Assembly: GCA_963783375.1 (NCBI GenBank)
Contig: CAWANH010000029.1
Location: forward strand, 1,504,001 to 1,568,000
Reading direction: 5' to 3'
Source of the DNA: Candidatus Eiseniibacteriota bacterium
Lineage (GTDB): Bacteria > Eisenbacteria > RBG-16-71-46 > JABDJR01
DNA length: 64,000 bases
Shown here: one piece after another, positions 1 to 64,000 of the stretch
Numbering within the stretch: position 1 is the stretch's first letter
Layout: each line of letters begins with the position of its first letter
Position numbers and translations under genes: made by a program
The notes under the pieces: model-generated
What the model was told of the DNA's origin: nothing
What the model saw: only the letters and a program-made list of their open reading frames with translations
Database searches by the model: none

Positions 1-52
1 GAGGGCCGAAAGCCACGCTCAGGTCCAGGTCGTAGCCGATCCCCGAAAGCGC

Positions 53-244
53 TTAAGAGTGGGGCTCGGGAGCGTACGGATCGGCGCCGTCCAAGGATAC
101 GCTCTCGTTTCCGGCCGGGAGCGAGATGGTCTCGTCCCAGAGGGCTTTGGAAAGGGAGAACTGCGCGACCGCCGAGACGGGAAGCAGGACGGAGCCTGCG
201 GCGAGAATGAGAAGGTACGCGGCCATGCGCCGGACTTGTGCCAT
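53..244 (-). CDS. Possible N-terminus of an exported protein (truncated or frameshifted)
   Basis: MAQVRRMAAYLLILAAGSVLLPVSAVAQ reads as a Sec signal peptide with an AVA-Q cleavage site. The frame stops after about 63 aa, close to the window edge. Confidence 0.3.
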   Translation of the reverse strand: MAQVRRMAAYLLILAAGSVLLPVSAVAQFSLSKALWDETISLPAGNESVSLDGADPYAPEPHS

Positions 245-584
245 GAAATCCCTCCGGAAAGCGGGCACGACATCGACGGCCACTGTGCCCGCCTGCCCCG
301 AGCGCCCTGTACAGTGCAACTCGAATTTCATAGGATCTACTCGGCTCTCTCAACCCGGCCGTTCCAGCCGGCGCCACGGAGGGCCCAGGAACCCCGGATC
401 CTGGTCCGCCAGGGGCCAGGCCCGGGCGAACCCGCCCTCCGGAGGGAGAGGAGGCGGGTGAAGGCGGGGCCGGGGGCGAGGCCTCACCGGGGGGGGCGCC
501 GGACCAGACCTCGCGGCCCGCTCGGGAGCCGGGGCGCCGACACATCCGGTCCGGGAATCGCGGTGAACGCGCCGGGTCCGTGCT

Positions 585-1607
585 CTACCTTCCCCCTTCG
601 ATAACCCCGTCGAGAAAGGAGTGCACGCACTTCCCGAGTGCCTCGACATTGTATCCGCCTTCCTGGCAGATCAGCGTCGGAATGCCGAGCGACATGATAC
701 GCCGGCCCACTTCGCGGTAGTCGTCCAGATCAAGCTTGAATCCACCGATTGGGTCGTTCCGGTAGGTGTCGAAGCCCGCGGCGATTATCAGGTAGGCCGG
801 ACCGAACGCCGCGGCCGCTTCCAGGAACCGGTCGAGCGCGGAAAGGTAGGCTTCGCCACCGCTGCCCAACGGCAGAGGGAGGTTGAGATTGGTCCCCTCT
901 CCCTGGCCGCGGCCCGTCTCCTCCGCATACCCCCAGAAGTACGGATACTCGACTTCCGGGTCGCCGTGAATCGAGGCGGTGAAGACCGACTTCTGCTCCT
1001 GGAAGAACTCCTGCGTCCCGTTCCCGTGGTGGTAGTCGATGTCGAGGATCGCGACCGTTCCGCGGGGGACGAGGTACTCGGCAGCGGTCGCGACGTTGTT
1101 GAAGTAGCAGTAGCCGCCGAAGACACGCGGCCCGGCATGGTGCCCTGACGGGCGACACAGCGAATAGACGACCCGCTCGGACCCGTCCGTGATGAGCCTT
1201 GCCCCCGTCAACGCGGTCTCTGCCGAGGCCCGGGCTACCTCGTAGGTCCTCTTCATGATGGGGGTAACCGCATCGGTGCACCAGATGCCGCCCCAGAGCG
1301 GTGAGTCGATCCGTTTTGGCAGCCGGGCCCCCTCTCCGGGGAAGAGATCCGGGTAGATCTCCTCCGTGTCGCTCTCGAGGCTCTCGGAGATCGTTCGGAT
1401 GAAATCATGGTACGGGTGGATGTTCGCGATCAGGCGTTCGGGAAACCTCTCGGCCGTGATGGTCTCAAAGCGATCGTCCTTGCCGAGGACGTCCTTGATG
1501 GCCGCCACTCGCATCGGTGTGTCCTTGACCTCGTACGACTCCCTGCCCAACTGAAATTTCCAATATGGGTTGTGAAGGCTGTCGTTGTATTTTTCAATGA
1601 CTTTCAT
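585..1607 (-). CDS. Histone deacetylase family protein (acetylpolyamine amidohydrolase-like)
   Basis: Motifs RPSGHH, GGYCYFNN, DIDYHHGNG, SIHGDP, GFDTY and EGGY supply the Zn ligands and catalytic His/Tyr of the HDAC/APAH family. Confidence 0.92.
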   Translation of the reverse strand: MKVIEKYNDSLHNPYWKFQLGRESYEVKDTPMRVAAIKDVLGKDDRFETITAERFPERLIANIHPYHDFIRTISESLESDTEEIYPDLFPGEGARLPKRIDSPLWGGIWCTDAVTPIMKRTYEVARASAETALTGARLITDGSERVVYSLCRPSGHHAGPRVFGGYCYFNNVATAAEYLVPRGTVAILDIDYHHGNGTQEFFQEQKSVFTASIHGDPEVEYPYFWGYAEETGRGQGEGTNLNLPLPLGSGGEAYLSALDRFLEAAAAFGPAYLIIAAGFDTYRNDPIGGFKLDLDDYREVGRRIMSLGIPTLICQEGGYNVEALGKCVHSFLDGVIEGGR

Positions 1608-2175
1608 GGATCTCCTTTCCCGTTCTCAGGATCTCGATCACCCGGTCATGGGGAATCGCCGGCGCAAACCGATCGCTTCTCCCCGACATGCCGCTCGAGC
1701 AGAAGATGGCATTCAGCGCCGCTTCCTCCGTCGCTTCGATCACAGCCTCGTAGATTGCGTCGATGTGGGAGTCCGAGATGCATTTCAAGTCGATGAATCT
1801 CGAAGCCTTGCTCACGCGAGGGCTACGAATGCCCGTGCTGAGCGCAAGGATGAACTCTCCGCTTGTCGATGCGGCATATGATCCGGCGCGACCGAGCCCA
1901 AGCGCGGCCCGTTTGGAAACACGGTTGAGCTGGCTCGCAAGCATCGGCACATCCGTAGCCACGATCACGATAGCCGATCCCTCGGCATTGACGCGCCGCC
2001 CCTTGCGATCGAAGACCATGTCGAGTTCCCGGCCGATGACCTTGCCGTCGATGGTCAGATTCCTCATCTTCCCGAGGTTGGAGAGAATCAGGACCCCGAG
2101 TGTGAATTGCCCTTCCGGAAGCTCCAGCGCGCGTGACGACGTGCCGATACCACCGGCGAAGTCGAAGGACATCAT
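1594..2175 (-). CDS. C-terminal half of a DmpA/P1 (S58) aminopeptidase, continuing the upstream ORF across a 1-nt frameshift
   Basis: FAGGIGTSSR, the autoproteolytic G-S site in AEGSAIVIVATD, and EATEEA. Adding one base near 2180 gives GSVGAG-x-GMMSFDFAGGIG. Confidence 0.85.
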   Translation of the reverse strand: MMSFDFAGGIGTSSRALELPEGQFTLGVLILSNLGKMRNLTIDGKVIGRELDMVFDRKGRRVNAEGSAIVIVATDVPMLASQLNRVSKRAALGLGRAGSYAASTSGEFILALSTGIRSPRVSKASRFIDLKCISDSHIDAIYEAVIEATEEAALNAIFCSSGMSGRSDRFAPAIPHDRVIEILRTGKEIHESH

Positions 2176-3743
2176 GCCGGCCCCGCTCCCACCGAGCCCT
2201 GCTCAATGGGGCCCGATGTCGCGGTCTGAATGGCGCGAACGGCGTCCTGTACCGTGGACGTACCGACTCGCACATCGTTGAGGAACGAGTCGTCCGCCTC
2301 TCCAACCACTGGAATTGCCACGTCCGTCTCGGTTCCAAGAGTCGGATACTTCCCGGCCAGATAGGCGATCACGCCGGAGTGAACCCGGCCCACGGAATGC
2401 GAGTTCGTGAGCAGGATCGGCGTCTCCAGCCATCCACACTCCTTCACCTGGTTCAGCCCGGCCATCTCACCGACACCGTTGAGAACGAACCCCCCGGCGA
2501 CCACCCGCTTGGTGAAGGTCCGGCCCGCGGACAGGATCGCGGTCACCCCGGTCCGCACCCGCGTCTTTTCAGACAACCCCGGTATCTGGACATCGTCCTC
2601 GATTCGGGTGACATGTCCTACGCGGACCCCCGGAATGTCGGTAATCGAATTGTTCAATCCCGCGCGCATTCGTCCCACCCGGATTCCGAGTTCCCGTAGC
2701 GTGGCCCGCTGGGGAGCGTGCTCCACATCCTCGGTCACCGCCTTCCGGACCGGCCGTATCGCCAAGCCATAGCGCCGGGCGGCCGAGCGGATGATCAAGC
2801 GCATGACCGCCTTGTAGTCGAGGCCCTTCTGTTTCGCCGCCACCATCAACGACGCGTTGGGGTGAAGGCTTGGAAGGGGGTTCAACTCGATGAAGAAGGG
2901 TTCCCCGCTCTCGTTGAGCCTTATGTCGACACGACCCACATCGGGACAGCTCATCGCTTCAAAGACGCGGCGCGCCATCTCGATGACTCTTGCCCCCTCC
3001 GCCTTCGTCGTCGACGCGGGACAGAGAACATGAACCGCTTCCGCGGCTTCTCCGCCTTGCTTCATCTCGTAGTCGTAGACGTTGAACTTCCCACCGCTTC
3101 GTTCCAGATCGAATGTGTGCTCGACGATGTCGAGAACCTGGCCCTGAAAGCTCTCGAGAATGGGGACGCTGAGCTCCTTCCCGTGAATGAACTCCTCGAC
3201 GACGAGTCCGGCGGGGTACCGGTCGAGCAGAATGCCGATTCTCAGTTGCGCGGTGCCCGGGTCCTCGACCACCGACTCCTGCGTGATCCCCTTGCTCGAA
3301 CCTTCCTTGTTGGGCTTGATCATCAAGGGGTATTGAAGGGTGTCGGGCAAGGGCTGGTCCTTGCGCGTCACCAGGATCCCCTGCGGCACCCGAATTCCAC
3401 GTGACGCAAGCACCGTCTTCGCGAGGTTCTTGTCGAGATTCAGGTGCAACAGTGATGCGTTCCCGCCCGTGAACGGAATACCGAGCTGCTCGTAGAGTCC
3501 CGGATAGAACGCTTCCCGTGAACTGCCGATCGTTCCCTCGGCGACATTGAAGATCAGGTCCGGCTCGCTCTGCAGAAGCCGGTCGACCACCTCGTTGGGC
3601 TTTCCGGACACTTCGACCGGCGTGACGGTGTGTCCCAGGGCGGAAATTGCCCCCGAAATCCGCTCGATATCCTCCGCGGTGAGATGCTCGGCCGTTTCCT
3701 CCGACATCACGATCCGCAGATTGTACGCAACAGTGATTCTCAT
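2172..3743 (-). CDS. D-Ala-D-Ala ligase-like ATP-grasp protein fused to the N-terminal half of a DmpA/P1 peptidase
   Basis: ATP-grasp motifs FNVAEG, LDK, MIKPNKEGSSKGI, VEEFIHG, RVDIR and IELNPLPSL, followed by DmpA motifs NSITDIPGVRVGH, RTGVTAI and PVVGEADD. ATG at 3743 has a purine-rich RBS. Confidence 0.85.
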   Translation of the reverse strand: MRITVAYNLRIVMSEETAEHLTAEDIERISGAISALGHTVTPVEVSGKPNEVVDRLLQSEPDLIFNVAEGTIGSSREAFYPGLYEQLGIPFTGGNASLLHLNLDKNLAKTVLASRGIRVPQGILVTRKDQPLPDTLQYPLMIKPNKEGSSKGITQESVVEDPGTAQLRIGILLDRYPAGLVVEEFIHGKELSVPILESFQGQVLDIVEHTFDLERSGGKFNVYDYEMKQGGEAAEAVHVLCPASTTKAEGARVIEMARRVFEAMSCPDVGRVDIRLNESGEPFFIELNPLPSLHPNASLMVAAKQKGLDYKAVMRLIIRSAARRYGLAIRPVRKAVTEDVEHAPQRATLRELGIRVGRMRAGLNNSITDIPGVRVGHVTRIEDDVQIPGLSEKTRVRTGVTAILSAGRTFTKRVVAGGFVLNGVGEMAGLNQVKECGWLETPILLTNSHSVGRVHSGVIAYLAGKYPTLGTETDVAIPVVGEADDSFLNDVRVGTSTVQDAVRAIQTATSGPIEQGSVGAGPA

Positions 3744-3949
3744 TCCCGCCCTTTCGCATCGCCGGGTCAGGTCCCGAACGAAACCCACGTGCAATTCGAA
3801 TGTTGCGTCGAGTATACATGAAACGTAGGCGCGCCCCGCCGAAGCGAGGACCTTCACCACCATGGTGACCGGCTTGGACAACACCCAGGTAACGTGGACC
3901 GTCGGCGCGGGCGACGTCGCCGGCGATATCCATGCCGCGGTCGATCCGC

Positions 3950-4139
3950 CGGGGAAGGAATCTCACTGCCGATCCTGACCGTCTTCACCCTCGACGCCAC
4001 CCAAATGAAGGAGTACCTGGTCGGACAGCCGGCCCGGATCGAGCGGGCCAACCCGCCAACCTGGAGCGTGATCATGGTCAACATCGGCTTCCGGGCGGAG
4101 AACGCCGTCATGGGTTCTCCGTGGCCCGGCGCCCCTTGA
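3950..4139 (+). pseudogene. Gene remnant of unknown family
   Basis: About 50 codons with strong G/C bias at third positions (ISLPILTVFTLDATQMKEYLVGQ...). No credible start codon or RBS. Confidence 0.35.
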
Positions 4140-4211
4140 GTTCGGACCCGGTACCCGCACCGGGGTCGTGATGCCACCCCGGCCGGCGGGAAGTCCCGGT
4201 CGCGGGTGGGG

Positions 4212-7200
4212 TCAGATCTGGTCCTTGATGTGCCGGTACAATTTCTTCAGAAAGCCGAGGCCCTCCACCTCGGGGTATACCGCGTCGAATTCCGCTTCGT
4301 CCGAAGGCCAAGTCGCGCTGCCCAGAACAAACATGAAGTCGGGGAGCGTGATCAAACCGTCCCGACCGGACACCGCCACCAGGGCCTCCCCGTCCAGGAG
4401 CATCCCACGGCGGTCCTGGTTCTGGGACCCGACGAACAACCGGGCGATGGGCCGTCCGTCCTTCCCCGGAGGCGAGGACGCGAACGTGGAATCCAGGATC
4501 GCCCCCATGGCGCTCGCGGCTCCCCCGCCGGACGGCGCGTCGAGGATGTCGGGGACGATCCCCTCGGTATCGCGGCCGTAGACCTGTCGGGACCGGATCT
4601 CGAGGTACCTCTCCAGCACGGCGGCCCATTCCGGCCGGGTCAGGCTCTGGAGCACCCCCCGGGTGAAGAACAGGTGCGTCTTGGAGTGGAGGAACGGCCG
4701 GTGCTCGGCGGGGAGTGGGATGATCCCGCCCGCCTCCTGATCCCCGGTGGTGGGAGCGGGGGGGAGGGATGTCTCTTCCTTCCGCAGCACATCCAGCACG
4801 CTCGCGTCGAAGGGGAACTCCGACTCGAGAAACGGGGTGGCCGCCCTGCGTTCCAGGACCTCCCGGATCCGCCCGGGAACGTCGTACACCGGCGTCTTCA
4901 GGTCATAGAAGCCCACGTGGAGAACACCGCCCGCGGACGAGAGCTCGCTCTTGAAATACCGGGATGCGTCGAAGAGCCGGCGCATGTTCTCGCGCATGAG
5001 GACCAGGGTCGGAACGGCACTGCTGGGCGCGTTCTCCGGAACCGGGCTCACCACGTAGACGCGAGCCCCCCGAAGCGCGGCCCCGACGACCATTCCCGCC
5101 CAGTAGTCGCTGATCCAGAGCGAATCGAAGGTCAGAATGCAGCTCTCCCTGGGGGCCAGGTTGTAGCACATGGCCTTGAGGGCGGTGGCCGGCTTCGCTC
5201 CGTAGCCGGTGCGGTTGAACAGAAGCGTCACGGGCGTGGTCCAGCCGCGTTCCCGGAGGGCGCGGCAGCGGGATTCGTAGTCCGGCGGGACGGGGAGTTC
5301 CCGCAGGTATTCGGGGACCTCGTCGGGACGGAATCCCTGACTCAGACAGAGCTCGCGTGTGGAGGTCTTGAGCTTGACCAGGGCGGGTCCGCGGACGCGA
5401 AGACTCCGATCCTCCCAGGTGGCGCCGTTGTAGTGCTCCCCCACCCCCTTGCCGGTGAAGATAGCCTCGCCCGACCCGGGATCCGTCTCGAAGACGTCCC
5501 GAAAACACAACTTCCGGTGGTCCCGGTAGGGGGAATCGGCGGCGAAGGCCCGGTCGAAGGGGTTGGTCACGTTGACCTGGACCCGGATGAGCTCCTCCCG
5601 GCGTTCTTGACTCACTCCCCGGAACGCCGCCGACGCGTCCACGGTCTCGCGCAGGCGGCGTTGGGCGGAATCCAGCCGTCGCCGGAGGTCGTCGGGCCGG
5701 AGGTGGGGCTCGTCGGGCTGGTAGAGGTGCTCCAGATGGGTGATGATCTGTCGCGAGCGGTTGTCCTGGTAGTAGTTCTCGTCGAGAAAGAGCAGGAATT
5801 GGGGGAGCCGCTCCCTCTCTCCCGCGTCAAGCGCCACCACCGCTTCGCGGAAGGCCTCGATGTAGCCGTCGATCACCAGGTCCCAGCCGAAGAGGTCGGT
5901 CTTCCCGCTCTTCCAACGTCCGCGCAGGTCGTGAATGTGCAGGACGTGGTAGGTCTCGGTGTCCCGGATCATCCGCTTGAGCTCGAGGTGGAACTGCTCG
6001 TTGGGGAGGTATTCGATCGTGTTGGCGTCGGTGGAGACTCCCCCGGTCAGCGCCGTCGCCAGGGAGTCCCACTCCTCGGGGGTGTCGTACTGGGAGGGGC
6101 GGAGCCCGTAGTTGAGGGGCAGCCAGACCAGGCGGGACTGCTGCAGCCAGAAGATGATCGATTGCTTCCAACGCTTCCTGGACGCTTCCGCCACCCCGTT
6201 GATCCGGGCCACCGTACGCCGGAATGCCTCCCGGCACCACATCCGCCCCAGTCGGTTTCGCTCCGGATCCGGCCCGTTCAGGGCGGGGTAGGCGGCCAGG
6301 TACGCGTCGAAGTCCATCCGCGCCGCAAGCGCCAGCCCCCACACGTTGTGGGGCTTCTTGTTCTGACCGAACAACCGGTTGAAGGGGATAAGGATCCGCT
6401 TAAGGATCACCGACTCCGCCTCGCGAGCAATCGCCTCACCGGACGCGCCGTCCCCACCCACCGCAATCCGGAAGGCATGGGCCAGCTCCCGATGGTAGGC
6501 GGCGTCCTCCTCCGCAAAGGTGTGGCCCGGGCGGCGGATGTGATCCCGGTAGGCGCGGGCGTCCCCCTCGAATTCGTCCCCGCCCCCGAACCTGGGCGTG
6601 AGCAGCTCGTCCATCCACTTGACCGCGGTTTCCACCCGCTGCATGGAGGCATCGAAGCCCGCCGGCATCTCCGTAGCTACCAGAGCCCGGTCGGGCTTCG
6701 GCCGCTCCCCTTCGGGCAGCGACGCGTGGATCTCCCGCGGGCGGGTCATCCGGTAGGAGCGAAACGGACTGTTGAAGGTGAACCCCACCAGCACCTGCCG
6801 GTCCCAAGGGCGATAGTCCAGGCGGAGTTCATCTCCGTTCCGGAAGAGCCCTCCCCGCTTCAGGGCGATCTCGGCGCAGATGTCCGGGATGTACTCGTGA
6901 TCGGCAAAGCTATACTCGATCCCCGCCTTCACCCACGGAATCTTGAGGTAGGCGCCGATACCCAGGTCGAGAGAGCTCCCTACGGTGCCCACCACCCCTT
7001 CCATGGTCAGGTTGGCCAACCCCACCTGCGGAACGCTCGGAGTGGCGTTCGCAGCGATGAAGAGCCTGGACCTCTGGCGCTCGGCGTCGAAATCGTAGCC
7101 GCCCAGCGGACCCCAGGTGAGGGTCACACGCCGGGGTTGACCCATGGTGCGGGGGGTGTCGGGAAACGGGGCAGGGGGAGCCGCGGTCGCCGGGACGGCG

Positions 7201-7253
7201 GCGAACAGACTGAGCAGAGCCAGACCGAGGGGCCGAAGGCGCGTCCGTATCAC
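4212..7253 (-). CDS. Large exported phospholipase D-superfamily protein
   Basis: Signal peptide. Canonical HxKx4D motif (HRKLCFRD) and a second, degenerate one (HSKTHLFF ... GSQNQDRRG). GTG start with GGAGG RBS. Confidence 0.75.
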   Translation of the reverse strand: MIRTRLRPLGLALLSLFAAVPATAAPPAPFPDTPRTMGQPRRVTLTWGPLGGYDFDAERQRSRLFIAANATPSVPQVGLANLTMEGVVGTVGSSLDLGIGAYLKIPWVKAGIEYSFADHEYIPDICAEIALKRGGLFRNGDELRLDYRPWDRQVLVGFTFNSPFRSYRMTRPREIHASLPEGERPKPDRALVATEMPAGFDASMQRVETAVKWMDELLTPRFGGGDEFEGDARAYRDHIRRPGHTFAEEDAAYHRELAHAFRIAVGGDGASGEAIAREAESVILKRILIPFNRLFGQNKKPHNVWGLALAARMDFDAYLAAYPALNGPDPERNRLGRMWCREAFRRTVARINGVAEASRKRWKQSIIFWLQQSRLVWLPLNYGLRPSQYDTPEEWDSLATALTGGVSTDANTIEYLPNEQFHLELKRMIRDTETYHVLHIHDLRGRWKSGKTDLFGWDLVIDGYIEAFREAVVALDAGERERLPQFLLFLDENYYQDNRSRQIITHLEHLYQPDEPHLRPDDLRRRLDSAQRRLRETVDASAAFRGVSQERREELIRVQVNVTNPFDRAFAADSPYRDHRKLCFRDVFETDPGSGEAIFTGKGVGEHYNGATWEDRSLRVRGPALVKLKTSTRELCLSQGFRPDEVPEYLRELPVPPDYESRCRALRERGWTTPVTLLFNRTGYGAKPATALKAMCYNLAPRESCILTFDSLWISDYWAGMVVGAALRGARVYVVSPVPENAPSSAVPTLVLMRENMRRLFDASRYFKSELSSAGGVLHVGFYDLKTPVYDVPGRIREVLERRAATPFLESEFPFDASVLDVLRKEETSLPPAPTTGDQEAGGIIPLPAEHRPFLHSKTHLFFTRGVLQSLTRPEWAAVLERYLEIRSRQVYGRDTEGIVPDILDAPSGGGAASAMGAILDSTFASSPPGKDGRPIARLFVGSQNQDRRGMLLDGEALVAVSGRDGLITLPDFMFVLGSATWPSDEAEFDAVYPEVEGLGFLKKLYRHIKDQI

Positions 7254-7406
7254 GGAACCCTCCTGGTCAAGGGATTCGCCCGATCCGGACCAACATCAAT
7301 TATATCCGATCGTATTTCAAGGACAATCTTCGGACTCTCAGACGGCCGGCTACCGTTGTCCGCTTCGCTCGGGAGGCGTGGCGCAACCACCGCCCCCGGT
7401 GGGGAC

Positions 7407-7942
7407 TCAGGGGTTCCTCCCGGGGGGTTGATCCCGCGTTTCCGGCTCAGCCAGGGTTCGCAAGTAGGCTAGGTCCACGATCTGCTCACCGGAGAGAGTG
7501 TTTCCATAGGCGGGCATGAGAATCGACTTGTTCATTCCGCGCCCGCCCTGGGACACCACCTCCTTCAGGGTTTCGTCCGAAATGGCGTCCTGGTACTTCA
7601 GGTCGGTGAGATCTCGAGGTTTCGGGTCGAGGTTGTACGCGTTGAAGCCGTCTCCCCGGCCCCCTTCCCCATGGCACGCCGAGCAGTAGTGGTGAAACAG
7701 GCGCATTCCCCGTCGCTCGGCGTAGCTGAAGAGGAAGAGGGTGTCCGGGAGCGCTTGCCCCTCGGCGACGGCCGTCCCCCCCCGGCGGCGGCGGTGGATT
7801 CGGCGACCACGCCCGGGCTGTCCCCCGCCCCGGCCGCCCCGTGGTCCCCATTCGTCTCCGGGCTCGTCTTCACGCATCCGTCCCTGCCGGCCACGACCGG
7901 TCCGAGTGCAACATTCATTGCCGGCCAAGCCCGTCGCATCAT
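7407..7942 (-). CDS. Mono-heme c-type cytochrome, frameshifted near a C8 run at ~7776-7783
   Basis: CSACH heme motif with a distal Met (MPAY). The N-terminal part (MMRRAWP...GCVKTS) lies in another frame. Confidence 0.65.
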
Positions 7943-8110
7943 CCTCCCCGTATCGTCATGAGGTAGGCGGCGATACTCTTCGCCTCGTGCTCGCTCATTC
8001 CCGCCTCAGGCTCCATGGTTCCAGGGCGATATCGGGCCGGATCCTCCAACCATCGGACGATCCAGCCTGGCTGTAACCGGTCTTCGGCTCCGTCCAGCGG
8101 AGGCCCCACG
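7939..8110 (-). pseudogene. C-terminal fragment of a second c-type cytochrome
   Basis: GPPLDGAEDRLQPGWIVRWLEDPARYRPGTMEP...IAAYLM is a typical cytochrome c tail. The CxxCH-bearing part is absent. Confidence 0.55.
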
Positions 8111-8442
8111 GATCCTCCCCGGGAACCGAGGTGACCTCGTGGGAGTAGGCCTTCGCCGAGACCGGATCCGCCGGGGGGGACGGGTTGCGCTCGCCGGAGA
8201 GTCGGCTCACCACCAGCCGGTGCGCGCAGAAGTCGAGAGACATCGAGAACTGGCTCCGGTCGTAGGGTATCGCCGAGGTCGTGAATCCCTCGGGTCACGT
8301 ACAGCGGTGCGCGCCACCAGTGGTTGAGCCGGCGCGCGTGAGCCAGGCGCACCTTGCCCACGATCTGGGTCCAGCGATGCAGGGTCAGATAGGTCGGCTC
8401 CCACTCACCGAGCGGCAACGCGGGCCATGCCGGGGGTTCCAT
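8111..8442 (-). pseudogene. DUF5996-family pseudogene (frameshifted, internally deleted)
   Basis: WPALPL.EW..TY.TLHRWTQIVGKVRLA and NHWW in one frame; LDFCAHRL and AYSHEV in another, with most of the middle missing. Confidence 0.65.
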
Positions 8443-8461
8443 TCGCTCCCCCCAATCGCCG

Positions 8462-9013
8462 TCAGGCGTCCACGAAATCCACGAACCCCGCCACGTAGCG
8501 GGCCAACCGCTCCCGAACCGCGTCGTCGACCAGCTTGCCGGAATCGTCGAACGCCTGGCCGGCGGCGGGGACGTAGATCTGGCGGCCGGACCAGAGCTGG
8601 ACGCCGAGGACCCGGAGCACCGGCAACCAGGCGGCCTGGGCCATCCGGGTTCCGCCCGAACCGGTGGAAGCGCCGATCAGCCCGACCGGCTTGCCGCCGA
8701 ATACGCGCGGGATGTCCCTTGCCGGCCGGGAAAGCCAGTCGACCGCGTTCTTGAACACGCCGGGGATGGAATTGTTGTACTCCGGGGTCGCCAGCAGCAG
8801 GCCGTCGGCCGCGACGATCCGCTCCTTCAGCGCGCTCACCGGCTCCGGAGACCCGTTCGCGACATCCCGGTCGGCGTCGTAGAGCGGGATGCCGGCGATC
8901 GACGCGGTCTCCAACGTCACTCCGGCCGGTGCGAGCTCCGCCGCCGCCCGCAGCAGGGCGGAGTTGTACGATCCCGCGCGCAGGCTGCCGGCGATTCCGA
9001 TGATGGTGCTCAT
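8462..9013 (-). CDS. NADPH-dependent FMN reductase (ChrR/SsuE-like)
   Basis: GSLRAGSYN, TPEYNNSIPGVFKNAVDWLSR and GKPVGLIGAS motifs. Confidence 0.93.
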   Translation of the reverse strand: MSTIIGIAGSLRAGSYNSALLRAAAELAPAGVTLETASIAGIPLYDADRDVANGSPEPVSALKERIVAADGLLLATPEYNNSIPGVFKNAVDWLSRPARDIPRVFGGKPVGLIGASTGSGGTRMAQAAWLPVLRVLGVQLWSGRQIYVPAAGQAFDDSGKLVDDAVRERLARYVAGFVDFVDA

Positions 9014-9074
9014 GTATCTCCTCCGATGCCCGGAATCGGACGCGCGCCGCGTCCTCGGGCTGTACTGCTTTCGG

Positions 9075-10109
9075 TCAATATCGATCCCGCCAGGTCATCC
9101 ATGCCCCGTGGATGTCGCAGTCGGCGAGGGACCGGGCATCCCGCTCGCCGCCCCGATACTCCACCAGCTCCAGCCGCGGCCCCGGGTCGTCCCCCAGCCA
9201 CTCGAGCGAGACCTCCATCAGATCCCGGTCCCGGCTCAACTCCGCCAGTCGCGCCGGGAAGGCCGCGCGCCAGTCTTCGCTCATCTGGTAGACGGCGTTG
9301 CTGTGGAAGACGCAGACCGGCATCCGGGGAGGCGCGTCGGCCATCAGCCCTCCCACCGTCTCCAGGGCGTCTCCCCGGACCAGCCGCGGCGGATCCTCCC
9401 GGGCCAGGCCGGCCGCGGCGCGAAGGAGTTCCAGCCGATGCACCTGATCCGGCCAGATGAGGGCTTCCATCCACCGTACGGCGTCGGGATCGGTCACATC
9501 CACCGGCGCGAGGTCGATGCCCACCCGCGCGCCGATCCCGGGGAGCGTCGAGGGAACCGGGCACGGGGCGGGGCCTCGGAGTTCGGTGCGTATCACCGCA
9601 GGAGAGGCGGGGCCGCACTCGCGACCGCCCGAGTACGCGTACCGGTAACGATCGAAGAAGAGGTTCAGGCCGGCGCTGGCCCCCACCTCGATCAGGTAGA
9701 GCGGAGAACGGCCTCCGCTCTCCCAGGCCAGGGAGAGAGCAGGGAGGAGGAGCCCCGATCGTCCGACTTCGTTGGTCTGCACCCGGCGCGTCCGGACCAG
9801 CTCGCGGATCGCGCCCTCGTGCCGCCGGCAGAAGTCGACGAAGACCGGATAGGCCCCGTCCGGGTCCTCACCACCGCCCACCGAGGGGTAAAGACGGCGG
9901 AGGGGGTGCTCCGCGCCGCTCAGGAGAAGATAGTGGACCGCACCGAAGAGGAGGTTCACCGGCGGATGCCCCTGCCGCCCGCCCCGGGCGAGGGAGAGGA
10001 TGGAGTCGTCCGCCGAGACGCCTTCCGCGAGCGCCTCGTAGAGCGGGGCCCGACCGGCGCACATGCCGGCGAAGAACCGGAACTCCCGCGCGATCTCTTC
10101 GAGTTCCAT
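9075..10109 (-). CDS. DUF2332 family protein
   Basis: QTNEVGRS, LIEVGASAGLNL, GIDLAP and HGAW motifs. ATG at 10109 with GGAG RBS. Confidence 0.8.
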   Translation of the reverse strand: MELEEIAREFRFFAGMCAGRAPLYEALAEGVSADDSILSLARGGRQGHPPVNLLFGAVHYLLLSGAEHPLRRLYPSVGGGEDPDGAYPVFVDFCRRHEGAIRELVRTRRVQTNEVGRSGLLLPALSLAWESGGRSPLYLIEVGASAGLNLFFDRYRYAYSGGRECGPASPAVIRTELRGPAPCPVPSTLPGIGARVGIDLAPVDVTDPDAVRWMEALIWPDQVHRLELLRAAAGLAREDPPRLVRGDALETVGGLMADAPPRMPVCVFHSNAVYQMSEDWRAAFPARLAELSRDRDLMEVSLEWLGDDPGPRLELVEYRGGERDARSLADCDIHGAWMTWRDRY

Positions 10110-10330
10110 GGGATGCTCCAATCCACGTGGAAGGGGTTGCGGCCCGCCGGCCGATCGGGACGGATCGGGGTCATGCCGACCGGATGACAATGCCACAACC
10201 TCTTCAGGCATCACAATCTCCCCGGTCCCGCCACCCTTCGACCGCGGGCCCTCCGGTTTCGTTTGCGCGGTGGATGCCCTACAATCCTTCGATCCCTAAA
10301 CGCCACCGTCCTCCATCACCGAGACCGTTC

Positions 10331-13300
10331 ATGAGCACTTCCCTCCAGGCTTCCGTCCGCAACTGTTTCGGCTCGGCAACCCGTTCCCGGGGCGACGCCT
10401 ACTACGCCTCCGGCCGGGTGGCCCCGCTCCGGAACGCCGGGCCGGACCGGGTCGGCGCGGTGGTCCGCGGATCGAGAGCGTACCAGGTCGATCTTCGCCG
10501 CTCCGGCACGACCATTCAGGCCTCGTGCACCTGCCCGTTTCTCCAGCGGGAGCTGGAGCCGTGCAAGCACGTCTGGGCGGCGCTTCGGACGGCGCTGGAG
10601 GCGGGGCATCTGGCCGGAGCCGACGGCGAGCCCCCGACCTACGTGAGCGTGGACACCGACGAGCTTCTGGATCACTTTCTCGATGAAGGTGATGAGGACG
10701 AAGAGGATGCCTCCGGGTCCCCCGCCCCGCGGGAGAGCGACCGGGTAGGGCTCCGGTCGCGGAGCCTCGGCGGCGGGCGGACCCGAGGCCGCCGAAAGCC
10801 GCCGCCCCGCCCCAAGCCCGTGAACTGGAAAGAGGCGATCTCCTCGGTGCAAGGCGCTCAGGAGTCCGTTCCGTCCGGAATCGAGCCGGCCGACGATCCG
10901 GACGCCCGGCGGATCATCTACGTCATCGACGTCGAGGAATCGGCCCGATCGGAAGCCCTCTGTGTTTCGGTGGAGACCCAGGAGCGAAAGGTGAACGGAG
11001 ACTGGGGAAAGCCGAAGACCGTTCGCCGTCTTTCCAGTGAGAGCAAGCTCGCGAGTCCCGACGACCGCGGGATTGCCAGCCTGCTGTTCGGCGATTCGTT
11101 CGCCGCGCCTAGGTGGACGAGCTACGGGTACTCGGATTTCGGAAACGGCGATCGATTCAGATACCTCTCGACCTGGGTCGCCGAGACCGCACTTCCCCTC
11201 CTCTGCCGCACCGGCCGGTGCTTCCTGAAAGAGGAGCGAGAGGCGGCCATCGGCCCCGAGCCCCTCCGATGGGACGCGGAGGGGGATCCCTGGCGGTTCG
11301 GGCTGGAACTGGTCCCCACGGAGGGGAAGCCGGGGTACGACCTCCGGGGGATCCTCCGCCGGGACGGCGAGACGCTCCCCCTTTCCGACCCGCAACTCGT
11401 GTTCGCGGGAGGGGCGATCCTGTTCGAGGACCGTGCCGCCCCTCTCGATGTCCGCGGAGGCTCGGCCTGGATCGCGCTCCTGGGGAAGGCGGGCGCAGTG
11501 CATGTCCCCGGCCGGGAAATCGACCGCTTTCTGGCCCGGTTCTACGACACCCACCCTCGTCCCCCCCTGACCCTTCCGGACGAGTTCAAGCTGGAGAGCG
11601 TTCGGAGCGCGCCCCGGTTCCACCTCGAGGTAGCCACCGGTGGACGGGGGAGGCGGCTCAAGACCTCCCGGCTTCCCTGCCGCCTGCTCTTCCGCTACGG
11701 GGATCTGACCATTCCCTGGGCCGGGGCCCACGGCGATCCGGTCGACCTCGCGGCCCGGCGCGTCTTCCTTCGGGACCCCGATGCGGAGCGCGGCGCAGCC
11801 CGGCGCCTTCACGAGCTGGGTCTCCTCCGCCGTCGGGACCGATGGGATGGGCAGGGTTCTTTCGAGATCCCCTCCCGGAGCCTTCCCGAAGTGGTGCGGG
11901 CCCTCATCGAAGAGGGGTGGACGGTGGAAGCGGAAGGAAAGCTCGTCCGCGGCTCGGGGCGGTTCGACGTCCAGCTCGTTTCGGGTGTGGACTGGTTCGA
12001 TCTTCAGGGAGGAGCCACCTTCGGCGGCGGAACCGCCCGGCTTCCGGAGCTCCTTCGCGCCCTCAAGCACGGCGAACACTGGGTGAAGCTGGACGACGGC
12101 TCCTTCGGCATCCTCGCCGAGGAGTGGCTCCAGGGATTCGGGGATCTGGCCCGGTTGGGCGAGGTGGACGGAGACGCCCTTCGTTTCCGGCGCTCGCAGA
12201 TCGGTCTTCTCGACGTCCTCCTGGCCCAGGAACCCAACGTGGACGTGGACGCCGGGTTCCGGCGAGCCCGGGAGGAGCTCCGCAGCTTCGAAGGCATCAC
12301 CCCCGAGGACCCTCCCCCCTCCTTTCAGGGGACCCTTCGGGACTACCAGCGCGAGGGCCTCGGTTGGTTCCGCTTCCTCGACCGGTTCGGCTTCGGCGGC
12401 TGCCTGGCCGACGACATGGGGCTGGGAAAGACCGTCCAGGTGCTGGCCCTGCTCGCCTCGTTCCCCAGGACCACCGGCAAGCGAAAGCCCTCCCTCGTCG
12501 TGGCCCCGCGATCCCTGGTTTTCAATTGGCTGGAGGAGGCCGCTCGATTCACCCCCCGGCTCCGCTGGCGGGACCACACCGGCATCGGCCGGCGCCGGGA
12601 CGCCCGCGCGTTTTCCCGGTGCGACGTGGTGATCACCACCTACGGGACCCTTCGCCGGGACGTCGCTCTCTTCCGCGAGACGGAGTTCGAGTGCATCGTG
12701 CTGGACGAGGCCCAGGCGATCAAGAATGCGCGGACCCAGGCGTCGCGGGCGGTGCGCCTCCTCCGCGGCCGCCGGCGCCTCGCGCTTTCCGGAACCCCGA
12801 TAGAGAACCACCTGGGGGAACTCTGGAGCCTGTTCGAGTTCCTGAACCCCGGCGTGCTCGGCCGCGCCGCCGCGTTCCGATCCATCGCCAAGCAGGCCGC
12901 CGAGGTGGACTCCCGATCCCGGGATCTCCTGGCCCGCGCCGCCCGTCCCTTCATCCTCCGCCGCACCAAGGCGCAGGTCGCCCGGGAGCTTCCCGCGCGA
13001 ACCGAACAGACCCTCTACTGCGAGATGAACAAGGAGCAACGGCGTCTCTACGACGAGCTCCTCGCCCACTACCGTTCCGCGCTCATGTCGCGGGTCGAGG
13101 AAAAGGGGATCGAGCGCTCGCGGATACAGGTTCTCGAGGCTCTTCTGCGATTGCGCCAGGCCGCCTGCCACCCCGGTCTGATCGACCGCGGCCGCCGGGA
13201 GGAACCGAGCGCCAAGCTCGACGCCCTCTTCCCGCAGATTGAGGAGATCCTGACCGAAGACCACAAGGCCCTGGTCTTCTCCCAGTTCACCAGCTTCCTC

Positions 13301-13714
13301 TCCATCGTGCGGGACCGCCTGGACGCGGCGGGAACGCCCTACGCCTACCTGGACGGCCGCACCCGCAAGCGGGCCGGGGTGGTGCGCAGGTTCCAGGAGG
13401 ATCCGGACTGCCCCCTCTTCCTCATCAGCCTGAAGGCGGGAGGGCTCGGCCTCAACCTGACCGCGGCCGAGTACGTGTATCTCCTGGATCCGTGGTGGAA
13501 CCCCGCGGTGGAGGCCCAGGCCATCGACCGGACCCATCGGATCGGGCAGACCCGTCCCGTCTTCGCCTACCGGATGGTCGTCCGGAACACGGTCGAGGAG
13601 CGGATCCTCGAGCTGCAGTCCGCCAAGAAGGAGCTTGCCGACTCCATCATCCGCGCCGACGACCGGACCGGGTTCCGCCTCACCCGGGAGGACCTGGAGC
13701 TCCTGCTCTCGTAG
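10331..13714 (+). CDS. SWIM zinc-finger SNF2-family helicase
   Basis: N-terminal CTC...CKH SWIM finger; LADDMGLGKT, LDEAQ, LSGTPIEN, LVFSQF and QAIDRTHRIGQ. Start could be slightly further upstream. Confidence 0.93.
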   Translation: MSTSLQASVRNCFGSATRSRGDAYYASGRVAPLRNAGPDRVGAVVRGSRAYQVDLRRSGTTIQASCTCPFLQRELEPCKHVWAALRTALEAGHLAGADGEPPTYVSVDTDELLDHFLDEGDEDEEDASGSPAPRESDRVGLRSRSLGGGRTRGRRKPPPRPKPVNWKEAISSVQGAQESVPSGIEPADDPDARRIIYVIDVEESARSEALCVSVETQERKVNGDWGKPKTVRRLSSESKLASPDDRGIASLLFGDSFAAPRWTSYGYSDFGNGDRFRYLSTWVAETALPLLCRTGRCFLKEEREAAIGPEPLRWDAEGDPWRFGLELVPTEGKPGYDLRGILRRDGETLPLSDPQLVFAGGAILFEDRAAPLDVRGGSAWIALLGKAGAVHVPGREIDRFLARFYDTHPRPPLTLPDEFKLESVRSAPRFHLEVATGGRGRRLKTSRLPCRLLFRYGDLTIPWAGAHGDPVDLAARRVFLRDPDAERGAARRLHELGLLRRRDRWDGQGSFEIPSRSLPEVVRALIEEGWTVEAEGKLVRGSGRFDVQLVSGVDWFDLQGGATFGGGTARLPELLRALKHGEHWVKLDDGSFGILAEEWLQGFGDLARLGEVDGDALRFRRSQIGLLDVLLAQEPNVDVDAGFRRAREELRSFEGITPEDPPPSFQGTLRDYQREGLGWFRFLDRFGFGGCLADDMGLGKTVQVLALLASFPRTTGKRKPSLVVAPRSLVFNWLEEAARFTPRLRWRDHTGIGRRRDARAFSRCDVVITTYGTLRRDVALFRETEFECIVLDEAQAIKNARTQASRAVRLLRGRRRLALSGTPIENHLGELWSLFEFLNPGVLGRAAAFRSIAKQAAEVDSRSRDLLARAARPFILRRTKAQVARELPARTEQTLYCEMNKEQRRLYDELLAHYRSALMSRVEEKGIERSRIQVLEALLRLRQAACHPGLIDRGRREEPSAKLDALFPQIEEILTEDHKALVFSQFTSFLSIVRDRLDAAGTPYAYLDGRTRKRAGVVRRFQEDPDCPLFLISLKAGGLGLNLTAAEYVYLLDPWWNPAVEAQAIDRTHRIGQTRPVFAYRMVVRNTVEERILELQSAKKELADSIIRADDRTGFRLTREDLELLLS

Positions 13715-13813
13715 GTCGACCCATTCAGGAGGCCGTGTCGCGAGGGGGAGCGGATGCCCGCCGCCGCAGCGGGTTCGTGAATGGGTCGGGCCGGCTTGGG
13801 TATACTTCCCCCG

Positions 13814-14875
13814 ATGTCCGCTTCCCCGGCCCCCCACCCCATCGAGTCCCATCTCGTCCACTGGCCCCGGCTCCCGTGGCCGGCGGACTGGGACGCGGTC
13901 TTCGGGCGCGCGGCTCCCCTCGCCCTCGAGCTGGGGTTCGGGAACGGCGAGTTCCTGGAAGGGCTGGTGCGCGAGCGGCCCGACGTGAACTGGGTCGGCG
14001 CCGAGCTCTCCTGGGCCTCGGCCCGCCGGCTCCTCGGCCGCCTGGAGCGTCTGGCGGCGCCGAACGCGCGGGTGCTGGTAGGCGACGGGGTGTTTCTCCT
14101 CGAACATCTCTTCCCCCGCGGCTCCCTGGACGAGATCTACGTCAACCACCCCGACCCCTGGCCGAAGAAACGCCATCACGGGAGGCGGGTCGTCCAGCCG
14201 GGGTTTCTGGATCTGGCGGCCCGGCGGCTCCGGCCGGGAGGGAGGCTGACCGTGGTCACCGACCACGCGGACTACGCGGACTGGATCGCCGGGGTCCTGG
14301 AGGGGCAGGCCGCGCTCGAGCCGGCTCACGGCGCCACCCGCGTCCCGGAGCTTCCGGGCCGCGCCGCCACCAAGTACGAGCGGAAGGGCCGCGAGGCCGG
14401 CTCGCGCATCCACTATTTCGTCTGGCGGAAAACGACGGCGGGAGGGCCCGAGCCCCCCCACGTGGAGACCCTGAACACCATGCCCAACGTCATGCTGGAA
14501 GGCACCGTCTCCGGAACCGATCTGCTTCCGGGGTTCGAACCCCGCACCTGGGCCGAGGAACGGGCGGGCGGCCGCGTCCTCGTCCAACTCCTGGGCGTGT
14601 TCGCCCGCGCCGACGGGGGCGAATGGATGGTGGAAGCCCGCATCCAGGAAGGCGGCTTCACCCAGCACGTGGGCATCTCGGTCATCCCGAAAACCGACGA
14701 GCGCATCCTGATCAAACCGGCCTCCTACGGCTTTCCCCGCCCGACCTTCGGGCTCAAGCGGGCGGTGCGACGGGTGGCCGGACTCGTTCTCGCCGCGCAC
14801 CCGGAACTCAGGATCCACGCTTCGTCGGTGGGCGCGCCGGACCCCGGACCCTCCCCCACCGGGGCCTCGGACTGA
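13814..14875 (+). CDS. trmB: tRNA (guanine-N7)-methyltransferase with C-terminal extension
   Basis: LELGFGNG, NHPDPWPKKRH, TDH and TKYE motifs, plus an extra C-terminal domain of about 130 aa. Confidence 0.88.
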   Translation: MSASPAPHPIESHLVHWPRLPWPADWDAVFGRAAPLALELGFGNGEFLEGLVRERPDVNWVGAELSWASARRLLGRLERLAAPNARVLVGDGVFLLEHLFPRGSLDEIYVNHPDPWPKKRHHGRRVVQPGFLDLAARRLRPGGRLTVVTDHADYADWIAGVLEGQAALEPAHGATRVPELPGRAATKYERKGREAGSRIHYFVWRKTTAGGPEPPHVETLNTMPNVMLEGTVSGTDLLPGFEPRTWAEERAGGRVLVQLLGVFARADGGEWMVEARIQEGGFTQHVGISVIPKTDERILIKPASYGFPRPTFGLKRAVRRVAGLVLAAHPELRIHASSVGAPDPGPSPTGASD

Positions 14876-14944
14876 CCGCAGCACCCCCCGACACTATCCC
14901 GGAATCCCCAACCCAAACCGCGCCACCGGCTTGCGGCGGGTCGC

Positions 14945-14995
14945 GAAGTTAGATAAGATGCTATAGATTAGGGACGTGACAGTAATCGGGGAGGC
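14945..14995 (+). promoter_or_regulatory. AT-rich putative promoter and RBS of the ECF sigma cassette
   Basis: AAGTTAGATAAGATGCTATAGATTA in a GC-rich background, with GGAGG before ATG 14999. Confidence 0.4.
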
Positions 14996-14998
14996 CAC

Positions 14999-15604
14999 AT
15001 GCCGAGGGAGCAGGATCATCTGAAGGACACGTCCGCGACCCCGGCCGACCTGGAGTCCACCGCCGTCCTCCTGGCCCAGGTGCGTGAGGGGGACGAGGCG
15101 GCCCGGAACCGGCTCGTTCGCCGATATCTCCCCATCCTGGAGCGCTGGGCCCGGGGACGACTCCCCGCCCGGGCCCGCGGTCTGGCCGACACCGACGATC
15201 TTGTGCAGGTAACCCTGCTCCGGGCGTTGGATAGGGTGAAGGACTTCGAACCCCGCCGGGAGGGCGCGTTCCTCGCCTACCTCCGGCGGATCCTTCGGAA
15301 CCAGATCCTGGACCATCTCCGACGGGCGGACCGGCGACCGAGCAACGAGTTGCTCGACGAACGCCTTCCCGCCGGGGACCCCTCCCCGCTGGAATCGATG
15401 GTGGGGGTGGAAACCCTGGCCGCCTACGAGGGCGCCCTGGACCGGCTATCCGATGAACAGCGGGAGGCGGTGGTCCTCAGGATCGAGTTCGGCTTCACCT
15501 ACGAGCAGATCGCCGAGGCCATCGGGAGCCCGTCCTGGAACGCGGCCCGCATGACGGTATCCCGGGCCCTGGTGCGGCTGGCGGAGTGCATGCATGCAGG
15601 ATGA
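14999..15604 (+). CDS. ECF RNA polymerase sigma factor
   Basis: Region 2 (DDLVQ, FLAYLRRI.RN) and region 4 helix-turn-helix (LSDEQREAVVLR...YEQIAE). Overlaps the kinase start. Confidence 0.92.
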   Translation: MPREQDHLKDTSATPADLESTAVLLAQVREGDEAARNRLVRRYLPILERWARGRLPARARGLADTDDLVQVTLLRALDRVKDFEPRREGAFLAYLRRILRNQILDHLRRADRRPSNELLDERLPAGDPSPLESMVGVETLAAYEGALDRLSDEQREAVVLRIEFGFTYEQIAEAIGSPSWNAARMTVSRALVRLAECMHAG

Positions 15605-17300
15605 ACACGATACCCTGACCCGGCTCGCCCGCTCGGTCTCGGACGGAGACGCCGTCGACTGGGAGAAGGAGCTTCTCGAGAACTCGGGGCTCCGGACGGT
15701 GGTCGAACGTCTCCGCACGGTCCAGAGAATCGGCGAGCTGTCGCAATCGCCCCCCGAGGTTCCGACCCCCGGTGGCCTCTCGCCGGAGGGCGTGATGGGA
15801 ACCATCCGGTTCCACGACCTTCCCACCTGGGGCCCCCTGACCCTGATCGAGCGGATCGGCCAGGGATCCTTCGGAGAGGTCTACCTGGCCCACGATCCCA
15901 CCCTGGACCGCGACGTCGCCCTGAAGCTGCGCAATCCGGGCGTGGTCAAGGACGACTCCACCTTTCTTCGCGAGGCCCGGCGTCTGGCCCGGATCCGCCA
16001 TCCCAACGTCCTCACCGTGTACGGGGCCGACCGCCACGAAGGCCGCGCCGGGCTGTGGTGCGATCTCATCCAGGGGAAGACGCTCGAGGCATCCCTGGCC
16101 GATCAGGGGTCCTTCAGCTCCCGCGAGACCGCCCTGATCGGGGTCGAACTCTGCCGGGCGCTGGCCGCGGTCCATTCCGCGGGCCTGGTGCACGGAGACG
16201 TGAAGACCCAGAACGTCATGCGGGAAGAGGGCGGGAAGATCGTCCTCATGGACTTCAGCTCGGCCATCGACCGGGATCCCGACCGGATCCCGGAAGAGGA
16301 GAAGGGCACCTCGGGAACCCCGCTCTTCATGGCCCCGGAGCTCTTCCACGGGGAAGCCATGACCCCGTCCTCCGACATCTATTCCCTGGGAGTCGTCCTC
16401 TACCGCCTGGTGAGCGGCCGCTACCCGGTGGAAGCCGAGAGCTTCGCGGAGCTTCGGGAAAAGCACGATCGGATGGAGACCACTCCCCTCCTCGACGTAC
16501 GCCCCGACCTGTCCTCCGGTTTCGTCCAGGTCGTGGCCCGGGCCATCGCCCGCGATCCCAAGGACCGGTACCGGAGCGCGGGGGAGATGGAACGCGCGCT
16601 TTGCCTGGCCCTCCACGGGGAGTCGGAGAACCGGCCCGAGTCGCGGTTTCCGCGGCTCCAGGTTTGGATCCTGGCCGCCGCCGCCACCGCTCTGGTAATC
16701 GCCGCCGCGGTCTTCGGCCCGCGCATGCTGGCCACGCCTTTCGAGGCCCGGGCGTCCCTGTTCAGAGTGGGTCCGAACGCCGACGAACGGCTGGTGGAAG
16801 GCGCAGCGATCGCTCCCGGCGACCAGCTCTTCCTCGAGATCGAGGGCTCGAAGCCCTGCAACGTCTACGTGGTGAACGAGGACGACGCCCGCCACGGCTA
16901 CCTGCTCTTTCCCCTGGATGGCCTGGACGTGGTCAACCCACTCCCCGCCGGGACGGCGGTCCGCCTCCCGGGTACGGTGGACGGCACGCCGTTCTACTGG
17001 GACGTGACCAGTTCCGGCGGGAGCGAGGTGCTCCTGGTGGTGGCTTCCCGGAAGCCGCTCCCCGATCTGGAGCGGGAGCTGGCCGGTCTGACCCCCGCGC
17101 AACCGGGGGGACCGGTCGAGATCGGGAAGCCGGAGGTAATCGACCGGCTCCGCGGCATCGGCGGGTTCTCCGCCCGCCGCTCCGAGGCCCCGGAGGGAGC
17201 GCCCCGCGTCGCCGACATCAACCGCCGGGTCTCGCTCAAGACCTCTCGCCATAGCGGCGTCTGGTCGTGGGAGATCCGTCTAGCGAACTCCGGGGCATAG
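15594..17300 (+). CDS. Membrane Ser/Thr protein kinase with DUF4384-like extracytoplasmic domain
   Basis: GQGSFGEV, VALK, HGDVKTQN, DFS (instead of DFG), GTPLFMAPE and DIYSLG. One TM helix (VWILAAAATALVIAAAVF), then a beta-rich domain (GDQLFLEI, VYVVN, LLFP). Confidence 0.9.
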   Translation: MQDEHDTLTRLARSVSDGDAVDWEKELLENSGLRTVVERLRTVQRIGELSQSPPEVPTPGGLSPEGVMGTIRFHDLPTWGPLTLIERIGQGSFGEVYLAHDPTLDRDVALKLRNPGVVKDDSTFLREARRLARIRHPNVLTVYGADRHEGRAGLWCDLIQGKTLEASLADQGSFSSRETALIGVELCRALAAVHSAGLVHGDVKTQNVMREEGGKIVLMDFSSAIDRDPDRIPEEEKGTSGTPLFMAPELFHGEAMTPSSDIYSLGVVLYRLVSGRYPVEAESFAELREKHDRMETTPLLDVRPDLSSGFVQVVARAIARDPKDRYRSAGEMERALCLALHGESENRPESRFPRLQVWILAAAATALVIAAAVFGPRMLATPFEARASLFRVGPNADERLVEGAAIAPGDQLFLEIEGSKPCNVYVVNEDDARHGYLLFPLDGLDVVNPLPAGTAVRLPGTVDGTPFYWDVTSSGGSEVLLVVASRKPLPDLERELAGLTPAQPGGPVEIGKPEVIDRLRGIGGFSARRSEAPEGAPRVADINRRVSLKTSRHSGVWSWEIRLANSGA

Positions 17301-17311
17301 AAGGCCCGGTG

Positions 17312-20300
17312 ATGCACGGATCCGGTCAACGAACGACGGGGGCGCCCCCAACGCGGCGCCCCCGGGGTTCGCGTCTCAGCCGCGTCGTGGTAGGCCTCGG
17401 GCTCCTGGCCTGGCTTCCAGCGCCGCTCGTCGCGGCGGCCGCTCCGCCGGCTTCCGGTCGGTCCGCGGGGATCCCGCGCTCCCCCGCATTCGAAGCCGTG
17501 TACGCCCTTCTCGACGCGAACCGCTACGAGGCGGCGGACAGCCTGGCCCGGTCGGCGCTCTCCCGCGCGGAGCGGGAGCACGGGCCGGAGTCCCTCGAGG
17601 CGGCGCGGGCGCTGGACCTGGTGGTGGACGTCATGGGGCGCCGCGGCGGGGACGCTTCCAAGGAGGCGGAGGACGCCCTGGGACGCGCCCTGGCGATCCG
17701 GAAACGGCTCCTCGATCCCGAGAATCCCGAGCTCGCCGCGTCCATGAGCGGGCTCGGTGACTTCTACGCGCGGGCCGAGAAGTACGACAAGGCCCGGCCG
17801 CTCCTGGAGGAGGCCCTGGCGATCCAGGAGAAGACGTTGCCGCCGGACTCCCCCCGGCTCGCGGCGAGCCTGGGACGCATGGGCCTCTTCCTCATCGAGA
17901 TCGCGGACTATCCGGCGGCCGTCGACGCCCTGGAGCGCCAGCAGGCCGCGCTCGAACTGGCCCCCGAGGTCGACGCCCGGGCCCTCGCCCAGAACGCCTA
18001 CAGCCTGGCCCGGGTGGAGCGGATGCTGGGACGCTACTCCGGCGCGGAGGAGGATTACCGCCGGAGCGTCCGGCTCACCCGGGAGAGCTACGGTCCCGAG
18101 AGCGCCGTCGTTGCGTGGCCGCTGAACGGCTTGGCCACCCTTCACGAGAACGTCGGCGAGTACGTCGAGGCGCGACGCCTCTACGAGCGCGCCCTGGCCA
18201 TCGCCGACAGCACCCTCGAGCCGAAGAACCCCTTCATCGCCTCGTGCCTCAACAACCTGGCCTACGTCCTCGTCAAGCTGGGCGACTACGACGAGGCCCG
18301 GAGCACTCTGGTCCGGGCCCTCGCCCTGGCCAGGGCCGCGCAGGAACCCGACCGGGCCCGGATCGCCGCCATTCTCAGCGTCCTCGCCGGGGTCCAGTCG
18401 AGACAGGGCAACATCTCCGAGGCGCTCTCGCTTCACGACGAAGCACTGGCTCTCCGGGAGAGCTTTCTCGGGCCCGACCATCCCTTCCTGGCCACCAACC
18501 TCCAGGGTCGCGGATTCTGTCTCCTGTGTGAGGGAAAGCCGGGAGAGGCCGAGGCGGATTTCCGCCGGGCGTTGCACATCCTGGAGGCACCCGTGACCGG
18601 GAGCTCGTTCGACGACCTCGCGGTGGCCGCCAAGGGCCTCGGCGACGCGCTCTCCGCCCAAGGGCACCTCGATGAGGCGGCGGAGGCCTATGCGAAGGCG
18701 CTGGATACCGCCCAATCGAAGCTCGGTGGGAACCATCCCCGCGTGGCCGAGGTCTGCTCGGCGATCTCGGCCCTCGACCGCACCCGTGGGAACCGGGAAG
18801 AAGCCCTGGCCATGGCCCTTCGAGCTGAAACCGTCTCCCGGGAGCACCTTCGCCTGACCGCGGCCTCCCTTCCCGAAACGGAAGCCCTGGCCTACGCCCG
18901 GGTGGCCCGCACCGGCCTGGACCAGGCGTTGGCGCTCGCGACGCAGGGCCTTGCCCCCGGGGCGCGAAGATCCGTGTGGGACGCGCTCGTCCGGGACCGC
19001 CTCACCGTTCTCGACGTCATGGCGGCGAGGCATCGGGCCCTGAGGGCGTCCCGTGACCCGGCGACCGCCGACAAGGCCCGCGAGCTGATGGACGCCAGCC
19101 GCGCCCTGGCCCATCTCCTGGTCAGCGGTCCGGAAGCGGGAGAAGGCGGGCGATACGGCGCGAAGCTGGAGGAGGCCACGAAGCGGCGCGAGGAGGCGGA
19201 GCGCGCGCTGGTGGAAACGAGTTCAGGGTACGGGCTGGATCCAGGCGGCGAGCCGGCCGGGTTCGCCGACGTCGCCGGCCGGGTTCCCGCGGGCGGCGCC
19301 CTTCTCGCCTATGCCCGGTACCGCGAGGCGGGCCCGCCGGCCGGGGAGTGCGTCCCCGGCGAGGGCGGCGCCTCCAGGTACCTGGCCTTCGTCCTCATCC
19401 CGGGTACCCGCAAGGTCGAGGTCATCCCGCTGGGCGCCGCGGCGGGTATCGACAGCCTGGTTGGCGAGTGGGCGGGGCAGGCGGGACGCCCGCCCGACGG
19501 GGAGCACGAGGACGCGCTTCGCGAGATCGGATCCCGGCTCCGGGCGACGGTCTGGGACCCGGTGGCCCCGTATCTCCGGGGAGCGGACCGCATCTATATC
19601 GTCCCCGACGGCGCTCTCGCCCTGGTCAACCTGGACGCGCTTCCCTCCGAAGCCTCGAGCTACCTGGCGGAAACCGCTCCCCTCTTCCAGTACCTCTCGG
19701 CCGAACGGGATCTGATCCCGGCGTCCCGGGGCACCCGGGCCAACACGGAGCTTCTGGCCATGGGCGCCCCGGACTTCGATGCCGGGAGCACGGGCCCGGT
19801 GAGCGGGTCCCTGTCCGCCACGGCCCCGGACTCGACCGGGCCGGGCCGGCTTCGCGGACACGGGCGGACGCTGCCGACCCTCAAGGGGGTCAGGTTTCGT
19901 CCCCTGCCCGCCACCGCCACCGAGGTGCGGACGATCGCCGGGGTCTGGCGGGATGTCGCGCGCCGCGGTTCGGCCGGCGCGGGGGGCGGCAAGCCGGTGG
20001 GGCCAGTGCGGCTCCTGACCGGTTCCGCGGCCACCGAGGCCGCCTTCAAGCTCGAGGCCCCCCGGGCCCGGGTGATTCACCTTGCCACCCACGGGTTCTT
20101 CCTCGACGGAAGCGGTACCCCCGGCGGAACGGGCACGCGAGGAATCGCCGGCCTCAGCCCCCGCCGGCCGGCTCCGGCACGGGCCGACAACCCCTTCCTG
20201 CTGGCCGGCCTGGCCATGGCCGGAGCGAACCACCGGGACGCAGACAAGCCGGGATCCGAGGACGGCATTCTCACCGCCCAGGAGATCGCCGTCTTGGACC

Positions 20301-20626
20301 TCACCGGGGCGGACTGGGTGGTTCTCTCCGCATGCGAGACGGGGGTGGGACGCATCAGGACGGGCGAAGGGGTCATGGGGCTCCGCCGCGCCTTCCAGAT
20401 CGCCGGCGCGCACGCCCTCGTCATGAGCCTCTGGGCGGTGGACGACGAGGCCGCCTCTGACTGGATGGAGTCCTTCTACCGCGCGCGGATCACCGGAGAA
20501 AAAGATGCCGCCGCCGCCGCCCGGGCGGCCACTCTCAACGCGCTGGCGCACACCAGGACGAAGACTGGAGGCGACAACCCGTTCTACTGGGGCGGGTTCA
20601 TCGCGGTCGGCGCGGGAGCGAAGTGA
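17312..20626 (+). CDS. Exported TPR-repeat CHAT (caspase-like) protease
   Basis: N-terminal signal-like hydrophobic segment, roughly 10 TPR units, and the CHAT dyad HLATHG / LSACETG, with SLWAVDD and YWGGF. Confidence 0.92.
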   Translation: MHGSGQRTTGAPPTRRPRGSRLSRVVVGLGLLAWLPAPLVAAAAPPASGRSAGIPRSPAFEAVYALLDANRYEAADSLARSALSRAEREHGPESLEAARALDLVVDVMGRRGGDASKEAEDALGRALAIRKRLLDPENPELAASMSGLGDFYARAEKYDKARPLLEEALAIQEKTLPPDSPRLAASLGRMGLFLIEIADYPAAVDALERQQAALELAPEVDARALAQNAYSLARVERMLGRYSGAEEDYRRSVRLTRESYGPESAVVAWPLNGLATLHENVGEYVEARRLYERALAIADSTLEPKNPFIASCLNNLAYVLVKLGDYDEARSTLVRALALARAAQEPDRARIAAILSVLAGVQSRQGNISEALSLHDEALALRESFLGPDHPFLATNLQGRGFCLLCEGKPGEAEADFRRALHILEAPVTGSSFDDLAVAAKGLGDALSAQGHLDEAAEAYAKALDTAQSKLGGNHPRVAEVCSAISALDRTRGNREEALAMALRAETVSREHLRLTAASLPETEALAYARVARTGLDQALALATQGLAPGARRSVWDALVRDRLTVLDVMAARHRALRASRDPATADKARELMDASRALAHLLVSGPEAGEGGRYGAKLEEATKRREEAERALVETSSGYGLDPGGEPAGFADVAGRVPAGGALLAYARYREAGPPAGECVPGEGGASRYLAFVLIPGTRKVEVIPLGAAAGIDSLVGEWAGQAGRPPDGEHEDALREIGSRLRATVWDPVAPYLRGADRIYIVPDGALALVNLDALPSEASSYLAETAPLFQYLSAERDLIPASRGTRANTELLAMGAPDFDAGSTGPVSGSLSATAPDSTGPGRLRGHGRTLPTLKGVRFRPLPATATEVRTIAGVWRDVARRGSAGAGGGKPVGPVRLLTGSAATEAAFKLEAPRARVIHLATHGFFLDGSGTPGGTGTRGIAGLSPRRPAPARADNPFLLAGLAMAGANHRDADKPGSEDGILTAQEIAVLDLTGADWVVLSACETGVGRIRTGEGVMGLRRAFQIAGAHALVMSLWAVDDEAASDWMESFYRARITGEKDAAAAARAATLNALAHTRTKTGGDNPFYWGGFIAVGAGAK

Positions 20627-20663
20627 ACCGTCAGGACCGAGTAACGGAAAGGAGACCCAACCG

Positions 20664-21500
20664 ATGAAGCGCACAGGTTCGGAACGACACGGCAAGGCCG
20701 GGCGTCTCGCGGGAACGCTCTCGATGTGTCTGATCCTCTCCCTGCTGCTGACCCTGGGCAGCTGCAGCTGCAGCGACACTCCGGAGCACCTCGTCATCCA
20801 GGACGGCTCCCTCGCGACGTGGATGCCGACCGCCAACTCCTTCTCCAACGGAACCGCAGCGGATCCCAAGGGAACCGGCGACGACGGGAGACCCAACCGG
20901 CTCTTCCGTACCGGCGTGCTCATCCAGGTCGGCGACCACAGTGGTTCGGACATGTACTACGCGGGGTTGGAGTTCCGAAAGGACGGGGAGGCCATCTCGG
21001 CCCCCTCCTTCATGACCGGCAAGACCCTGGGTGCCTCCCGGTTCACGTGGATCAATATCGTCTCGGAGAATCCCCACGACCCCTGTGGGGACGCGAGCCG
21101 GGACACGATCCCCATGGATCCCGCGGACGTGGTCTCCCTCTACCCCTCCACCGTCGAGAGCAGTTGCGAGCTCGACCTGAGCGACCCGTGTCTGCGGAAT
21201 CGCATGCTTCATGCGTACATCCCACCCAAGGCCCTCATCACGTACTGGCAGGGAGAGGCAGGCTACGCGGTCTCGGTGAAACAGGGCGCAGGAAAAACCG
21301 GGTACCACGATGCGCAGGCCTTCACGTTCAACGACCCGTTCCGGGTGGAAGTGTATCGGGCGAACGACACCACCGGCGACCTGGAGCTCGTGCACACCTT
21401 CCGGCCCGGGGAGGTGGACCAGATCGTGGTCGTGGCGGATCCCAGCGGACCGGGCGGCGGCGACCAGCACGAACCAGCATGGCCGCCGATCCAGGGTTGA
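20664..21500 (+). CDS. Putative lipoprotein of unknown function
   Basis: AAAGGAG RBS, lipobox-like LLLTLGSC and several Cys residues. Coding-like GC3 bias. Confidence 0.7.
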   Translation: MKRTGSERHGKAGRLAGTLSMCLILSLLLTLGSCSCSDTPEHLVIQDGSLATWMPTANSFSNGTAADPKGTGDDGRPNRLFRTGVLIQVGDHSGSDMYYAGLEFRKDGEAISAPSFMTGKTLGASRFTWINIVSENPHDPCGDASRDTIPMDPADVVSLYPSTVESSCELDLSDPCLRNRMLHAYIPPKALITYWQGEAGYAVSVKQGAGKTGYHDAQAFTFNDPFRVEVYRANDTTGDLELVHTFRPGEVDQIVVVADPSGPGGGDQHEPAWPPIQG

Positions 21501-21539
21501 GACGGAGGCCAAACCCCCCGACACTGGGAGGATGCACTC

Positions 21540-24011
21540 ATGCCACCTCACGGCGGACCGCACCACCCGGCCCGTTTCCACCAGTTCATCCTGAAGCTGA
21601 GGGAGCCGGATCCAAGCGGAGGGCAGCTCTCCGCGCAGGACTACGAGATGACTCCGGGAACCTCATCCCGTATCCATCACATCCTCTCCGGAACGCGCTA
21701 TACTCTCGGGAAGAGCTTTCCCAGGTACGGGGATCTCCTCCTGGCCAGGGGATACACGACCGCTCTGACTCCGGCAGGTCCTCCCGCCACTCTGGCCACC
21801 TTCTACCGGCTCTTTCTCGCCCCGACCTCCTCCCAGGACCTGCAGGCCATCCGCACGGCCCTGGAGGGTGTGGATCAGGTGGCTTACGTGATTCCGGCCC
21901 GGCCGTTCGGCCCCCCTCCCTCTCCCCCCCCCAGCTCCGGCGACGATCTGGAGCCTTCCCAGGGCTATCTGGATCCGGCCACCGACGGCGGGATCGATGC
22001 TCGGTCGGCCTGGGAAGTGGTCGGGGGCAAGGGAGCGGGAGTGGCACTGGGCGTGGTGGACGGCGCCTACGATCCCGATCACCGGGACCTTCCGCCTGCG
22101 GAAACGCTCGAGTCCCTCTATGAGGACACCGGTCTCTCGATGGAGCATGGGACCGAGGTGCTGGGCATGCTCTGCGGGAGCCGGGATGGAGTGGGGGTGA
22201 CCGGCATCGCGTACGACATCGGCCATATCTACTTCGCCAACTACGTGGACATCCCTCCCGGTTCGGCTCACTGCTTCGATGCTACCGGAGCCGCCGTTCC
22301 CTGCGCCTTCGAGTCGGCCGTGGGGGACGAGTACGACCGGCTCCTCCGCGAGGCCCGGATCATGACGGCCCTGGACGACCTGGCCTTGAAGCTACGGGAT
22401 TGGCCCGATGGTCCGGTCGTCATGCTCCTCGAAGTCACGGCGTACGAGGATCCCGACTCGTACACGTTGGAACGCCCGGTAGAGTTGAATCCGGACATCC
22501 GGACGTATCTGAGGGCGCTGGCCGAGACGGACGGGATCACCGTGATCGAGCCGGCGGGCAACGACTCGAAGCGCCTCGACGACGTCGACGTGCCGAAGAG
22601 CGACGACGGCTCCTCCGCGAAGCTCTGGGGAGCGGATATGGACGACGCCTCCGACTCCCTCGCCGTCATGGTCGGGGCGGGAAAAGTCCCGCCCGAAGAC
22701 CTTTCCGCGCCTGGGACCTGGAGGACCCACGAGGCCATCACCAGCTACGGGACGCGCGTGAACTGCCAGGGTTGGGGCAACAAGGTGGTGACCGCGAGCA
22801 CCGACCTGACCGGGACCATCATCGACGGCAGCGCCTACACGGACGGCTTCAGCGGCACCTCCTCGGCCAGCGCCATGGTGGCCGGGGTCGCGGTGTGCCT
22901 CCAGGGGGCGCGGCTGGGAGCGGGCATGGATCCGCTCTCCCCGGTCGAGCTGCGTGCCCTGCTCGCCGACCCCGACTACGGGAGCCCCCAGCCGGAACTG
23001 GACGCCAGCTCCTACCCCATCGGCCCCCTACCCGATCTCGGGAAGCTTCTCACCCTGTGCTCCGACATCTTCCTCCGGGATCACGTCGGAGACACCGGGG
23101 AGGAGCCGTCATCGGGAACCGGGGTGTGCTGGAGCCCTGACATCATCCTGCGGACGGTGCGCGAGTTCGATCCGGAGGCGGCGTTCGGCGCCGGGGCCTG
23201 GGAGGACGGGTATCTCTGCCAGGATGCGGCCGCCGGCAGCGACAACTACGTCTACATCCGGCTGAGCAATCGCGGGACCTACCCGGACGACGCCCGGATC
23301 ACCGTGTACTGGGCCGACCCCTCGACGTTCCTCTACCCCGACGACTGGCACGAGATCGGGGTGCTGGAGGCGGAGGCGATTCTCCAGGACGAGCAGCGGG
23401 TCATCCCCGATCCCCTGGTCTGGGAGGCCGGGGATCTACCCGCGGCCGGGCACTACTGCCTGATCGCGCTGGCCGAGACCGATTCGGACAAGGTGGACGT
23501 GGCCGGCGCACTGTCCGCGGGCGAGAAGTTCGTCATGCTCGTCCGGGAGCAGAACAACCTGTGCTTCCGGAACATCAAGGTGGTGGAGGCGGCTCCGGGC
23601 TCCGAAACGTCCTCGGCCACGTTCTTCCTGCGGGGGTTGCCGGGGAGATACTTCCCGGATCCCGACAACCGCCACCGCCTGGTGATCCGATCGAGGCTCC
23701 CCCGGGGCGCCGTCGTCCACGTGGACCACACGAGGCTCGAAGTCCTTGGACCCCACCTCGCGGCGGACGGCATCGGAGCACCGCCCCAGCGCGGGGACCG
23801 GCCCCGTGAGCCCCTGATGCTGCAGGGCCTCCTCCCCCACCTCATCGATGGGATCGTTCTCGAGCCGGACCAGAAGGTCCCGGTCACCGTGCGCGTGGCC
23901 CTCCCCCCCCGGACCCCACCCGGACGTTACCTTGTGGCCGCCGAGCAGTACTGGCGGGGGAAGCTCCTGGGCCGGGTGAATTTCGAGGTTCGCGTCCGCC
24001 CGACGGCGTGA
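21540..24011 (+). CDS. S8 (subtilisin-like) serine peptidase with C-terminal beta-sandwich domains
   Basis: Triad motifs GVVDG, HGTEVLG and GFSGTSSA; oxyanion motif PAGN; C-terminal SPDI...NYVYIRLSNRG domain. No evident signal peptide. Confidence 0.85.
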   Translation: MPPHGGPHHPARFHQFILKLREPDPSGGQLSAQDYEMTPGTSSRIHHILSGTRYTLGKSFPRYGDLLLARGYTTALTPAGPPATLATFYRLFLAPTSSQDLQAIRTALEGVDQVAYVIPARPFGPPPSPPPSSGDDLEPSQGYLDPATDGGIDARSAWEVVGGKGAGVALGVVDGAYDPDHRDLPPAETLESLYEDTGLSMEHGTEVLGMLCGSRDGVGVTGIAYDIGHIYFANYVDIPPGSAHCFDATGAAVPCAFESAVGDEYDRLLREARIMTALDDLALKLRDWPDGPVVMLLEVTAYEDPDSYTLERPVELNPDIRTYLRALAETDGITVIEPAGNDSKRLDDVDVPKSDDGSSAKLWGADMDDASDSLAVMVGAGKVPPEDLSAPGTWRTHEAITSYGTRVNCQGWGNKVVTASTDLTGTIIDGSAYTDGFSGTSSASAMVAGVAVCLQGARLGAGMDPLSPVELRALLADPDYGSPQPELDASSYPIGPLPDLGKLLTLCSDIFLRDHVGDTGEEPSSGTGVCWSPDIILRTVREFDPEAAFGAGAWEDGYLCQDAAAGSDNYVYIRLSNRGTYPDDARITVYWADPSTFLYPDDWHEIGVLEAEAILQDEQRVIPDPLVWEAGDLPAAGHYCLIALAETDSDKVDVAGALSAGEKFVMLVREQNNLCFRNIKVVEAAPGSETSSATFFLRGLPGRYFPDPDNRHRLVIRSRLPRGAVVHVDHTRLEVLGPHLAADGIGAPPQRGDRPREPLMLQGLLPHLIDGIVLEPDQKVPVTVRVALPPRTPPGRYLVAAEQYWRGKLLGRVNFEVRVRPTA

Positions 24012-24098
24012 GGCCCCGGCGTCCCCCGCGTGAGCCTTGGGACCGGGACCACGCCCGGGGTTCCCGGCGGAGCCTCGGGTCTGCGATCATGAGCCCCC

Positions 24099-25514
24099 AT
24101 GCTGACCACGATCCTCTGGGTCATCCTCGGCCTCTACGGCCTCGTCATGTTCCTGGTGTCCCCCACCGCGCGCCGGTTCGGGGAGTTCTATGCCGGACGC
24201 CGGGCCGACGACCGCGAGGTCGGCCAGGGGCTCCTGATCGGTTCGGTGGTGATCTCCTGGATCTTCGCCAAGTCCATCACCAACGCGGCCAACCTGGGCC
24301 GGGAGTTCGGCCTGGTGGGGGCGGTGGCTTACGCGGGGTGGTATCTCTCCATCCCGGTGGCCGGGTTCGTGATCTACCGGATCCGAAAGCGCACGCGGGT
24401 GGGGAGCCTCACCGAGTTCCTCACCGCCAAGTACGGCCGCGCCGCCGCGGCGGCGTTCATGCTGGTGGTGATGATCCGGCTGGTGAACGAGGTCTGGTCC
24501 AACACCGCGGTGGTGGGGACGTACTTCGGGCCCGCCGGCACCCTCCCCTACTTCGCCGCCGCCATGGCCTTCGCGCTCCTCACCCTGGCCTACACCCTGC
24601 GGGGCGGGCTCCGAAGCTCCATCCTCACCGACGGCATCCAGTTCGTCCTGGGGCTGGCCCTTCTCGCCGCCGTCCTGGCCTGGGTGGTCCCGGCAGACGG
24701 ACCGCGCCGCCTGGTCCACTCCGGCACCTGGACCCTGGCCGGGGGCGTGGACCTCCTCCTGGTGGCGCTCCTGCAGTCGTTCAGCTACCCCTTCCACGAT
24801 CCGGTGCTCACCGATCGCGCCTTCATCACCGACGCCCGCCGGATGCTCAAGGGCTACCTCTGGTCCGGGGTCATTGCCGCCGCCTTCATCGCGCTCTTCG
24901 GCCTGGTGGGGGTGCACGCCCGAAACGCGGGGCTCGACCCCGGCCAGGACACCCCGTTCCGGGTGGCCCGTTCCTTCGGGCTGGTCGCGCTGGTGGTGAC
25001 CACGGTGCTGATGATGGCCTCCGCCGGCTCCACCCTCGACTCCACCCTGAGCTCCTTCAGCAAGGCGGTGGTGCTGGACCTGGGCGGCGGGCGTGAATCC
25101 GGCCGCACCGCCGGCCTCAGCGACGGCTTCAGCCGGCTCCTGGCCCGCGCGAACAGCATCCGGGTGGGCCGCTGGATGATGGTGCTGGCGGTGGCCATCG
25201 GATCGGTACCCCTGTTCACCGGGGCGGCCATCCTCAAGGCGACCACGGTCAGCGGCACCATGGTGCTCGGCCTCGCGCCCGCGTTTCTCCTGTTCGACTG
25301 GCCGAGGCCCCGCGCCGCCGCCTTCCACCTCGCCCTCTGGCCCGGCATCCTCCTCGGCGTGCTCTACGCCGCGGGGCGCGTGCCGTCGGCGTGGGCCCTG
25401 GGGAACGGACCCAACGCCGCGCTCCTGGGGGTGAACGTGTACGGGACGCTGATCGTGTTCGGCGGCTTCCTGATCGGGGCGGTCCTGGATTCGACCGTCC
25501 GCCGGATCCGCTGA
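24099..25514 (+). CDS. Sodium:solute symporter family transporter
   Basis: About 13 TM segments; YTLRGGLRSSILTDGIQ and SAGSTLDS motifs. Confidence 0.85.
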   Translation: MLTTILWVILGLYGLVMFLVSPTARRFGEFYAGRRADDREVGQGLLIGSVVISWIFAKSITNAANLGREFGLVGAVAYAGWYLSIPVAGFVIYRIRKRTRVGSLTEFLTAKYGRAAAAAFMLVVMIRLVNEVWSNTAVVGTYFGPAGTLPYFAAAMAFALLTLAYTLRGGLRSSILTDGIQFVLGLALLAAVLAWVVPADGPRRLVHSGTWTLAGGVDLLLVALLQSFSYPFHDPVLTDRAFITDARRMLKGYLWSGVIAAAFIALFGLVGVHARNAGLDPGQDTPFRVARSFGLVALVVTTVLMMASAGSTLDSTLSSFSKAVVLDLGGGRESGRTAGLSDGFSRLLARANSIRVGRWMMVLAVAIGSVPLFTGAAILKATTVSGTMVLGLAPAFLLFDWPRPRAAAFHLALWPGILLGVLYAAGRVPSAWALGNGPNAALLGVNVYGTLIVFGGFLIGAVLDSTVRRIR

Positions 25515-25703
25515 GACACGCGCTTCCCGCCCCGAACCGGTCCCCGGAGGTTTACGCCTTCACACCCCCCCGCCCGCCGGGTAGAGTTCTCGCGCCCGAC
25601 CGGCCGCGCCGGCCCGGACCCGGCCCGACCGGCCCCCACACGACAGGACGAAAACAGCCCTTTACCCCCCGGACGGCGCCGCCGTCCCCCGGAGGAGACC
25701 GGC

Positions 25704-26246
25704 ATGCGCGACGCGGTAAAGCAACTCTGGCCGGAGCTGGACTGGATCCGGGACGCGGACCTTCGCGAGAAGACCCTGGCCACCTGGGTCCGGGCCTTCG
25801 AGCGAAGCCCCCTGACCCCCGAGGATCTGAAAACGATCCCCTTCACCCTCCTCGTTCCCGACTGCCCGGTGACCTTCATGGAGCACAAGCGGGCGGTGGT
25901 CCACATCTGCCGCCGGTCCGCCGAGGCGATGCGGGAGCACATGGGGGACGCGCTCCCCATCGACATGGACGTGCTGATCGCCGGGGCCATCCTGATCGAC
26001 GTGGGGAAGCTCCTGGAGTACGAGAAGGTGGGCGGGAACGTCCGCCAGAGCGCGCGGGGGAAGGCGCTTCGCCATCCCTTCACCGGGGTGGCGGTGGCCA
26101 TGGAGTGCGGGGTGCCGGATACGGTGTGCCACCTGATCGCCGCCCACTCCGAAGAGGGAAACCTGGTCAAGCGCTCCACCGAGGCGATCATCGTCCACCA
26201 CGCGGACTTCATGAGCTACCTGCCGTTCAAGGCCCTGGCCGGTTGA
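25704..26246 (+). CDS. HD-domain (HDIG-like) protein with HD changed to ID
   Basis: EH...GAILIDVGK...RH...IAAHS...HHAD. GGAGGAG RBS. Confidence 0.75.
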   Translation: MRDAVKQLWPELDWIRDADLREKTLATWVRAFERSPLTPEDLKTIPFTLLVPDCPVTFMEHKRAVVHICRRSAEAMREHMGDALPIDMDVLIAGAILIDVGKLLEYEKVGGNVRQSARGKALRHPFTGVAVAMECGVPDTVCHLIAAHSEEGNLVKRSTEAIIVHHADFMSYLPFKALAG

Positions 26247-26272
26247 GCGGAACGCGGGAAGGAGACTCGAAC

Positions 26273-27664
26273 ATGACCGACGGGCAGAACGGCACGGTGT
26301 CCGCGCGCATGGCGCGATGGGCCGCGGACCTTCGCTACGAACAGCTCTCGAAGGACGCGGTCTACCAGGCCAAACGGTTCCTGCTGGACTCCCTGGGCTG
26401 CGCCCTCGGGGGCTGGTCCCAGCACGATGTCCGGATCGCCATGGAGGTGCTGGAGGAGATCGCGGGGGACGGCCCGGCCACGGTGATCGGGAGCCCCCGG
26501 AAGCTGGACCCGGTCTCGGCTTCCCTGGCCAACGCCCTCATGATCCGGGTCATGGACTACAACGACATCTACTGGAAGCAGGACCCCTCCCACCCCTCGG
26601 ACCTCATCCCCGCCGCCATGGCCTCGGCGGAACGGGCGGGAGGCGACGGGCGGGAGCTGATCGTGGGGACCGTCCTCGGCCATGAATTCGAAATGCGCCT
26701 TTGCGAGGCGGCCATCCCCGGGATCCGGGAGCGGGGCTGGCACCACGCCACCCTCACCGCCTTCGTGTCGCCGATCGTGGCCGGGCGGATGCTCCATCTC
26801 GACGCGGAGCAGATCCAGCACGCGATCGGGATCTCGGCCAGCCGCCACGCCACCCTGGGGGCGGTGACCGCGGGCAAGCTCACCATGATGAAGAACACCG
26901 TGGACCCCATGGCCACCCAGAGCGGGGTCCTGGCCGCGCTCCTGGCCGAAAAGGGCTACACCGGCCCCGAGCACGTGGTGGAGGGGAAGGAAGGGATCGT
27001 TCATTGCCTGGGGCCGGAGTGGAACCTCGGCGTGCTCACCGACGGCCTCGGGGACGCCTGGCGGATCACGAGCTGCGGAATGAAGTTCTTCCCCACCGAG
27101 GCCCTCACCCACGCCCCCATCTCCGCGGTGCTCGACCTGGTCGAGGAGCACGATCTGAAGCCCGACGACGTGGAGACGGTTCAGATCCGCTCCCTGGCCC
27201 GGGCGGCGGACATCCTGGCCGATCCCTCGAAGTACGACCCCAGGTCCAAGGAAACCGCCGACCACTCCCTTCCCTACGTGGTCGCCGCGGCGCTGGTGGA
27301 TCGCCAGGTCACCCCGGCCCAGTTCAAGCCGGAGAAGATCGCCGACCCGGTGATCCGGGCCCAGCTCCCCAAGGTCAAGGTCGTCGCCGACCCGGAGATC
27401 GAGAAGGTGTTCCCCGCGCTCCAGCGGGTGGCGGTGGCCATCCGCACCGTGGACGGGCGCGAGCTCACCCGGGAGCTGGACTACCCCAAGGGGGACCCCA
27501 GAAACCCGCTCACCGACCGGGAGATCGAGGCGAAGTTCGACGCCCTCGCCGCCGGGGTTCTGGACGGGCCGGGGCGGAAGCGGATCAAGGACGCGGTGTG
27601 GAACCTGGAGGAGCACGCATCGGTCACCGAGGTCCTGGCGCTCACCACCCGGCTCTCGGGGTAG
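26273..27664 (+). CDS. prpD: MmgE/PrpD family dehydratase
   Basis: DSLGCA, DYND...SHPSD, RGWHH and ETADHSLPY motifs. ATG 26273 with AAGGAG RBS. Confidence 0.9.
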   Translation: MTDGQNGTVSARMARWAADLRYEQLSKDAVYQAKRFLLDSLGCALGGWSQHDVRIAMEVLEEIAGDGPATVIGSPRKLDPVSASLANALMIRVMDYNDIYWKQDPSHPSDLIPAAMASAERAGGDGRELIVGTVLGHEFEMRLCEAAIPGIRERGWHHATLTAFVSPIVAGRMLHLDAEQIQHAIGISASRHATLGAVTAGKLTMMKNTVDPMATQSGVLAALLAEKGYTGPEHVVEGKEGIVHCLGPEWNLGVLTDGLGDAWRITSCGMKFFPTEALTHAPISAVLDLVEEHDLKPDDVETVQIRSLARAADILADPSKYDPRSKETADHSLPYVVAAALVDRQVTPAQFKPEKIADPVIRAQLPKVKVVADPEIEKVFPALQRVAVAIRTVDGRELTRELDYPKGDPRNPLTDREIEAKFDALAAGVLDGPGRKRIKDAVWNLEEHASVTEVLALTTRLSG

Positions 27665-27715
27665 GGCCGGAGGCCGCTCCCAAAGCCGCTCTTCCGGGCC
27701 GCCCCGGATGGACGC

Positions 27716-28594
27716 TCAGCCGCCGGCCGGGTCCAGGAAGTCGGCCACGCGCGTCAGGAACTCGCGCACCTCGGAGGGGTCGGCCAGGGCGTAGCGGGCG
27801 ATGGTCTTCCGGCCGCCCGGGGCCACCACGATCCCGATCCCGATGGAACGGATCTCGCGGAACGCGTCCTCATCGGTGAGGTCGTCCCCGAGATAGATCG
27901 GAACGACGTCCTCGTGGTCCAGGCCCAGCTCGCGAAGAATCCAGAGCACCGCGGCGCCCTTGTCCCAGGCCGCGGCCGGCCGGAGCTCCAGAACCTTCTT
28001 GCCGGCGGTCCGGACCAGCGTCGGCTCGCTTTCCGCCACGCGATCCACCGTGCGCTCCAGCTCGCCCACCGAGGCCTCGCCCTCGACCTCGCGAAAGTGC
28101 ACCGCCGCCGCGAACCGCTTCCGTTCGAGCCTCGCCCCCGCGATCCCCTCCACCGCGGTCCGAAGGACGTGCTCCGCCCGGTCGAGCGCGGGGAGGGCGG
28201 CCGTTCCCGCCTCGTGCTGGTGGCGAGCGCCGTCCGGGGCCATAATGTCGAACCCGTGGCTCCCGGCGTAGGTGATGCCTTCGAGGTCCACGTGCCGTCG
28301 CACGTCGGCCAGGTCGCGGCCGCTCACCACCGCCACCGGGCAGAGTCCGGCCAGCCGCCGGACCGCGTCCCGGGCTTCGGGGGCCAGGTTCGCGGCGTCG
28401 GGATCGTTCACGATGGGGGTCAGGGTGCCGTCGTAGTCCAGAAACACCGCGGGACGGCATCCCGCGAGCCGGCCCGCCCACTCCGGTTGCCGCTCCAGCG
28501 CCGAGGGCAGGCGTTCCCCGGACTCCGCCGCCGGCCCGCCCGGAGCGGGGGGACGTTCCTCTCCGGCCGGTTTGGGTCCCCGTTCACCGCTCAC
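27716..28594 (-). CDS. otsB: Trehalose-6-phosphate phosphatase
   Basis: FLDYDGTLTPI, VVSGR, AGSHG, ELRP...WDKG and YLGDDLTDEDAF. Confidence 0.93.
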   Translation of the reverse strand: MSGERGPKPAGEERPPAPGGPAAESGERLPSALERQPEWAGRLAGCRPAVFLDYDGTLTPIVNDPDAANLAPEARDAVRRLAGLCPVAVVSGRDLADVRRHVDLEGITYAGSHGFDIMAPDGARHQHEAGTAALPALDRAEHVLRTAVEGIAGARLERKRFAAAVHFREVEGEASVGELERTVDRVAESEPTLVRTAGKKVLELRPAAAWDKGAAVLWILRELGLDHEDVVPIYLGDDLTDEDAFREIRSIGIGIVVAPGGRKTIARYALADPSEVREFLTRVADFLDPAGG

Positions 28595-28712
28595 GTGGTC
28601 CGCTCCTTCCTCCCGGGAAATCCGATCCCGGCTTCCATCCTCCCAGGTTTTCCGGCCGCGTTCCAGACGCGACGACGGTAGAGCCGCCGAATGCCGGACG
28701 GCCCATCACCGG

Positions 28713-28827
28713 TTAACATACTCGAATTAAGCATGTTAGGCGGTCCGAAGCCCTCTCCGCCCCGGCCCGCTCCTCCCTACGCCGCCCCCGCGGCACCCTG
28801 GGAGAACCCCCGCCGAGGGCCTATAAT
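28713..28827 (+). promoter_or_regulatory. Candidate operator or IHF-like palindrome and -10 box in the otsB/aconitase divergent region
   Basis: TAACAT-N13-ATGTTA at 28714-28738 and a perfect TATAAT at 28822-28827. Confidence 0.45.
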
Positions 28828-28859
28828 CTCGCCCTGGTTTACGGGATAGGAGGTTCGCC

Positions 28860-30813
28860 GTGGGTCAGACCGTGGTCGAGAAAATCACCGAGCGCCACCT
28901 GGCCGACGGCCCGCCTCCGCGGCCCGTCCGGGCCGGGGATTTCGTCTCCATAAGGCCGCGCCACGTCATGACCCACGACAACAGCTCGGCGGTGATGGCG
29001 AAGTTCAAGGGTCTCGGCATCACGCGCGTCCACGAGCCCCGGCAGATCGTCTTCACGCTGGACCACGACATCCAGAACCGCTCCGAGGCGAACCTCAACA
29101 AGTACCGGGCCATAGAGGCCTTCGCCGGCGAGCACGGGATCGAGTTCCATCCAGCGGGAAGCGGCATCGGCCACCAGATCATGGTGGAGGAGGGCTACGC
29201 GGTTCCGGGGTCGTTCGTGGTGGCCTCGGATTCGCACTCCAACATGTACGGGGGCCTGGGCGCGGTGGGCACTCCGGTGGTGCGTACCGACGCCGCCGCC
29301 ATCTGGGCCACCGGCGTCTTCTGGTGGCAGGTCCCCCCCACCGTGCAGGTGGTGCTGAGCGGCGCCCTCCGACCCGGGGTGACCGGGAAGGACGTGATCG
29401 TGGCGCTGTGCGGGCTCTACAACCGGGGCGAGGTGCTGAACGCGGCGGTGGAGTTCACCGGCCCCGGGACGGCCTCGCTCTCCATGGACGCCCGCCTCAC
29501 CATCTCCAACATGACCACCGAGTGGGGGGCCCTGGTGGGCTGGTTCCCGGTGGACGAGCGGACCGTCTCCTATATGAAATCGGTTTTCAACCGGTCGGCG
29601 GAGAAAGGCATCCAGCGGTTCGGGGAAGACGACCTCCGTGCCTGGGCGGAGGCGCCCCCCGCGCCGGACCCCGACGCTTCCTACGCCGGGCGCATCCGCC
29701 TGGACCTCTCCAAGCTCACCCCCCACGTCTCCGGCCCCGACTCCGTCCAGGTCATGACCTCGCTGGCGGAGATGGCGGGCCGGAAGGTGGCGATCGACAA
29801 GGCGTACCTCGTCTCCTGCGTGAACTCCCGGCTCGAGGACCTCGAGGCCGCGGCGAAGGTCCTGGACGGCAAGCGCGTGGCCGAGGGGGTCGAGTTCTAC
29901 GTGGCCGCGGCGAGCAAGCGGGTGCAGGAGGAGGCGGAGCGGCGCGGGGTGTGGAAGACGATCGTGGACGCGGGAGCCCGGCCGCTCCCTCCGGGGTGCG
30001 GGCCGTGCATCGGGCTCGGGGTGGGGCTCCTCACCCCCGGCGAGGTGGGGATCTCCGCCACCAACCGGAACTTCAAGGGGCGGATGGGATCGCGCGAGGC
30101 GCAGTGCTACCTGGCCAGCCCCGAGGTGGTGGCCGCCTCCGCGGTGGCCGGGATGCATCACCGGCCCCGGCGACTGGGCCGATCTCGCCCCGGAGCGGAG
30201 CTTCGAACCCCTGGAGCCCGCGGCGGAGAGCGCCCCGGAGACGGTGGACATCCTCGAAGGATTTCCCGAGCGGGTCACCGGGCGGCTGATCTTCCTCCCC
30301 CAGGACAACCTCAACACCGACGGCATCTACGGGAAGGACTACACCTACCGCGAGGACATGACCCGCGAGGACATGGCCCGGGTGGTGATGGAGAACTACG
30401 ATCCGGTTTTCGCGGCCAGGGTGAACGCCGGCGACATCGTGGTGGGCGGGTTCAACTTCGGCACCGGCTCCAGCCGCGAGCAGGCGGTGACCGCGCTCCA
30501 GGCCAAGGGGATTCCCCTGGTGGTGGCGGCGAGCTTCTCCCAGACCTACCTCCGGAACGCCTTCAACAACGGGTTCATCTGCGTGGAGTCTCCCAAGCTG
30601 GTCGAGCGGCTCCGGAGCGACCTCGCCGAGGCCTCGGAGGCCGGACAGAAGACCGTCGTGCCGGGCGGGGGGGTGGAGGTGGACTTCACCACCGGGACCA
30701 TCCGGTGGCGGGGAGGCGCCTACCGGTTCCCGCCCTTGAGCCGGGTGCCCCAGGAACTGGTGACCGCGGGAGGGGTGGAGAACCTGGTGCGACGCCAGGC
30801 CGCCGCCCCCTGA
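28860..30813 (+). CDS. lysF: Homoaconitase-type aconitase-family hydratase, fused large and small subunits (1-nt frameshift at ~30152)
   Basis: MTHDNS, DHD, GIGHQ, DSHSN and Fe-S cysteines SCVN / CGPCIG. Removing one G at gccgggatgc joins the frame to NLNTDGI...NFGTGSSREQA. Confidence 0.8.
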
Positions 30814-30925
30814 CCGCCCCGGTCGTCCGGGCGCGTGCGGACGCACGGCCCCATGAGTTTTCGAGCCTTGGAACGAACATCGAGCGGCCGCGGCCGGCTC
30901 GACAACCTGGAAGGAGCAACACACG

Positions 30926-32113
30926 ATGGCGCGCTTCACGGTGGTGGCGATGCCGGGGGACGGAATCGGCAAGACCGTCCTCCCGGAGGCGGTGCGGGTC
31001 CTGGACGCGGTGGGCTTCGACGCGGAGTACGTGCACGGGGACATCGGGTGGGACTTCTGGGTCAACGAGGGGAACGCGCTTCCCGAGCGGACGGTGGAAC
31101 TGTTGGCCGAGCACAAGCTGGGGCTCTTCGGCGCCATCACCTCCAAGCCCAAGGCGGAGGCGGCCCGCGAGCTCAGCCCCGGCCTCCGCGACAAGGGGTT
31201 CAGCTACTTCAGCCCCATCGTGAGCCTCCGCCAGCGGTTCAACCTGGACAAGTGCGTTCGCCCCTGCCGCTCCTTTCCCGGGAATCCCCTGAACTTCATC
31301 CGCCGGACCCGCGACGGCAGGTTCGAGGAGCCCCTGGTGGACGCGGTCATCTTCCGGCAGAACACCGAGGGGATGTACGCGGGGGTGGAGTGGACCGACC
31401 CTCCCCCGCCGGTGCGCGAGGCCCTGGCCACCCACCCCAAGTTCAAGGCCTTCGCCGGGGTTCCCGGGCCGGACCTGGCCGTCTCCACCCGCATCGTCAC
31501 CCGGACCGGCACCACCCGGATCGTCCGCTCCGCGTTCGAGTACGCGAAGAAGCACGGCTACCGATCGGTGACGGTGTGCGAGAAGCCGAACGTGCTCCGG
31601 GAGACGTCGGGCATGTTCGAGGAAGTCGCCAAGGCGGTGCAGAAGGACTTCCCCGAGGTCCAGCTCCGGTCCACCAACATCGACGCCCAGATGATGTGGC
31701 TCACCAAGAACCCCGAGGACTACGGGGTGCTGGTGGCGGAGAACCTCTTCGGGGACATCGCCTCCGACGCCTTCGCCGGGTTGGTGGGCGGCCTCGGGTT
31801 CGCCTGTTCCGGCAACATCGGGGACGAGGTGGCGGTGTTCGAGCCCACCCACGGGTCCGCCCCCAAGTACCAGGAGCTGGACCCGCCCATCGTGAACCCC
31901 ATCGCCATGATCCTCTCCGCGGCGATGATGCTGGACCACGTGGGCGAGACGGCGGCCGCGGAGCGGGTGCGGAACGCGGTGGCCGCGGTGGTGAAGGAAG
32001 GGAAGGTCCGGACCTACGACATGATGCGGCTTCCCGGCGGGGCCAAGGCGATCGGGATGGGGGCGGCCGCCACCTCCCGGATGACCGATGCGATCGTGGC
32101 CAACCTGAAGTAG
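30926..32113 (+). CDS. Isocitrate/isopropylmalate dehydrogenase family protein (possibly homoisocitrate dehydrogenase)
   Basis: PGDGIG, RQNTEGMY, KPNV, NLFGDIASD and FEPTHGSAP. Confidence 0.9.
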   Translation: MARFTVVAMPGDGIGKTVLPEAVRVLDAVGFDAEYVHGDIGWDFWVNEGNALPERTVELLAEHKLGLFGAITSKPKAEAARELSPGLRDKGFSYFSPIVSLRQRFNLDKCVRPCRSFPGNPLNFIRRTRDGRFEEPLVDAVIFRQNTEGMYAGVEWTDPPPPVREALATHPKFKAFAGVPGPDLAVSTRIVTRTGTTRIVRSAFEYAKKHGYRSVTVCEKPNVLRETSGMFEEVAKAVQKDFPEVQLRSTNIDAQMMWLTKNPEDYGVLVAENLFGDIASDAFAGLVGGLGFACSGNIGDEVAVFEPTHGSAPKYQELDPPIVNPIAMILSAAMMLDHVGETAAAERVRNAVAAVVKEGKVRTYDMMRLPGGAKAIGMGAAATSRMTDAIVANLK

Positions 32114-32236
32114 GCGGAGGCGGCCCGGGCGCGGATGCGCCGGGGTGCGATCGGACCGGGGTCGCGGGACGGCCGGGCGGCGTGGATGCGAGCCGGGGTG
32201 GTCCTGGCGCGGGCCGCGGGACGAAGGAGGACGGAG

Positions 32237-33445
32237 ATGGCGACGGAAACCGGGGGACGCGGGGAAGCGGGCCGGAGGGGCGCCGACGTTCGCTCCGACC
32301 TTTTCGCGGCGGTGGAGCCTCGAAAGGGCGGCGGCATCGACCTGGACCTCCGCTCCAAGGTGGAGCTCTATTACGGCGAAGCCACCCGGGATCTGGTGCT
32401 CGCCACCCTGAAGGAACTCGGCGTGGCCAACGCCCGGGTGGAGATCGAGGATCAGGGCGCCCTCCCCTTCGCGATCATGGCCCGGGTGGAGGCGGCGGCC
32501 AAGCGGGCCGGCCTCGGAGGGACGCACAAGGCGCGCCCGGAGCGGCAGGGCGCTCCGGTGGTGGCGATGCGTGACCGGCTCCGCCGCTCCCGCCTCTACC
32601 TTCCCGGCTCCGAACCCAAGTACTTCGTCAGCGCCGGGCTCCACCGTCCCGATGCGGTGATCCTCGACCTGGAGGACTCGGTCCACCCCGACGAGAAGGA
32701 CGCCGCCCGGATCCTGGTGCGAAATGCCCTTCGGGCGGTGGACTTCGGCGGGTGCGAGCGGATGGTGCGCATCAACCAGCTCCCCCTGGGGCTCAAGGAC
32801 CTGGAGGAGATCGTCCCCGAAACCCCCGACCTGATCCTGATCCCCAAGGTGGAGACCGCCGACCAGGTCCGCGAGGCGGACGAGAAGATCCGGGGCATCC
32901 TCGAGCACGGCGGCCAGGCGCATTCGATCTGGCTCATGCCGATCCTGGAATCGGCGCTGGGGGTGGAGAACGGGTTCGCCATCGCCGGCGCGTCGCCGCG
33001 GATCGTGGCCATGACGGTGGGACTCGAGGATCTGACCGCGGACCTGGGGGTGGTGAAAACCCCCGAGGGCGCCGAGACCCTCTACGCCCGGAGCCGGCTG
33101 GTGAACCTGGCCAGGGCGGCGCGGGTCCAGGCCATCGACTCGGTCTACGGCGACGTGGAAGATCTGGAGGGGCTCCTGGCCTACGGCCGGCGCTCGCGGG
33201 CCATGGGGTTCGAGGGGATGGGGTGCGTCCACCCGAGGCAGATCGAGGTGGTGCACGAGGCCTTCGCCCCCTCCGCGGCGGAGATCGAACGGGCGGTGCG
33301 GATCGTGGCCGCCTTCGACGAGGCCTCCGCCCGGGGGCTCGGGGTGGTGAGCCTGGGCTCCAAGATGATCGACCCGCCGGTGGTGAGCCGGGCGCAGAAG
33401 CTCGTGAAGCAGGCGCGGGACATGGGGCTCCTGCCGAAGGACTAG
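32237..33445 (+). CDS. citE: Citrate lyase acyl-carrier (CitD-like) and beta subunit (CitE) fusion
   Basis: N-terminal ~90 aa CitD-like (VRSD...SKV..YG...D.GAL...ARV.AA). CitE motifs RRSRLYLPG, LDLEDSV, VRIN, IPKVE and HPRQI. Confidence 0.85.
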   Translation: MATETGGRGEAGRRGADVRSDLFAAVEPRKGGGIDLDLRSKVELYYGEATRDLVLATLKELGVANARVEIEDQGALPFAIMARVEAAAKRAGLGGTHKARPERQGAPVVAMRDRLRRSRLYLPGSEPKYFVSAGLHRPDAVILDLEDSVHPDEKDAARILVRNALRAVDFGGCERMVRINQLPLGLKDLEEIVPETPDLILIPKVETADQVREADEKIRGILEHGGQAHSIWLMPILESALGVENGFAIAGASPRIVAMTVGLEDLTADLGVVKTPEGAETLYARSRLVNLARAARVQAIDSVYGDVEDLEGLLAYGRRSRAMGFEGMGCVHPRQIEVVHEAFAPSAAEIERAVRIVAAFDEASARGLGVVSLGSKMIDPPVVSRAQKLVKQARDMGLLPKD

Positions 33446-33563
33446 CGGGGGCCCGGACGCCTCGACCGGGCAGGGCACGGTTTCCACCCGGGGAACCGCG
33501 TGGTCACGGCGCCGTACGATTTGACCGGGCGGGGGCGCGGCTCCCGCTCAAGGAGTAGCCGAC

Positions 33564-35114
33564 GTGGATCTGGTGAAGAACGACGCGGGGCGGACGGTCC
33601 CCACCGAGGTGAACGGAAAGCCGCAGACCCCCTACCGGGGGGTGAACGCCCACCGGCCGGAGGGCGCGAAGCACGGCCCCCCCATCCGCTCCGCCGCGGA
33701 CTACCCGGCGAGCGGGAGCAAGCTGGCGCCGGACCTCGAAACCGCATTGAAGGAGTGCGGCCTCCGGGATGGAATGACGATCTCCAACCACCATCATCTT
33801 CGTAACGGAGACCGGGTGGCCCTGGCCGCCCTCCAGGCCGCGGGACGGCTGGGGGCGAAGGACCTGATGTGGTTCCCCAGCGCGTCCTTCCCCTGCCAAT
33901 CCCCGGTGGTGGACCTGATGGAATCGGGGGTGGTGCACCACATCGAGGGGAGCATGAACGGCCCCCTGGGCGAGTACTGCTCCCGGGGGAAGATGCGCGG
34001 GATGGGGGTGCTCCGCTCCCACGGCGGACGGTGGCAGGCGATCCAGGACGGCGAGGTCGGGATCGACATCGCGGTCATCGCCGCCCCCACCGCCGACGCC
34101 TTCGGAAACGCCGACGGCTCCCACGGACCCTCGGCCTGCGGGTCCCTGGGCTTCGCCCTCGCCGACTCCCTCTACGCCGACAAGGTCATCGTGGTGACCG
34201 ACAACCTGGTGGACTTCCCCTGCATCCCCTGGCAGATCCAGGGGAACAACGTGGACTACGTGGTGAAGGTGGACTCCATCGGCGATCCGGCCCAGATCGT
34301 CTCCGGCACCACCCAGATCACCAAGAGCCCGGACCGGCTCCTGATCGCCCGGAACATCGCGAGGTTCCTGGCCGCGGCGGGGATCATGAAGGACGGGTTC
34401 TCCTTCCAGGCCGGGGCGGGGGGGATCGCGCTGGCCTTCGTCGCCTATCTCCGCGACATGATGCGCGCGGCCGGGGTCCGCGCGCGCTTCATCCGGGGCG
34501 GCTCCACCCGGGTGCTGGTGGAGATGCTCCAGGAGGGGCTCACCGACTACATCCTCGACGGCCAGACCTTCGATCTCGACGCGGTGCGTTCCATCGGAAG
34601 CGATCCCCGCCACGTGGCCACCTCCCCCTTCACATCCTACAACTTCCACGGGAAGGGCAACTTCGCCTCGATGGTCGACGCGGTGGTGCTGGGGGCCACC
34701 GAGGTGGACGTGAACTTCAACGCCAACGTGAACACCCACTCCGACGGCCTGCTGCTGCACGGGATCGGCGGGTGGCAGAACTGCCTGTTCTCGGGCTGCA
34801 CGATCCTCGCCGTCCCCGCCTTCCGGGACCGCATCCCGGTGATCGTCGACCGGGTGACCACCCTGACCGGCCCCGGCGAGCTCATCGACGTGGTGGCCAC
34901 CGAGCGGGGCATCGCCATCAACCCGCGCCGGAAGGATCTCCTGGACGCGGTGCGCGGGTCGGACCTCCCCCTCCGCCCCATCGAGGAGCTCCAGCGCGAG
35001 GTGGAGGGGATCTGCGGCGGGAAACCCGCGTTCCCGAAGCTGGGCGACGAGCCGGTGGCGGTGATCAAGTGGGTGGATGGGACGGTGATCGACTCGGTGT
35101 GGAAGGTGGTGTAG
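33564..35114 (+). CDS. citF: Citrate lyase alpha subunit (CoA-transferase)
   Basis: GLRDGMTISNHHHLRNGD, RSHGGR, CGSLG, FSFQAGAGG and LGATEVD. Confidence 0.92.
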   Translation: MDLVKNDAGRTVPTEVNGKPQTPYRGVNAHRPEGAKHGPPIRSAADYPASGSKLAPDLETALKECGLRDGMTISNHHHLRNGDRVALAALQAAGRLGAKDLMWFPSASFPCQSPVVDLMESGVVHHIEGSMNGPLGEYCSRGKMRGMGVLRSHGGRWQAIQDGEVGIDIAVIAAPTADAFGNADGSHGPSACGSLGFALADSLYADKVIVVTDNLVDFPCIPWQIQGNNVDYVVKVDSIGDPAQIVSGTTQITKSPDRLLIARNIARFLAAAGIMKDGFSFQAGAGGIALAFVAYLRDMMRAAGVRARFIRGGSTRVLVEMLQEGLTDYILDGQTFDLDAVRSIGSDPRHVATSPFTSYNFHGKGNFASMVDAVVLGATEVDVNFNANVNTHSDGLLLHGIGGWQNCLFSGCTILAVPAFRDRIPVIVDRVTTLTGPGELIDVVATERGIAINPRRKDLLDAVRGSDLPLRPIEELQREVEGICGGKPAFPKLGDEPVAVIKWVDGTVIDSVWKVV

Positions 35115-35144
35115 GAGGCCACCCCGCCGGAGCGGACCCTCACA

Positions 35145-36071
35145 TCACGGTCGAACCCGCTCCACCCCGATCACGTTCGGGACCGGCCACGCGACGTGGT
35201 TGTCTTCGTTCTCGTTGAAGCCGGTCTCGTAGCTCCCCACGTACTCCTCCTCCACGTCGCCGGCGTGGACGTAGAGCTGGGCTTCCGGCCCTCCCTCCAC
35301 GTACATCGCCCGCGTGAGCCCGAGCGGGAGAGCCATGAGCCCGTCGATGAGATCGTGGACCGGGTACGGGGAACGCACGTGGATGAGGAGCACGCGCCCG
35401 GTGGAATCCTGGCCCACGCAGGCGGTGCTCCAGCGTCGATCCTGGCGGGACCAGGCGTTTCCGCCCCGGCAGGTGACCATGCGGATGTCCTGGATGAACG
35501 TGCCGTAGAGATCCCGCCAGTCCGCGTAGTCCTCGCACTGGAGATCGAGGAGCTTCACCGGCGGCACGTCCCGGAGACCCGAAGGATCGAACGCCAGCAC
35601 GGCGTTGTCGTCGCTCAAGGCGCCGTTGTTGACGTACTCCCCCGTCCGCATGTGGGCCACGCTGGTGCGCCCGTCCCCCTGGAACATGCTGGCGTTGATC
35701 GCCGCCGCCAGCCCGTACTCACTGCACCAATCCCGGGCGGTGTGGGCGCTGCCGTCGCCGAGATTCCCCGCGCACAGGAGTCTCAGGTGCCACAGCTTCG
35801 GGTCGATCCGGAGGACGCGTAGCCGGGAGTCGCCGACGTCGGAGGTCTCCGGCAAATCGAACTCCCCCAGTTCCAGCCCCGGCTCCAGCGTCCGCCACCC
35901 CGAGGTCTCGGCGGGCGGTGCGGGAGCCGCGACCGGGGCGGGCGCTTCCACGGTGGGCGCTCGGGCAGCAGCCTGGTGGGCGGAAGCCGGACCCGGACCC
36001 ACCAAGAGGACGGACATCACCGGAATCGAGAGCAACGACACTGGCTTCACGACGTACCTCCCGGATTGCAT
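35145..36071 (-). CDS. Phosphodiester glycosidase (NAGPA-like) family exported protein
   Basis: AAINAS, AMYVEGG and PVPNVIG motifs, with an N-terminal signal-like segment. Start codon uncertain. Confidence 0.7.
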   Translation of the reverse strand: MQSGRYVVKPVSLLSIPVMSVLLVGPGPASAHQAAARAPTVEAPAPVAAPAPPAETSGWRTLEPGLELGEFDLPETSDVGDSRLRVLRIDPKLWHLRLLCAGNLGDGSAHTARDWCSEYGLAAAINASMFQGDGRTSVAHMRTGEYVNNGALSDDNAVLAFDPSGLRDVPPVKLLDLQCEDYADWRDLYGTFIQDIRMVTCRGGNAWSRQDRRWSTACVGQDSTGRVLLIHVRSPYPVHDLIDGLMALPLGLTRAMYVEGGPEAQLYVHAGDVEEEYVGSYETGFNENEDNHVAWPVPNVIGVERVRP

Positions 36072-36333
36072 CTACGGAAACCCGGCTCCCGGTTCAACCG
36101 AACCCGTGCGCCGGTATCTCGACATATGGTGGCCATCATAGCGCCGGATCGGCAAATGGCGACGTTCACCCGCTGACCGAAGAATCCCCGAATTCGCTTC
36201 GGAGAGGCGCGTCACCCCCCCCCCCGGCGGCGCGCCCCGGCTGTCCAGGGGACCCGGTCTATGGATATGATCCCCGTGGCCGGCCGACCGGAGAACCGCG
36301 CCGTACCGCCGGGGCGGGAGGAAAGGAATCACC

Positions 36334-36771
36334 ATGCACCGAGAACGTGTTCAGACCGGCGCTCCCTGGGAGAGCCGGGTCGGCTATTGCCGGGCGATCC
36401 GCGCCGGAGAAGCGATCTACGTCTCCGGCACCGCGCCGGTGGACCCCGGGGGCGGAGTCCACGCACCCGGGGACGGGTACGCCCAGGCCCGGCGCTGCCT
36501 GGAGATCATCGAGCAGGCGCTCGCCGGTCTTGGGGCCGGTCCCGCCGACGTGGTCCGCACCCGGATGTTCACCACCGACATCGCGCGGTGGGAAGAGTAC
36601 GGCCGGGCTCATGCCGAGGCGTTCGGCGATCATCCCCCCGCCACCTCGATGGTGGAGGTGCGGGCGCTCATCCATCCCGACATGCTGATCGAGATCGAGG
36701 CGGATGCCGTCCGCGGCAATGCGGACTCCGTCCGCGGCAATGCGGACTCCGTCCGCGGCAATTCCGATTGA
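36334..36771 (+). CDS. RidA (YjgF/YER057c/UK114) family protein
   Basis: GYCRAIR, VSGT, DVVRTR, PATSMVEV and LIEIEA. Confidence 0.9.
   Translation: MHRERVQTGAPWESRVGYCRAIRAGEAIYVSGTAPVDPGGGVHAPGDGYAQARRCLEIIEQALAGLGAGPADVVRTRMFTTDIARWEEYGRAHAEAFGDHPPATSMVEVRALIHPDMLIEIEADAVRGNADSVRGNADSVRGNSD
36700..36762 (+). repeat. 21-bp tandem repeat, three copies, in the RidA 3' end
   Basis: GCGGATGCCGTCCGCGGCAAT followed by two copies of GCGGACTCCGTCCGCGGCAAT, encoding AD(A/S)VRGN three times. Confidence 0.9.
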
Positions 36772-36784
36772 GGAGGAAACCATC

Positions 36785-37306
36785 ATGGCCGAGTTCGCAT
36801 CGCTCCTGGAAGAAACGCTCGAGGCCTGGCGGGACGTACGCGAAGGACTGATCGAGGAGGTGGAGAACATTCCCGCCCAGAAGTTCGACTTCCGGCCCGC
36901 CGAGGGGGTGCGAAGCGTGAAGGAACTGGTCCAGCACATCCTGGAGGTGGCGATGATGATGACCGGGGAGCTCTCGCGCCCCGACACCAACCTCCGTCGC
37001 GCTCCCTTCCCGAAGCTCGTCCGGACCTACGCCCGGCCGGCCTACGACGCCCAGACCAAGCGCCAGCTCGTCTCGCTCCTCAAGCACCAGATGAAGGACG
37101 CGGAAAAGCAGTTCCGGGCGGCGGGCGAGCTCTCGCTGCTCCAGTTCCTCACCCGCTTCGACGGCCGGAAGGGCACCAAGATGGCCTGGCTCCAGCACGG
37201 GATCGCCCAGGAGATGTACCACCGCGGGCAGATCACCCTCTACGCGCGGCTCCTGGGACTCACCCCGGCCCTGACCAGGCACATCCAGGGCTCCGCCGGC
37301 TCGTAG
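36785..37306 (+). CDS. DinB family protein
   Basis: FRP....RSV.ELVQHI and HGIAQEMYHRGQ. GAGGAGG RBS. Confidence 0.85.
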   Translation: MAEFASLLEETLEAWRDVREGLIEEVENIPAQKFDFRPAEGVRSVKELVQHILEVAMMMTGELSRPDTNLRRAPFPKLVRTYARPAYDAQTKRQLVSLLKHQMKDAEKQFRAAGELSLLQFLTRFDGRKGTKMAWLQHGIAQEMYHRGQITLYARLLGLTPALTRHIQGSAGS

Positions 37307-37316
37307 GCGACGCCGG

Positions 37317-38042
37317 CTACTGGTTCCCGAGGAGCCCGCCCAATAGTCCGCTTCCCCGTCCGCCCCCCGACGAGTTGTTCCGGGGAAGCCGGGGGATGAG
37401 CCAGTTCAGGAAGGATTGGGTGCTCCGGGTCTGGAGATAGAGCGTGCCGCTCCCCCGGAACTCGCACACCAGTCCCTCCCCGGAGAGGATCGTTGACTTC
37501 CAGCCGCCCACCCGCTTCACGTTGAAGTCGAGGCCACCGGTGAAGCCCACCACGTGTCCGGTGTCCACCACGTAGGGGGTACCGGAGAGCTGGACCATGT
37601 GGATGGCCCCGTAGCTGGAGAAGATCACCGGGCCGCTCCCGGTGGCCTTGAGAAGGAACAGCCCCTCGCTTCCGAAGAACGTCTTGGCCCCGCCCCAGCT
37701 CGCGTCCACGTTGATCTGCGGCGGCGCGGCCAGGTACGAGCCGGACTGGAGGAAGAACGGCTCCCCGGCCAGTTCCAGGGTCGAGATGTCCCCGGGAAGG
37801 GCCGGGGCGAGGCTGATCTCCCCCGGCCCCCCGCGGGAGACGAAGGTGTTGAAGAACAGCGACTCCCCTCCAAGCACCGTCCGCTTGAGCGCCCCCATGA
37901 TCCCGCCCTTCATCCCGGTCTGGATCTCCAGGTTCGCCGACATGCTCACCATCGCACCCCCTTCGGCCTGGACCGCTTCTTCGGGGTCGAGAGAGACCAG
38001 GGCCAGGGAGTAGGACGGCTGGTAGCGGATGTCGATCTTCAT
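37317..38042 (-). CDS. TIGR00266 / AIM24 family protein
   Basis: AEGGAMVSMS, GGESLFFN, GEGLF-like, YGAIH and VDTGHVV. Confidence 0.88.
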   Translation of the reverse strand: MKIDIRYQPSYSLALVSLDPEEAVQAEGGAMVSMSANLEIQTGMKGGIMGALKRTVLGGESLFFNTFVSRGGPGEISLAPALPGDISTLELAGEPFFLQSGSYLAAPPQINVDASWGGAKTFFGSEGLFLLKATGSGPVIFSSYGAIHMVQLSGTPYVVDTGHVVGFTGGLDFNVKRVGGWKSTILSGEGLVCEFRGSGTLYLQTRSTQSFLNWLIPRLPRNNSSGGGRGSGLLGGLLGNQ

Positions 38043-38270
38043 GCAAGGTCCTCCTTCGTCCGGACCGGCGCGCCCGCCCGCCCAAGACCTCGTAGCCGGG
38101 CAATCGCCGGCTCCACCACGCCGGGGCGCCTCGCCGCGGCGATCATTCTACTCCGCCCCACGCCGCCCACCGCCCCCCGGTTGCCCCCGAAAGGGCGGGG
38201 CCGCCGCGAACAGCGCGCGACGGCCCCCGGGGCTCCTCCGGCCGAAGCCGGTGCGGATGCTGCCGACGGG

Positions 38271-41200
38271 CTACTTCTTGAGCCCGTCCAGTTCCGGCGC
38301 GAAGGCCGCGCGCGTGCGCTGGCGGACCGGCCCGAACTGGGGTTCGATGGGCGGGCGCTCCTGGTGGAGCTTCATGACCTCCTGGATGGCCCGGTCGAGC
38401 TGGGGATCCTTCCCCTCCGCCACGTCCTCGGGCATGTTCTGGACCTCGATGTCCGGGTCCACTCCGTGGTTCTCGATGGTCCAGCCCGCGCCGGGCTCCC
38501 ACCAGGCGAACTCGGGCTGGGTCACCAGCCCGCCGTCCACGGTCTGCTTGTCGCCGCGGATCCCCACCACGCCGCCCCAGGACCGCATCCCGATCACCGG
38601 GGCCAGCTTCTCGAGCTGGATGGCCGCGGGGAAGATGTCCCCGTCCGATCCGGCGAACTCGTTGGTCAGGACCACGAAGGGGCCGTTCAGCACGCGGTCG
38701 GGATAGGTGGAGACCTGGCCCCAGCGCGCCCGATCGAAGCTCAGGACGTGCCGCCGGAACCGCTCCACGATCATCTGGGAGACCGCGCCGCCGCCGTTCC
38801 AGCGGTTATCGACCACCATCCCCTCCTTGTCGAGCTGGGGATAGAACCAGGTGTTGAACTCGATCAGCCCATCCTTCCACATGTCGGGAATGTGGATGTA
38901 TCCGATCTTCCCGCCGGTCTTCTGGGCCACGTACTCCCGGTTCCGCCGCACCCAGTCCGAGTAGCGAAGGTCGTGCTCGCTCCCCAGGGTCTTGACCACC
39001 ACGTCCCGGGAGCCGTCCATGACCGGCCGCGAGTTCACGGTCAGCAGCACGCTCTTTCCGGCCAGGTCCGCAAAGGCCGCATAGAAGGGCTCCCCGGAAG
39101 TGAACGGCCGGTGGTTGACCGCGACGATGTAGTCCCCTTCCTTCACGTCCACTCCGGGCATGCGGAGCGGAGACTCCACCTCGTCGGCGGGCGCGCCGTA
39201 GTAGATGCGGGTCACCTTGTAGGCGTTCCCTTCCCGCGCGACGTCGGCGCCCAGGAGCCCGGTGGAGACGCGCGTGACGTGGACCCCGGGATCACCGCCG
39301 AAGATGTAGGTGTGCGAGTTGTTGAGCTCGCCGATCACCTCCCCGACCAGATCCTGGAGGTCGCTCCGGCTGGCCAGGCGCGGCAGCAGCGTGGCGTACC
39401 GGTCCCGGATGGCCTTCCAGTTGAGGCCCCCCATCTTGGGATCCCAGAAGAAGTCCCGCTCGTTCCGCCAGGCCTCGTAGTAGATCTGCTCCCACTCCTC
39501 GTGGGGATCCAGATCGATGACCGCGTCGGCGAGGGAGACCTTGGCGTCGGAGAGATCGCCGGGCGGGCTCCCCGCGTCCACCACGTAGATCTCCCCCTTC
39601 CCCTTCATCACCGCGACCTTCCCCGACCTGGCGGCCAGGGAGTAGCCGGAGATTCCTTCCATGAACGGCGTCGGCTTCTTCTTTTCCAGGTCGAAGCTCA
39701 TCAGGGTGGCGTCGGGGCCTTCTTCCTGGAAGAGGCCCGCCTGTTCGGCGAACCCCTTCAGGGGAACCGACACGTAGAAGACCGCCTTCGAGGTGGCGGC
39801 GAGCCCGCCGTAGTTCCCCCGGGGGACGGGAAGCTCCAGGACCCGCGTGGCCAGTCCGTCGAAGTCGATGGCCACCGGCTTCACTTCGTCCTTCTTCTCC
39901 TCGTCCTTGTCGTCCTTGTCCTTCTTGTCGCCGGCCCCTTTCTCGGCCTCGTCGGCGGGGGGAAGGCCCTCCAGGTCGGCGAATGGGTTCTTGACGTCCT
40001 TCCGGAGGAGCACCATGTAGGGACGGGTGTCCTTGGCCTCGACGTTGTCCCAGTCCTGCAGTCCCAGGATCGGGTTGATGGCCCGGTCGCTCATGAAGTA
40101 GAGATAGCGGCCGTCGGGATCCCAGGCCGGGGACCCGTCGTTGGTGTCGGGACCGGTCACCTCGTGAATCGAGCCGTCGGTTACGTCGTAGATGTAGATG
40201 GAGCCGTACTGGTTCCGGAGCGGCTTGCGATAGGCCAGCCAGCGGCCGTCCGGGCTCCAGGCGTAGGAGCGGATCTCCCCGTCCGCGGCCTGGTCCGCCT
40301 TCCTGGGGGCGCCTCCATTCGCGGAGACCACGTAGAGGGTGTAGGTCTGATCGGCGTAGGCGATCCACTTGCCGTCCGGGGACCAGACCGGCGGGAAGTT
40401 CCATCCGGTCTCCCCGGAGGGCTTCACCGTCTTGGCGTCGCCGCGTCCCCAGGAGTCGATGGTGCGGATCGATTCCTCGTGGGTGGCGTCGGTCACGTAG
40501 ACCAGCTTCTTCCCGTCCGGGCTGAACGACGCGTAGCTCTCCCGCGCCCCGCTCCCCCGGGTCACCGGCAGGGTCACCCCGTCCTTGACCGGGACCGAGA
40601 ACACCTCGCCGCGCGCGGTGACCGCCAGGCGGTCTCCGTCGGGGGCCAGGTCGAAGAAAGTGAGGTACTGCCCGGCGTCGGGGTAGCGAACCCGGGTGAG
40701 CACGCGGTCGCTGGGGAGGTCCACCGCTACCTTCCGCACCGAATCGTCCTTGGGGTCGTAGACCTGGATGTCGGCGGCCAAGGTGAAGGCGATCCGCCCG
40801 TCCGGGCCCATCGAGGGCCAGCGGGCGTCCCATTTCCCGAAGTCGGTGTGGCGCTTCAGACCGCTCCCGTCCGGCTGGATGGACCAGATGTTGACCGTGC
40901 CCCCCTGGTCGCTCAGGTAGTAGATGCTCCCGGCGTGCCACATGGGAAACGCGTCGTTGCCTTCGAAGACGGTGATCTTCCGGTAGTCGGACTTCCCGGG
41001 GGCGCCCACCCAGATGTCCGAGGCGGTGCCCCCGCGGTACCGTTTCCAGGTAGCGAACTCGCGCTGCTTCCGGTTGAAGGCGTACATGCCGGTCCCGGGA
41101 TCGATGGAGAGCCGGGCGGCCCACCCCAGCGGAACCAGCACCGGGTCCCCGCCGGCCGCGGGGACGGTGTAGATCTCGGTGTTCCCGTGGGGGTCCGAGC

Positions 41201-41591
41201 GATTGCTCCGGAAGATCACGCTCTTCCCGTCCGGAGTCCAGCCCAGAACCATGTCGGCGGAGGGGTGCCAGGTGAGCCGGCGCGGTTCCCCCCCATCGGC
41301 GGGGATCACGAACACGTCGGTGTTTCCGTCGTACCCCCCGCTGAAAGCGATCTCCTTGCCGTCGGGCGAGAAGTGGGGGAAGGATTCGTTACCGGGATGG
41401 GTGGTGAGCCGGCGGGCGATTCCTCCCTGGTCGGAAGCCACCCACAGGTCGGCCTCGGCCGAAAACACGATCCGATTGCCGTTGATGTCGGGATAACGGA
41501 AGTAGGCGTCGTCGGCCCCCGCGCGGCCGGCGGTGAACAGGCCGAGCACGAAACCGAGGGCACAGGCGGCGACGAGGAGACGGGTCTTCAT
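38271..41591 (-). CDS. Tricorn-type S41 protease
   Basis: Signal peptide, PD40 propeller repeats and a PDZ domain; SHTY, GYIHIPDM, RWNGGG and AGSDGD. Confidence 0.93.
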   Translation of the reverse strand: MKTRLLVAACALGFVLGLFTAGRAGADDAYFRYPDINGNRIVFSAEADLWVASDQGGIARRLTTHPGNESFPHFSPDGKEIAFSGGYDGNTDVFVIPADGGEPRRLTWHPSADMVLGWTPDGKSVIFRSNRSDPHGNTEIYTVPAAGGDPVLVPLGWAARLSIDPGTGMYAFNRKQREFATWKRYRGGTASDIWVGAPGKSDYRKITVFEGNDAFPMWHAGSIYYLSDQGGTVNIWSIQPDGSGLKRHTDFGKWDARWPSMGPDGRIAFTLAADIQVYDPKDDSVRKVAVDLPSDRVLTRVRYPDAGQYLTFFDLAPDGDRLAVTARGEVFSVPVKDGVTLPVTRGSGARESYASFSPDGKKLVYVTDATHEESIRTIDSWGRGDAKTVKPSGETGWNFPPVWSPDGKWIAYADQTYTLYVVSANGGAPRKADQAADGEIRSYAWSPDGRWLAYRKPLRNQYGSIYIYDVTDGSIHEVTGPDTNDGSPAWDPDGRYLYFMSDRAINPILGLQDWDNVEAKDTRPYMVLLRKDVKNPFADLEGLPPADEAEKGAGDKKDKDDKDEEKKDEVKPVAIDFDGLATRVLELPVPRGNYGGLAATSKAVFYVSVPLKGFAEQAGLFQEEGPDATLMSFDLEKKKPTPFMEGISGYSLAARSGKVAVMKGKGEIYVVDAGSPPGDLSDAKVSLADAVIDLDPHEEWEQIYYEAWRNERDFFWDPKMGGLNWKAIRDRYATLLPRLASRSDLQDLVGEVIGELNNSHTYIFGGDPGVHVTRVSTGLLGADVAREGNAYKVTRIYYGAPADEVESPLRMPGVDVKEGDYIVAVNHRPFTSGEPFYAAFADLAGKSVLLTVNSRPVMDGSRDVVVKTLGSEHDLRYSDWVRRNREYVAQKTGGKIGYIHIPDMWKDGLIEFNTWFYPQLDKEGMVVDNRWNGGGAVSQMIVERFRRHVLSFDRARWGQVSTYPDRVLNGPFVVLTNEFAGSDGDIFPAAIQLEKLAPVIGMRSWGGVVGIRGDKQTVDGGLVTQPEFAWWEPGAGWTIENHGVDPDIEVQNMPEDVAEGKDPQLDRAIQEVMKLHQERPPIEPQFGPVRQRTRAAFAPELDGLKK

Positions 41592-41804
41592 GGCATTCCC
41601 TCTCTGTCCGGACTTCTGGGGATTGAGTGAGAGTGAGAGGACTGCGGGGAAGACAGGGTAACCCCGGGGCCGGCCCCAGACAAGGGGCGGATGCGCCGCG
41701 CCGGCCGGCAGGAAACATCTCGGGAGCGCGGCGCTCCGGGCTCCCGGCGGACCGCAGAAGCCCCCGGGCCCGGGCCGGTACGGCCCGAGCCCGAGAATGT
41801 TCCT

Positions 41805-41859
41805 TTCCGATCGGATCGATCGGAAATCCCCGGCCCGGACCCTCGCGGATCCGGGCCGG
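41805..41859 (-). terminator. Paired inverted repeats downstream of the M16 operon (possible terminator)
   Basis: CCGGCCCGGA/TCCGGGCCGG at 41830-41859 and TTCCGATC/GATCGGAA at 41805-41825. Confidence 0.4.
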
Positions 41860-41882
41860 ACCCGATTGCTTCCGGGACCGCG

Positions 41883-44030
41883 TCAGGGCTTGGCGAACAC
41901 CGATTCGGCCACCCCGGTGTTCAGCTTCACCACGGTCACCGTCGACGTGGCGAAGGGGTCCCCGTCCTGGCGCAGCTCCCGCTTGTGGGGCCACTGAATC
42001 CCGCCGACCTTCTTGTAGTCCTGGATGGATTCCTGGGCCATGACCGGCGCCCCGGTCATGGGGTTCCGGGACCGGTACTCCATGCGGACGATCCGGTGGG
42101 TTCCCTGGTCCAGGTACACCCGCCACTGCTTGATGTTCGGGCTCCGGATGAAGAGCACGTCGGCGGGCTTGCCGTCCACGTCCACCGGATCGGGCAGGGC
42201 CTGGATCTTCATGGTCGGGTACGTGTTCAGGAACACGTAGAGATCCCGTTCGTTCTCGGCCTTCTGCTCGGCCATGGCATCCGGGGCCAGATCCTGCACC
42301 CCCTGGGGGCTCTGCACCCACCCCTGGTCTCCGCAAATCGTCTGTACGACGGTACCCATCGGCGTCTTCTGCTCGGTCTTCTCGCAGTCCATCCCCTTCT
42401 TGATCGAGGTGGCGGAGAACTGGAGCTGCATCCCCCGGACGAAGATCGTCCCGTCCATCTCCACCGTCATGTCCTTGACCTTCTTGAGCGCGTCGCCGCC
42501 CACCGCGGCCGCCGCCTGGTCCATGAGCTTCTGGCCCCGGGCCAGGCTGGCCGGATCGGCGTCAGGAACACTGCCGCCCGGAGGTTCGGGGATGGTGACG
42601 TCGATGTCCTTGTAGGGTCCGAGCGCGGCCAGGGCGTCGGCGAACTTGGCCTTGGTGCCGATGATGACCTGGGCTTCCTTGGGATACTTCACCTCGCGCT
42701 TGGCCGCGGCCAGGATGTCCTGGGGGGTGAGGGCCTTCACCTCCTCCTGGTACTTCTGGAGGAAATCCTTCGGATAGCCGTAGTACTCGTATTGGGCCAT
42801 CCGGTTCAGCACCGCCCCCTTGGACGAGAACGAGAACACCAGGGAATTCAGGATGGCGTCCTTACCCTGCTTCACCTGCTTGGCGGTGAACGGCTCCTGG
42901 AGATACTTGGCCACGTCCACTTTCAGGTAGCCCAGGGTAGCCACGGTGGAGTCGGACTGGGTCAGGGCGTAGAAGAACATCCCCCCGGGGTGGTGGAGGC
43001 CCGCCCCCGGCGAGGAACCGGTGGCGTAGGCCAGACCATGCACGGTGCGGATGTCGTTGAAGAGCACGCTCCCGAAACCGCCGCCCATGATCTCGTGATA
43101 GACGGACATGGCGGCGAAGTCCGGGTTGTCCATTCTGAGACCGGTCTGGGCCAGAACCACCGCGCTGTTGGTGGTGTTCTCCTTGTCGATCACGAAGGTC
43201 CCGGTCACGTCGGTGGGAACGGCCGGCGGATCCGGGGGAAGGGCCTTCGTCGCCTTGGCCCAGTCCCCGAAGTCCTTCCGGAGAAGCTCCTTCACCTGCC
43301 CGCTGTCGAAGTCCCCGTACACCGTCATGATGATGCGGTCGGGATGGAAGTAGGTGTCGTGGAAGGCCACCATGTCGTCCCGGGTGATGGCGTCGATGGT
43401 GGCGTACTCGGTGTGGCGTGCGTAGGGGCTGTCCGCCCCGTAGAGGAGCTTGGGGATCTCGCGGGTAAGGATGTCCAGCATCTCGTCGTTCCGGCCCGCG
43501 ATTTCCGTCTGCTCCTGCTTCTTGGCCAGCTTGATCTTCTCGTCGGGGAAGGCGGGGTGGCGCATGACGTCGTTCAGGAACCCGAACCCCTTGACCAGGT
43601 CCTGGCTCAGCACCGACATCGAGACCGTCCCCTGGGTCTGGCCGATCGAAACCTCGACGCTGGCCCCCATCGATTCCAGGAGCACGTCCAGGGAGTCACC
43701 GGCAATGGAGGTGGTCCCCCCCGAGCGCATCACCGTGCCGGTGACCGAAGCGAGACCTACCTCGTCCGCCGGCTCGTAGATCGAACCCACCCGGACCAAC
43801 GCCTGGGCGTCCACCAGCGGGAAGTCGTGGTCCTCCAGGAGATAGACCACCATACCGTTGTCCAGCACGAATCGCTCGGGCTGGGGTACCTGGATCTGGT
43901 TCAGGTCGGGGACCTTCATCTGGCGGGGATCCACCCAGGGACCGGCCGCCGAGGCCGCATTGGCCATGAATACGAGGCCCAGGGCCAGTGCCAGGATGGC
44001 GGCCCAGCCGCTCATTCGTATCGAACGCAT
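41883..44030 (-). CDS. M16 peptidase non-catalytic subunit with an extra C-terminal domain
   Basis: LDNGM.VYL, M.SGGT and IRTVHGLAY motifs; no HXXEH; signal peptide. Confidence 0.85.
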   Translation of the reverse strand: MRSIRMSGWAAILALALGLVFMANAASAAGPWVDPRQMKVPDLNQIQVPQPERFVLDNGMVVYLLEDHDFPLVDAQALVRVGSIYEPADEVGLASVTGTVMRSGGTTSIAGDSLDVLLESMGASVEVSIGQTQGTVSMSVLSQDLVKGFGFLNDVMRHPAFPDEKIKLAKKQEQTEIAGRNDEMLDILTREIPKLLYGADSPYARHTEYATIDAITRDDMVAFHDTYFHPDRIIMTVYGDFDSGQVKELLRKDFGDWAKATKALPPDPPAVPTDVTGTFVIDKENTTNSAVVLAQTGLRMDNPDFAAMSVYHEIMGGGFGSVLFNDIRTVHGLAYATGSSPGAGLHHPGGMFFYALTQSDSTVATLGYLKVDVAKYLQEPFTAKQVKQGKDAILNSLVFSFSSKGAVLNRMAQYEYYGYPKDFLQKYQEEVKALTPQDILAAAKREVKYPKEAQVIIGTKAKFADALAALGPYKDIDVTIPEPPGGSVPDADPASLARGQKLMDQAAAAVGGDALKKVKDMTVEMDGTIFVRGMQLQFSATSIKKGMDCEKTEQKTPMGTVVQTICGDQGWVQSPQGVQDLAPDAMAEQKAENERDLYVFLNTYPTMKIQALPDPVDVDGKPADVLFIRSPNIKQWRVYLDQGTHRIVRMEYRSRNPMTGAPVMAQESIQDYKKVGGIQWPHKRELRQDGDPFATSTVTVVKLNTGVAESVFAKP

Positions 44031-44080
44031 GCTCGGAACCTCCGCGAAACGGAAAACGCCGTATCGGTCGTGGGTGCGGC

Positions 44081-45598
44081 TCATGACTGGGGCTTCCTGA
44101 TCACACCGACCACCCGGTTACCCGGCCGGAAGGTCTCCGCCGCCGCCTTCTGGATGTCCTCCGCGGTCACCGCGTCGATCTGGTCCAGGGTCTGGAACAG
44201 CCGGTGCCAGTCCCCGAGCTTCCCCTGGGCCTCGGCCAGCTTTCCGGCCAGACCCATGTTGGAGCGAAGGCCGCGAACGAAGGAGGCCCGGTTCATGGTC
44301 TTCACCTTTGCGAGTTCGTCGGCGGTCGGGCCGTCCTTGGCCAGCCGGTCCAGTTCCTCGTAGGCGGCCGCCTCGACCTGGTCGGTGGTGGACCCCTTGT
44401 TCACCAGGGCCTGCACGATCAACAGCGCCGGGTACTTGTTCCCCAGGAAACCCGCCCCGGCTCCGGCCTGGGCCGCCACCTGGTCTTCCTTCACCAGCCG
44501 CTGGTAGAGGCGGCTGGACCGACCGGAGCCCGCGATGTCCCCCAGGAGCTCATAGGTGAACCAGTGCGGGTTCCGCCGGCTGGGAATGTGGTAGCCGACC
44601 AGGACCAAAGGCTGGGCGTCCTCTTCCCGGACCACCCGCACCTCGGCTTCGTGCCGCGGCTCCACCGTCCGCAGAAACGGCGGCTTGGGTCCGGAATGCA
44701 CGCCGGAGAAGTACTTGTCCGCGAACTTCTTCACGTCGGAGAACTTCACGTCCCCCACCACCGCGATCGTGATGTTCGGGGCCACGTAGTACTTGTTGAA
44801 GAAGGCCCGGGCATCGTCCCGGGTGATCCGCTTGAGATCCGAGGAGATCCCGATCACCCCGCCGATCCCGTAAGGGTGGGCGAAGTAGCTCGACTGGATC
44901 CAGTCCAGGAACAGGCGGCCGGTGGGGCTCGATTCCTGGAAACGGCGCTCCTCGTACACCACGCTGCGCTCGGTGTAGAACTCGCGCAGCACCGGGTTGG
45001 TCAGCCGGTCCCCTTCCAGTCGCGCCCAGAGTTCCAGCCGGTTCGAAGGCAGGCTGTAGTAGTACTGGGTCCAGTCGGTGAAGGTGGAGGCGTTGAGCCC
45101 GACCACCCCGTTCTCCTCCAGCACCTTCCCGAAGTCGTTGGTCACCACGTACTTCTTGGCCGCGTCCTGCTTGGCCTTGAAGTCGTCCATGAGCTTTCCC
45201 AACCGGGTGGAGTCGGTGTCGAACCCCTTGTTCATCTCGTCGGACACCGCGGCCCAGGCCGCGTCCACCGCGTCCATGGCCTTCTTCTCGGCGGCGTAGT
45301 CCTTGGTGCCGACGGTCTGGGTGCCCTTGAAGGCCATGTGTTCGAACATGTGGGCGATGCCGGTGATCCCCGGCACCTCGTCCACCCCGCCCGCGTTCAC
45401 GTAGGTGCGGAAGGAGAAAACGGGCGCGTCATGGCGCTCCAGGACGAGAAAGGTCAGACCGTTGGGTAGGGTGTAGGACTGGACCTGGGATTCCAGATCC
45501 TTGAATCCCGCCGCGCCCGCGGATCCGACCCCGGTCAGGGTCGCGATCAGCACACAGGCGCCCAGCGCGCGAAATCTCATGGAAAGCCTCCGGTTCAT
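44081..45598 (-). CDS. M16 zinc peptidase, catalytic subunit
   Basis: GIAHMFEHMAFKGT (HXXEH), LNAST and VYEERR; signal peptide. Confidence 0.92.
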   Translation of the reverse strand: MNRRLSMRFRALGACVLIATLTGVGSAGAAGFKDLESQVQSYTLPNGLTFLVLERHDAPVFSFRTYVNAGGVDEVPGITGIAHMFEHMAFKGTQTVGTKDYAAEKKAMDAVDAAWAAVSDEMNKGFDTDSTRLGKLMDDFKAKQDAAKKYVVTNDFGKVLEENGVVGLNASTFTDWTQYYYSLPSNRLELWARLEGDRLTNPVLREFYTERSVVYEERRFQESSPTGRLFLDWIQSSYFAHPYGIGGVIGISSDLKRITRDDARAFFNKYYVAPNITIAVVGDVKFSDVKKFADKYFSGVHSGPKPPFLRTVEPRHEAEVRVVREEDAQPLVLVGYHIPSRRNPHWFTYELLGDIAGSGRSSRLYQRLVKEDQVAAQAGAGAGFLGNKYPALLIVQALVNKGSTTDQVEAAAYEELDRLAKDGPTADELAKVKTMNRASFVRGLRSNMGLAGKLAEAQGKLGDWHRLFQTLDQIDAVTAEDIQKAAAETFRPGNRVVGVIRKPQS

Positions 45599-45860
45599 GG
45601 CGTTCTCTGCATCGGACGAAGTTGGACTGGGGGTTGGGCTGAGCATTGTAACGTCCCTCCCCGCGACTAACGAGGGTAAAAAGGGACCGGGAGGGGGACT
45701 GGGGAAGTCGTTGGGCCCGGGGGACTTCAGCCCGCTCCCGGCGGGGGCCTCCGCCCGTCGAGGCCTCGGGGGCACTCCCCGGAGCCGGAGGGAAGGTGGG
45801 AGCCGCAGGCGCCCGACGGTCCCGTGCCGGCGGGCGCCTCGGCCATGGATTGGGTTGCGC

Positions 45861-46520
45861 CTAGAAGATCCGGCCGAAGACCTGCTTGATCTTCCCCCAG
45901 GTGCTCTTCTCGTTCGGGGTCGGCACGGAGTCGCTGACCTGGATGTTCAAGGCAACGTCGAACACGTGGTACGTGATCCCGTCGATGATGAGGATGTCGC
46001 AGGGGCTCACCACCTGGTCGCCGTTCTCGTCGAGCCAGTCATCCACGTGGCCCAGACCGCAGAAGACGGGGGCCACCTGGTGCCACATCTCGCAGATCGG
46101 GTTACCCGGGTCGTGAACCGGGTCCTGGTCGGGCTCCCACCAAGTCTGCCCGCCGGTCTGCACCTCCTCCAGAACGTAGGTCGGCCCCACCCAGTCGACG
46201 TGCAGGTACATGTTGTCGAGCTGGATGCAGTCGCAGACGGAGAGGACACCGTCTCCGTTGTCTCCGAACGCCACCTGGTGATGGTCCACGCAGAAGTTGG
46301 GGTAGAGCTCGTGCCAGGTGGTGCAGGTGCCGGGAATCGCCGGTCCAACGCTGTTCACCCCGAAGACTCCCGGGGCTCCCGGCGCAGCCTGGAGTTCGAG
46401 GTACATCTGCGCAATCGGGTTGGTGGTCGCGCGATGGGTCGAGACGACAAGGAACACACCGGCCAGAACCACCACGGGGATCACGATCCAGCCGATTCGG
46501 CGAACTAGCCAGAGATTCAT
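45861..46520 (-). CDS. Exported Cys/His-rich repeat protein with C-terminal TWGKIK motif
   Basis: Signal peptide; two ~50-aa repeats (C..WH...P.FC...H....D.NGD...S.CD); ends STWGKIKQVF. Confidence 0.75.
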   Translation of the reverse strand: MNLWLVRRIGWIVIPVVVLAGVFLVVSTHRATTNPIAQMYLELQAAPGAPGVFGVNSVGPAIPGTCTTWHELYPNFCVDHHQVAFGDNGDGVLSVCDCIQLDNMYLHVDWVGPTYVLEEVQTGGQTWWEPDQDPVHDPGNPICEMWHQVAPVFCGLGHVDDWLDENGDQVVSPCDILIIDGITYHVFDVALNIQVSDSVPTPNEKSTWGKIKQVFGRIF

Positions 46521-46635
46521 GGCTGCCTCCGATCAAAACCCCGGCAGCGCCCGGGGGTGGGAGAGCGCCATCGTCGGGATCGAGGTTCAAGGCCTGCCGC
46601 GAAGACCTGAAACCCAGACTAACCCGGGTGAGGGA

Positions 46636-46712
46636 CGATTACAATTATATCTTAATTATTCAAATTAAATACTGCTTTGATCATGAGACCCAGGAACTCA
46701 TTAAAAATGGAT
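46636..46712 (-). promoter_or_regulatory. Strongly AT-rich promoter or regulatory patch
   Basis: GATTACAATTATATCTTAATTATTCAAATTAAATAC..., upstream of the gene starting at 46520. Confidence 0.45.
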
Positions 46713-46803
46713 CCAGAATCGCCGGTGACCACCCCTTCCGGGCCGAGCCCGACCCATCCATGAAACCGTGTCGCGAGGGGGAGCGGATGGCCGCCGGGAA
46801 GGG

Positions 46804-47733
46804 CTAGAGCCGCCTGGTTCCCGCCGCGGTGACGTGGCGGAAGACCGCCTCCAGGGTGTTGTCCAGGGTCTCCAGCCGGCGGACCGGCGACCCGGTCCGG
46901 ACCACCGCCTGGGCCAGCTCGCGGTAGGCGGTCTCGGGCCGGTCGGTCACGAACTCGAACTGCTCCGCCCCCACCATCTTGAGCTCGCGCACGTGAGGCA
47001 GGCCCACCAGGGCCGCACCCAGGGTTCGCGGGTCGCCGGTCGTGACCTGCACCCGGTGGGGGTGGCGGTCGCGAAGCTCCACCAGGAGATCCTCGATCCG
47101 CCCGAACCCCAGAAGCCGTCCGTGGGCGAGGATCCCCACCCGGTCGGTCAGGGACTCGACCTCGTGGAGGACATGGGAGGAAACGAGCACGGTGCGCCCG
47201 CTCTCTCCCAGGAGGTGAACGAGTTCGGTCAGCTGACGCCGGGTGGGAGGGTCCACCCCCAGGAAAGGCTCGTCCAGGAGCACCAGATCGCTTTCGTCGG
47301 CGAGGGCCAGCCCGAGCTTGACGCGCTGACGCATTCCCCGGGAGTAGGCTCCCACCTTTCGCCCGCCGTGTTCGGTGAGCCGAACCACCTCCAGGGCGCG
47401 GTCGGCAAGCTCGCGGGCCCGGCGTCGGTTCTCGCCCCGGGCCAGGAACGCGACCTCGAGGTTCTTCCGCCCGGAAAGACTCTGGTGGAAGCACTCGGTG
47501 GCCGGCACCAGGCGGATGCGCGACCGGACCGAGGCCTGGGTGAAGGGCGTCCCCCCCAGCACCCGGACCGTGCCCTCGACCGGGGCCACCAGACCGGTCA
47601 GGACCCGCATGAGCGTGGACTTCCCGCTCCCGTTCGGCCCCACGATGCCGGTGATCCCGGGAGCCAGGCCGAGGGTCACGTTGCTGAGCCCCACCACCTC
47701 GCCGTAGAAGACGCTCACCCCGCGAAGCTCCAC
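46804..47733 (-). CDS. ABC-2 type transporter ATP-binding protein
   Basis: GPNGSGKS, YSRGMRQR, LLDEP and SSH. Confidence 0.92.
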   Translation of the reverse strand: MELRGVSVFYGEVVGLSNVTLGLAPGITGIVGPNGSGKSTLMRVLTGLVAPVEGTVRVLGGTPFTQASVRSRIRLVPATECFHQSLSGRKNLEVAFLARGENRRRARELADRALEVVRLTEHGGRKVGAYSRGMRQRVKLGLALADESDLVLLDEPFLGVDPPTRRQLTELVHLLGESGRTVLVSSHVLHEVESLTDRVGILAHGRLLGFGRIEDLLVELRDRHPHRVQVTTGDPRTLGAALVGLPHVRELKMVGAEQFEFVTDRPETAYRELAQAVVRTGSPVRRLETLDNTLEAVFRHVTAAGTRRL

Positions 47734-47803
47734 CGGCGCCTCGGCGGGGGCGGCCCGGTCCGCGAGCGTCCCCCCCCCTCGCGGAGGACGTCCACCCCCC
47801 CGG

Positions 47804-48598
47804 TCACGGGATCATCTCCCGGCGCACCGCGCGCATGGTGACCATGGCGCCCGCCGCCGCGTAGAGGGAGAGCGCCAGGGCGGCCAGCGCCCCCCGCAGA
47901 AGCCCCGAGTCCCCGAAGAAGAACCCCAGGAGCGCCTGGGCGGCCTCGGCCGGACCCACCGCGTAGGCGTCGGAGCCCCAGATGGCTCGGAACACGTTGT
48001 CGGGAATCACGAAGAAGAACGCGGCGATGAGAAGCGCCCAGCGCGCGCGCTTGGTGCCCGCGCTCGGCCCCACCGAGACCCCGGCGTAGCCCGCGGCCAT
48101 GAACAGCCCCGCCACCACCACCTTGGCCACCAGGATCATCGACTCCCCGGTGCCCACCTTGTCCGGCATCACCCCCTGGCGGAGGACCGCGATCAGAAAG
48201 CCCGGCACCACCAGGAGCCCGAAGGTCGGAAGCGCCACCGCCAGCATCTTCCCCAGGGTGTAGTGCCAGGGCATGACCGGGCGGACGGCGTAGAGGTAGA
48301 GAACATCCTCGGAACGATCCCGGGCCACCAGCGGAGTGCCGAGGCCCAGGGCCAGGAGCGCCACCGGCATGGCCTGGATGAAGAGGAAGCGCAGGACGGG
48401 GTCCCAGCCGAGGTCGGTTCCGGTGGCCGATTCCGCCATGACCCGCACCACCAGGATCACCCCCATCACCAGGGGGGGAAGGGCGCTGAACAGGAAGAGC
48501 AGGCGCACGAGCTTCCGCCGCGAAGCGATGCCCAGCTCCCGTCGCGCGATGGAGCGGATCACGTGCCAGTGCGAGGGGGCGCGGCGTTCAACGGCCAC
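47804..48598 (-). CDS. ABC-2 type permease
   Basis: About 6 TM helices; RDRS....YLY..RP.....Y.LGK. Confidence 0.82.
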   Translation of the reverse strand: MAVERRAPSHWHVIRSIARRELGIASRRKLVRLLFLFSALPPLVMGVILVVRVMAESATGTDLGWDPVLRFLFIQAMPVALLALGLGTPLVARDRSEDVLYLYAVRPVMPWHYTLGKMLAVALPTFGLLVVPGFLIAVLRQGVMPDKVGTGESMILVAKVVVAGLFMAAGYAGVSVGPSAGTKRARWALLIAAFFFVIPDNVFRAIWGSDAYAVGPAEAAQALLGFFFGDSGLLRGALAALALSLYAAAGAMVTMRAVRREMIP

Positions 48599-49514
48599 CG
48601 GTCTTCTCCATCACGCCCACCACGGCGTCCTCCAGGGTGGGGATCTCGCGGCCCAGGTGGCGCACCTCGGCCCCGCTCTCGTCCACCACCCGCCAGAAGG
48701 TCAGGAGTTCGGCGTCGGTCGCGGGCCTCACCACCAGCCGTCCGTCTCCGCGCGTTTCGGTCCGCACCCCCGAGGCCGTGAGCCGCTCGACCAGGGCCGC
48801 ATCGAATCCCGAGCCCTCGGCCACCAGCACCTCGGACTCCGGCCCCAGGATCCCGGTCACCGAGCCGTAGTAGGCCACCGCCCCCCCCTCCAGCAGCAGG
48901 AGCTCGTCGCAAAGGTACTCGGCGTCGTGGAGGATGTGGGTGCTGACCAGGATCTGGCGGCCCTCGTCGCGGAGGTCGCGGATGAGGCTCAGGAGCTGGG
49001 CCCGGCCGGGGGGATCGAGCCCCACCGTCGGCTCGTCCAGGATCAGGACTTCGGGGTCGTGGACCAGGCTCATGGCCAGCTTCGTCCGCTGGCGCATGCC
49101 GGTGGAGTAGCCCCGCGTGGCGCGGTAGCGTTCCTCTCCCACGTCGAGGGCGTCGAGAGCTCGATGGGCGCGCCGAAGCGCCTCACGCCGCGAGAGCCCG
49201 GAGAGCATGCCCGCGAATACCACCGCATCCACCCCCGATCCCCCGGGGAAGATTCCCGCCTGTTCGGCCATGACCCCGGCCCGCGCGCGGACTTCCATGG
49301 CGCTCTGGGGAAGGTCGAGTCCCAGGACCCGGACCCGCCCGCTCCGGGGGCGAAGAACCCCCAGGAGCGCGCCGATCAAGGTCGACTTGCCGGCGCCGTT
49401 CGCCCCCACCAGCCCCACCGCCCGGCCGGCCATGGAGGCGGTGATCCCCTGGAGCACCGGCCGACCGCCCCGGTAGAGGTTCACGTTCTCCAGCTCGATC
49501 CAGGGACGGCTCAT
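48588..49514 (-). CDS. ABC-2 type transporter ATP-binding protein
   Basis: GANGAGKS, YSTGMRQR, ILDEP and STH. Confidence 0.92.
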   Translation of the reverse strand: MSRPWIELENVNLYRGGRPVLQGITASMAGRAVGLVGANGAGKSTLIGALLGVLRPRSGRVRVLGLDLPQSAMEVRARAGVMAEQAGIFPGGSGVDAVVFAGMLSGLSRREALRRAHRALDALDVGEERYRATRGYSTGMRQRTKLAMSLVHDPEVLILDEPTVGLDPPGRAQLLSLIRDLRDEGRQILVSTHILHDAEYLCDELLLLEGGAVAYYGSVTGILGPESEVLVAEGSGFDAALVERLTASGVRTETRGDGRLVVRPATDAELLTFWRVVDESGAEVRHLGREIPTLEDAVVGVMEKTGGR

Positions 49515-49539
49515 CGCCGGCCCCCTCGGGTCCGCCGCC

Positions 49540-50283
49540 TCAACACAGCTCCCCCAGACTCTTCCGATTGAAGACCAGGACGGTGGCGGCCAGGAAGATC
49601 GCGCCGATTCCCAGGAGCACCGCGGCCGCGACCGCGTTCGAGGTCTGGGAGAGCGGGACCGAGAGCGGAAGGCGCATGTCGATGACGCGATCGGCCAGGA
49701 CGGACAGGTGATAGGAGGGAGACAGCCGCCGGAGGGCGAAGGGGAGCTGGGCCAGGGGTTGATCCAGGAGGAAGTAGAAGACCAGCCCGACGATGAGGCC
49801 GCGCCGAAACGCCAGGTGGAAGAACCCGAAAAGGGCGGTGTAGGCCAGCGATCCCATGAGAACGGCCAGGTATTCCCGGGGGAGGGGTCCCATCGGCATG
49901 CCGTCCAGGAGCCGGATCACCGTGACCACGATCAACCCGCCCGCGGTGAGGAGGAGGGCGGTGGTCAACGTTCGCACCACGGCCAGGGTGGAACGGGACA
50001 CCGGGCTCAGGAGCGCGTAGAGGAGCGTCCGCTGCCGGATCCCGTCCCCGAGCGACATCTCGCTCACCAGGATCGCGGTCAGGGGGACCCCGGGAACGAT
50101 CGCCACGAGCTGGAGGGAGCGGAGGAGGTTTCCGAACATGCTCGGGAGAAGACGCTCCAGGAGAAAGGCGACGCCGATCAGGCCGAAGGCGAGAAAGCCG
50201 ACCCCGAGCCCAAGCCGGAGTCCCCGGAAGGACGGCATCGGGGCGAGGTACGCGCGGAGCGCCACCAGCGTCGGTTGGGACAT
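49540..50283 (-). CDS. ABC-2 type permease
   Basis: About 6 TM helices; RTLLY.L.SPVSR. GGAG RBS. Confidence 0.8.
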   Translation of the reverse strand: MSQPTLVALRAYLAPMPSFRGLRLGLGVGFLAFGLIGVAFLLERLLPSMFGNLLRSLQLVAIVPGVPLTAILVSEMSLGDGIRQRTLLYALLSPVSRSTLAVVRTLTTALLLTAGGLIVVTVIRLLDGMPMGPLPREYLAVLMGSLAYTALFGFFHLAFRRGLIVGLVFYFLLDQPLAQLPFALRRLSPSYHLSVLADRVIDMRLPLSVPLSQTSNAVAAAVLLGIGAIFLAATVLVFNRKSLGELC

Positions 50284-50425
50284 CTCACTCCTCGTTCACG
50301 GACCCGCCCCCTCGGCGGCTCCGAACCGGGCTCCGCCGCCCGGCGATCCCCTCCGGCCGTGGCCGGAACGCATGGGCCGGCGCGTCTCCTGGGGAGAACT
50401 ACGCGATCGGGATCCCCGGGTTGCG

Positions 50426-51130
50426 TTAATCCTCCGGGACCGCCCCGGGGTCGGGGAACCGGGTGAGAACCTCACCCAGCCAATTGCCGACATCCTGGAT
50501 CTCCTCGGCGTCGACCTGGTGCTCCATGGGGTAGCTCCTCCAGACGGCATCGTACCCCAGCTCCACCAATCGCTGGTGGGCGGCCTTCCCCCGTTCCATC
50601 GGCACCATCGGGTCGAAGGTGCCGTGGCCCTGGAACACCGGCGTGGCGCGGTTCGCCTCCGAGGCCTCGGCGCCGAGGGTATCCTCCCCCACCAGGTAGG
50701 TGGAGAGGGCCAGGATCCCGGCCAGGGTCTTGGGGTAGCGGAGCCCCAGGTAGAGCGCGATCGCTCCGCCCTGGGAGAACCCGGCCAGTACGATCCGCTC
50801 CGGCGGCACGCCGCGCGCCTCTTCCCGCTCGAGGAGCAGGCGGACCGCGGCGACCGAACGCTCCACCCCGGCCTGATCGGGCTCGCGGCGGAGATCCGGA
50901 GTCCGGATGTCGTACCAGGCCGGCATGACCATGCCCATGTTGAGCGTCACCGGGATCCGCGGGGCGTGGGGAAAGACGAACCGGACGCCCAGCGCCGGGT
51001 CGAGCCCGAGATAGGGCACAATCGGCTCGAAGTCGTGGCCGTCGGCCCCGAGGCCGTGAAGCCAGATCACGCTCCGCGCCGCCGGGGCCTCCGGCTCGAT
51101 CTCGACACAGGCAAGCGTGTCCCGTTCCAT
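50426..51130 (-). CDS. Carboxylesterase/phospholipase (alpha/beta hydrolase)
   Basis: WLHGLGADG, PAWYDI, GFSQGG, HGTFDPMV and MEH. Confidence 0.92.
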   Translation of the reverse strand: MERDTLACVEIEPEAPAARSVIWLHGLGADGHDFEPIVPYLGLDPALGVRFVFPHAPRIPVTLNMGMVMPAWYDIRTPDLRREPDQAGVERSVAAVRLLLEREEARGVPPERIVLAGFSQGGAIALYLGLRYPKTLAGILALSTYLVGEDTLGAEASEANRATPVFQGHGTFDPMVPMERGKAAHQRLVELGYDAVWRSYPMEHQVDAEEIQDVGNWLGEVLTRFPDPGAVPED

Positions 51131-51372
51131 GATCCTCCCTCGAAGAATTCCCGTCGCCCGCGACCCGATCGCGACCCGCGGGAAGCGCGGCCGCCTGAAT
51201 CGCCCGAGCCGGGGACGGAGACGATACAGGAACGAGCCGTAAAGCCGCCACTTCGGGCTCCGCGGAAGGAACGGACCCGCCCCGCGGGCCGCGAATAGCC
51301 GGGCCCCGGTCGATCCCACCGGATCGGCGCTTCGACGACCTGCCATGGCCCGGAATCCGATATGCTTCCCGG

Positions 51373-52065
51373 ATGCTCGCGGGGAACATGCCCCCGGAAC
51401 GCTGGACGCTCCAGGGGATCGTCGATCATATGGCCGATGCCTTGCGAGGCCCCCTGCCGGGGCCCCGGGCCCAGATGCTCATGGCCCCCAACCCGCGCCC
51501 CGCGCTCTCCCCTCCCGCGACTCCCACCCGGGGCCGCCCCGCCGCCGCCCTCCTCCTCCTCTACCCGGTAACCCAGGCGGTGCACGTGCTCCTCACCGTC
51601 CGGAGCCGCGACCTCCCCAACCATCGCGGCCAGATCTCCCTCCCGGGAGGGCTGGTGGAGGAGAACGAGAGCCTCCGAACCGCCGCGCTCCGCGAAGCCC
51701 GGGAAGAGGTCGGTCTCACCCCGGAGCTGGTGAATATCCTGGGATCGCTGTCCGCGGTGTTCATCCCGGTCAGCGGCTTCATCCTCCATCCCTTCGTGGG
51801 CACCGTGCGCGAACTGCCGAAGCTCCGTCCCAACCCCGGGGAGGTGGAGCGGGTGCTCGAGGTTCCCCTCACCGACCTCGCCGATCCCGCGCGGCTCCAC
51901 GTCGAGCAGCGGGCGCTGGCCGGGCGCGAGGCCCGGATCCCCTACTTCGATGTCGAGGGCGAGAAGCTCTGGGGGGCGACCGCCATGATCCTGGCCGAGC
52001 TCTTGTGGATCCTCGGCGCCCCCCCGCGCCCCCCGGGTAGCCCCTACGACCCGGGAACTCCTTGA
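51373..52065 (+). CDS. Nudix CoA pyrophosphatase
   Basis: LLTVRS.DL..HRGQISLPGG, Nudix box ALREAREEVG, and LWGATA. Start uncertain. Confidence 0.88.
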   Translation: MLAGNMPPERWTLQGIVDHMADALRGPLPGPRAQMLMAPNPRPALSPPATPTRGRPAAALLLLYPVTQAVHVLLTVRSRDLPNHRGQISLPGGLVEENESLRTAALREAREEVGLTPELVNILGSLSAVFIPVSGFILHPFVGTVRELPKLRPNPGEVERVLEVPLTDLADPARLHVEQRALAGREARIPYFDVEGEKLWGATAMILAELLWILGAPPRPPGSPYDPGTP

Positions 52066-52353
52066 CGATTCGAGCCCCCCTGCGGAGCCCCGCCCCACCC
52101 GAAGGGTGAAAGAGAGTTGCCTTCACCGGCTGGATTCAAGTTCAAAGCGACCGATTCGTGGTGAGGTCCCATGGCAGCCGCGGGGATGAAGCGTCCAATA
52201 GACGGACAAGTTCAGTCGTTGTTGGGGGGCCGGCCGGTCGGATTGGCTCCAAGGGGGGGTATCGGGCTTCCGGATGGCCCGGAATTGTGAAAGGGTGTTA
52301 CCCCATCCGGGAGGACTCGCGCTCAAACCTCAATGACTCGTGAGAGACTCATT
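52063..52353 (+). ncRNA. Structured RNA resembling group IIB intron domains I-II (no RT, no DV/DVI)
   Basis: Several helices: 52069-75 with 52321-27, 52155-62 with 52177-84, 52270-77 with 52303-10, and a GUGA-capped hairpin at 52332-53. Motifs GGGATGAAGCGTCCAATAGAC and TGAAAGGGT match my recollection of IIB domain I. Confidence 0.55.
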
Positions 52354-53026
52354 CGATCCGGGTCACGGCCGCATCCCGTCTGACCGGCCCAAAGAAGGCA
52401 AGCCGGAAGCCCACCCACCCGAGAGCAAGCCCGGCTCCAAATAAGACCCAGGGAAAGTCCCCGTGCATGCCGGTGGTGCGGGCCGGGCCCTGGTTGGCGA
52501 GGAAGGATCCGAGAAGGAGCGCCAGCGACGCCAGGGCGACCAGCCAGACCCACCGGTTGGTCCGTGGCGCGCGCCCCCGGCTCACCCGGACGATCATCCA
52601 CGCCCCCGCCACGACCAGGGACGCGGCAACGAGGGCCGCTGAAAGAACCGGCCCGGTCCACGGCGCCGGAAGCAGGAATAGGATGTCCCAGGTGAGGAGC
52701 GACGGCGGCCAGCCCACGGCGAGCCGGAGCACGATGTAGAAGACAAGGTCCCAGACCCCGAAGAGGAACGCGAAGGCCCCGAAGCGGGCCCAGGGCTTGC
52801 GTTCGGCGAGGACCGCGACCGCGAGGAGCATGACCAGGGTCGCCGCCTCGCGAACCAGCTCGAGATCGAGAAGCGGGACGGCGGGGAGAGCGAGCGGAAA
52901 GCCGAACCCTTCGGGGTAGTAGTTCCGGCGGAGGTAAACCACCACCGCACCCTCGACGATGCCGAACGCGGCGCCGAAGAGGGTCAGCCAGACGAGCCGC
53001 TTCCCGGTTTTGAGGGATTCGGACAT
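52349..53026 (-). CDS. Conserved hypothetical membrane protein
   Basis: About 6 TM helices; VVYLR..YYP.GF.FPL, ELVREAATLVML and WDILFLLP.PW.GPV. Confidence 0.8.
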   Translation of the reverse strand: MSESLKTGKRLVWLTLFGAAFGIVEGAVVVYLRRNYYPEGFGFPLALPAVPLLDLELVREAATLVMLLAVAVLAERKPWARFGAFAFLFGVWDLVFYIVLRLAVGWPPSLLTWDILFLLPAPWTGPVLSAALVAASLVVAGAWMIVRVSRGRAPRTNRWVWLVALASLALLLGSFLANQGPARTTGMHGDFPWVLFGAGLALGWVGFRLAFFGPVRRDAAVTRIE

Positions 53027-53084
53027 GAGTTCCTCTCCCGAACTTCCCCCTCGCCGGCCCGACGCGACCCGGCCCCCGGCCGGG

Positions 53085-56000
53085 TTACCGCACCCGCACC
53101 AGTCGCCGTGACGCGGTGAGATCGCCGGCCTGGAGCCGGTAGAAGTAGATGCCGCCGGGAAGGTCCCCGCCCACGAAACGGACCGTGTGCGGCCCGGTTT
53201 CCATCCGGCCGTCGGCCAGGGTCGCCACCTCGCGCCCCTGGAGGTCGTACACCTTGAGGGTCACCCGTTCCCGACGGGGGAGATCGAAGGAGATCACCGT
53301 CGACGCCCCGAAGGGGTTGGGCGCGGCGCGCAGGGCCCGCTCCTGCGGGCCGGCCCCCGGCTCCACCGCGGTCGTGGCGGCGAGCGGGCAGAGCACGTAC
53401 TCGCTCGCGTCCAGGTTTGCGTCCCCGTTGCCGGCCGGGACCTGGCCGGCCAGGGCTCCCGCGTCGCCGGTTCCGTACCGGGCCGCGGCCACGTAGACCC
53501 CGGCCGGGACGGTACCGAACTCCCCGGCAAGGTTCAACGTCCCCTCGAGCCAGGCTCCCGCGCTCTGGGCGCCGGCCCCGGTTTGATCGAACCATCCCGA
53601 CCAGTTGCTCGCGCTCTCGTTCCCCAGGTACGCCGACCAGGCCGCCACCTGGCCGCTCTTGGCCCAGGGCGCCGCCCCCATGGCCCCCGGCGCTCCGGCC
53701 ACGAACAGGAACACGTCGTCGGCGGTTCCCCCCGCGGCCTGGGTGGCCACGTAGAGTTCGCTTCCGTTCCACCCCAGGTAGAGATCGCGGCCGCCGTCCG
53801 ACGCCGCCAGGTCCGCTCCGGCGTCCAGCGCCCCGTCCACGATCCACGGCGCACCTCCGCCTCCTCCCCCGCTCATCGTCACCACGTAATCCGATCCGCC
53901 GTGGTTGTCCCAGGTGTCGTCGTCGTAGTGGATCACGAACTCCACGGTCTGAACGGCCTGCGCCGGATCGTTGAACGGTCCCAGGGTGAGGACGAGATCC
54001 CCGTTCGAGGCGGTCGTCGGGGTCTCCACCGCCGGTCCCGTCCCCTGCCAGAGCACGGTTCCGGCCGGGCGATAGGCGGGGATCGGAAGCGCCCACCCGT
54101 TCACCCCCCAGTGGAGGCTCGCCCCGAGGCTCGACCCGGCCACGGTGACGGTGATGAAGTCGTCGGGGGTGGGGTCGGTGGGGGTCCAGCTCACCCCCGT
54201 CCCGCCGCCGCCCCCGGTTCCCGAGGCCCCGACCCACACGTGGCGGATCGGGGAACGGCTCACGTTTCCATTCCCGTCCACCGCCTCGACGTAGTAGTCG
54301 AGGAGGGTGTCCGCGGCCCCGGCCACCGTGGCCGCGTATCGCTCGGCCCGGAAGAGCGGCAGGGGATCGCTCCGCGAGGCCATGTCGCTCGCGGTCATGG
54401 GGAGCGACGACCAGGCCGTCACCCCCGGGCCGCCGGCGTAGGTGTCGTTGTCGGCGCCGGCGGGCGGGATCGCGCCGTCCCTGTCCCCACGGAGTTTCAG
54501 GGTCACCGAGGCGAGACCGCTCACGTCGAAGGCGTAGGTCCACACCTCGAAGTCCGACGGCTGGGCGATCCCCCACTCGGTCCCCCCGGGGTTGTAGGGC
54601 TCGCGCTGGGGCAGAAAAATGGTCGGCCCGGTGAGATCCGCGCCCCCCGCGATCACCGCCTGGGCGTAGGGAACGGCCTGGTTCGCCGCCCGGGTGGGAT
54701 GGGAGTCCCAGATCCCGTTCTGGGAACCGTCCCAGTACCAGTAGTCGCTGGCCTCGGCGTTCAGGAGATATTTCCAGGCATTGGCGGTGTTGGCCGAGGC
54801 GGGGTCGATCCGGTCCGCGGTCCGGACCAGGTTCCCGGCCGCGGTCACCACCGCCCAGGAGTTCCGGTCCGGGCTGTAGCCGTCGGCGGCGGGATCCCCC
54901 AGCCACTTCTTGAACTCGGGATCGCCGTTGTCGGCCCCGCTCCAGCTCCCGTCCTCCACGTGAATGACGTCGTTCGGGTCGGGGGGAAACTGATCGAGGT
55001 AGTCCTGCACCGTGGTGCAGACGAACCGGGTGGGGTTGGCCTGGAGCCAGTCCACGAAGGCCTGGAAATTGGACCCGTAGTAGCTGTCGGTGCCGCCCCC
55101 GTAGTTGTCGCCGTCGTGGTGGAGCACCACCAGGAGCGGGTGGGCGGGGTCGTGTTATGGGTTCGAGCTGGCTCATCACCGCGTCGTACTGGAGGGCGCC
55201 GAACCCGCCCCGGGCGTCCTCGTTCCCCATGTAGCGGTCGGCGGGGACGGCGACGATGCTCGAGACCGCCCCGGTGGCCGGATCGGTGTACTCCACGACG
55301 TGCGGCCGGTGCCCCCATCCTCCCGAGACCTTGGTGGGGGCCCAGAGGCCGTTCAGCTGAACCCAGTCCCCGGGATCGGGGTTCCGGGCGTCGGCGCGGT
55401 TGGGTTCCACGATGTTGCCGCCGGTGTTGTAGGGATAGTCGGCGGCGGCCCGGTCGAAGTGGATGTTGTCCACCAGCGCCCACTCGATCCCCTCGGCGGC
55501 CAGGGCGGGCGCCATGCGCGGGGAAAACGCGTTCTCGGGCGGGAAGATCCCCCGGGAGTAGCTTCCCCCGAAGTTGGCCAGGGTGGCGGCGCGGTGGGCC
55601 TCGATCTGCTTCTCGATGTCGAAGGTGTCGAGGAGCCCCATCAGAGGGTGGTGGTAGCCGAAGCCCACCATGTCGACCCGCGGGTTCCCGAGGCTCGTGG
55701 TCTGGCCCTTGATCCAGCTCCAGTTCCCCTTCCAGCCGGAGAAGTTGCCGTCACCGTTCGCTTCGAGCGCGTTCAGGTTCTCCATCAGGGATCCGGAGAA
55801 GCTCACCTGGGCCCCGAAGTGGGGCATGCCCGCGGCCATGCCCTTCACCACCGCGTCCTTGGGCCAGGTGGTGTAGGGACCGGTCCGCTGATCGTGGATG
55901 CCGGTGACCGAGTAGTCGTAACGGTGGTTGGCGTCGGTCTCGACCACCGACTCGTAGGGCCAGTAGATGGGCTGGTGCATGTGCCAGAGAAAGGCGATGT

Positions 56001-56097
56001 AGATCGGGGGATCGACGGTCTCCCCCGCCCGCGCGGGAGCGATGACGGCGAGGATCGAGATGCAGAGCGCGGCGGCCAGACGGCGCGAGGTGGTCAT
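53085..56097 (-). CDS. GH57-like glycoside hydrolase with carbohydrate-binding-type domains and a T9SS-type C-terminal domain (frameshift at ~55150)
   Basis: WHMHQP, FPPENAF (nucleophile), HHDGDN (acid/base), ASDYWYW and LHWGVNGW. C-terminal PNPF...[10 protein letters not shown]...GG.YFYRL. Two added bases restore QLEPxNTDPAHPLL. Confidence 0.8.
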
Positions 56098-56409
56098 GGT
56101 GTCCTCGGTGGCGAACGCCCCCCGGAGCGCCCCCGGGGAGCCTCGGTGGACCGGTCCAAGCCCAAGGGGCGCAAGGCCCCGGACCGCCCGATTATACCGC
56201 GTCCGGGTGACCGGCGTTCCCGCCGCTTTCCGGCGGCGACGAAGCGAACCGGAACGGCTCCGCTTCGGGGGAAGGCGCCCGGCCGGGCGCGGCGGCTCCC
56301 CCTTCCCTCTTGGCCACATCCCCGGCGTCCCTTAGGATGCCCCGCGTGCATCCGGCCGCCCGGCGAGGGCGCGCTCGGGCCGATCCCGCCACCTGAAGGA
56401 GGGCGCGTC

Positions 56410-57771
56410 GTGTTCACCCGGCTCACCGAGACCCTCTCCGCCGCCTCCAGCTTCATCTGGGGACCCTGGCTCCTCATCCCCCTGCTACTCCTCACCGGGC
56501 TCTACCTGACCCTCCGGCTTCGCGGCATCCAGTTCACCAGGCTCTGGCACGCCCTCTACCTGGGGCTCATCGTGCGGAAGGAGAAGGGGGCGGAGGGGGA
56601 CATCTCCCACTTCCAGGCCCTCATGACCGCCCTGGCCGCCACGGTGGGGACCGGGAACATCGTGGGGGTGGCCACCGCCATCGCGGCGGGAGGCCCGGGC
56701 GCGCTCTTCTGGATGTGGATGACCGGCCTGGTGGGGATGGCCACCAAGTACTCCGAGGCGTTCCTGTCCGTCCGCTTCCGCACCGTGGACCGCCGGGGCG
56801 AGCAGGCCGGCGGACCGATGTACTACCTGACCGAGGGGATCCGCTGGCGCTGGCTGGGCCGGCCCCTCGGGTTCCTCTTCGCGCTGTTCGCCGCCTTCGC
56901 CGCGTTCGGGATCGGGAACATGGTGCAGTCGAACTCGGTGGCCTCCGCCCTGCAGCACTCCTTCGGCATCCCGATGTGGATCACCGGGGTGGCGCTGGCG
57001 GTGGGGGTCGGGGCGGTGATCCTGGGCGGGATCAAGTCCATCGGCCGGTTCACCGGGATCTTCGTCCCGGTGATGATCGTGCTCTACATGGCCGGCTCGG
57101 GGGTGGCGCTGATCCTCCACGCCGCGGCCATCCCCCACGCCTTCGCGGTCATCTTCCACGACGCGTTCTCCCCCACCGCGGCGGCGGGCGGGTTCCTGGG
57201 CGCCACCGTGGCCCAGGGGATCCGCTTCGGGGTGGCCCGGGGCATCTTCTCCAACGAGTCCGGCCTCGGCTCGGCGGGGATCGCCGCCGCCGCCGCCCAG
57301 ACCCGGAACCCCACCACCCAGGCCCTGGTCTCCATGACCCAGACCTTCATCGACACCATCGTGGTGTGCACCTTCACCGGCCTCACCATCGTGGCCACCG
57401 GTGCGTGGACGCAAGGGCTGGACGGGGCCAACCTCACCCAGGCCGCCTTTCGCGAGGGGCTCCCCGGCAACTGGGGCGGCTGGCTGGTGGCGGTCGGGCT
57501 CGCCACCTTCGCCTACTCCACCATCCTCGGCTGGAGCTACTACGGCGAGAAGAGCATCGAGTACCTCCTGGGGACCTGGACGATCATGCCCTACCGGGTG
57601 CTCTTCGTGATCGCGGCCTTCGTGGGCACGGTGCGGAGCCTCGAGTTCGTGTGGACCCTCTCCGACGTCATGAACGGACTCATGGCGCTCCCGAACCTGA
57701 TCGGATTGCTCCTCTTGAGCGGCCTGGTGGCGCGGGAGACGTGGGCGCACCTCCGAAACTCCGAGGGTTGA
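56410..57771 (+). CDS. Alanine/glycine:cation symporter (AgcS family)
   Basis: [26 protein letters not shown] and [15 protein letters not shown] start with GAAGGAGG RBS. Confidence 0.93.
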
Positions 57772-57863
57772 TCCCGATCCCGGAAGCGACGTGAACAAAA
57801 CGCCGCCTCGCGCGTTCCTGATGTAGACGGGCGGCGGAAACCCCGCCGGCCCGCCCGGGTGCG

Positions 57864-58706
57864 TCAACCCGCCGGCGGACCCCCGCCCATCCCGGTCGCG
57901 GAGAGCACCGAGCCCAGGAACTCGCGAAGCCGGGGACTCTTCGGCCGGTCCAGAACCTCTTCGGGGGTCCCCGATTCCACCATCCTCCCCCCGTCCAGGA
58001 AGCAGATCCGGTGGGCGACCCGGCGGGCGAAATAGAGATCGTGGGTCACCACCACCATGGTCATGCCCCCCTCGGCGAGTCCGGTGAGGAGATCGTTGAT
58101 CCCCGCGATCATCTCCACATCCAGGGCGCTGGTCACCTCGTCCAGGAGCAACACCTCGGGCTCCATGGCCAGGGCGCGGGCGATGGCCACCCGCTGTTTC
58201 TGGCCGCCGGAGAGCCGGGAGGGCCAGGCGTCGGCTTTCTCGGTCAGGCCCACCTGCTCCAGGAGCGCGCGCCCGCGTTCGATCGCCGCGCTCCGCTTTT
58301 CCCCCCGCACCTGCACCGGACCCTCGATCACGTTCTCCAGGGCGTTCCGGTGGGGAAAGAGGTGGAAGTGCTGGAACACCATCCCCATCCGGGTCCGATG
58401 GCGCGAGAGCGCGGCGGGATTCATCCGGCGGTAGTCCACCGGCTCCCCCTTCCAGCGGATGGCGCCCGCGTCGGGAAGCTCGAGGAGGTTCAGGCACCGG
58501 AGCAGCGTGCTCTTCCCCGAGCCCGACGCACCGATCAGCGCCACCACCTCGTGGCCGCGGACCTCGAAATCGACCCCGGAGAGGACCTGGAGCGTCCCGA
58601 ACCGTTTCTCGAGGCCTCGGACCTCGATCTCCACCGTCCGGTCCGGTGGCGCGCCGGCCGGGGCGGCGGCGGGAGGCCCCCCGGGGACGCGCGCTTTCCG
58701 GCTCAC
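57864..58706 (-). CDS. Polar amino acid ABC transporter ATP-binding protein (GlnQ/EhuA-like)
   Basis: GASGSGKS, VFQHFHLFPH, LSGGQKQRVAIARAL and DEVTSALD. GTGA overlap with the permease. Confidence 0.92.
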   Translation of the reverse strand: MSRKARVPGGPPAAAPAGAPPDRTVEIEVRGLEKRFGTLQVLSGVDFEVRGHEVVALIGASGSGKSTLLRCLNLLELPDAGAIRWKGEPVDYRRMNPAALSRHRTRMGMVFQHFHLFPHRNALENVIEGPVQVRGEKRSAAIERGRALLEQVGLTEKADAWPSRLSGGQKQRVAIARALAMEPEVLLLDEVTSALDVEMIAGINDLLTGLAEGGMTMVVVTHDLYFARRVAHRICFLDGGRMVESGTPEEVLDRPKSPRLREFLGSVLSATGMGGGPPAG

Positions 58707-60292
58707 AGGCTCTTCCCCACCGATTGCCGGGACCGTCCCAGGCGCCGTTCCCAGGTGTTCACCCCCAGGGTGAGGGCGGAGATGATGGCCAGGTAGAACC
58801 CCGCGGCCAGAAGAAACGGCAGGAACGCCTGCCCGGTCTGAAAGACCACGTTCCGCGCGGCGTAGGTGAGCTCGATCAGGGTGATGGCCCCCACCAGCGA
58901 CGTGTCCTTGATGAGCACCACGAGATTGTTGCCCAGGGACGGGAGGGCGTCCCGGAAGGCCTGAGGGAGCACCACCCGGCGGAGGATCTTCCCCCGCGGC
59001 ATCCCCAGGGACGCGGCGGCGTCCCACTGGCCGCGGTCCACCGCGTTGATTCCGCCCCGGAGGGTCTCCGCGTTGTAGGCCGCGGTGTTCACCACCAGAG
59101 CGATCAGCGCCGCCCCGAAGGCGCCGATCACCTCGGCTCCGGCCAACCGGTTCACCGCGGTGGCCAGGACGAAGTACGACATGAAGAGCTGAACCAGGAG
59201 CGGCGTCCCCCGCACCACCCAGACGTAGGCGTTCGCCGCCGCGGCCACCCACCCGCGGGCGGAAACGGTGCCGACCCCGACGAAGGAGCCCAGGATGAGG
59301 GCCAGCACCGCGGTGAGGAGCGAGAGCTCCAGGGTGAGAACCGCCCCGCGGGCCAGAAGCGGCAGGATACCCGAGACCCGCTCCGCGAACTCGGGTTTCT
59401 TCCCGACGGCGGCGGTCTCCCCCGGTTCCGCGGCGGGGATCTTCGCCGCAAACTCCCCCCACGAATCCAGGAGCACGGCGAGGTCGGGCGGGGCGCCCAC
59501 CCACTTCTCGTAGATCCGGTCGTAGGTCCCGTCCTGGATCATGGCGAAGAGCGCCCGGTTCACCGCGCGAACCAGCGCTCCCTCGTCCTTCCGGGCGGCG
59601 ATGCCGCAGGCCTCGTGGTAGAGGAGCGGACCGAACGGCACGATGTCCCCGGCGCTCCCCTGCTTGATGTAGAACCCGCCCACGATGCGGTCGGAGACCA
59701 ACGCGTCCACCTTGTCCGCGTTCATGGCGGCCACGATCTCCGCCTCGCTCCCGTAGTGGAGCACATCGGCGCCGGGAAACTGCTCCGGATGCTCGTTGAT
59801 CCAGCGCTCGTAGGTGGAGTCCTCGGTGACCCCGATCTTCGCCCCCCGGAGCGAGGTCACGTCGCGCCGCGCGAACACCTGCGCCCCGCTCACGTAGTAC
59901 GGGAGCGTGAAATACATGGACTCGAGCCGCTGGGGGGTGATGGCCATGGAGCCGCAGATGAGCTCGTACTTTCCGCTCTGGAGACCGGCCTGGATCCCCG
60001 CCCAGTCGGTCTGGACCAGGACGGGCTCCCGACCCAGGCGCCGCGCCACCTCCCGGGCCACGTCGGCGTCGAATCCCACCAGCCGCCCCCCGGCGTCGGT
60101 GGTGGAGAAGGGACGGAAGGAGCCGGACATGGCCAGCCGGAGCGGCGTTCCGGGATCGGGGACGTGGGCGGGTCCGGCCGCGTCCGCGCTCGGCCCGCCG
60201 GCCGCCGGTTCCGCCGGAGCCTCGGCGGTCGCCCCCCCGAGACCCCAGAGGACGGCCGCGGCCAGTAGCATCGCCCGGAGCCGGCCGGTCAC
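58703..60292 (-). CDS. Fused polar amino acid ABC substrate-binding protein and permease
   Basis: Signal peptide, family-3 SBP (LVGFDADV, SMAIT.QR) and permease (RGTPLLVQ, AAYNAETLRG, IKDTSL). GTGA overlap with ablB. Confidence 0.9.
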   Translation of the reverse strand: MTGRLRAMLLAAAVLWGLGGATAEAPAEPAAGGPSADAAGPAHVPDPGTPLRLAMSGSFRPFSTTDAGGRLVGFDADVAREVARRLGREPVLVQTDWAGIQAGLQSGKYELICGSMAITPQRLESMYFTLPYYVSGAQVFARRDVTSLRGAKIGVTEDSTYERWINEHPEQFPGADVLHYGSEAEIVAAMNADKVDALVSDRIVGGFYIKQGSAGDIVPFGPLLYHEACGIAARKDEGALVRAVNRALFAMIQDGTYDRIYEKWVGAPPDLAVLLDSWGEFAAKIPAAEPGETAAVGKKPEFAERVSGILPLLARGAVLTLELSLLTAVLALILGSFVGVGTVSARGWVAAAANAYVWVVRGTPLLVQLFMSYFVLATAVNRLAGAEVIGAFGAALIALVVNTAAYNAETLRGGINAVDRGQWDAAASLGMPRGKILRRVVLPQAFRDALPSLGNNLVVLIKDTSLVGAITLIELTYAARNVVFQTGQAFLPFLLAAGFYLAIISALTLGVNTWERRLGRSRQSVGKSL

Positions 60293-61233
60293 GCCTCGTC
60301 CGCCGTCTTTGCCGTCCGGCACCAGACGTTCATCGACTCCCAACCGTTGGGCATCCGGCAGTTGTTAACCAGCCGCCCGGTGTAGTCGTAGCCGAGCTTG
60401 GCGAAGGCGCAGTTCATCCCGACCTCGTCCGCCCGGGCCAGGGTGTAGAGGTCGATGATCCCCTCCTCGCGGGCCAGATCCTGTTCCAGGGCGCGGAGGA
60501 TCCACACCATGAGCCCGCGACCCCGCTCCGATGGCCGCGTCGCGCAATCGGTCATCTCCGCGTTTAGCCGGGCGCGATCGATCTCCGCCGAAGCCACCGC
60601 AGCCATCCGTCCCGACCCGTCCCGCACCCACCGGAACCGGTTGGAGCCGCTCTCGATCAGCCGGGCCAGGTGATCCGGCGCGAGGGAGGTGGGGTAGTCC
60701 GGAAAGACCGATCCCATGAGGGCGGCGATCTCGGCGGCGTCTCCGGGACGCGCCGGCTCGGAGCGATAGCCTTCGGGGAGACGGGGCGTCGCCGGTTCCT
60801 TGGAGCGGGCCACGTCCACCGCGCGCCGGTGCTCGTCCGCCCGAGGCTCCTCCGCCCGCGCCGGGTCGGTGTAGCGGGCCCAGAGAACCGCGTCCGCGCC
60901 GTCGGGAAAGTAGCCCCGGATGGTCCCCTCCTCGCGCCAGCCGGCTTGGATCCACAGGTCGCCGCTCCCCGGGCGGGCGTAGGCGGTGACCTTGGTGAAA
61001 CGCGTGGGATCCTCTCCCGCGCCGGCGATCAGCGCCTTCGGATCCAGCGCGTTCGCGTCCTCGGGGGCGAGACCGTACAGCTTGAGGCGCCGGTTACGGG
61101 GATCGAAAACCGCCTCGCGATGTCCCGAGGGGGCGTCGAAGCCCGCCTTCCACGGGGCCCCCGTCGAGGCCTCGGAGGCCGCCGCCCGACGGCCGGAGCC
61201 TGCCGCGGCAGCCTTTTCCCCGTTCCCGCTCAC
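60289..61233 (-). CDS. ablB: Putative beta-lysine N-acetyltransferase (GNAT)
   Basis: D..N.RLK, EG.I.GYF, VF..YP, AEMTDCAT.P..RGRG, YTLARA...GMN, G.LVNN and ESMNVW. Directly downstream of kamA. Confidence 0.85.
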   Translation of the reverse strand: MSGNGEKAAAAGSGRRAAASEASTGAPWKAGFDAPSGHREAVFDPRNRRLKLYGLAPEDANALDPKALIAGAGEDPTRFTKVTAYARPGSGDLWIQAGWREEGTIRGYFPDGADAVLWARYTDPARAEEPRADEHRRAVDVARSKEPATPRLPEGYRSEPARPGDAAEIAALMGSVFPDYPTSLAPDHLARLIESGSNRFRWVRDGSGRMAAVASAEIDRARLNAEMTDCATRPSERGRGLMVWILRALEQDLAREEGIIDLYTLARADEVGMNCAFAKLGYDYTGRLVNNCRMPNGWESMNVWCRTAKTADEA

Positions 61234-62717
61234 CGAACCGCGGGCTCCAGCTCTCCGAGACCGGCGGCATCGATCGCCTCACCCACGATCCGCCGGTGCT
61301 CGGCGGGATCCCCCCACCGGCGCCGTCCCTCCTCGGGGAGGAGATGGATGGGATCGAAGTAGAGGTAGACCTTCTCCGGATCCACGCTCGGGCTGCGGTA
61401 GACGCTCACCCCGGTGGTCCCGTCGTAGTGATCGTAGCTGTGCGCGTCGCGCTTCCCACCCCCGCCGGGCACGTCGGTCACGAAGGTGGGGGTGTTGAAC
61501 CCGGCGGTGGACCCCCGGACGTGGCGCTCCACTTCGAGAGTGTCGGCCAGCCGGGTCCGCAGATCCTCCACTCCCTTCACCATGTCGTGCTGGTAGACGT
61601 AGTAGGGCTGGACGTTGATATGGGAAAGCCGCTTCACCAGCAGGGTCATGGAAACCGGATCGTCGTTCACCCCGCGGATGCAGACGCTCTGGTTCCGCAC
61701 CTTCACCCCGCGCTTGAACAGCACGGTCATGGCCTCACGGGTGATGTCGGTGATCTCGCGGTGGCTGTTGAAGTGGGTGTGGAGCGCCACCTCCTTGGCC
61801 CGTTCCCGTCCGTAGCGGACCACGTCCACCAGGGCGTCGGTCCACGCCTTGTGGGTGAGAATCTTCATCGGCATCACCGCCGGGCCCTTGGTGGCGAAGC
61901 GGAGCCGCCGGATGTGGGGAATCGAGAGCAGGGTGCGGCCGATGTGCTTGAGCCGGGCCGGGGGAAGGTGATAGGCGTCGCCGCCGGAGATCACCACGTC
62001 CTCCACCTCCGGGCGCGAGGCCAGGTAGGCGAACGCCTTCTCCCACTGCTCCACCACCGGCTTGTAGTTCACCTTCTCCACCGTCCCGGTGTCGCCCCCG
62101 ATGGCGTAGCTCCGGGTGCAGAAGCGGCAGTAGACCGGGCAGACGTCGAGGGGCAGGAAGAGCGTCTTGTCCGGATAGCGATGCACCAGGCCCGGGGTCG
62201 GCGAATCGGCCTGCTCGTGAAGCGAGTCCAGGCTGAGCCGGGGGTGGTCCGGGCGCCGGGTCGAGGCCACCGGGATGAACTGGATCCGGAGCGGATCGGT
62301 GTAGGGGTTCTCCCAGTCGATCCGGCTGAGGACGTAGGGGGAGAGCCGCATGTTCATGGGGGCGAGCCGCATTCCCCGCTGCACGTCCTCCAGGAAGTCC
62401 TCGCTCACCAGGTCCTTCAACAACCCGGTGAGGGTCTGCACGTCGGTGACGCTCTGGCGGTTCTGGAACTTGTGGTCCAGGAACTCGCTTCGCGACACCT
62501 TCTCGAAGGCGGGGATACGCTTCCAGAAGTCGCCGGCGTCGAGGCGGCGGTGTTCGAGGTCGTCCTCGACCACCGGGGTCTTCTGGGCTTCGGGCACCTC
62601 GACCCCGGCCAGGGCCTCGAGTTCGGGAATTTGATGAATCTGGTCGAAGAGTTCGCCCACGGTGGTCGAGGGTTCCTCGACGGGCGCGCTCGCGGTCCCC
62701 GGGTTCGGTGTCTGCAT
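61230..62717 (-). CDS. kamA: KamA-family radical SAM aminomutase (lysine 2,3-aminomutase)
   Basis: HRYPDK, CPVYCRFCTR, ISGGD, HTHFN, NQSV, PYY and PGGGGK (PLP lysine). Confidence 0.9.
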   Translation of the reverse strand: MQTPNPGTASAPVEEPSTTVGELFDQIHQIPELEALAGVEVPEAQKTPVVEDDLEHRRLDAGDFWKRIPAFEKVSRSEFLDHKFQNRQSVTDVQTLTGLLKDLVSEDFLEDVQRGMRLAPMNMRLSPYVLSRIDWENPYTDPLRIQFIPVASTRRPDHPRLSLDSLHEQADSPTPGLVHRYPDKTLFLPLDVCPVYCRFCTRSYAIGGDTGTVEKVNYKPVVEQWEKAFAYLASRPEVEDVVISGGDAYHLPPARLKHIGRTLLSIPHIRRLRFATKGPAVMPMKILTHKAWTDALVDVVRYGRERAKEVALHTHFNSHREITDITREAMTVLFKRGVKVRNQSVCIRGVNDDPVSMTLLVKRLSHINVQPYYVYQHDMVKGVEDLRTRLADTLEVERHVRGSTAGFNTPTFVTDVPGGGGKRDAHSYDHYDGTTGVSVYRSPSVDPEKVYLYFDPIHLLPEEGRRRWGDPAEHRRIVGEAIDAAGLGELEPAVR

Positions 62718-62813
62718 CGTCGGTCTCCTCTGTGGTCCAGAATCCCCTTCCCCGGAGGGTCGCCGATCGGGGCTCGAAGGGATTGGGTTGGGTAGGTCTT
62801 CCTCCCAATGGGT

Positions 62814-63341
62814 TCAGCTTGCGGCCGGTGGATCCTCGTCGATGGGCCGCGATTCCAGAATGGGAGCCACGGCCAGGTGGCCCGCCTCCATGAGATCCAC
62901 CACGCGCTCCAGGGAGCGGGCGATCGCCGTCCGCTCGGATTCCGGCAGGGCGCGCAGGGCCTCCGCGAATCTGTCTTGCAGGGGGGAGGGGGCGCGGTCG
63001 GCCAGCCGGCGCCCTTCCTCGGTGAGGGAAACGTGGACGAGACGGCGGTCGCGGACGCCGCGCTCCCGCCGCACCCAGCCCTTTTCCTCGAGGCGGTCGA
63101 GGATTCCCACCACCGTGCTCGGGCTCAGGACGAGGCGCCGGGCGATGGCGGTCGGGGTGAGCGGACCTTCGTCCCGGATTGCGAGAAGGCAGATGAGCTG
63201 GGGCGTGGTGATCCGGTAGGTCGCGGAGAGCTTCCGGGAGTGGATCTCCACCGAGTGGAGGATCCGCCGGAGAGCCCTGAGAATCCGGACATCCTGTCCC
63301 GAGGCTTCCTGCGCCTCGCGCGTGGGGCTTGAATTCTCCAT
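62814..63341 (-). CDS. MarR-family regulator (EctR/CosR-like)
   Basis: ILRALRRI.HSV.IHSRKL...ITTPQL.CL, STVVGILDRLE.KGWV.R and DRR. Confidence 0.88.
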   Translation of the reverse strand: MENSSPTREAQEASGQDVRILRALRRILHSVEIHSRKLSATYRITTPQLICLLAIRDEGPLTPTAIARRLVLSPSTVVGILDRLEEKGWVRRERGVRDRRLVHVSLTEEGRRLADRAPSPLQDRFAEALRALPESERTAIARSLERVVDLMEAGHLAVAPILESRPIDEDPPAAS

Positions 63342-63465
63342 GTCACTTTCCCTCAACGGCTTCCCCGTTTCGACCCACCCGTTCCGAACCGGTGGTTTGG
63401 TCCCAGCGGTCCCGGGAGCGCGGGCCCTCGCCGCGCCCCACCCCTTCAGAAGTGCCTTGGAGCCA

Positions 63466-63500
63466 AGTTGTTCGAGCTGAAATATTTGTACCACGAATGA
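63466..63500 (-). promoter_or_regulatory. Candidate MarR operator or promoter
   Basis: AT-rich; on the minus strand an imperfect palindrome ATTCG-N5-CAAAT is followed by a second similar half-pair. Confidence 0.35.
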
Positions 63501-63631
63501 ATGCTCCCGTCAAGCCCCCGGTCCGCATATCCTCGCACCACCGAAGGTGTTAGGCTCACGGTCCCGGCCTCTGGGGCCGGAGCCGATGGGGATGGGTCCC
63601 ACCGGAGCGCTCCTCGTAGGTGCGGTAGAGC

Positions 63632-64000
63632 ATGAATCCCGCCGGCCATGTCTGGACCATCGCCCCCGATCTCCGCCACCGCGTCCTTCCCCTGCGGCCG
63701 CCGCCCTCCCGGGCGTGGTCGACGGTGCTCGAGGATCCGGACATCGGCCCCGTCCGCCTGACCGGGCGCCTGCGGGACTTCCCCGGAGCGGACACCCTGC
63801 TCGTGGTGGTTCACGGCCTGGGTGGCACCCCCCGACGCCACTACTGCATCCGCGCGGCGCGGGCGGCCGAGCGGGCGGGGTGGTCGAGCCTCCGGCTCGC
63901 CCTGCGCGGGGCGGACCGGCGCGGGGAGGACTTCTACCACGCCGGGCTCACCGCCGATCTCGAGGCGGCCGTCGCCTCCCCGGAGATCGTCCTCTATTCC
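63632..64000 (+). CDS. YheT-like alpha/beta hydrolase (partial, runs off the window)
   Basis: Translated by hand: MNPAGHVWTI...VVVHGLGG...Y...LRG...FYHAGLTAD. Confidence 0.8.
   Translation, partial: MNPAGHVWTIAPDLRHRVLPLRPPPSRAWSTVLEDPDIGPVRLTGRLRDFPGADTLLVVVHGLGGTPRRHYCIRAARAAERAGWSSLRLALRGADRRGEDFYHAGLTADLEAAVASPEIVLYS

Follow-up and report, generated by a model that had tools for sequence, protein, structure and literature searches.

A co-conserved homoaconitase and citrate-lyase-like gene cluster that may convert 2-oxoadipate to 2-oxoglutarate in mostly uncultured bacteria

Six core genes, encoding an HD-fold protein, a PrpD-like enzyme, a Lys4-type homoaconitase, a dehydrogenase, a CitD-CitE fusion and CitF, form a real cluster whose gene order is shuffled across several phyla. 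Judging from the sequences, we see an even chance that these genes run the upper half of the aminoadipate pathway backwards, in which case 2-oxoadipate and CO2 would give 2-oxoglutarate and acetate via a predicted (S)-homocitrate.

Results

Gene content and co-conservation

The cluster lies in a stretch of 64,000 nucleotides, called here the window (Table 1). All seven genes named in the earlier note were confirmed on the plus strand, with their coordinates and family matches. On the minus strand, a gene for trehalose-phosphatase lies between the PrpD-like and homoaconitase genes, which are neighbours in most relatives. Citrate synthase, an HMGL-family synthase and PrpB were all confirmed to be absent from the window; genome-wide searches placed them elsewhere or did not find them, and the citrate (Si)-synthase of the source genome is on another contig. 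An Rfam search of the window gave no match, hence no lysine riboswitch, and promoter and terminator scans remained at chance level.

Table 1. Genes of the cluster and its immediate neighbours in the window
Feature	Position	Strand	Remarks
Sodium:solute symporter	24099-25514	+	SSF family; PF00474 weak; not core, neighbour within genus only
HD-fold protein	25704-26246	+	PF01966; core
MmgE/PrpD-superfamily enzyme	26273-27664	+	PF03972 and PF19305
Trehalose-phosphatase gene	27716-28594	-	PF02358; outside module
Lys4-type homoaconitase	28860-30813	+	TIGR00139 above cut-off; frameshifted near 30150
Beta-decarboxylating dehydrogenase, Iso_dh family	30926-32113	+	Homoisocitrate-type substrate motif, NADP-type coenzyme motif
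CitD-CitE fusion	32237-33445	+	PF06857 and PF03328; CitE part an acyl-CoA lyase type
CitF-type CoA-transferase	33564-35114	+	PF04223; TIGR01584 474 bits vs cut-off 501

Within 8 kb of the homoaconitase gene, 80 related loci contained the dehydrogenase in 49 cases, the HD gene in 47, the PrpD-like gene in 37, CitD-CitE in 21 and CitF in 20, in several gene orders. This co-location is far beyond chance expectation. Co-conserved genes were found in Acidobacteriota, Gemmatimonadota, Ignavibacteriota, Marinimicrobia, Planctomycetota and Verrucomicrobiota, and the hosts belong to many groups, uncultured for the most part. The earlier note had made its proposal depend on co-conservation, and the synteny check across genomes bore this out. 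The symporter, which it had counted in the cluster, was rejected as a core gene: it occurs in 0 of 80 distant loci and in 2 of 17 loci of the phylum, both from the genus of the source genome (L131 and L133).

Sequence features of the enzymes

The N-terminal part of the homoaconitase alone scores 589.9 bits with TIGR00139 (cut-off 529.9), and four relatives score 735-866. The enzyme has the cluster-binding cysteine motifs, the Asp-His dyad and the SSREQA motif.

The best PDB matches of the dehydrogenase are homoisocitrate dehydrogenases (HICDH). With the relative L053 as query, a Y-x-S-P-I-V motif is common to the dehydrogenase and S. pombe HICDH (3ty3); it is kept in 48 of 49 aligned rows, the remaining row being truncated. 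At the position of Asn115 of E. coli isocitrate dehydrogenase (IDH) all aligned rows have Ile, and the equivalents of Ser113, Lys344, Tyr345, Tyr391 and Arg395 of that enzyme are kept. The coenzyme motif is Lys-Tyr in 49/49 rows, in contrast to the NAD-type Asp-Ile of the Thermus enzyme (3asj, 1x0l), and excerpts of PMC5397045 and PMC5054688 state that Lys344 and Tyr345 set NADP use. The dehydrogenase combines the fungal homoisocitrate-dehydrogenase motif with NADP determinants. The curated HICDH model gave at best 266 against a cut-off of 540, no fungal HICDH model was among the matches, and an insertion ahead of the substrate helix is specific to the family. In a tree of 34 chosen rows the lyase types were intermixed within one compact family, a compactness that, with a long-branch outgroup in the basal fork, is not proof of monophyly. 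An argument from Val at the Thermus Arg85 site was abandoned, since this residue is Val in E. coli IDH too.

Both Pfam domains, together with conserved His/Lys motifs, place the PrpD-like protein in the MmgE/PrpD superfamily. It is 25% identical to E. coli PrpD and retains the D-x-N-D...HPSD, K..FP.E and DH motifs of PrpD, and its scores with PrpD models are far under the cut-offs (95/950, 81/575 and 57/458). Among solved structures it is closest to IDS epimerase rather than to PrpD. In the phylum sample the gene was present in 16 of 19 homoaconitase-positive genomes and 1 of 131 homoaconitase-negative genomes. We infer that this enzyme is a (de)hydratase interconverting (S)-homocitrate and cis-homoaconitate.

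The HD gene accompanies both lyase types. The dyad of its product is altered, with His replaced (Ile98-Asp99); of 48 aligned rows, one has His here. The model (pLDDT 93.6) is closest among solved folds to the HD domain of YhaM (Z 16.1, rmsd 3.5, 163 aligned); the protein has the HD fold but not the His-Asp dyad of HD-domain phosphohydrolases. Sequence searches of the PDB were of no help for this protein or the CitD domain, and for the HD protein homologue and atlas searches returned only generic HD names.

Homologues of all three subunits of citrate lyase CitDEF (EC 4.1.3.6) are present, with identities to the E. coli enzymes of 37% for the CitE part and 39% for CitF. In contrast to CitDEF, CitD is fused to CitE, and the genes are linked to homoaconitase and dehydrogenase, not to citrate transport. 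The position of Ser14 of E. coli CitD, the carrier attachment serine, is Arg in 18 and Lys in 2 of 20 CitD-domain rows, and a Ser lies one residue beyond it in 19 of them. CitG was found in 0/30 hosts, and CitC, CitG and CitX were not found in the source genome (97% complete). By these features the lyase set is not the classical ACP-dependent citrate lyase. Classical citrate fermentation was rejected.

CitE/CitF occur in 22/80 loci and succinyl-CoA-synthetase-like subunits with citryl-CoA lyase in 14/80; no locus has both. A third module, consisting of an HMG-CoA-lyase-family enzyme, a family III CoA-transferase and a two-subunit HacAB, was found in 5 of 20 further loci. Three different activate-then-cleave modules thus go with one dehydrogenase family, and no thioester-hydrolysing synthase was seen in loci of the three module types. 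PrpD accompanies the Lys4-type homoaconitase and is missing from the third module type, with matches in 0/60 and 0/32 in the families carrying that module. The lyase family of the third module is presumably (R)-specific for citramalyl-CoA. Citrate CoA-transferase takes acetyl-CoA and yields (3S)-citryl-CoA, according to an excerpt of PMC8085960. The (3S)-specific lyases and PrpD would work on the same arm and therefore meet at (S)-homocitrate, and such a split between (S)- and (R)-homocitrate predicts the presence of PrpD with the Lys4-type enzyme and its absence from the third type.

Host metabolism and the link to lysine

The source genome has a separate citrate synthase, a mitochondrial-type aconitase above cut-off and homologues of NADP- and NAD-type IDH; at least two aconitase-family matches were found in 41/43 hosts. 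It makes lysine via diaminopimelate: it encodes DapF and an aspartate kinase-LysA fusion. The earlier note had called for a check of the host for lysW and lysX, and neither was found in the source genome. As possible homocitrate synthases it has two LeuA/LysS-superfamily proteins, for which all models score under cut-off; L002 is a third HMGL-like match there.

Lysine 6-transaminase and piperideine-6-carboxylate dehydrogenase (Pcd) are encoded in the source genome away from the cluster. Both were above cut-off in or beside the cluster in 2/80 loci, which are both from Chthoniobacterales and not independent. One or both gave a match in 45/51 hosts (controls: 0 and 1 of 14 above cut-off). In the phylum sample Pcd was present in 15/19 homoaconitase-positive genomes, leaving four without it, and in 31/131 negative ones; in the wider dehydrogenase family it was found in 24/55 genomes only. 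The saccharopine-dehydrogenase family, present in 94/151 genomes, did not discriminate.

Discussion

The earlier note's chain without a synthase, between acetyl plus a 2-oxoacid and a longer 2-oxoacid plus CO2, gains support from the co-conservation and the substrate motifs. The homocitrate/2-oxoadipate level is the most likely one, as suggested by the homo-type signatures on homoaconitase and dehydrogenase. In the proposed route, lysine 6-transaminase, Pcd and a transaminase would convert lysine to 2-oxoadipate, which the dehydrogenase would carboxylate with CO2 and NADPH to homoisocitrate. The Lys4-type enzyme would dehydrate homoisocitrate to cis-homoaconitate, and the PrpD-like enzyme may hydrate this from the face unused by aconitases, giving (S)-homocitrate. 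CitF would move CoA from acetyl-CoA onto (S)-homocitrate with release of acetate, and CitE would cleave (S)-homocitryl-CoA to acetyl-CoA and 2-oxoglutarate. Instead of a carrier arm, free CoA would be used; for the CitD domain a structural role is likely. Our evidence leans towards reductive carboxylation followed by cleavage. Free energies place the overall reaction close to equilibrium, so that the genes do not fix which way it runs, and there are NADP enzymes, E. coli IDH among them, that work oxidatively.

The upper alpha-aminoadipate pathway of fungi (homocitrate synthase, aconitase plus Lys4, Lys12) and Thermus shares with the module the Lys4-type homoaconitase and the homoisocitrate-dehydrogenase substrate motif. 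Isomerisation by two enzymes is a further likeness: according to PMC3556520, fungal homoaconitases interconvert only homoaconitate and homoisocitrate, homocitrate is dehydrated by ordinary aconitases, and (2S,3S)-methylcitrate requires a syn-eliminating dehydratase. Unlike that pathway, the module has no synthase, a PrpD-family enzyme would replace aconitase at the homocitrate step, the dehydrogenase is NADP-type rather than NAD-type, and the set ends in a CoA-transferase and lyase; most hosts have no LysX, and the reverse direction and (S)-homocitrate are our predictions.

The same homocitrate chemistry could run forward from 2-oxoglutarate and acetate (or acetyl-CoA, with the thioester kept) to 2-oxoadipate and NADPH, with aminoadipate/lysine synthesis or glutaryl-CoA oxidation as outlet. 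We regard this as unlikely, though deserving serious consideration. Every step is reversible, and the glutaryl-CoA route is a known alternative fate of 2-oxoadipate; the source genome carries a glutaryl-CoA-dehydrogenase-like gene besides one for a 2-oxoglutarate dehydrogenase E1, and a gene of the former kind (a label assigned with no model above cut-off) adjoins 4/80 loci. LysX is above cut-off in 13/51 hosts, and 13 loci around LysX matches include lysW-lysX operons without aconitase or dehydrogenase, so that the module homoaconitase and dehydrogenase may serve biosynthesis in those hosts. A reference title in PMC8085960 also reports ATP-citrate lyase as synthetic in Desulfobacter postgatei. 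However, a LysX match is absent in 38/51 hosts, including the source genome, LysA is above cut-off in 33/51, several LysX operons carry their own homocitrate-synthase-like gene, the lysine genes adjoining the cluster are catabolic, and all three interchanged modules are of lyase types. The reverse direction shares its presumed entry enzymes and its intermediate with lysine breakdown via 2-aminoadipate, 2-oxoadipate and glutaryl-CoA, but the module would carboxylate 2-oxoadipate and cleave it to C5 and C2 rather than decarboxylate it twice to two acetyl-CoA.

It is quite unlikely that the substrate of the chain is a different 2-oxoacid or tricarboxylate, for instance a homologue of greater length, an analogue with a branch, or 2-methylcitrate. 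The insertion in the dehydrogenase, the PrpD-like and HD proteins without an assigned role, and the 31/55 dehydrogenase-carrying genomes in which Pcd was not found would fit such a substrate, but lysine 6-transaminase is above cut-off in 5/5 third-module hosts tested. The methylcitrate cycle (PrpC, PrpD, AcnB/AcnD, PrpB) likewise pairs a PrpD-family dehydratase with an aconitase-family hydratase on an asymmetric citrate analogue. The module differs in lacking PrpC and PrpB and in having a dehydrogenase and a CoA-dependent lyase, and 2-methylisocitrate, a tertiary alcohol, is not oxidisable by the dehydrogenase's family. With these points, the PrpD scores and no PrpB above cut-off genome-wide in the source genome, this cycle was rejected.

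A second citrate/isocitrate branch is improbable, whether it serves citrate fermentation or forms a reductive TCA segment from 2-oxoglutarate and CO2 via citrate to oxaloacetate and acetate, although the CitE and CitF identities and the retained Ser113 and NADP residues agree with it and PMC3362086 proposes this role for CitF and a CitE-CitD fusion of Ignavibacterium album. The module shares the carboxylate-isomerise-activate-cleave logic of the reductive TCA segment (IDH, aconitase, ATP-citrate lyase or citryl-CoA synthetase plus lyase), and the 14/80 loci with ligase and citryl-CoA-lyase-like genes add to the likeness. On the other hand, its signatures point to substrates one carbon longer, with Ile for Asn115 and an aconitase that scores as a homoaconitase; the hosts already have ordinary aconitase and IDH, CitC, CitG and CitX are missing, and a second dehydratase, required for homocitrate, is superfluous for citrate.

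We consider it very improbable that the module belongs, as one arm, to a reductive route of citric-acid type extended by one carbon, in which a ferredoxin oxidoreductase would carboxylate glutaryl-CoA to 2-oxoadipate, a second carboxylation would give homoisocitrate, and cleavage would yield 2-oxoglutarate and an acetyl unit open to recycling via crotonyl-CoA. As hints of it, besides the glutaryl-CoA-dehydrogenase-like genes at 4/80 loci, a thiolase adjoins several loci and a 2-oxoacid:ferredoxin oxidoreductase beta-like gene lies directly upstream of the dehydrogenase in 1/20 further loci. If true, bacteria widespread in sediment and soil would possess a CO2-assimilating, anaplerotic cycle that has gone unrecognised.

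The earlier note's single-chain homoaconitase stood as a Lys4-type enzyme but not as one open frame in the assembly, which has an extra base near 30150. Both halves lie in one ORF in 78/80 related loci, the base is missing from one contig of run X1 and from three relatives, and the frameshift is probably an assembly error. Decay of the module in the source genome, as the extra base and the minus-strand gene inside the cluster might suggest, has hardly any probability, given that the X1 contig has one other difference over 190 bases, a same-genus homoaconitase gene with 96% identity reads in frame, and similar breaks, expected of assembly indels, affect unrelated genes of the source genome (Pcd frameshifted, HMG-CoA lyase broken).

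Searches of the open-access literature on homoaconitase with citrate lyase, lysine degradation and homocitrate cleavage, with supplements outside their scope, found no description of the proposed route, and the excerpts of PMC7511310 and PMC3534657 held nothing decisive on it. The citrate-lyase-like or ATP-citrate-lyase-like genes of these loci can pass in annotation for reductive TCA markers or ordinary citrate metabolism; the former reading was considered for Ignavibacterium album (PMC3362086). If the reverse homocitrate route is true, it would employ a homocitrate enantiomer together with a homoisocitrate dehydrogenase of NADP type, on which we found no report. A ketogenic amino acid would give a C5 TCA intermediate and use up reducing equivalents, and the module would represent an undescribed amino-acid degradation in many phyla, with one CO2 fixed per lysine and 2-oxoglutarate formed.

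Gene content of the cluster and the homoaconitase frame

The ORF list, the sequence and the family scans bore out all seven genes that the earlier note had assigned to the cluster, i.e. a symporter and the six core genes for an HD protein, a PrpD-like protein, a Lys4-type homoaconitase, a dehydrogenase, a CitD-CitE fusion and CitF. Each core gene in the window has a purine-rich stretch ahead of its start codon, and a minus-strand trehalose-phosphatase gene, previously missed, separates the PrpD-like gene from the homoaconitase gene. The homoaconitase had been described as a single chain. It is a single ORF in 78 of 80 related loci (the best 80 of at least 598), but in the window the frame is broken near 30150 and the span is a multiple of three plus one base. 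A matching contig from sequencing run X1, which may be from the source sample, has one base fewer near 30150 and one other difference in 190 bases, and the alignments of three relatives show a gap of one base there. The frame break is likely an assembly error. In the host genome, G000 (4.73 Mb, completeness 97%), the genes for piperideine-6-carboxylate dehydrogenase (Pcd) and HMG-CoA lyase are also split by frameshifts, which suggests that indel errors may occur across the assembly. The flanking peptidase genes are fitting for a peptide-degrading host. Conservation with the cluster is absent for the downstream genes.

Locations of features in the window, the host genome (G000) and fetched loci (L numbers)
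Feature	Location	Remark
Seven-gene cluster	window 24099-35114	
TPR-CHAT protein, subtilase, tricorn-like S41 protease, M16 peptidase	window 17267-24011 and 38271-44084	Peptidase genes flanking the cluster
Phosphodiester glycosidase (NAGPA), RidA-family, DinB-family, AIM24	window 35145-38042	Downstream genes
Pcd	G000:C29:1369721-1371263	
HMG-CoA lyase	G000:C1:127369-128499	
LeuB-like dehydrogenase	L093:5067-6125 (G000:C28)	NADP-type Lys-Tyr motif; long branch in tree; adjoins thiolase and 3-hydroxybutyryl-CoA dehydrogenase genes
Additional aconitase-family gene of G000	L089:5076-7160	Small subunit fused ahead of large
Additional aconitase-family gene of G000	L090:5734-7071	Divergent large subunit; between aldehyde dehydrogenase and pyruvate phosphate dikinase
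Five-gene variant	L157, L158, L161, L163, L169	Dehydrogenase loci of G082, G170, G084, G055, G051; no PrpD or HD gene nearby
Second aconitase-family protein	L159:5407-7407 and L170:5820-7835	Asp-Cys instead of catalytic Asp-His; beside normal HacAB, HD, dehydrogenase
2-oxoacid:ferredoxin oxidoreductase beta-like gene	L170:9496-10821	Immediately upstream of dehydrogenase; ADP-forming acyl-CoA ligase nearby
lysW-lysX-type operons in cluster hosts	L097:4392-10554, L098-L106, L109	Several with homocitrate-synthase-like gene and conserved 211-aa gene without Pfam match; G011 operon ~2 kb from Pcd

Conservation and lyase variants

Relatives were sampled as the best 80 of at least 598 related stretches from 5/64 parts of the genome collection. 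The synteny search revealed co-conservation across different phyla and gene orders. Within 8 kb, many loci ending at contig edges, the HD protein (47 of these 80 loci) accompanied the homoaconitase as regularly as the dehydrogenase did (49), and the PrpD-like gene (37), CitD-E (21) and CitF (20) came next. The symporter was found in none of the 80, and its membership in the core was dropped. ORF clustering of the same loci identified a second lyase set, consisting of succinyl-CoA-synthetase-like beta and alpha subunits with a citryl-CoA-lyase domain, fused or separate; this domain scored over its cut-off. The second set occurs in 14 loci and CitE or CitF in 22, and no locus has both.

The 150 genomes drawn evenly from the host's phylum include kin, and their counts are hence not independent. 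The homoaconitase matched in 19 of them, and the PrpD-like gene in 16 of these 19 versus 1 of the 131 others. The dehydrogenase was present in 17 of the 19 and a CitF match in 15. The unpublished G065 was counted as negative for homoaconitase and dehydrogenase. The dehydrogenase is more widespread than the homoaconitase (55/150), and 20 loci around its hits revealed two further arrangements in which the S-P-I-V and K-Y/H motifs recur. Five of the 20 carry a third module of dehydrogenase, HMG-CoA-lyase family protein, family III CoA-transferase and two-subunit HacAB. Two others combine the dehydrogenase and HD protein with two aconitase-family enzymes, one without the catalytic His, which may substitute for the PrpD-like enzyme.

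Substrates of the module

G000 has its own citrate (Si)-synthase, a mitochondrial-type aconitase over the cut-off, an NADP-IDH just under it and an NAD-IDH-like enzyme, and therefore the cluster is distinct from the housekeeping TCA set. A LeuB-like enzyme is also encoded. By tblastn, the cluster enzymes other than the aconitase and dehydrogenase have no paralogue in G000, where CitG, CitC, CitX and PrpB were not found either.

The cluster aconitase exceeds the homoaconitase equivalog cut-off, and the closest solved relatives of the dehydrogenase are homoisocitrate dehydrogenases. At the position of Ser113-Leu-Asn115 in E. coli IDH the dehydrogenase has Ser-Pro-Ile, as in S. pombe HICDH. In contrast to the Thermus enzyme, it keeps in the alignment the residues that determine NADP use in E. 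coli IDH (PMC5397045 and PMC5054688). Homocitrate-level substrates are quite probable for the module. Arg or Lys at the Ser14 position of the aligned CitD domain, together with CitG in 0 of 30 hosts searched, predicts that the lyase should act on free CoA thioesters, a reaction that appears under EC 2.8.3.10 in PMC8085960.

PMC3556520 describes fungal homoaconitases as confined to interconverting homoaconitate and homoisocitrate, and assigns the dehydration of natural homocitrate to ordinary aconitases. The existence of methylcitrate dehydratase is explained there by (2S,3S)-methylcitrate, which has to undergo syn-elimination. The host aconitase could therefore process citrate or (R)-homocitrate. 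The PrpD-like enzyme would take a substrate that carries the acetyl arm at the (3S) position, the same arm that CitE/citryl-CoA lyases cut; at C7 this would be (S)-homocitrate, for which we infer that a dedicated enzyme makes sense. If so, PrpD should be dispensable wherever the lyase of a module is (R)-specific. The lyase of the HMG-CoA-lyase-family arrangement is presumably (R)-specific, and the absence of PrpD matches in families with this arrangement (0/60 and 0/32) fits the prediction. Two comparisons speak against a role as (S)-homocitrate dehydratase: the PrpD-like protein shares just 25% identity with E. coli PrpD, and it is closer to IDS epimerase.

The model of the HD protein has an HD-domain fold whose closest match is YhaM. 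The dyad has lost its His, and other His, Asp and Glu residues are invariant. A function in repair, e.g. opening of homocitrate lactone, is a guess.

Direction and the possible link to lysine

We assign about two thirds of the probability of homocitrate-level substrates to the reductive direction, in which 2-oxoadipate and CO2 would yield homoisocitrate, homoaconitate, (S)-homocitrate and finally 2-oxoglutarate and acetate. Cleavage is favoured because of the NADP-type coenzyme motif, the lyase modules and the lysine-catabolic genes. The loci contain three unrelated activate-then-cleave modules and a synthase in none. Lysine 6-transaminase and Pcd lie inside or adjoining the cluster in L023 and L026; one or both were found in 45/51 hosts (51 of the 58 genomes first listed), and the transaminase in all five third-module hosts. 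Pcd was matched in 15 of the 19 homoaconitase-positive genomes versus 31/131 others, but in only 24 of the 55 dehydrogenase-positive ones, which counts against cleavage. G000 has a lysine 6-transaminase over the cut-off, Pcd and 2-oxoglutarate dehydrogenase E1. A putative glutaryl-CoA-dehydrogenase-like gene (58% to the query) is also present, and this coexisting glutaryl-CoA route counts against cleavage. The overall reaction is thermodynamically near equilibrium, which also counts against inferring that direction.

Alternatively, the aconitase and dehydrogenase steps may be used biosynthetically in the forward direction. LysX in 13/51 hosts speaks for this, as do lysW operons among them that have no gene for an aconitase or dehydrogenase, but 11 of these 13 hosts have a match to a lysine-catabolic gene too. 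LysA, over the cut-off in 33/51 hosts, favours cleavage. G000 itself has neither LysX nor LysW, both proposed earlier for a host check; with DapF over the cut-off and an aspartate kinase-decarboxylase fusion, its lysine synthesis looks diaminopimelate-type from gene content. In the parallel check for homocitrate synthase, two LeuA/LysS-superfamily synthases lay below all cut-offs and may still include one.

In the I. album genome paper (PMC3362086), CitF and a fusion of CitE with CitD are named and interpreted either as citrate fermentation or as a reverse TCA cycle of an unconventional kind, and the organism is reported to be incapable of lysine synthesis. We found no description of the combined module in the open-access literature. 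Our data indicate that the module is a real, widespread and undescribed arrangement of known enzyme families.
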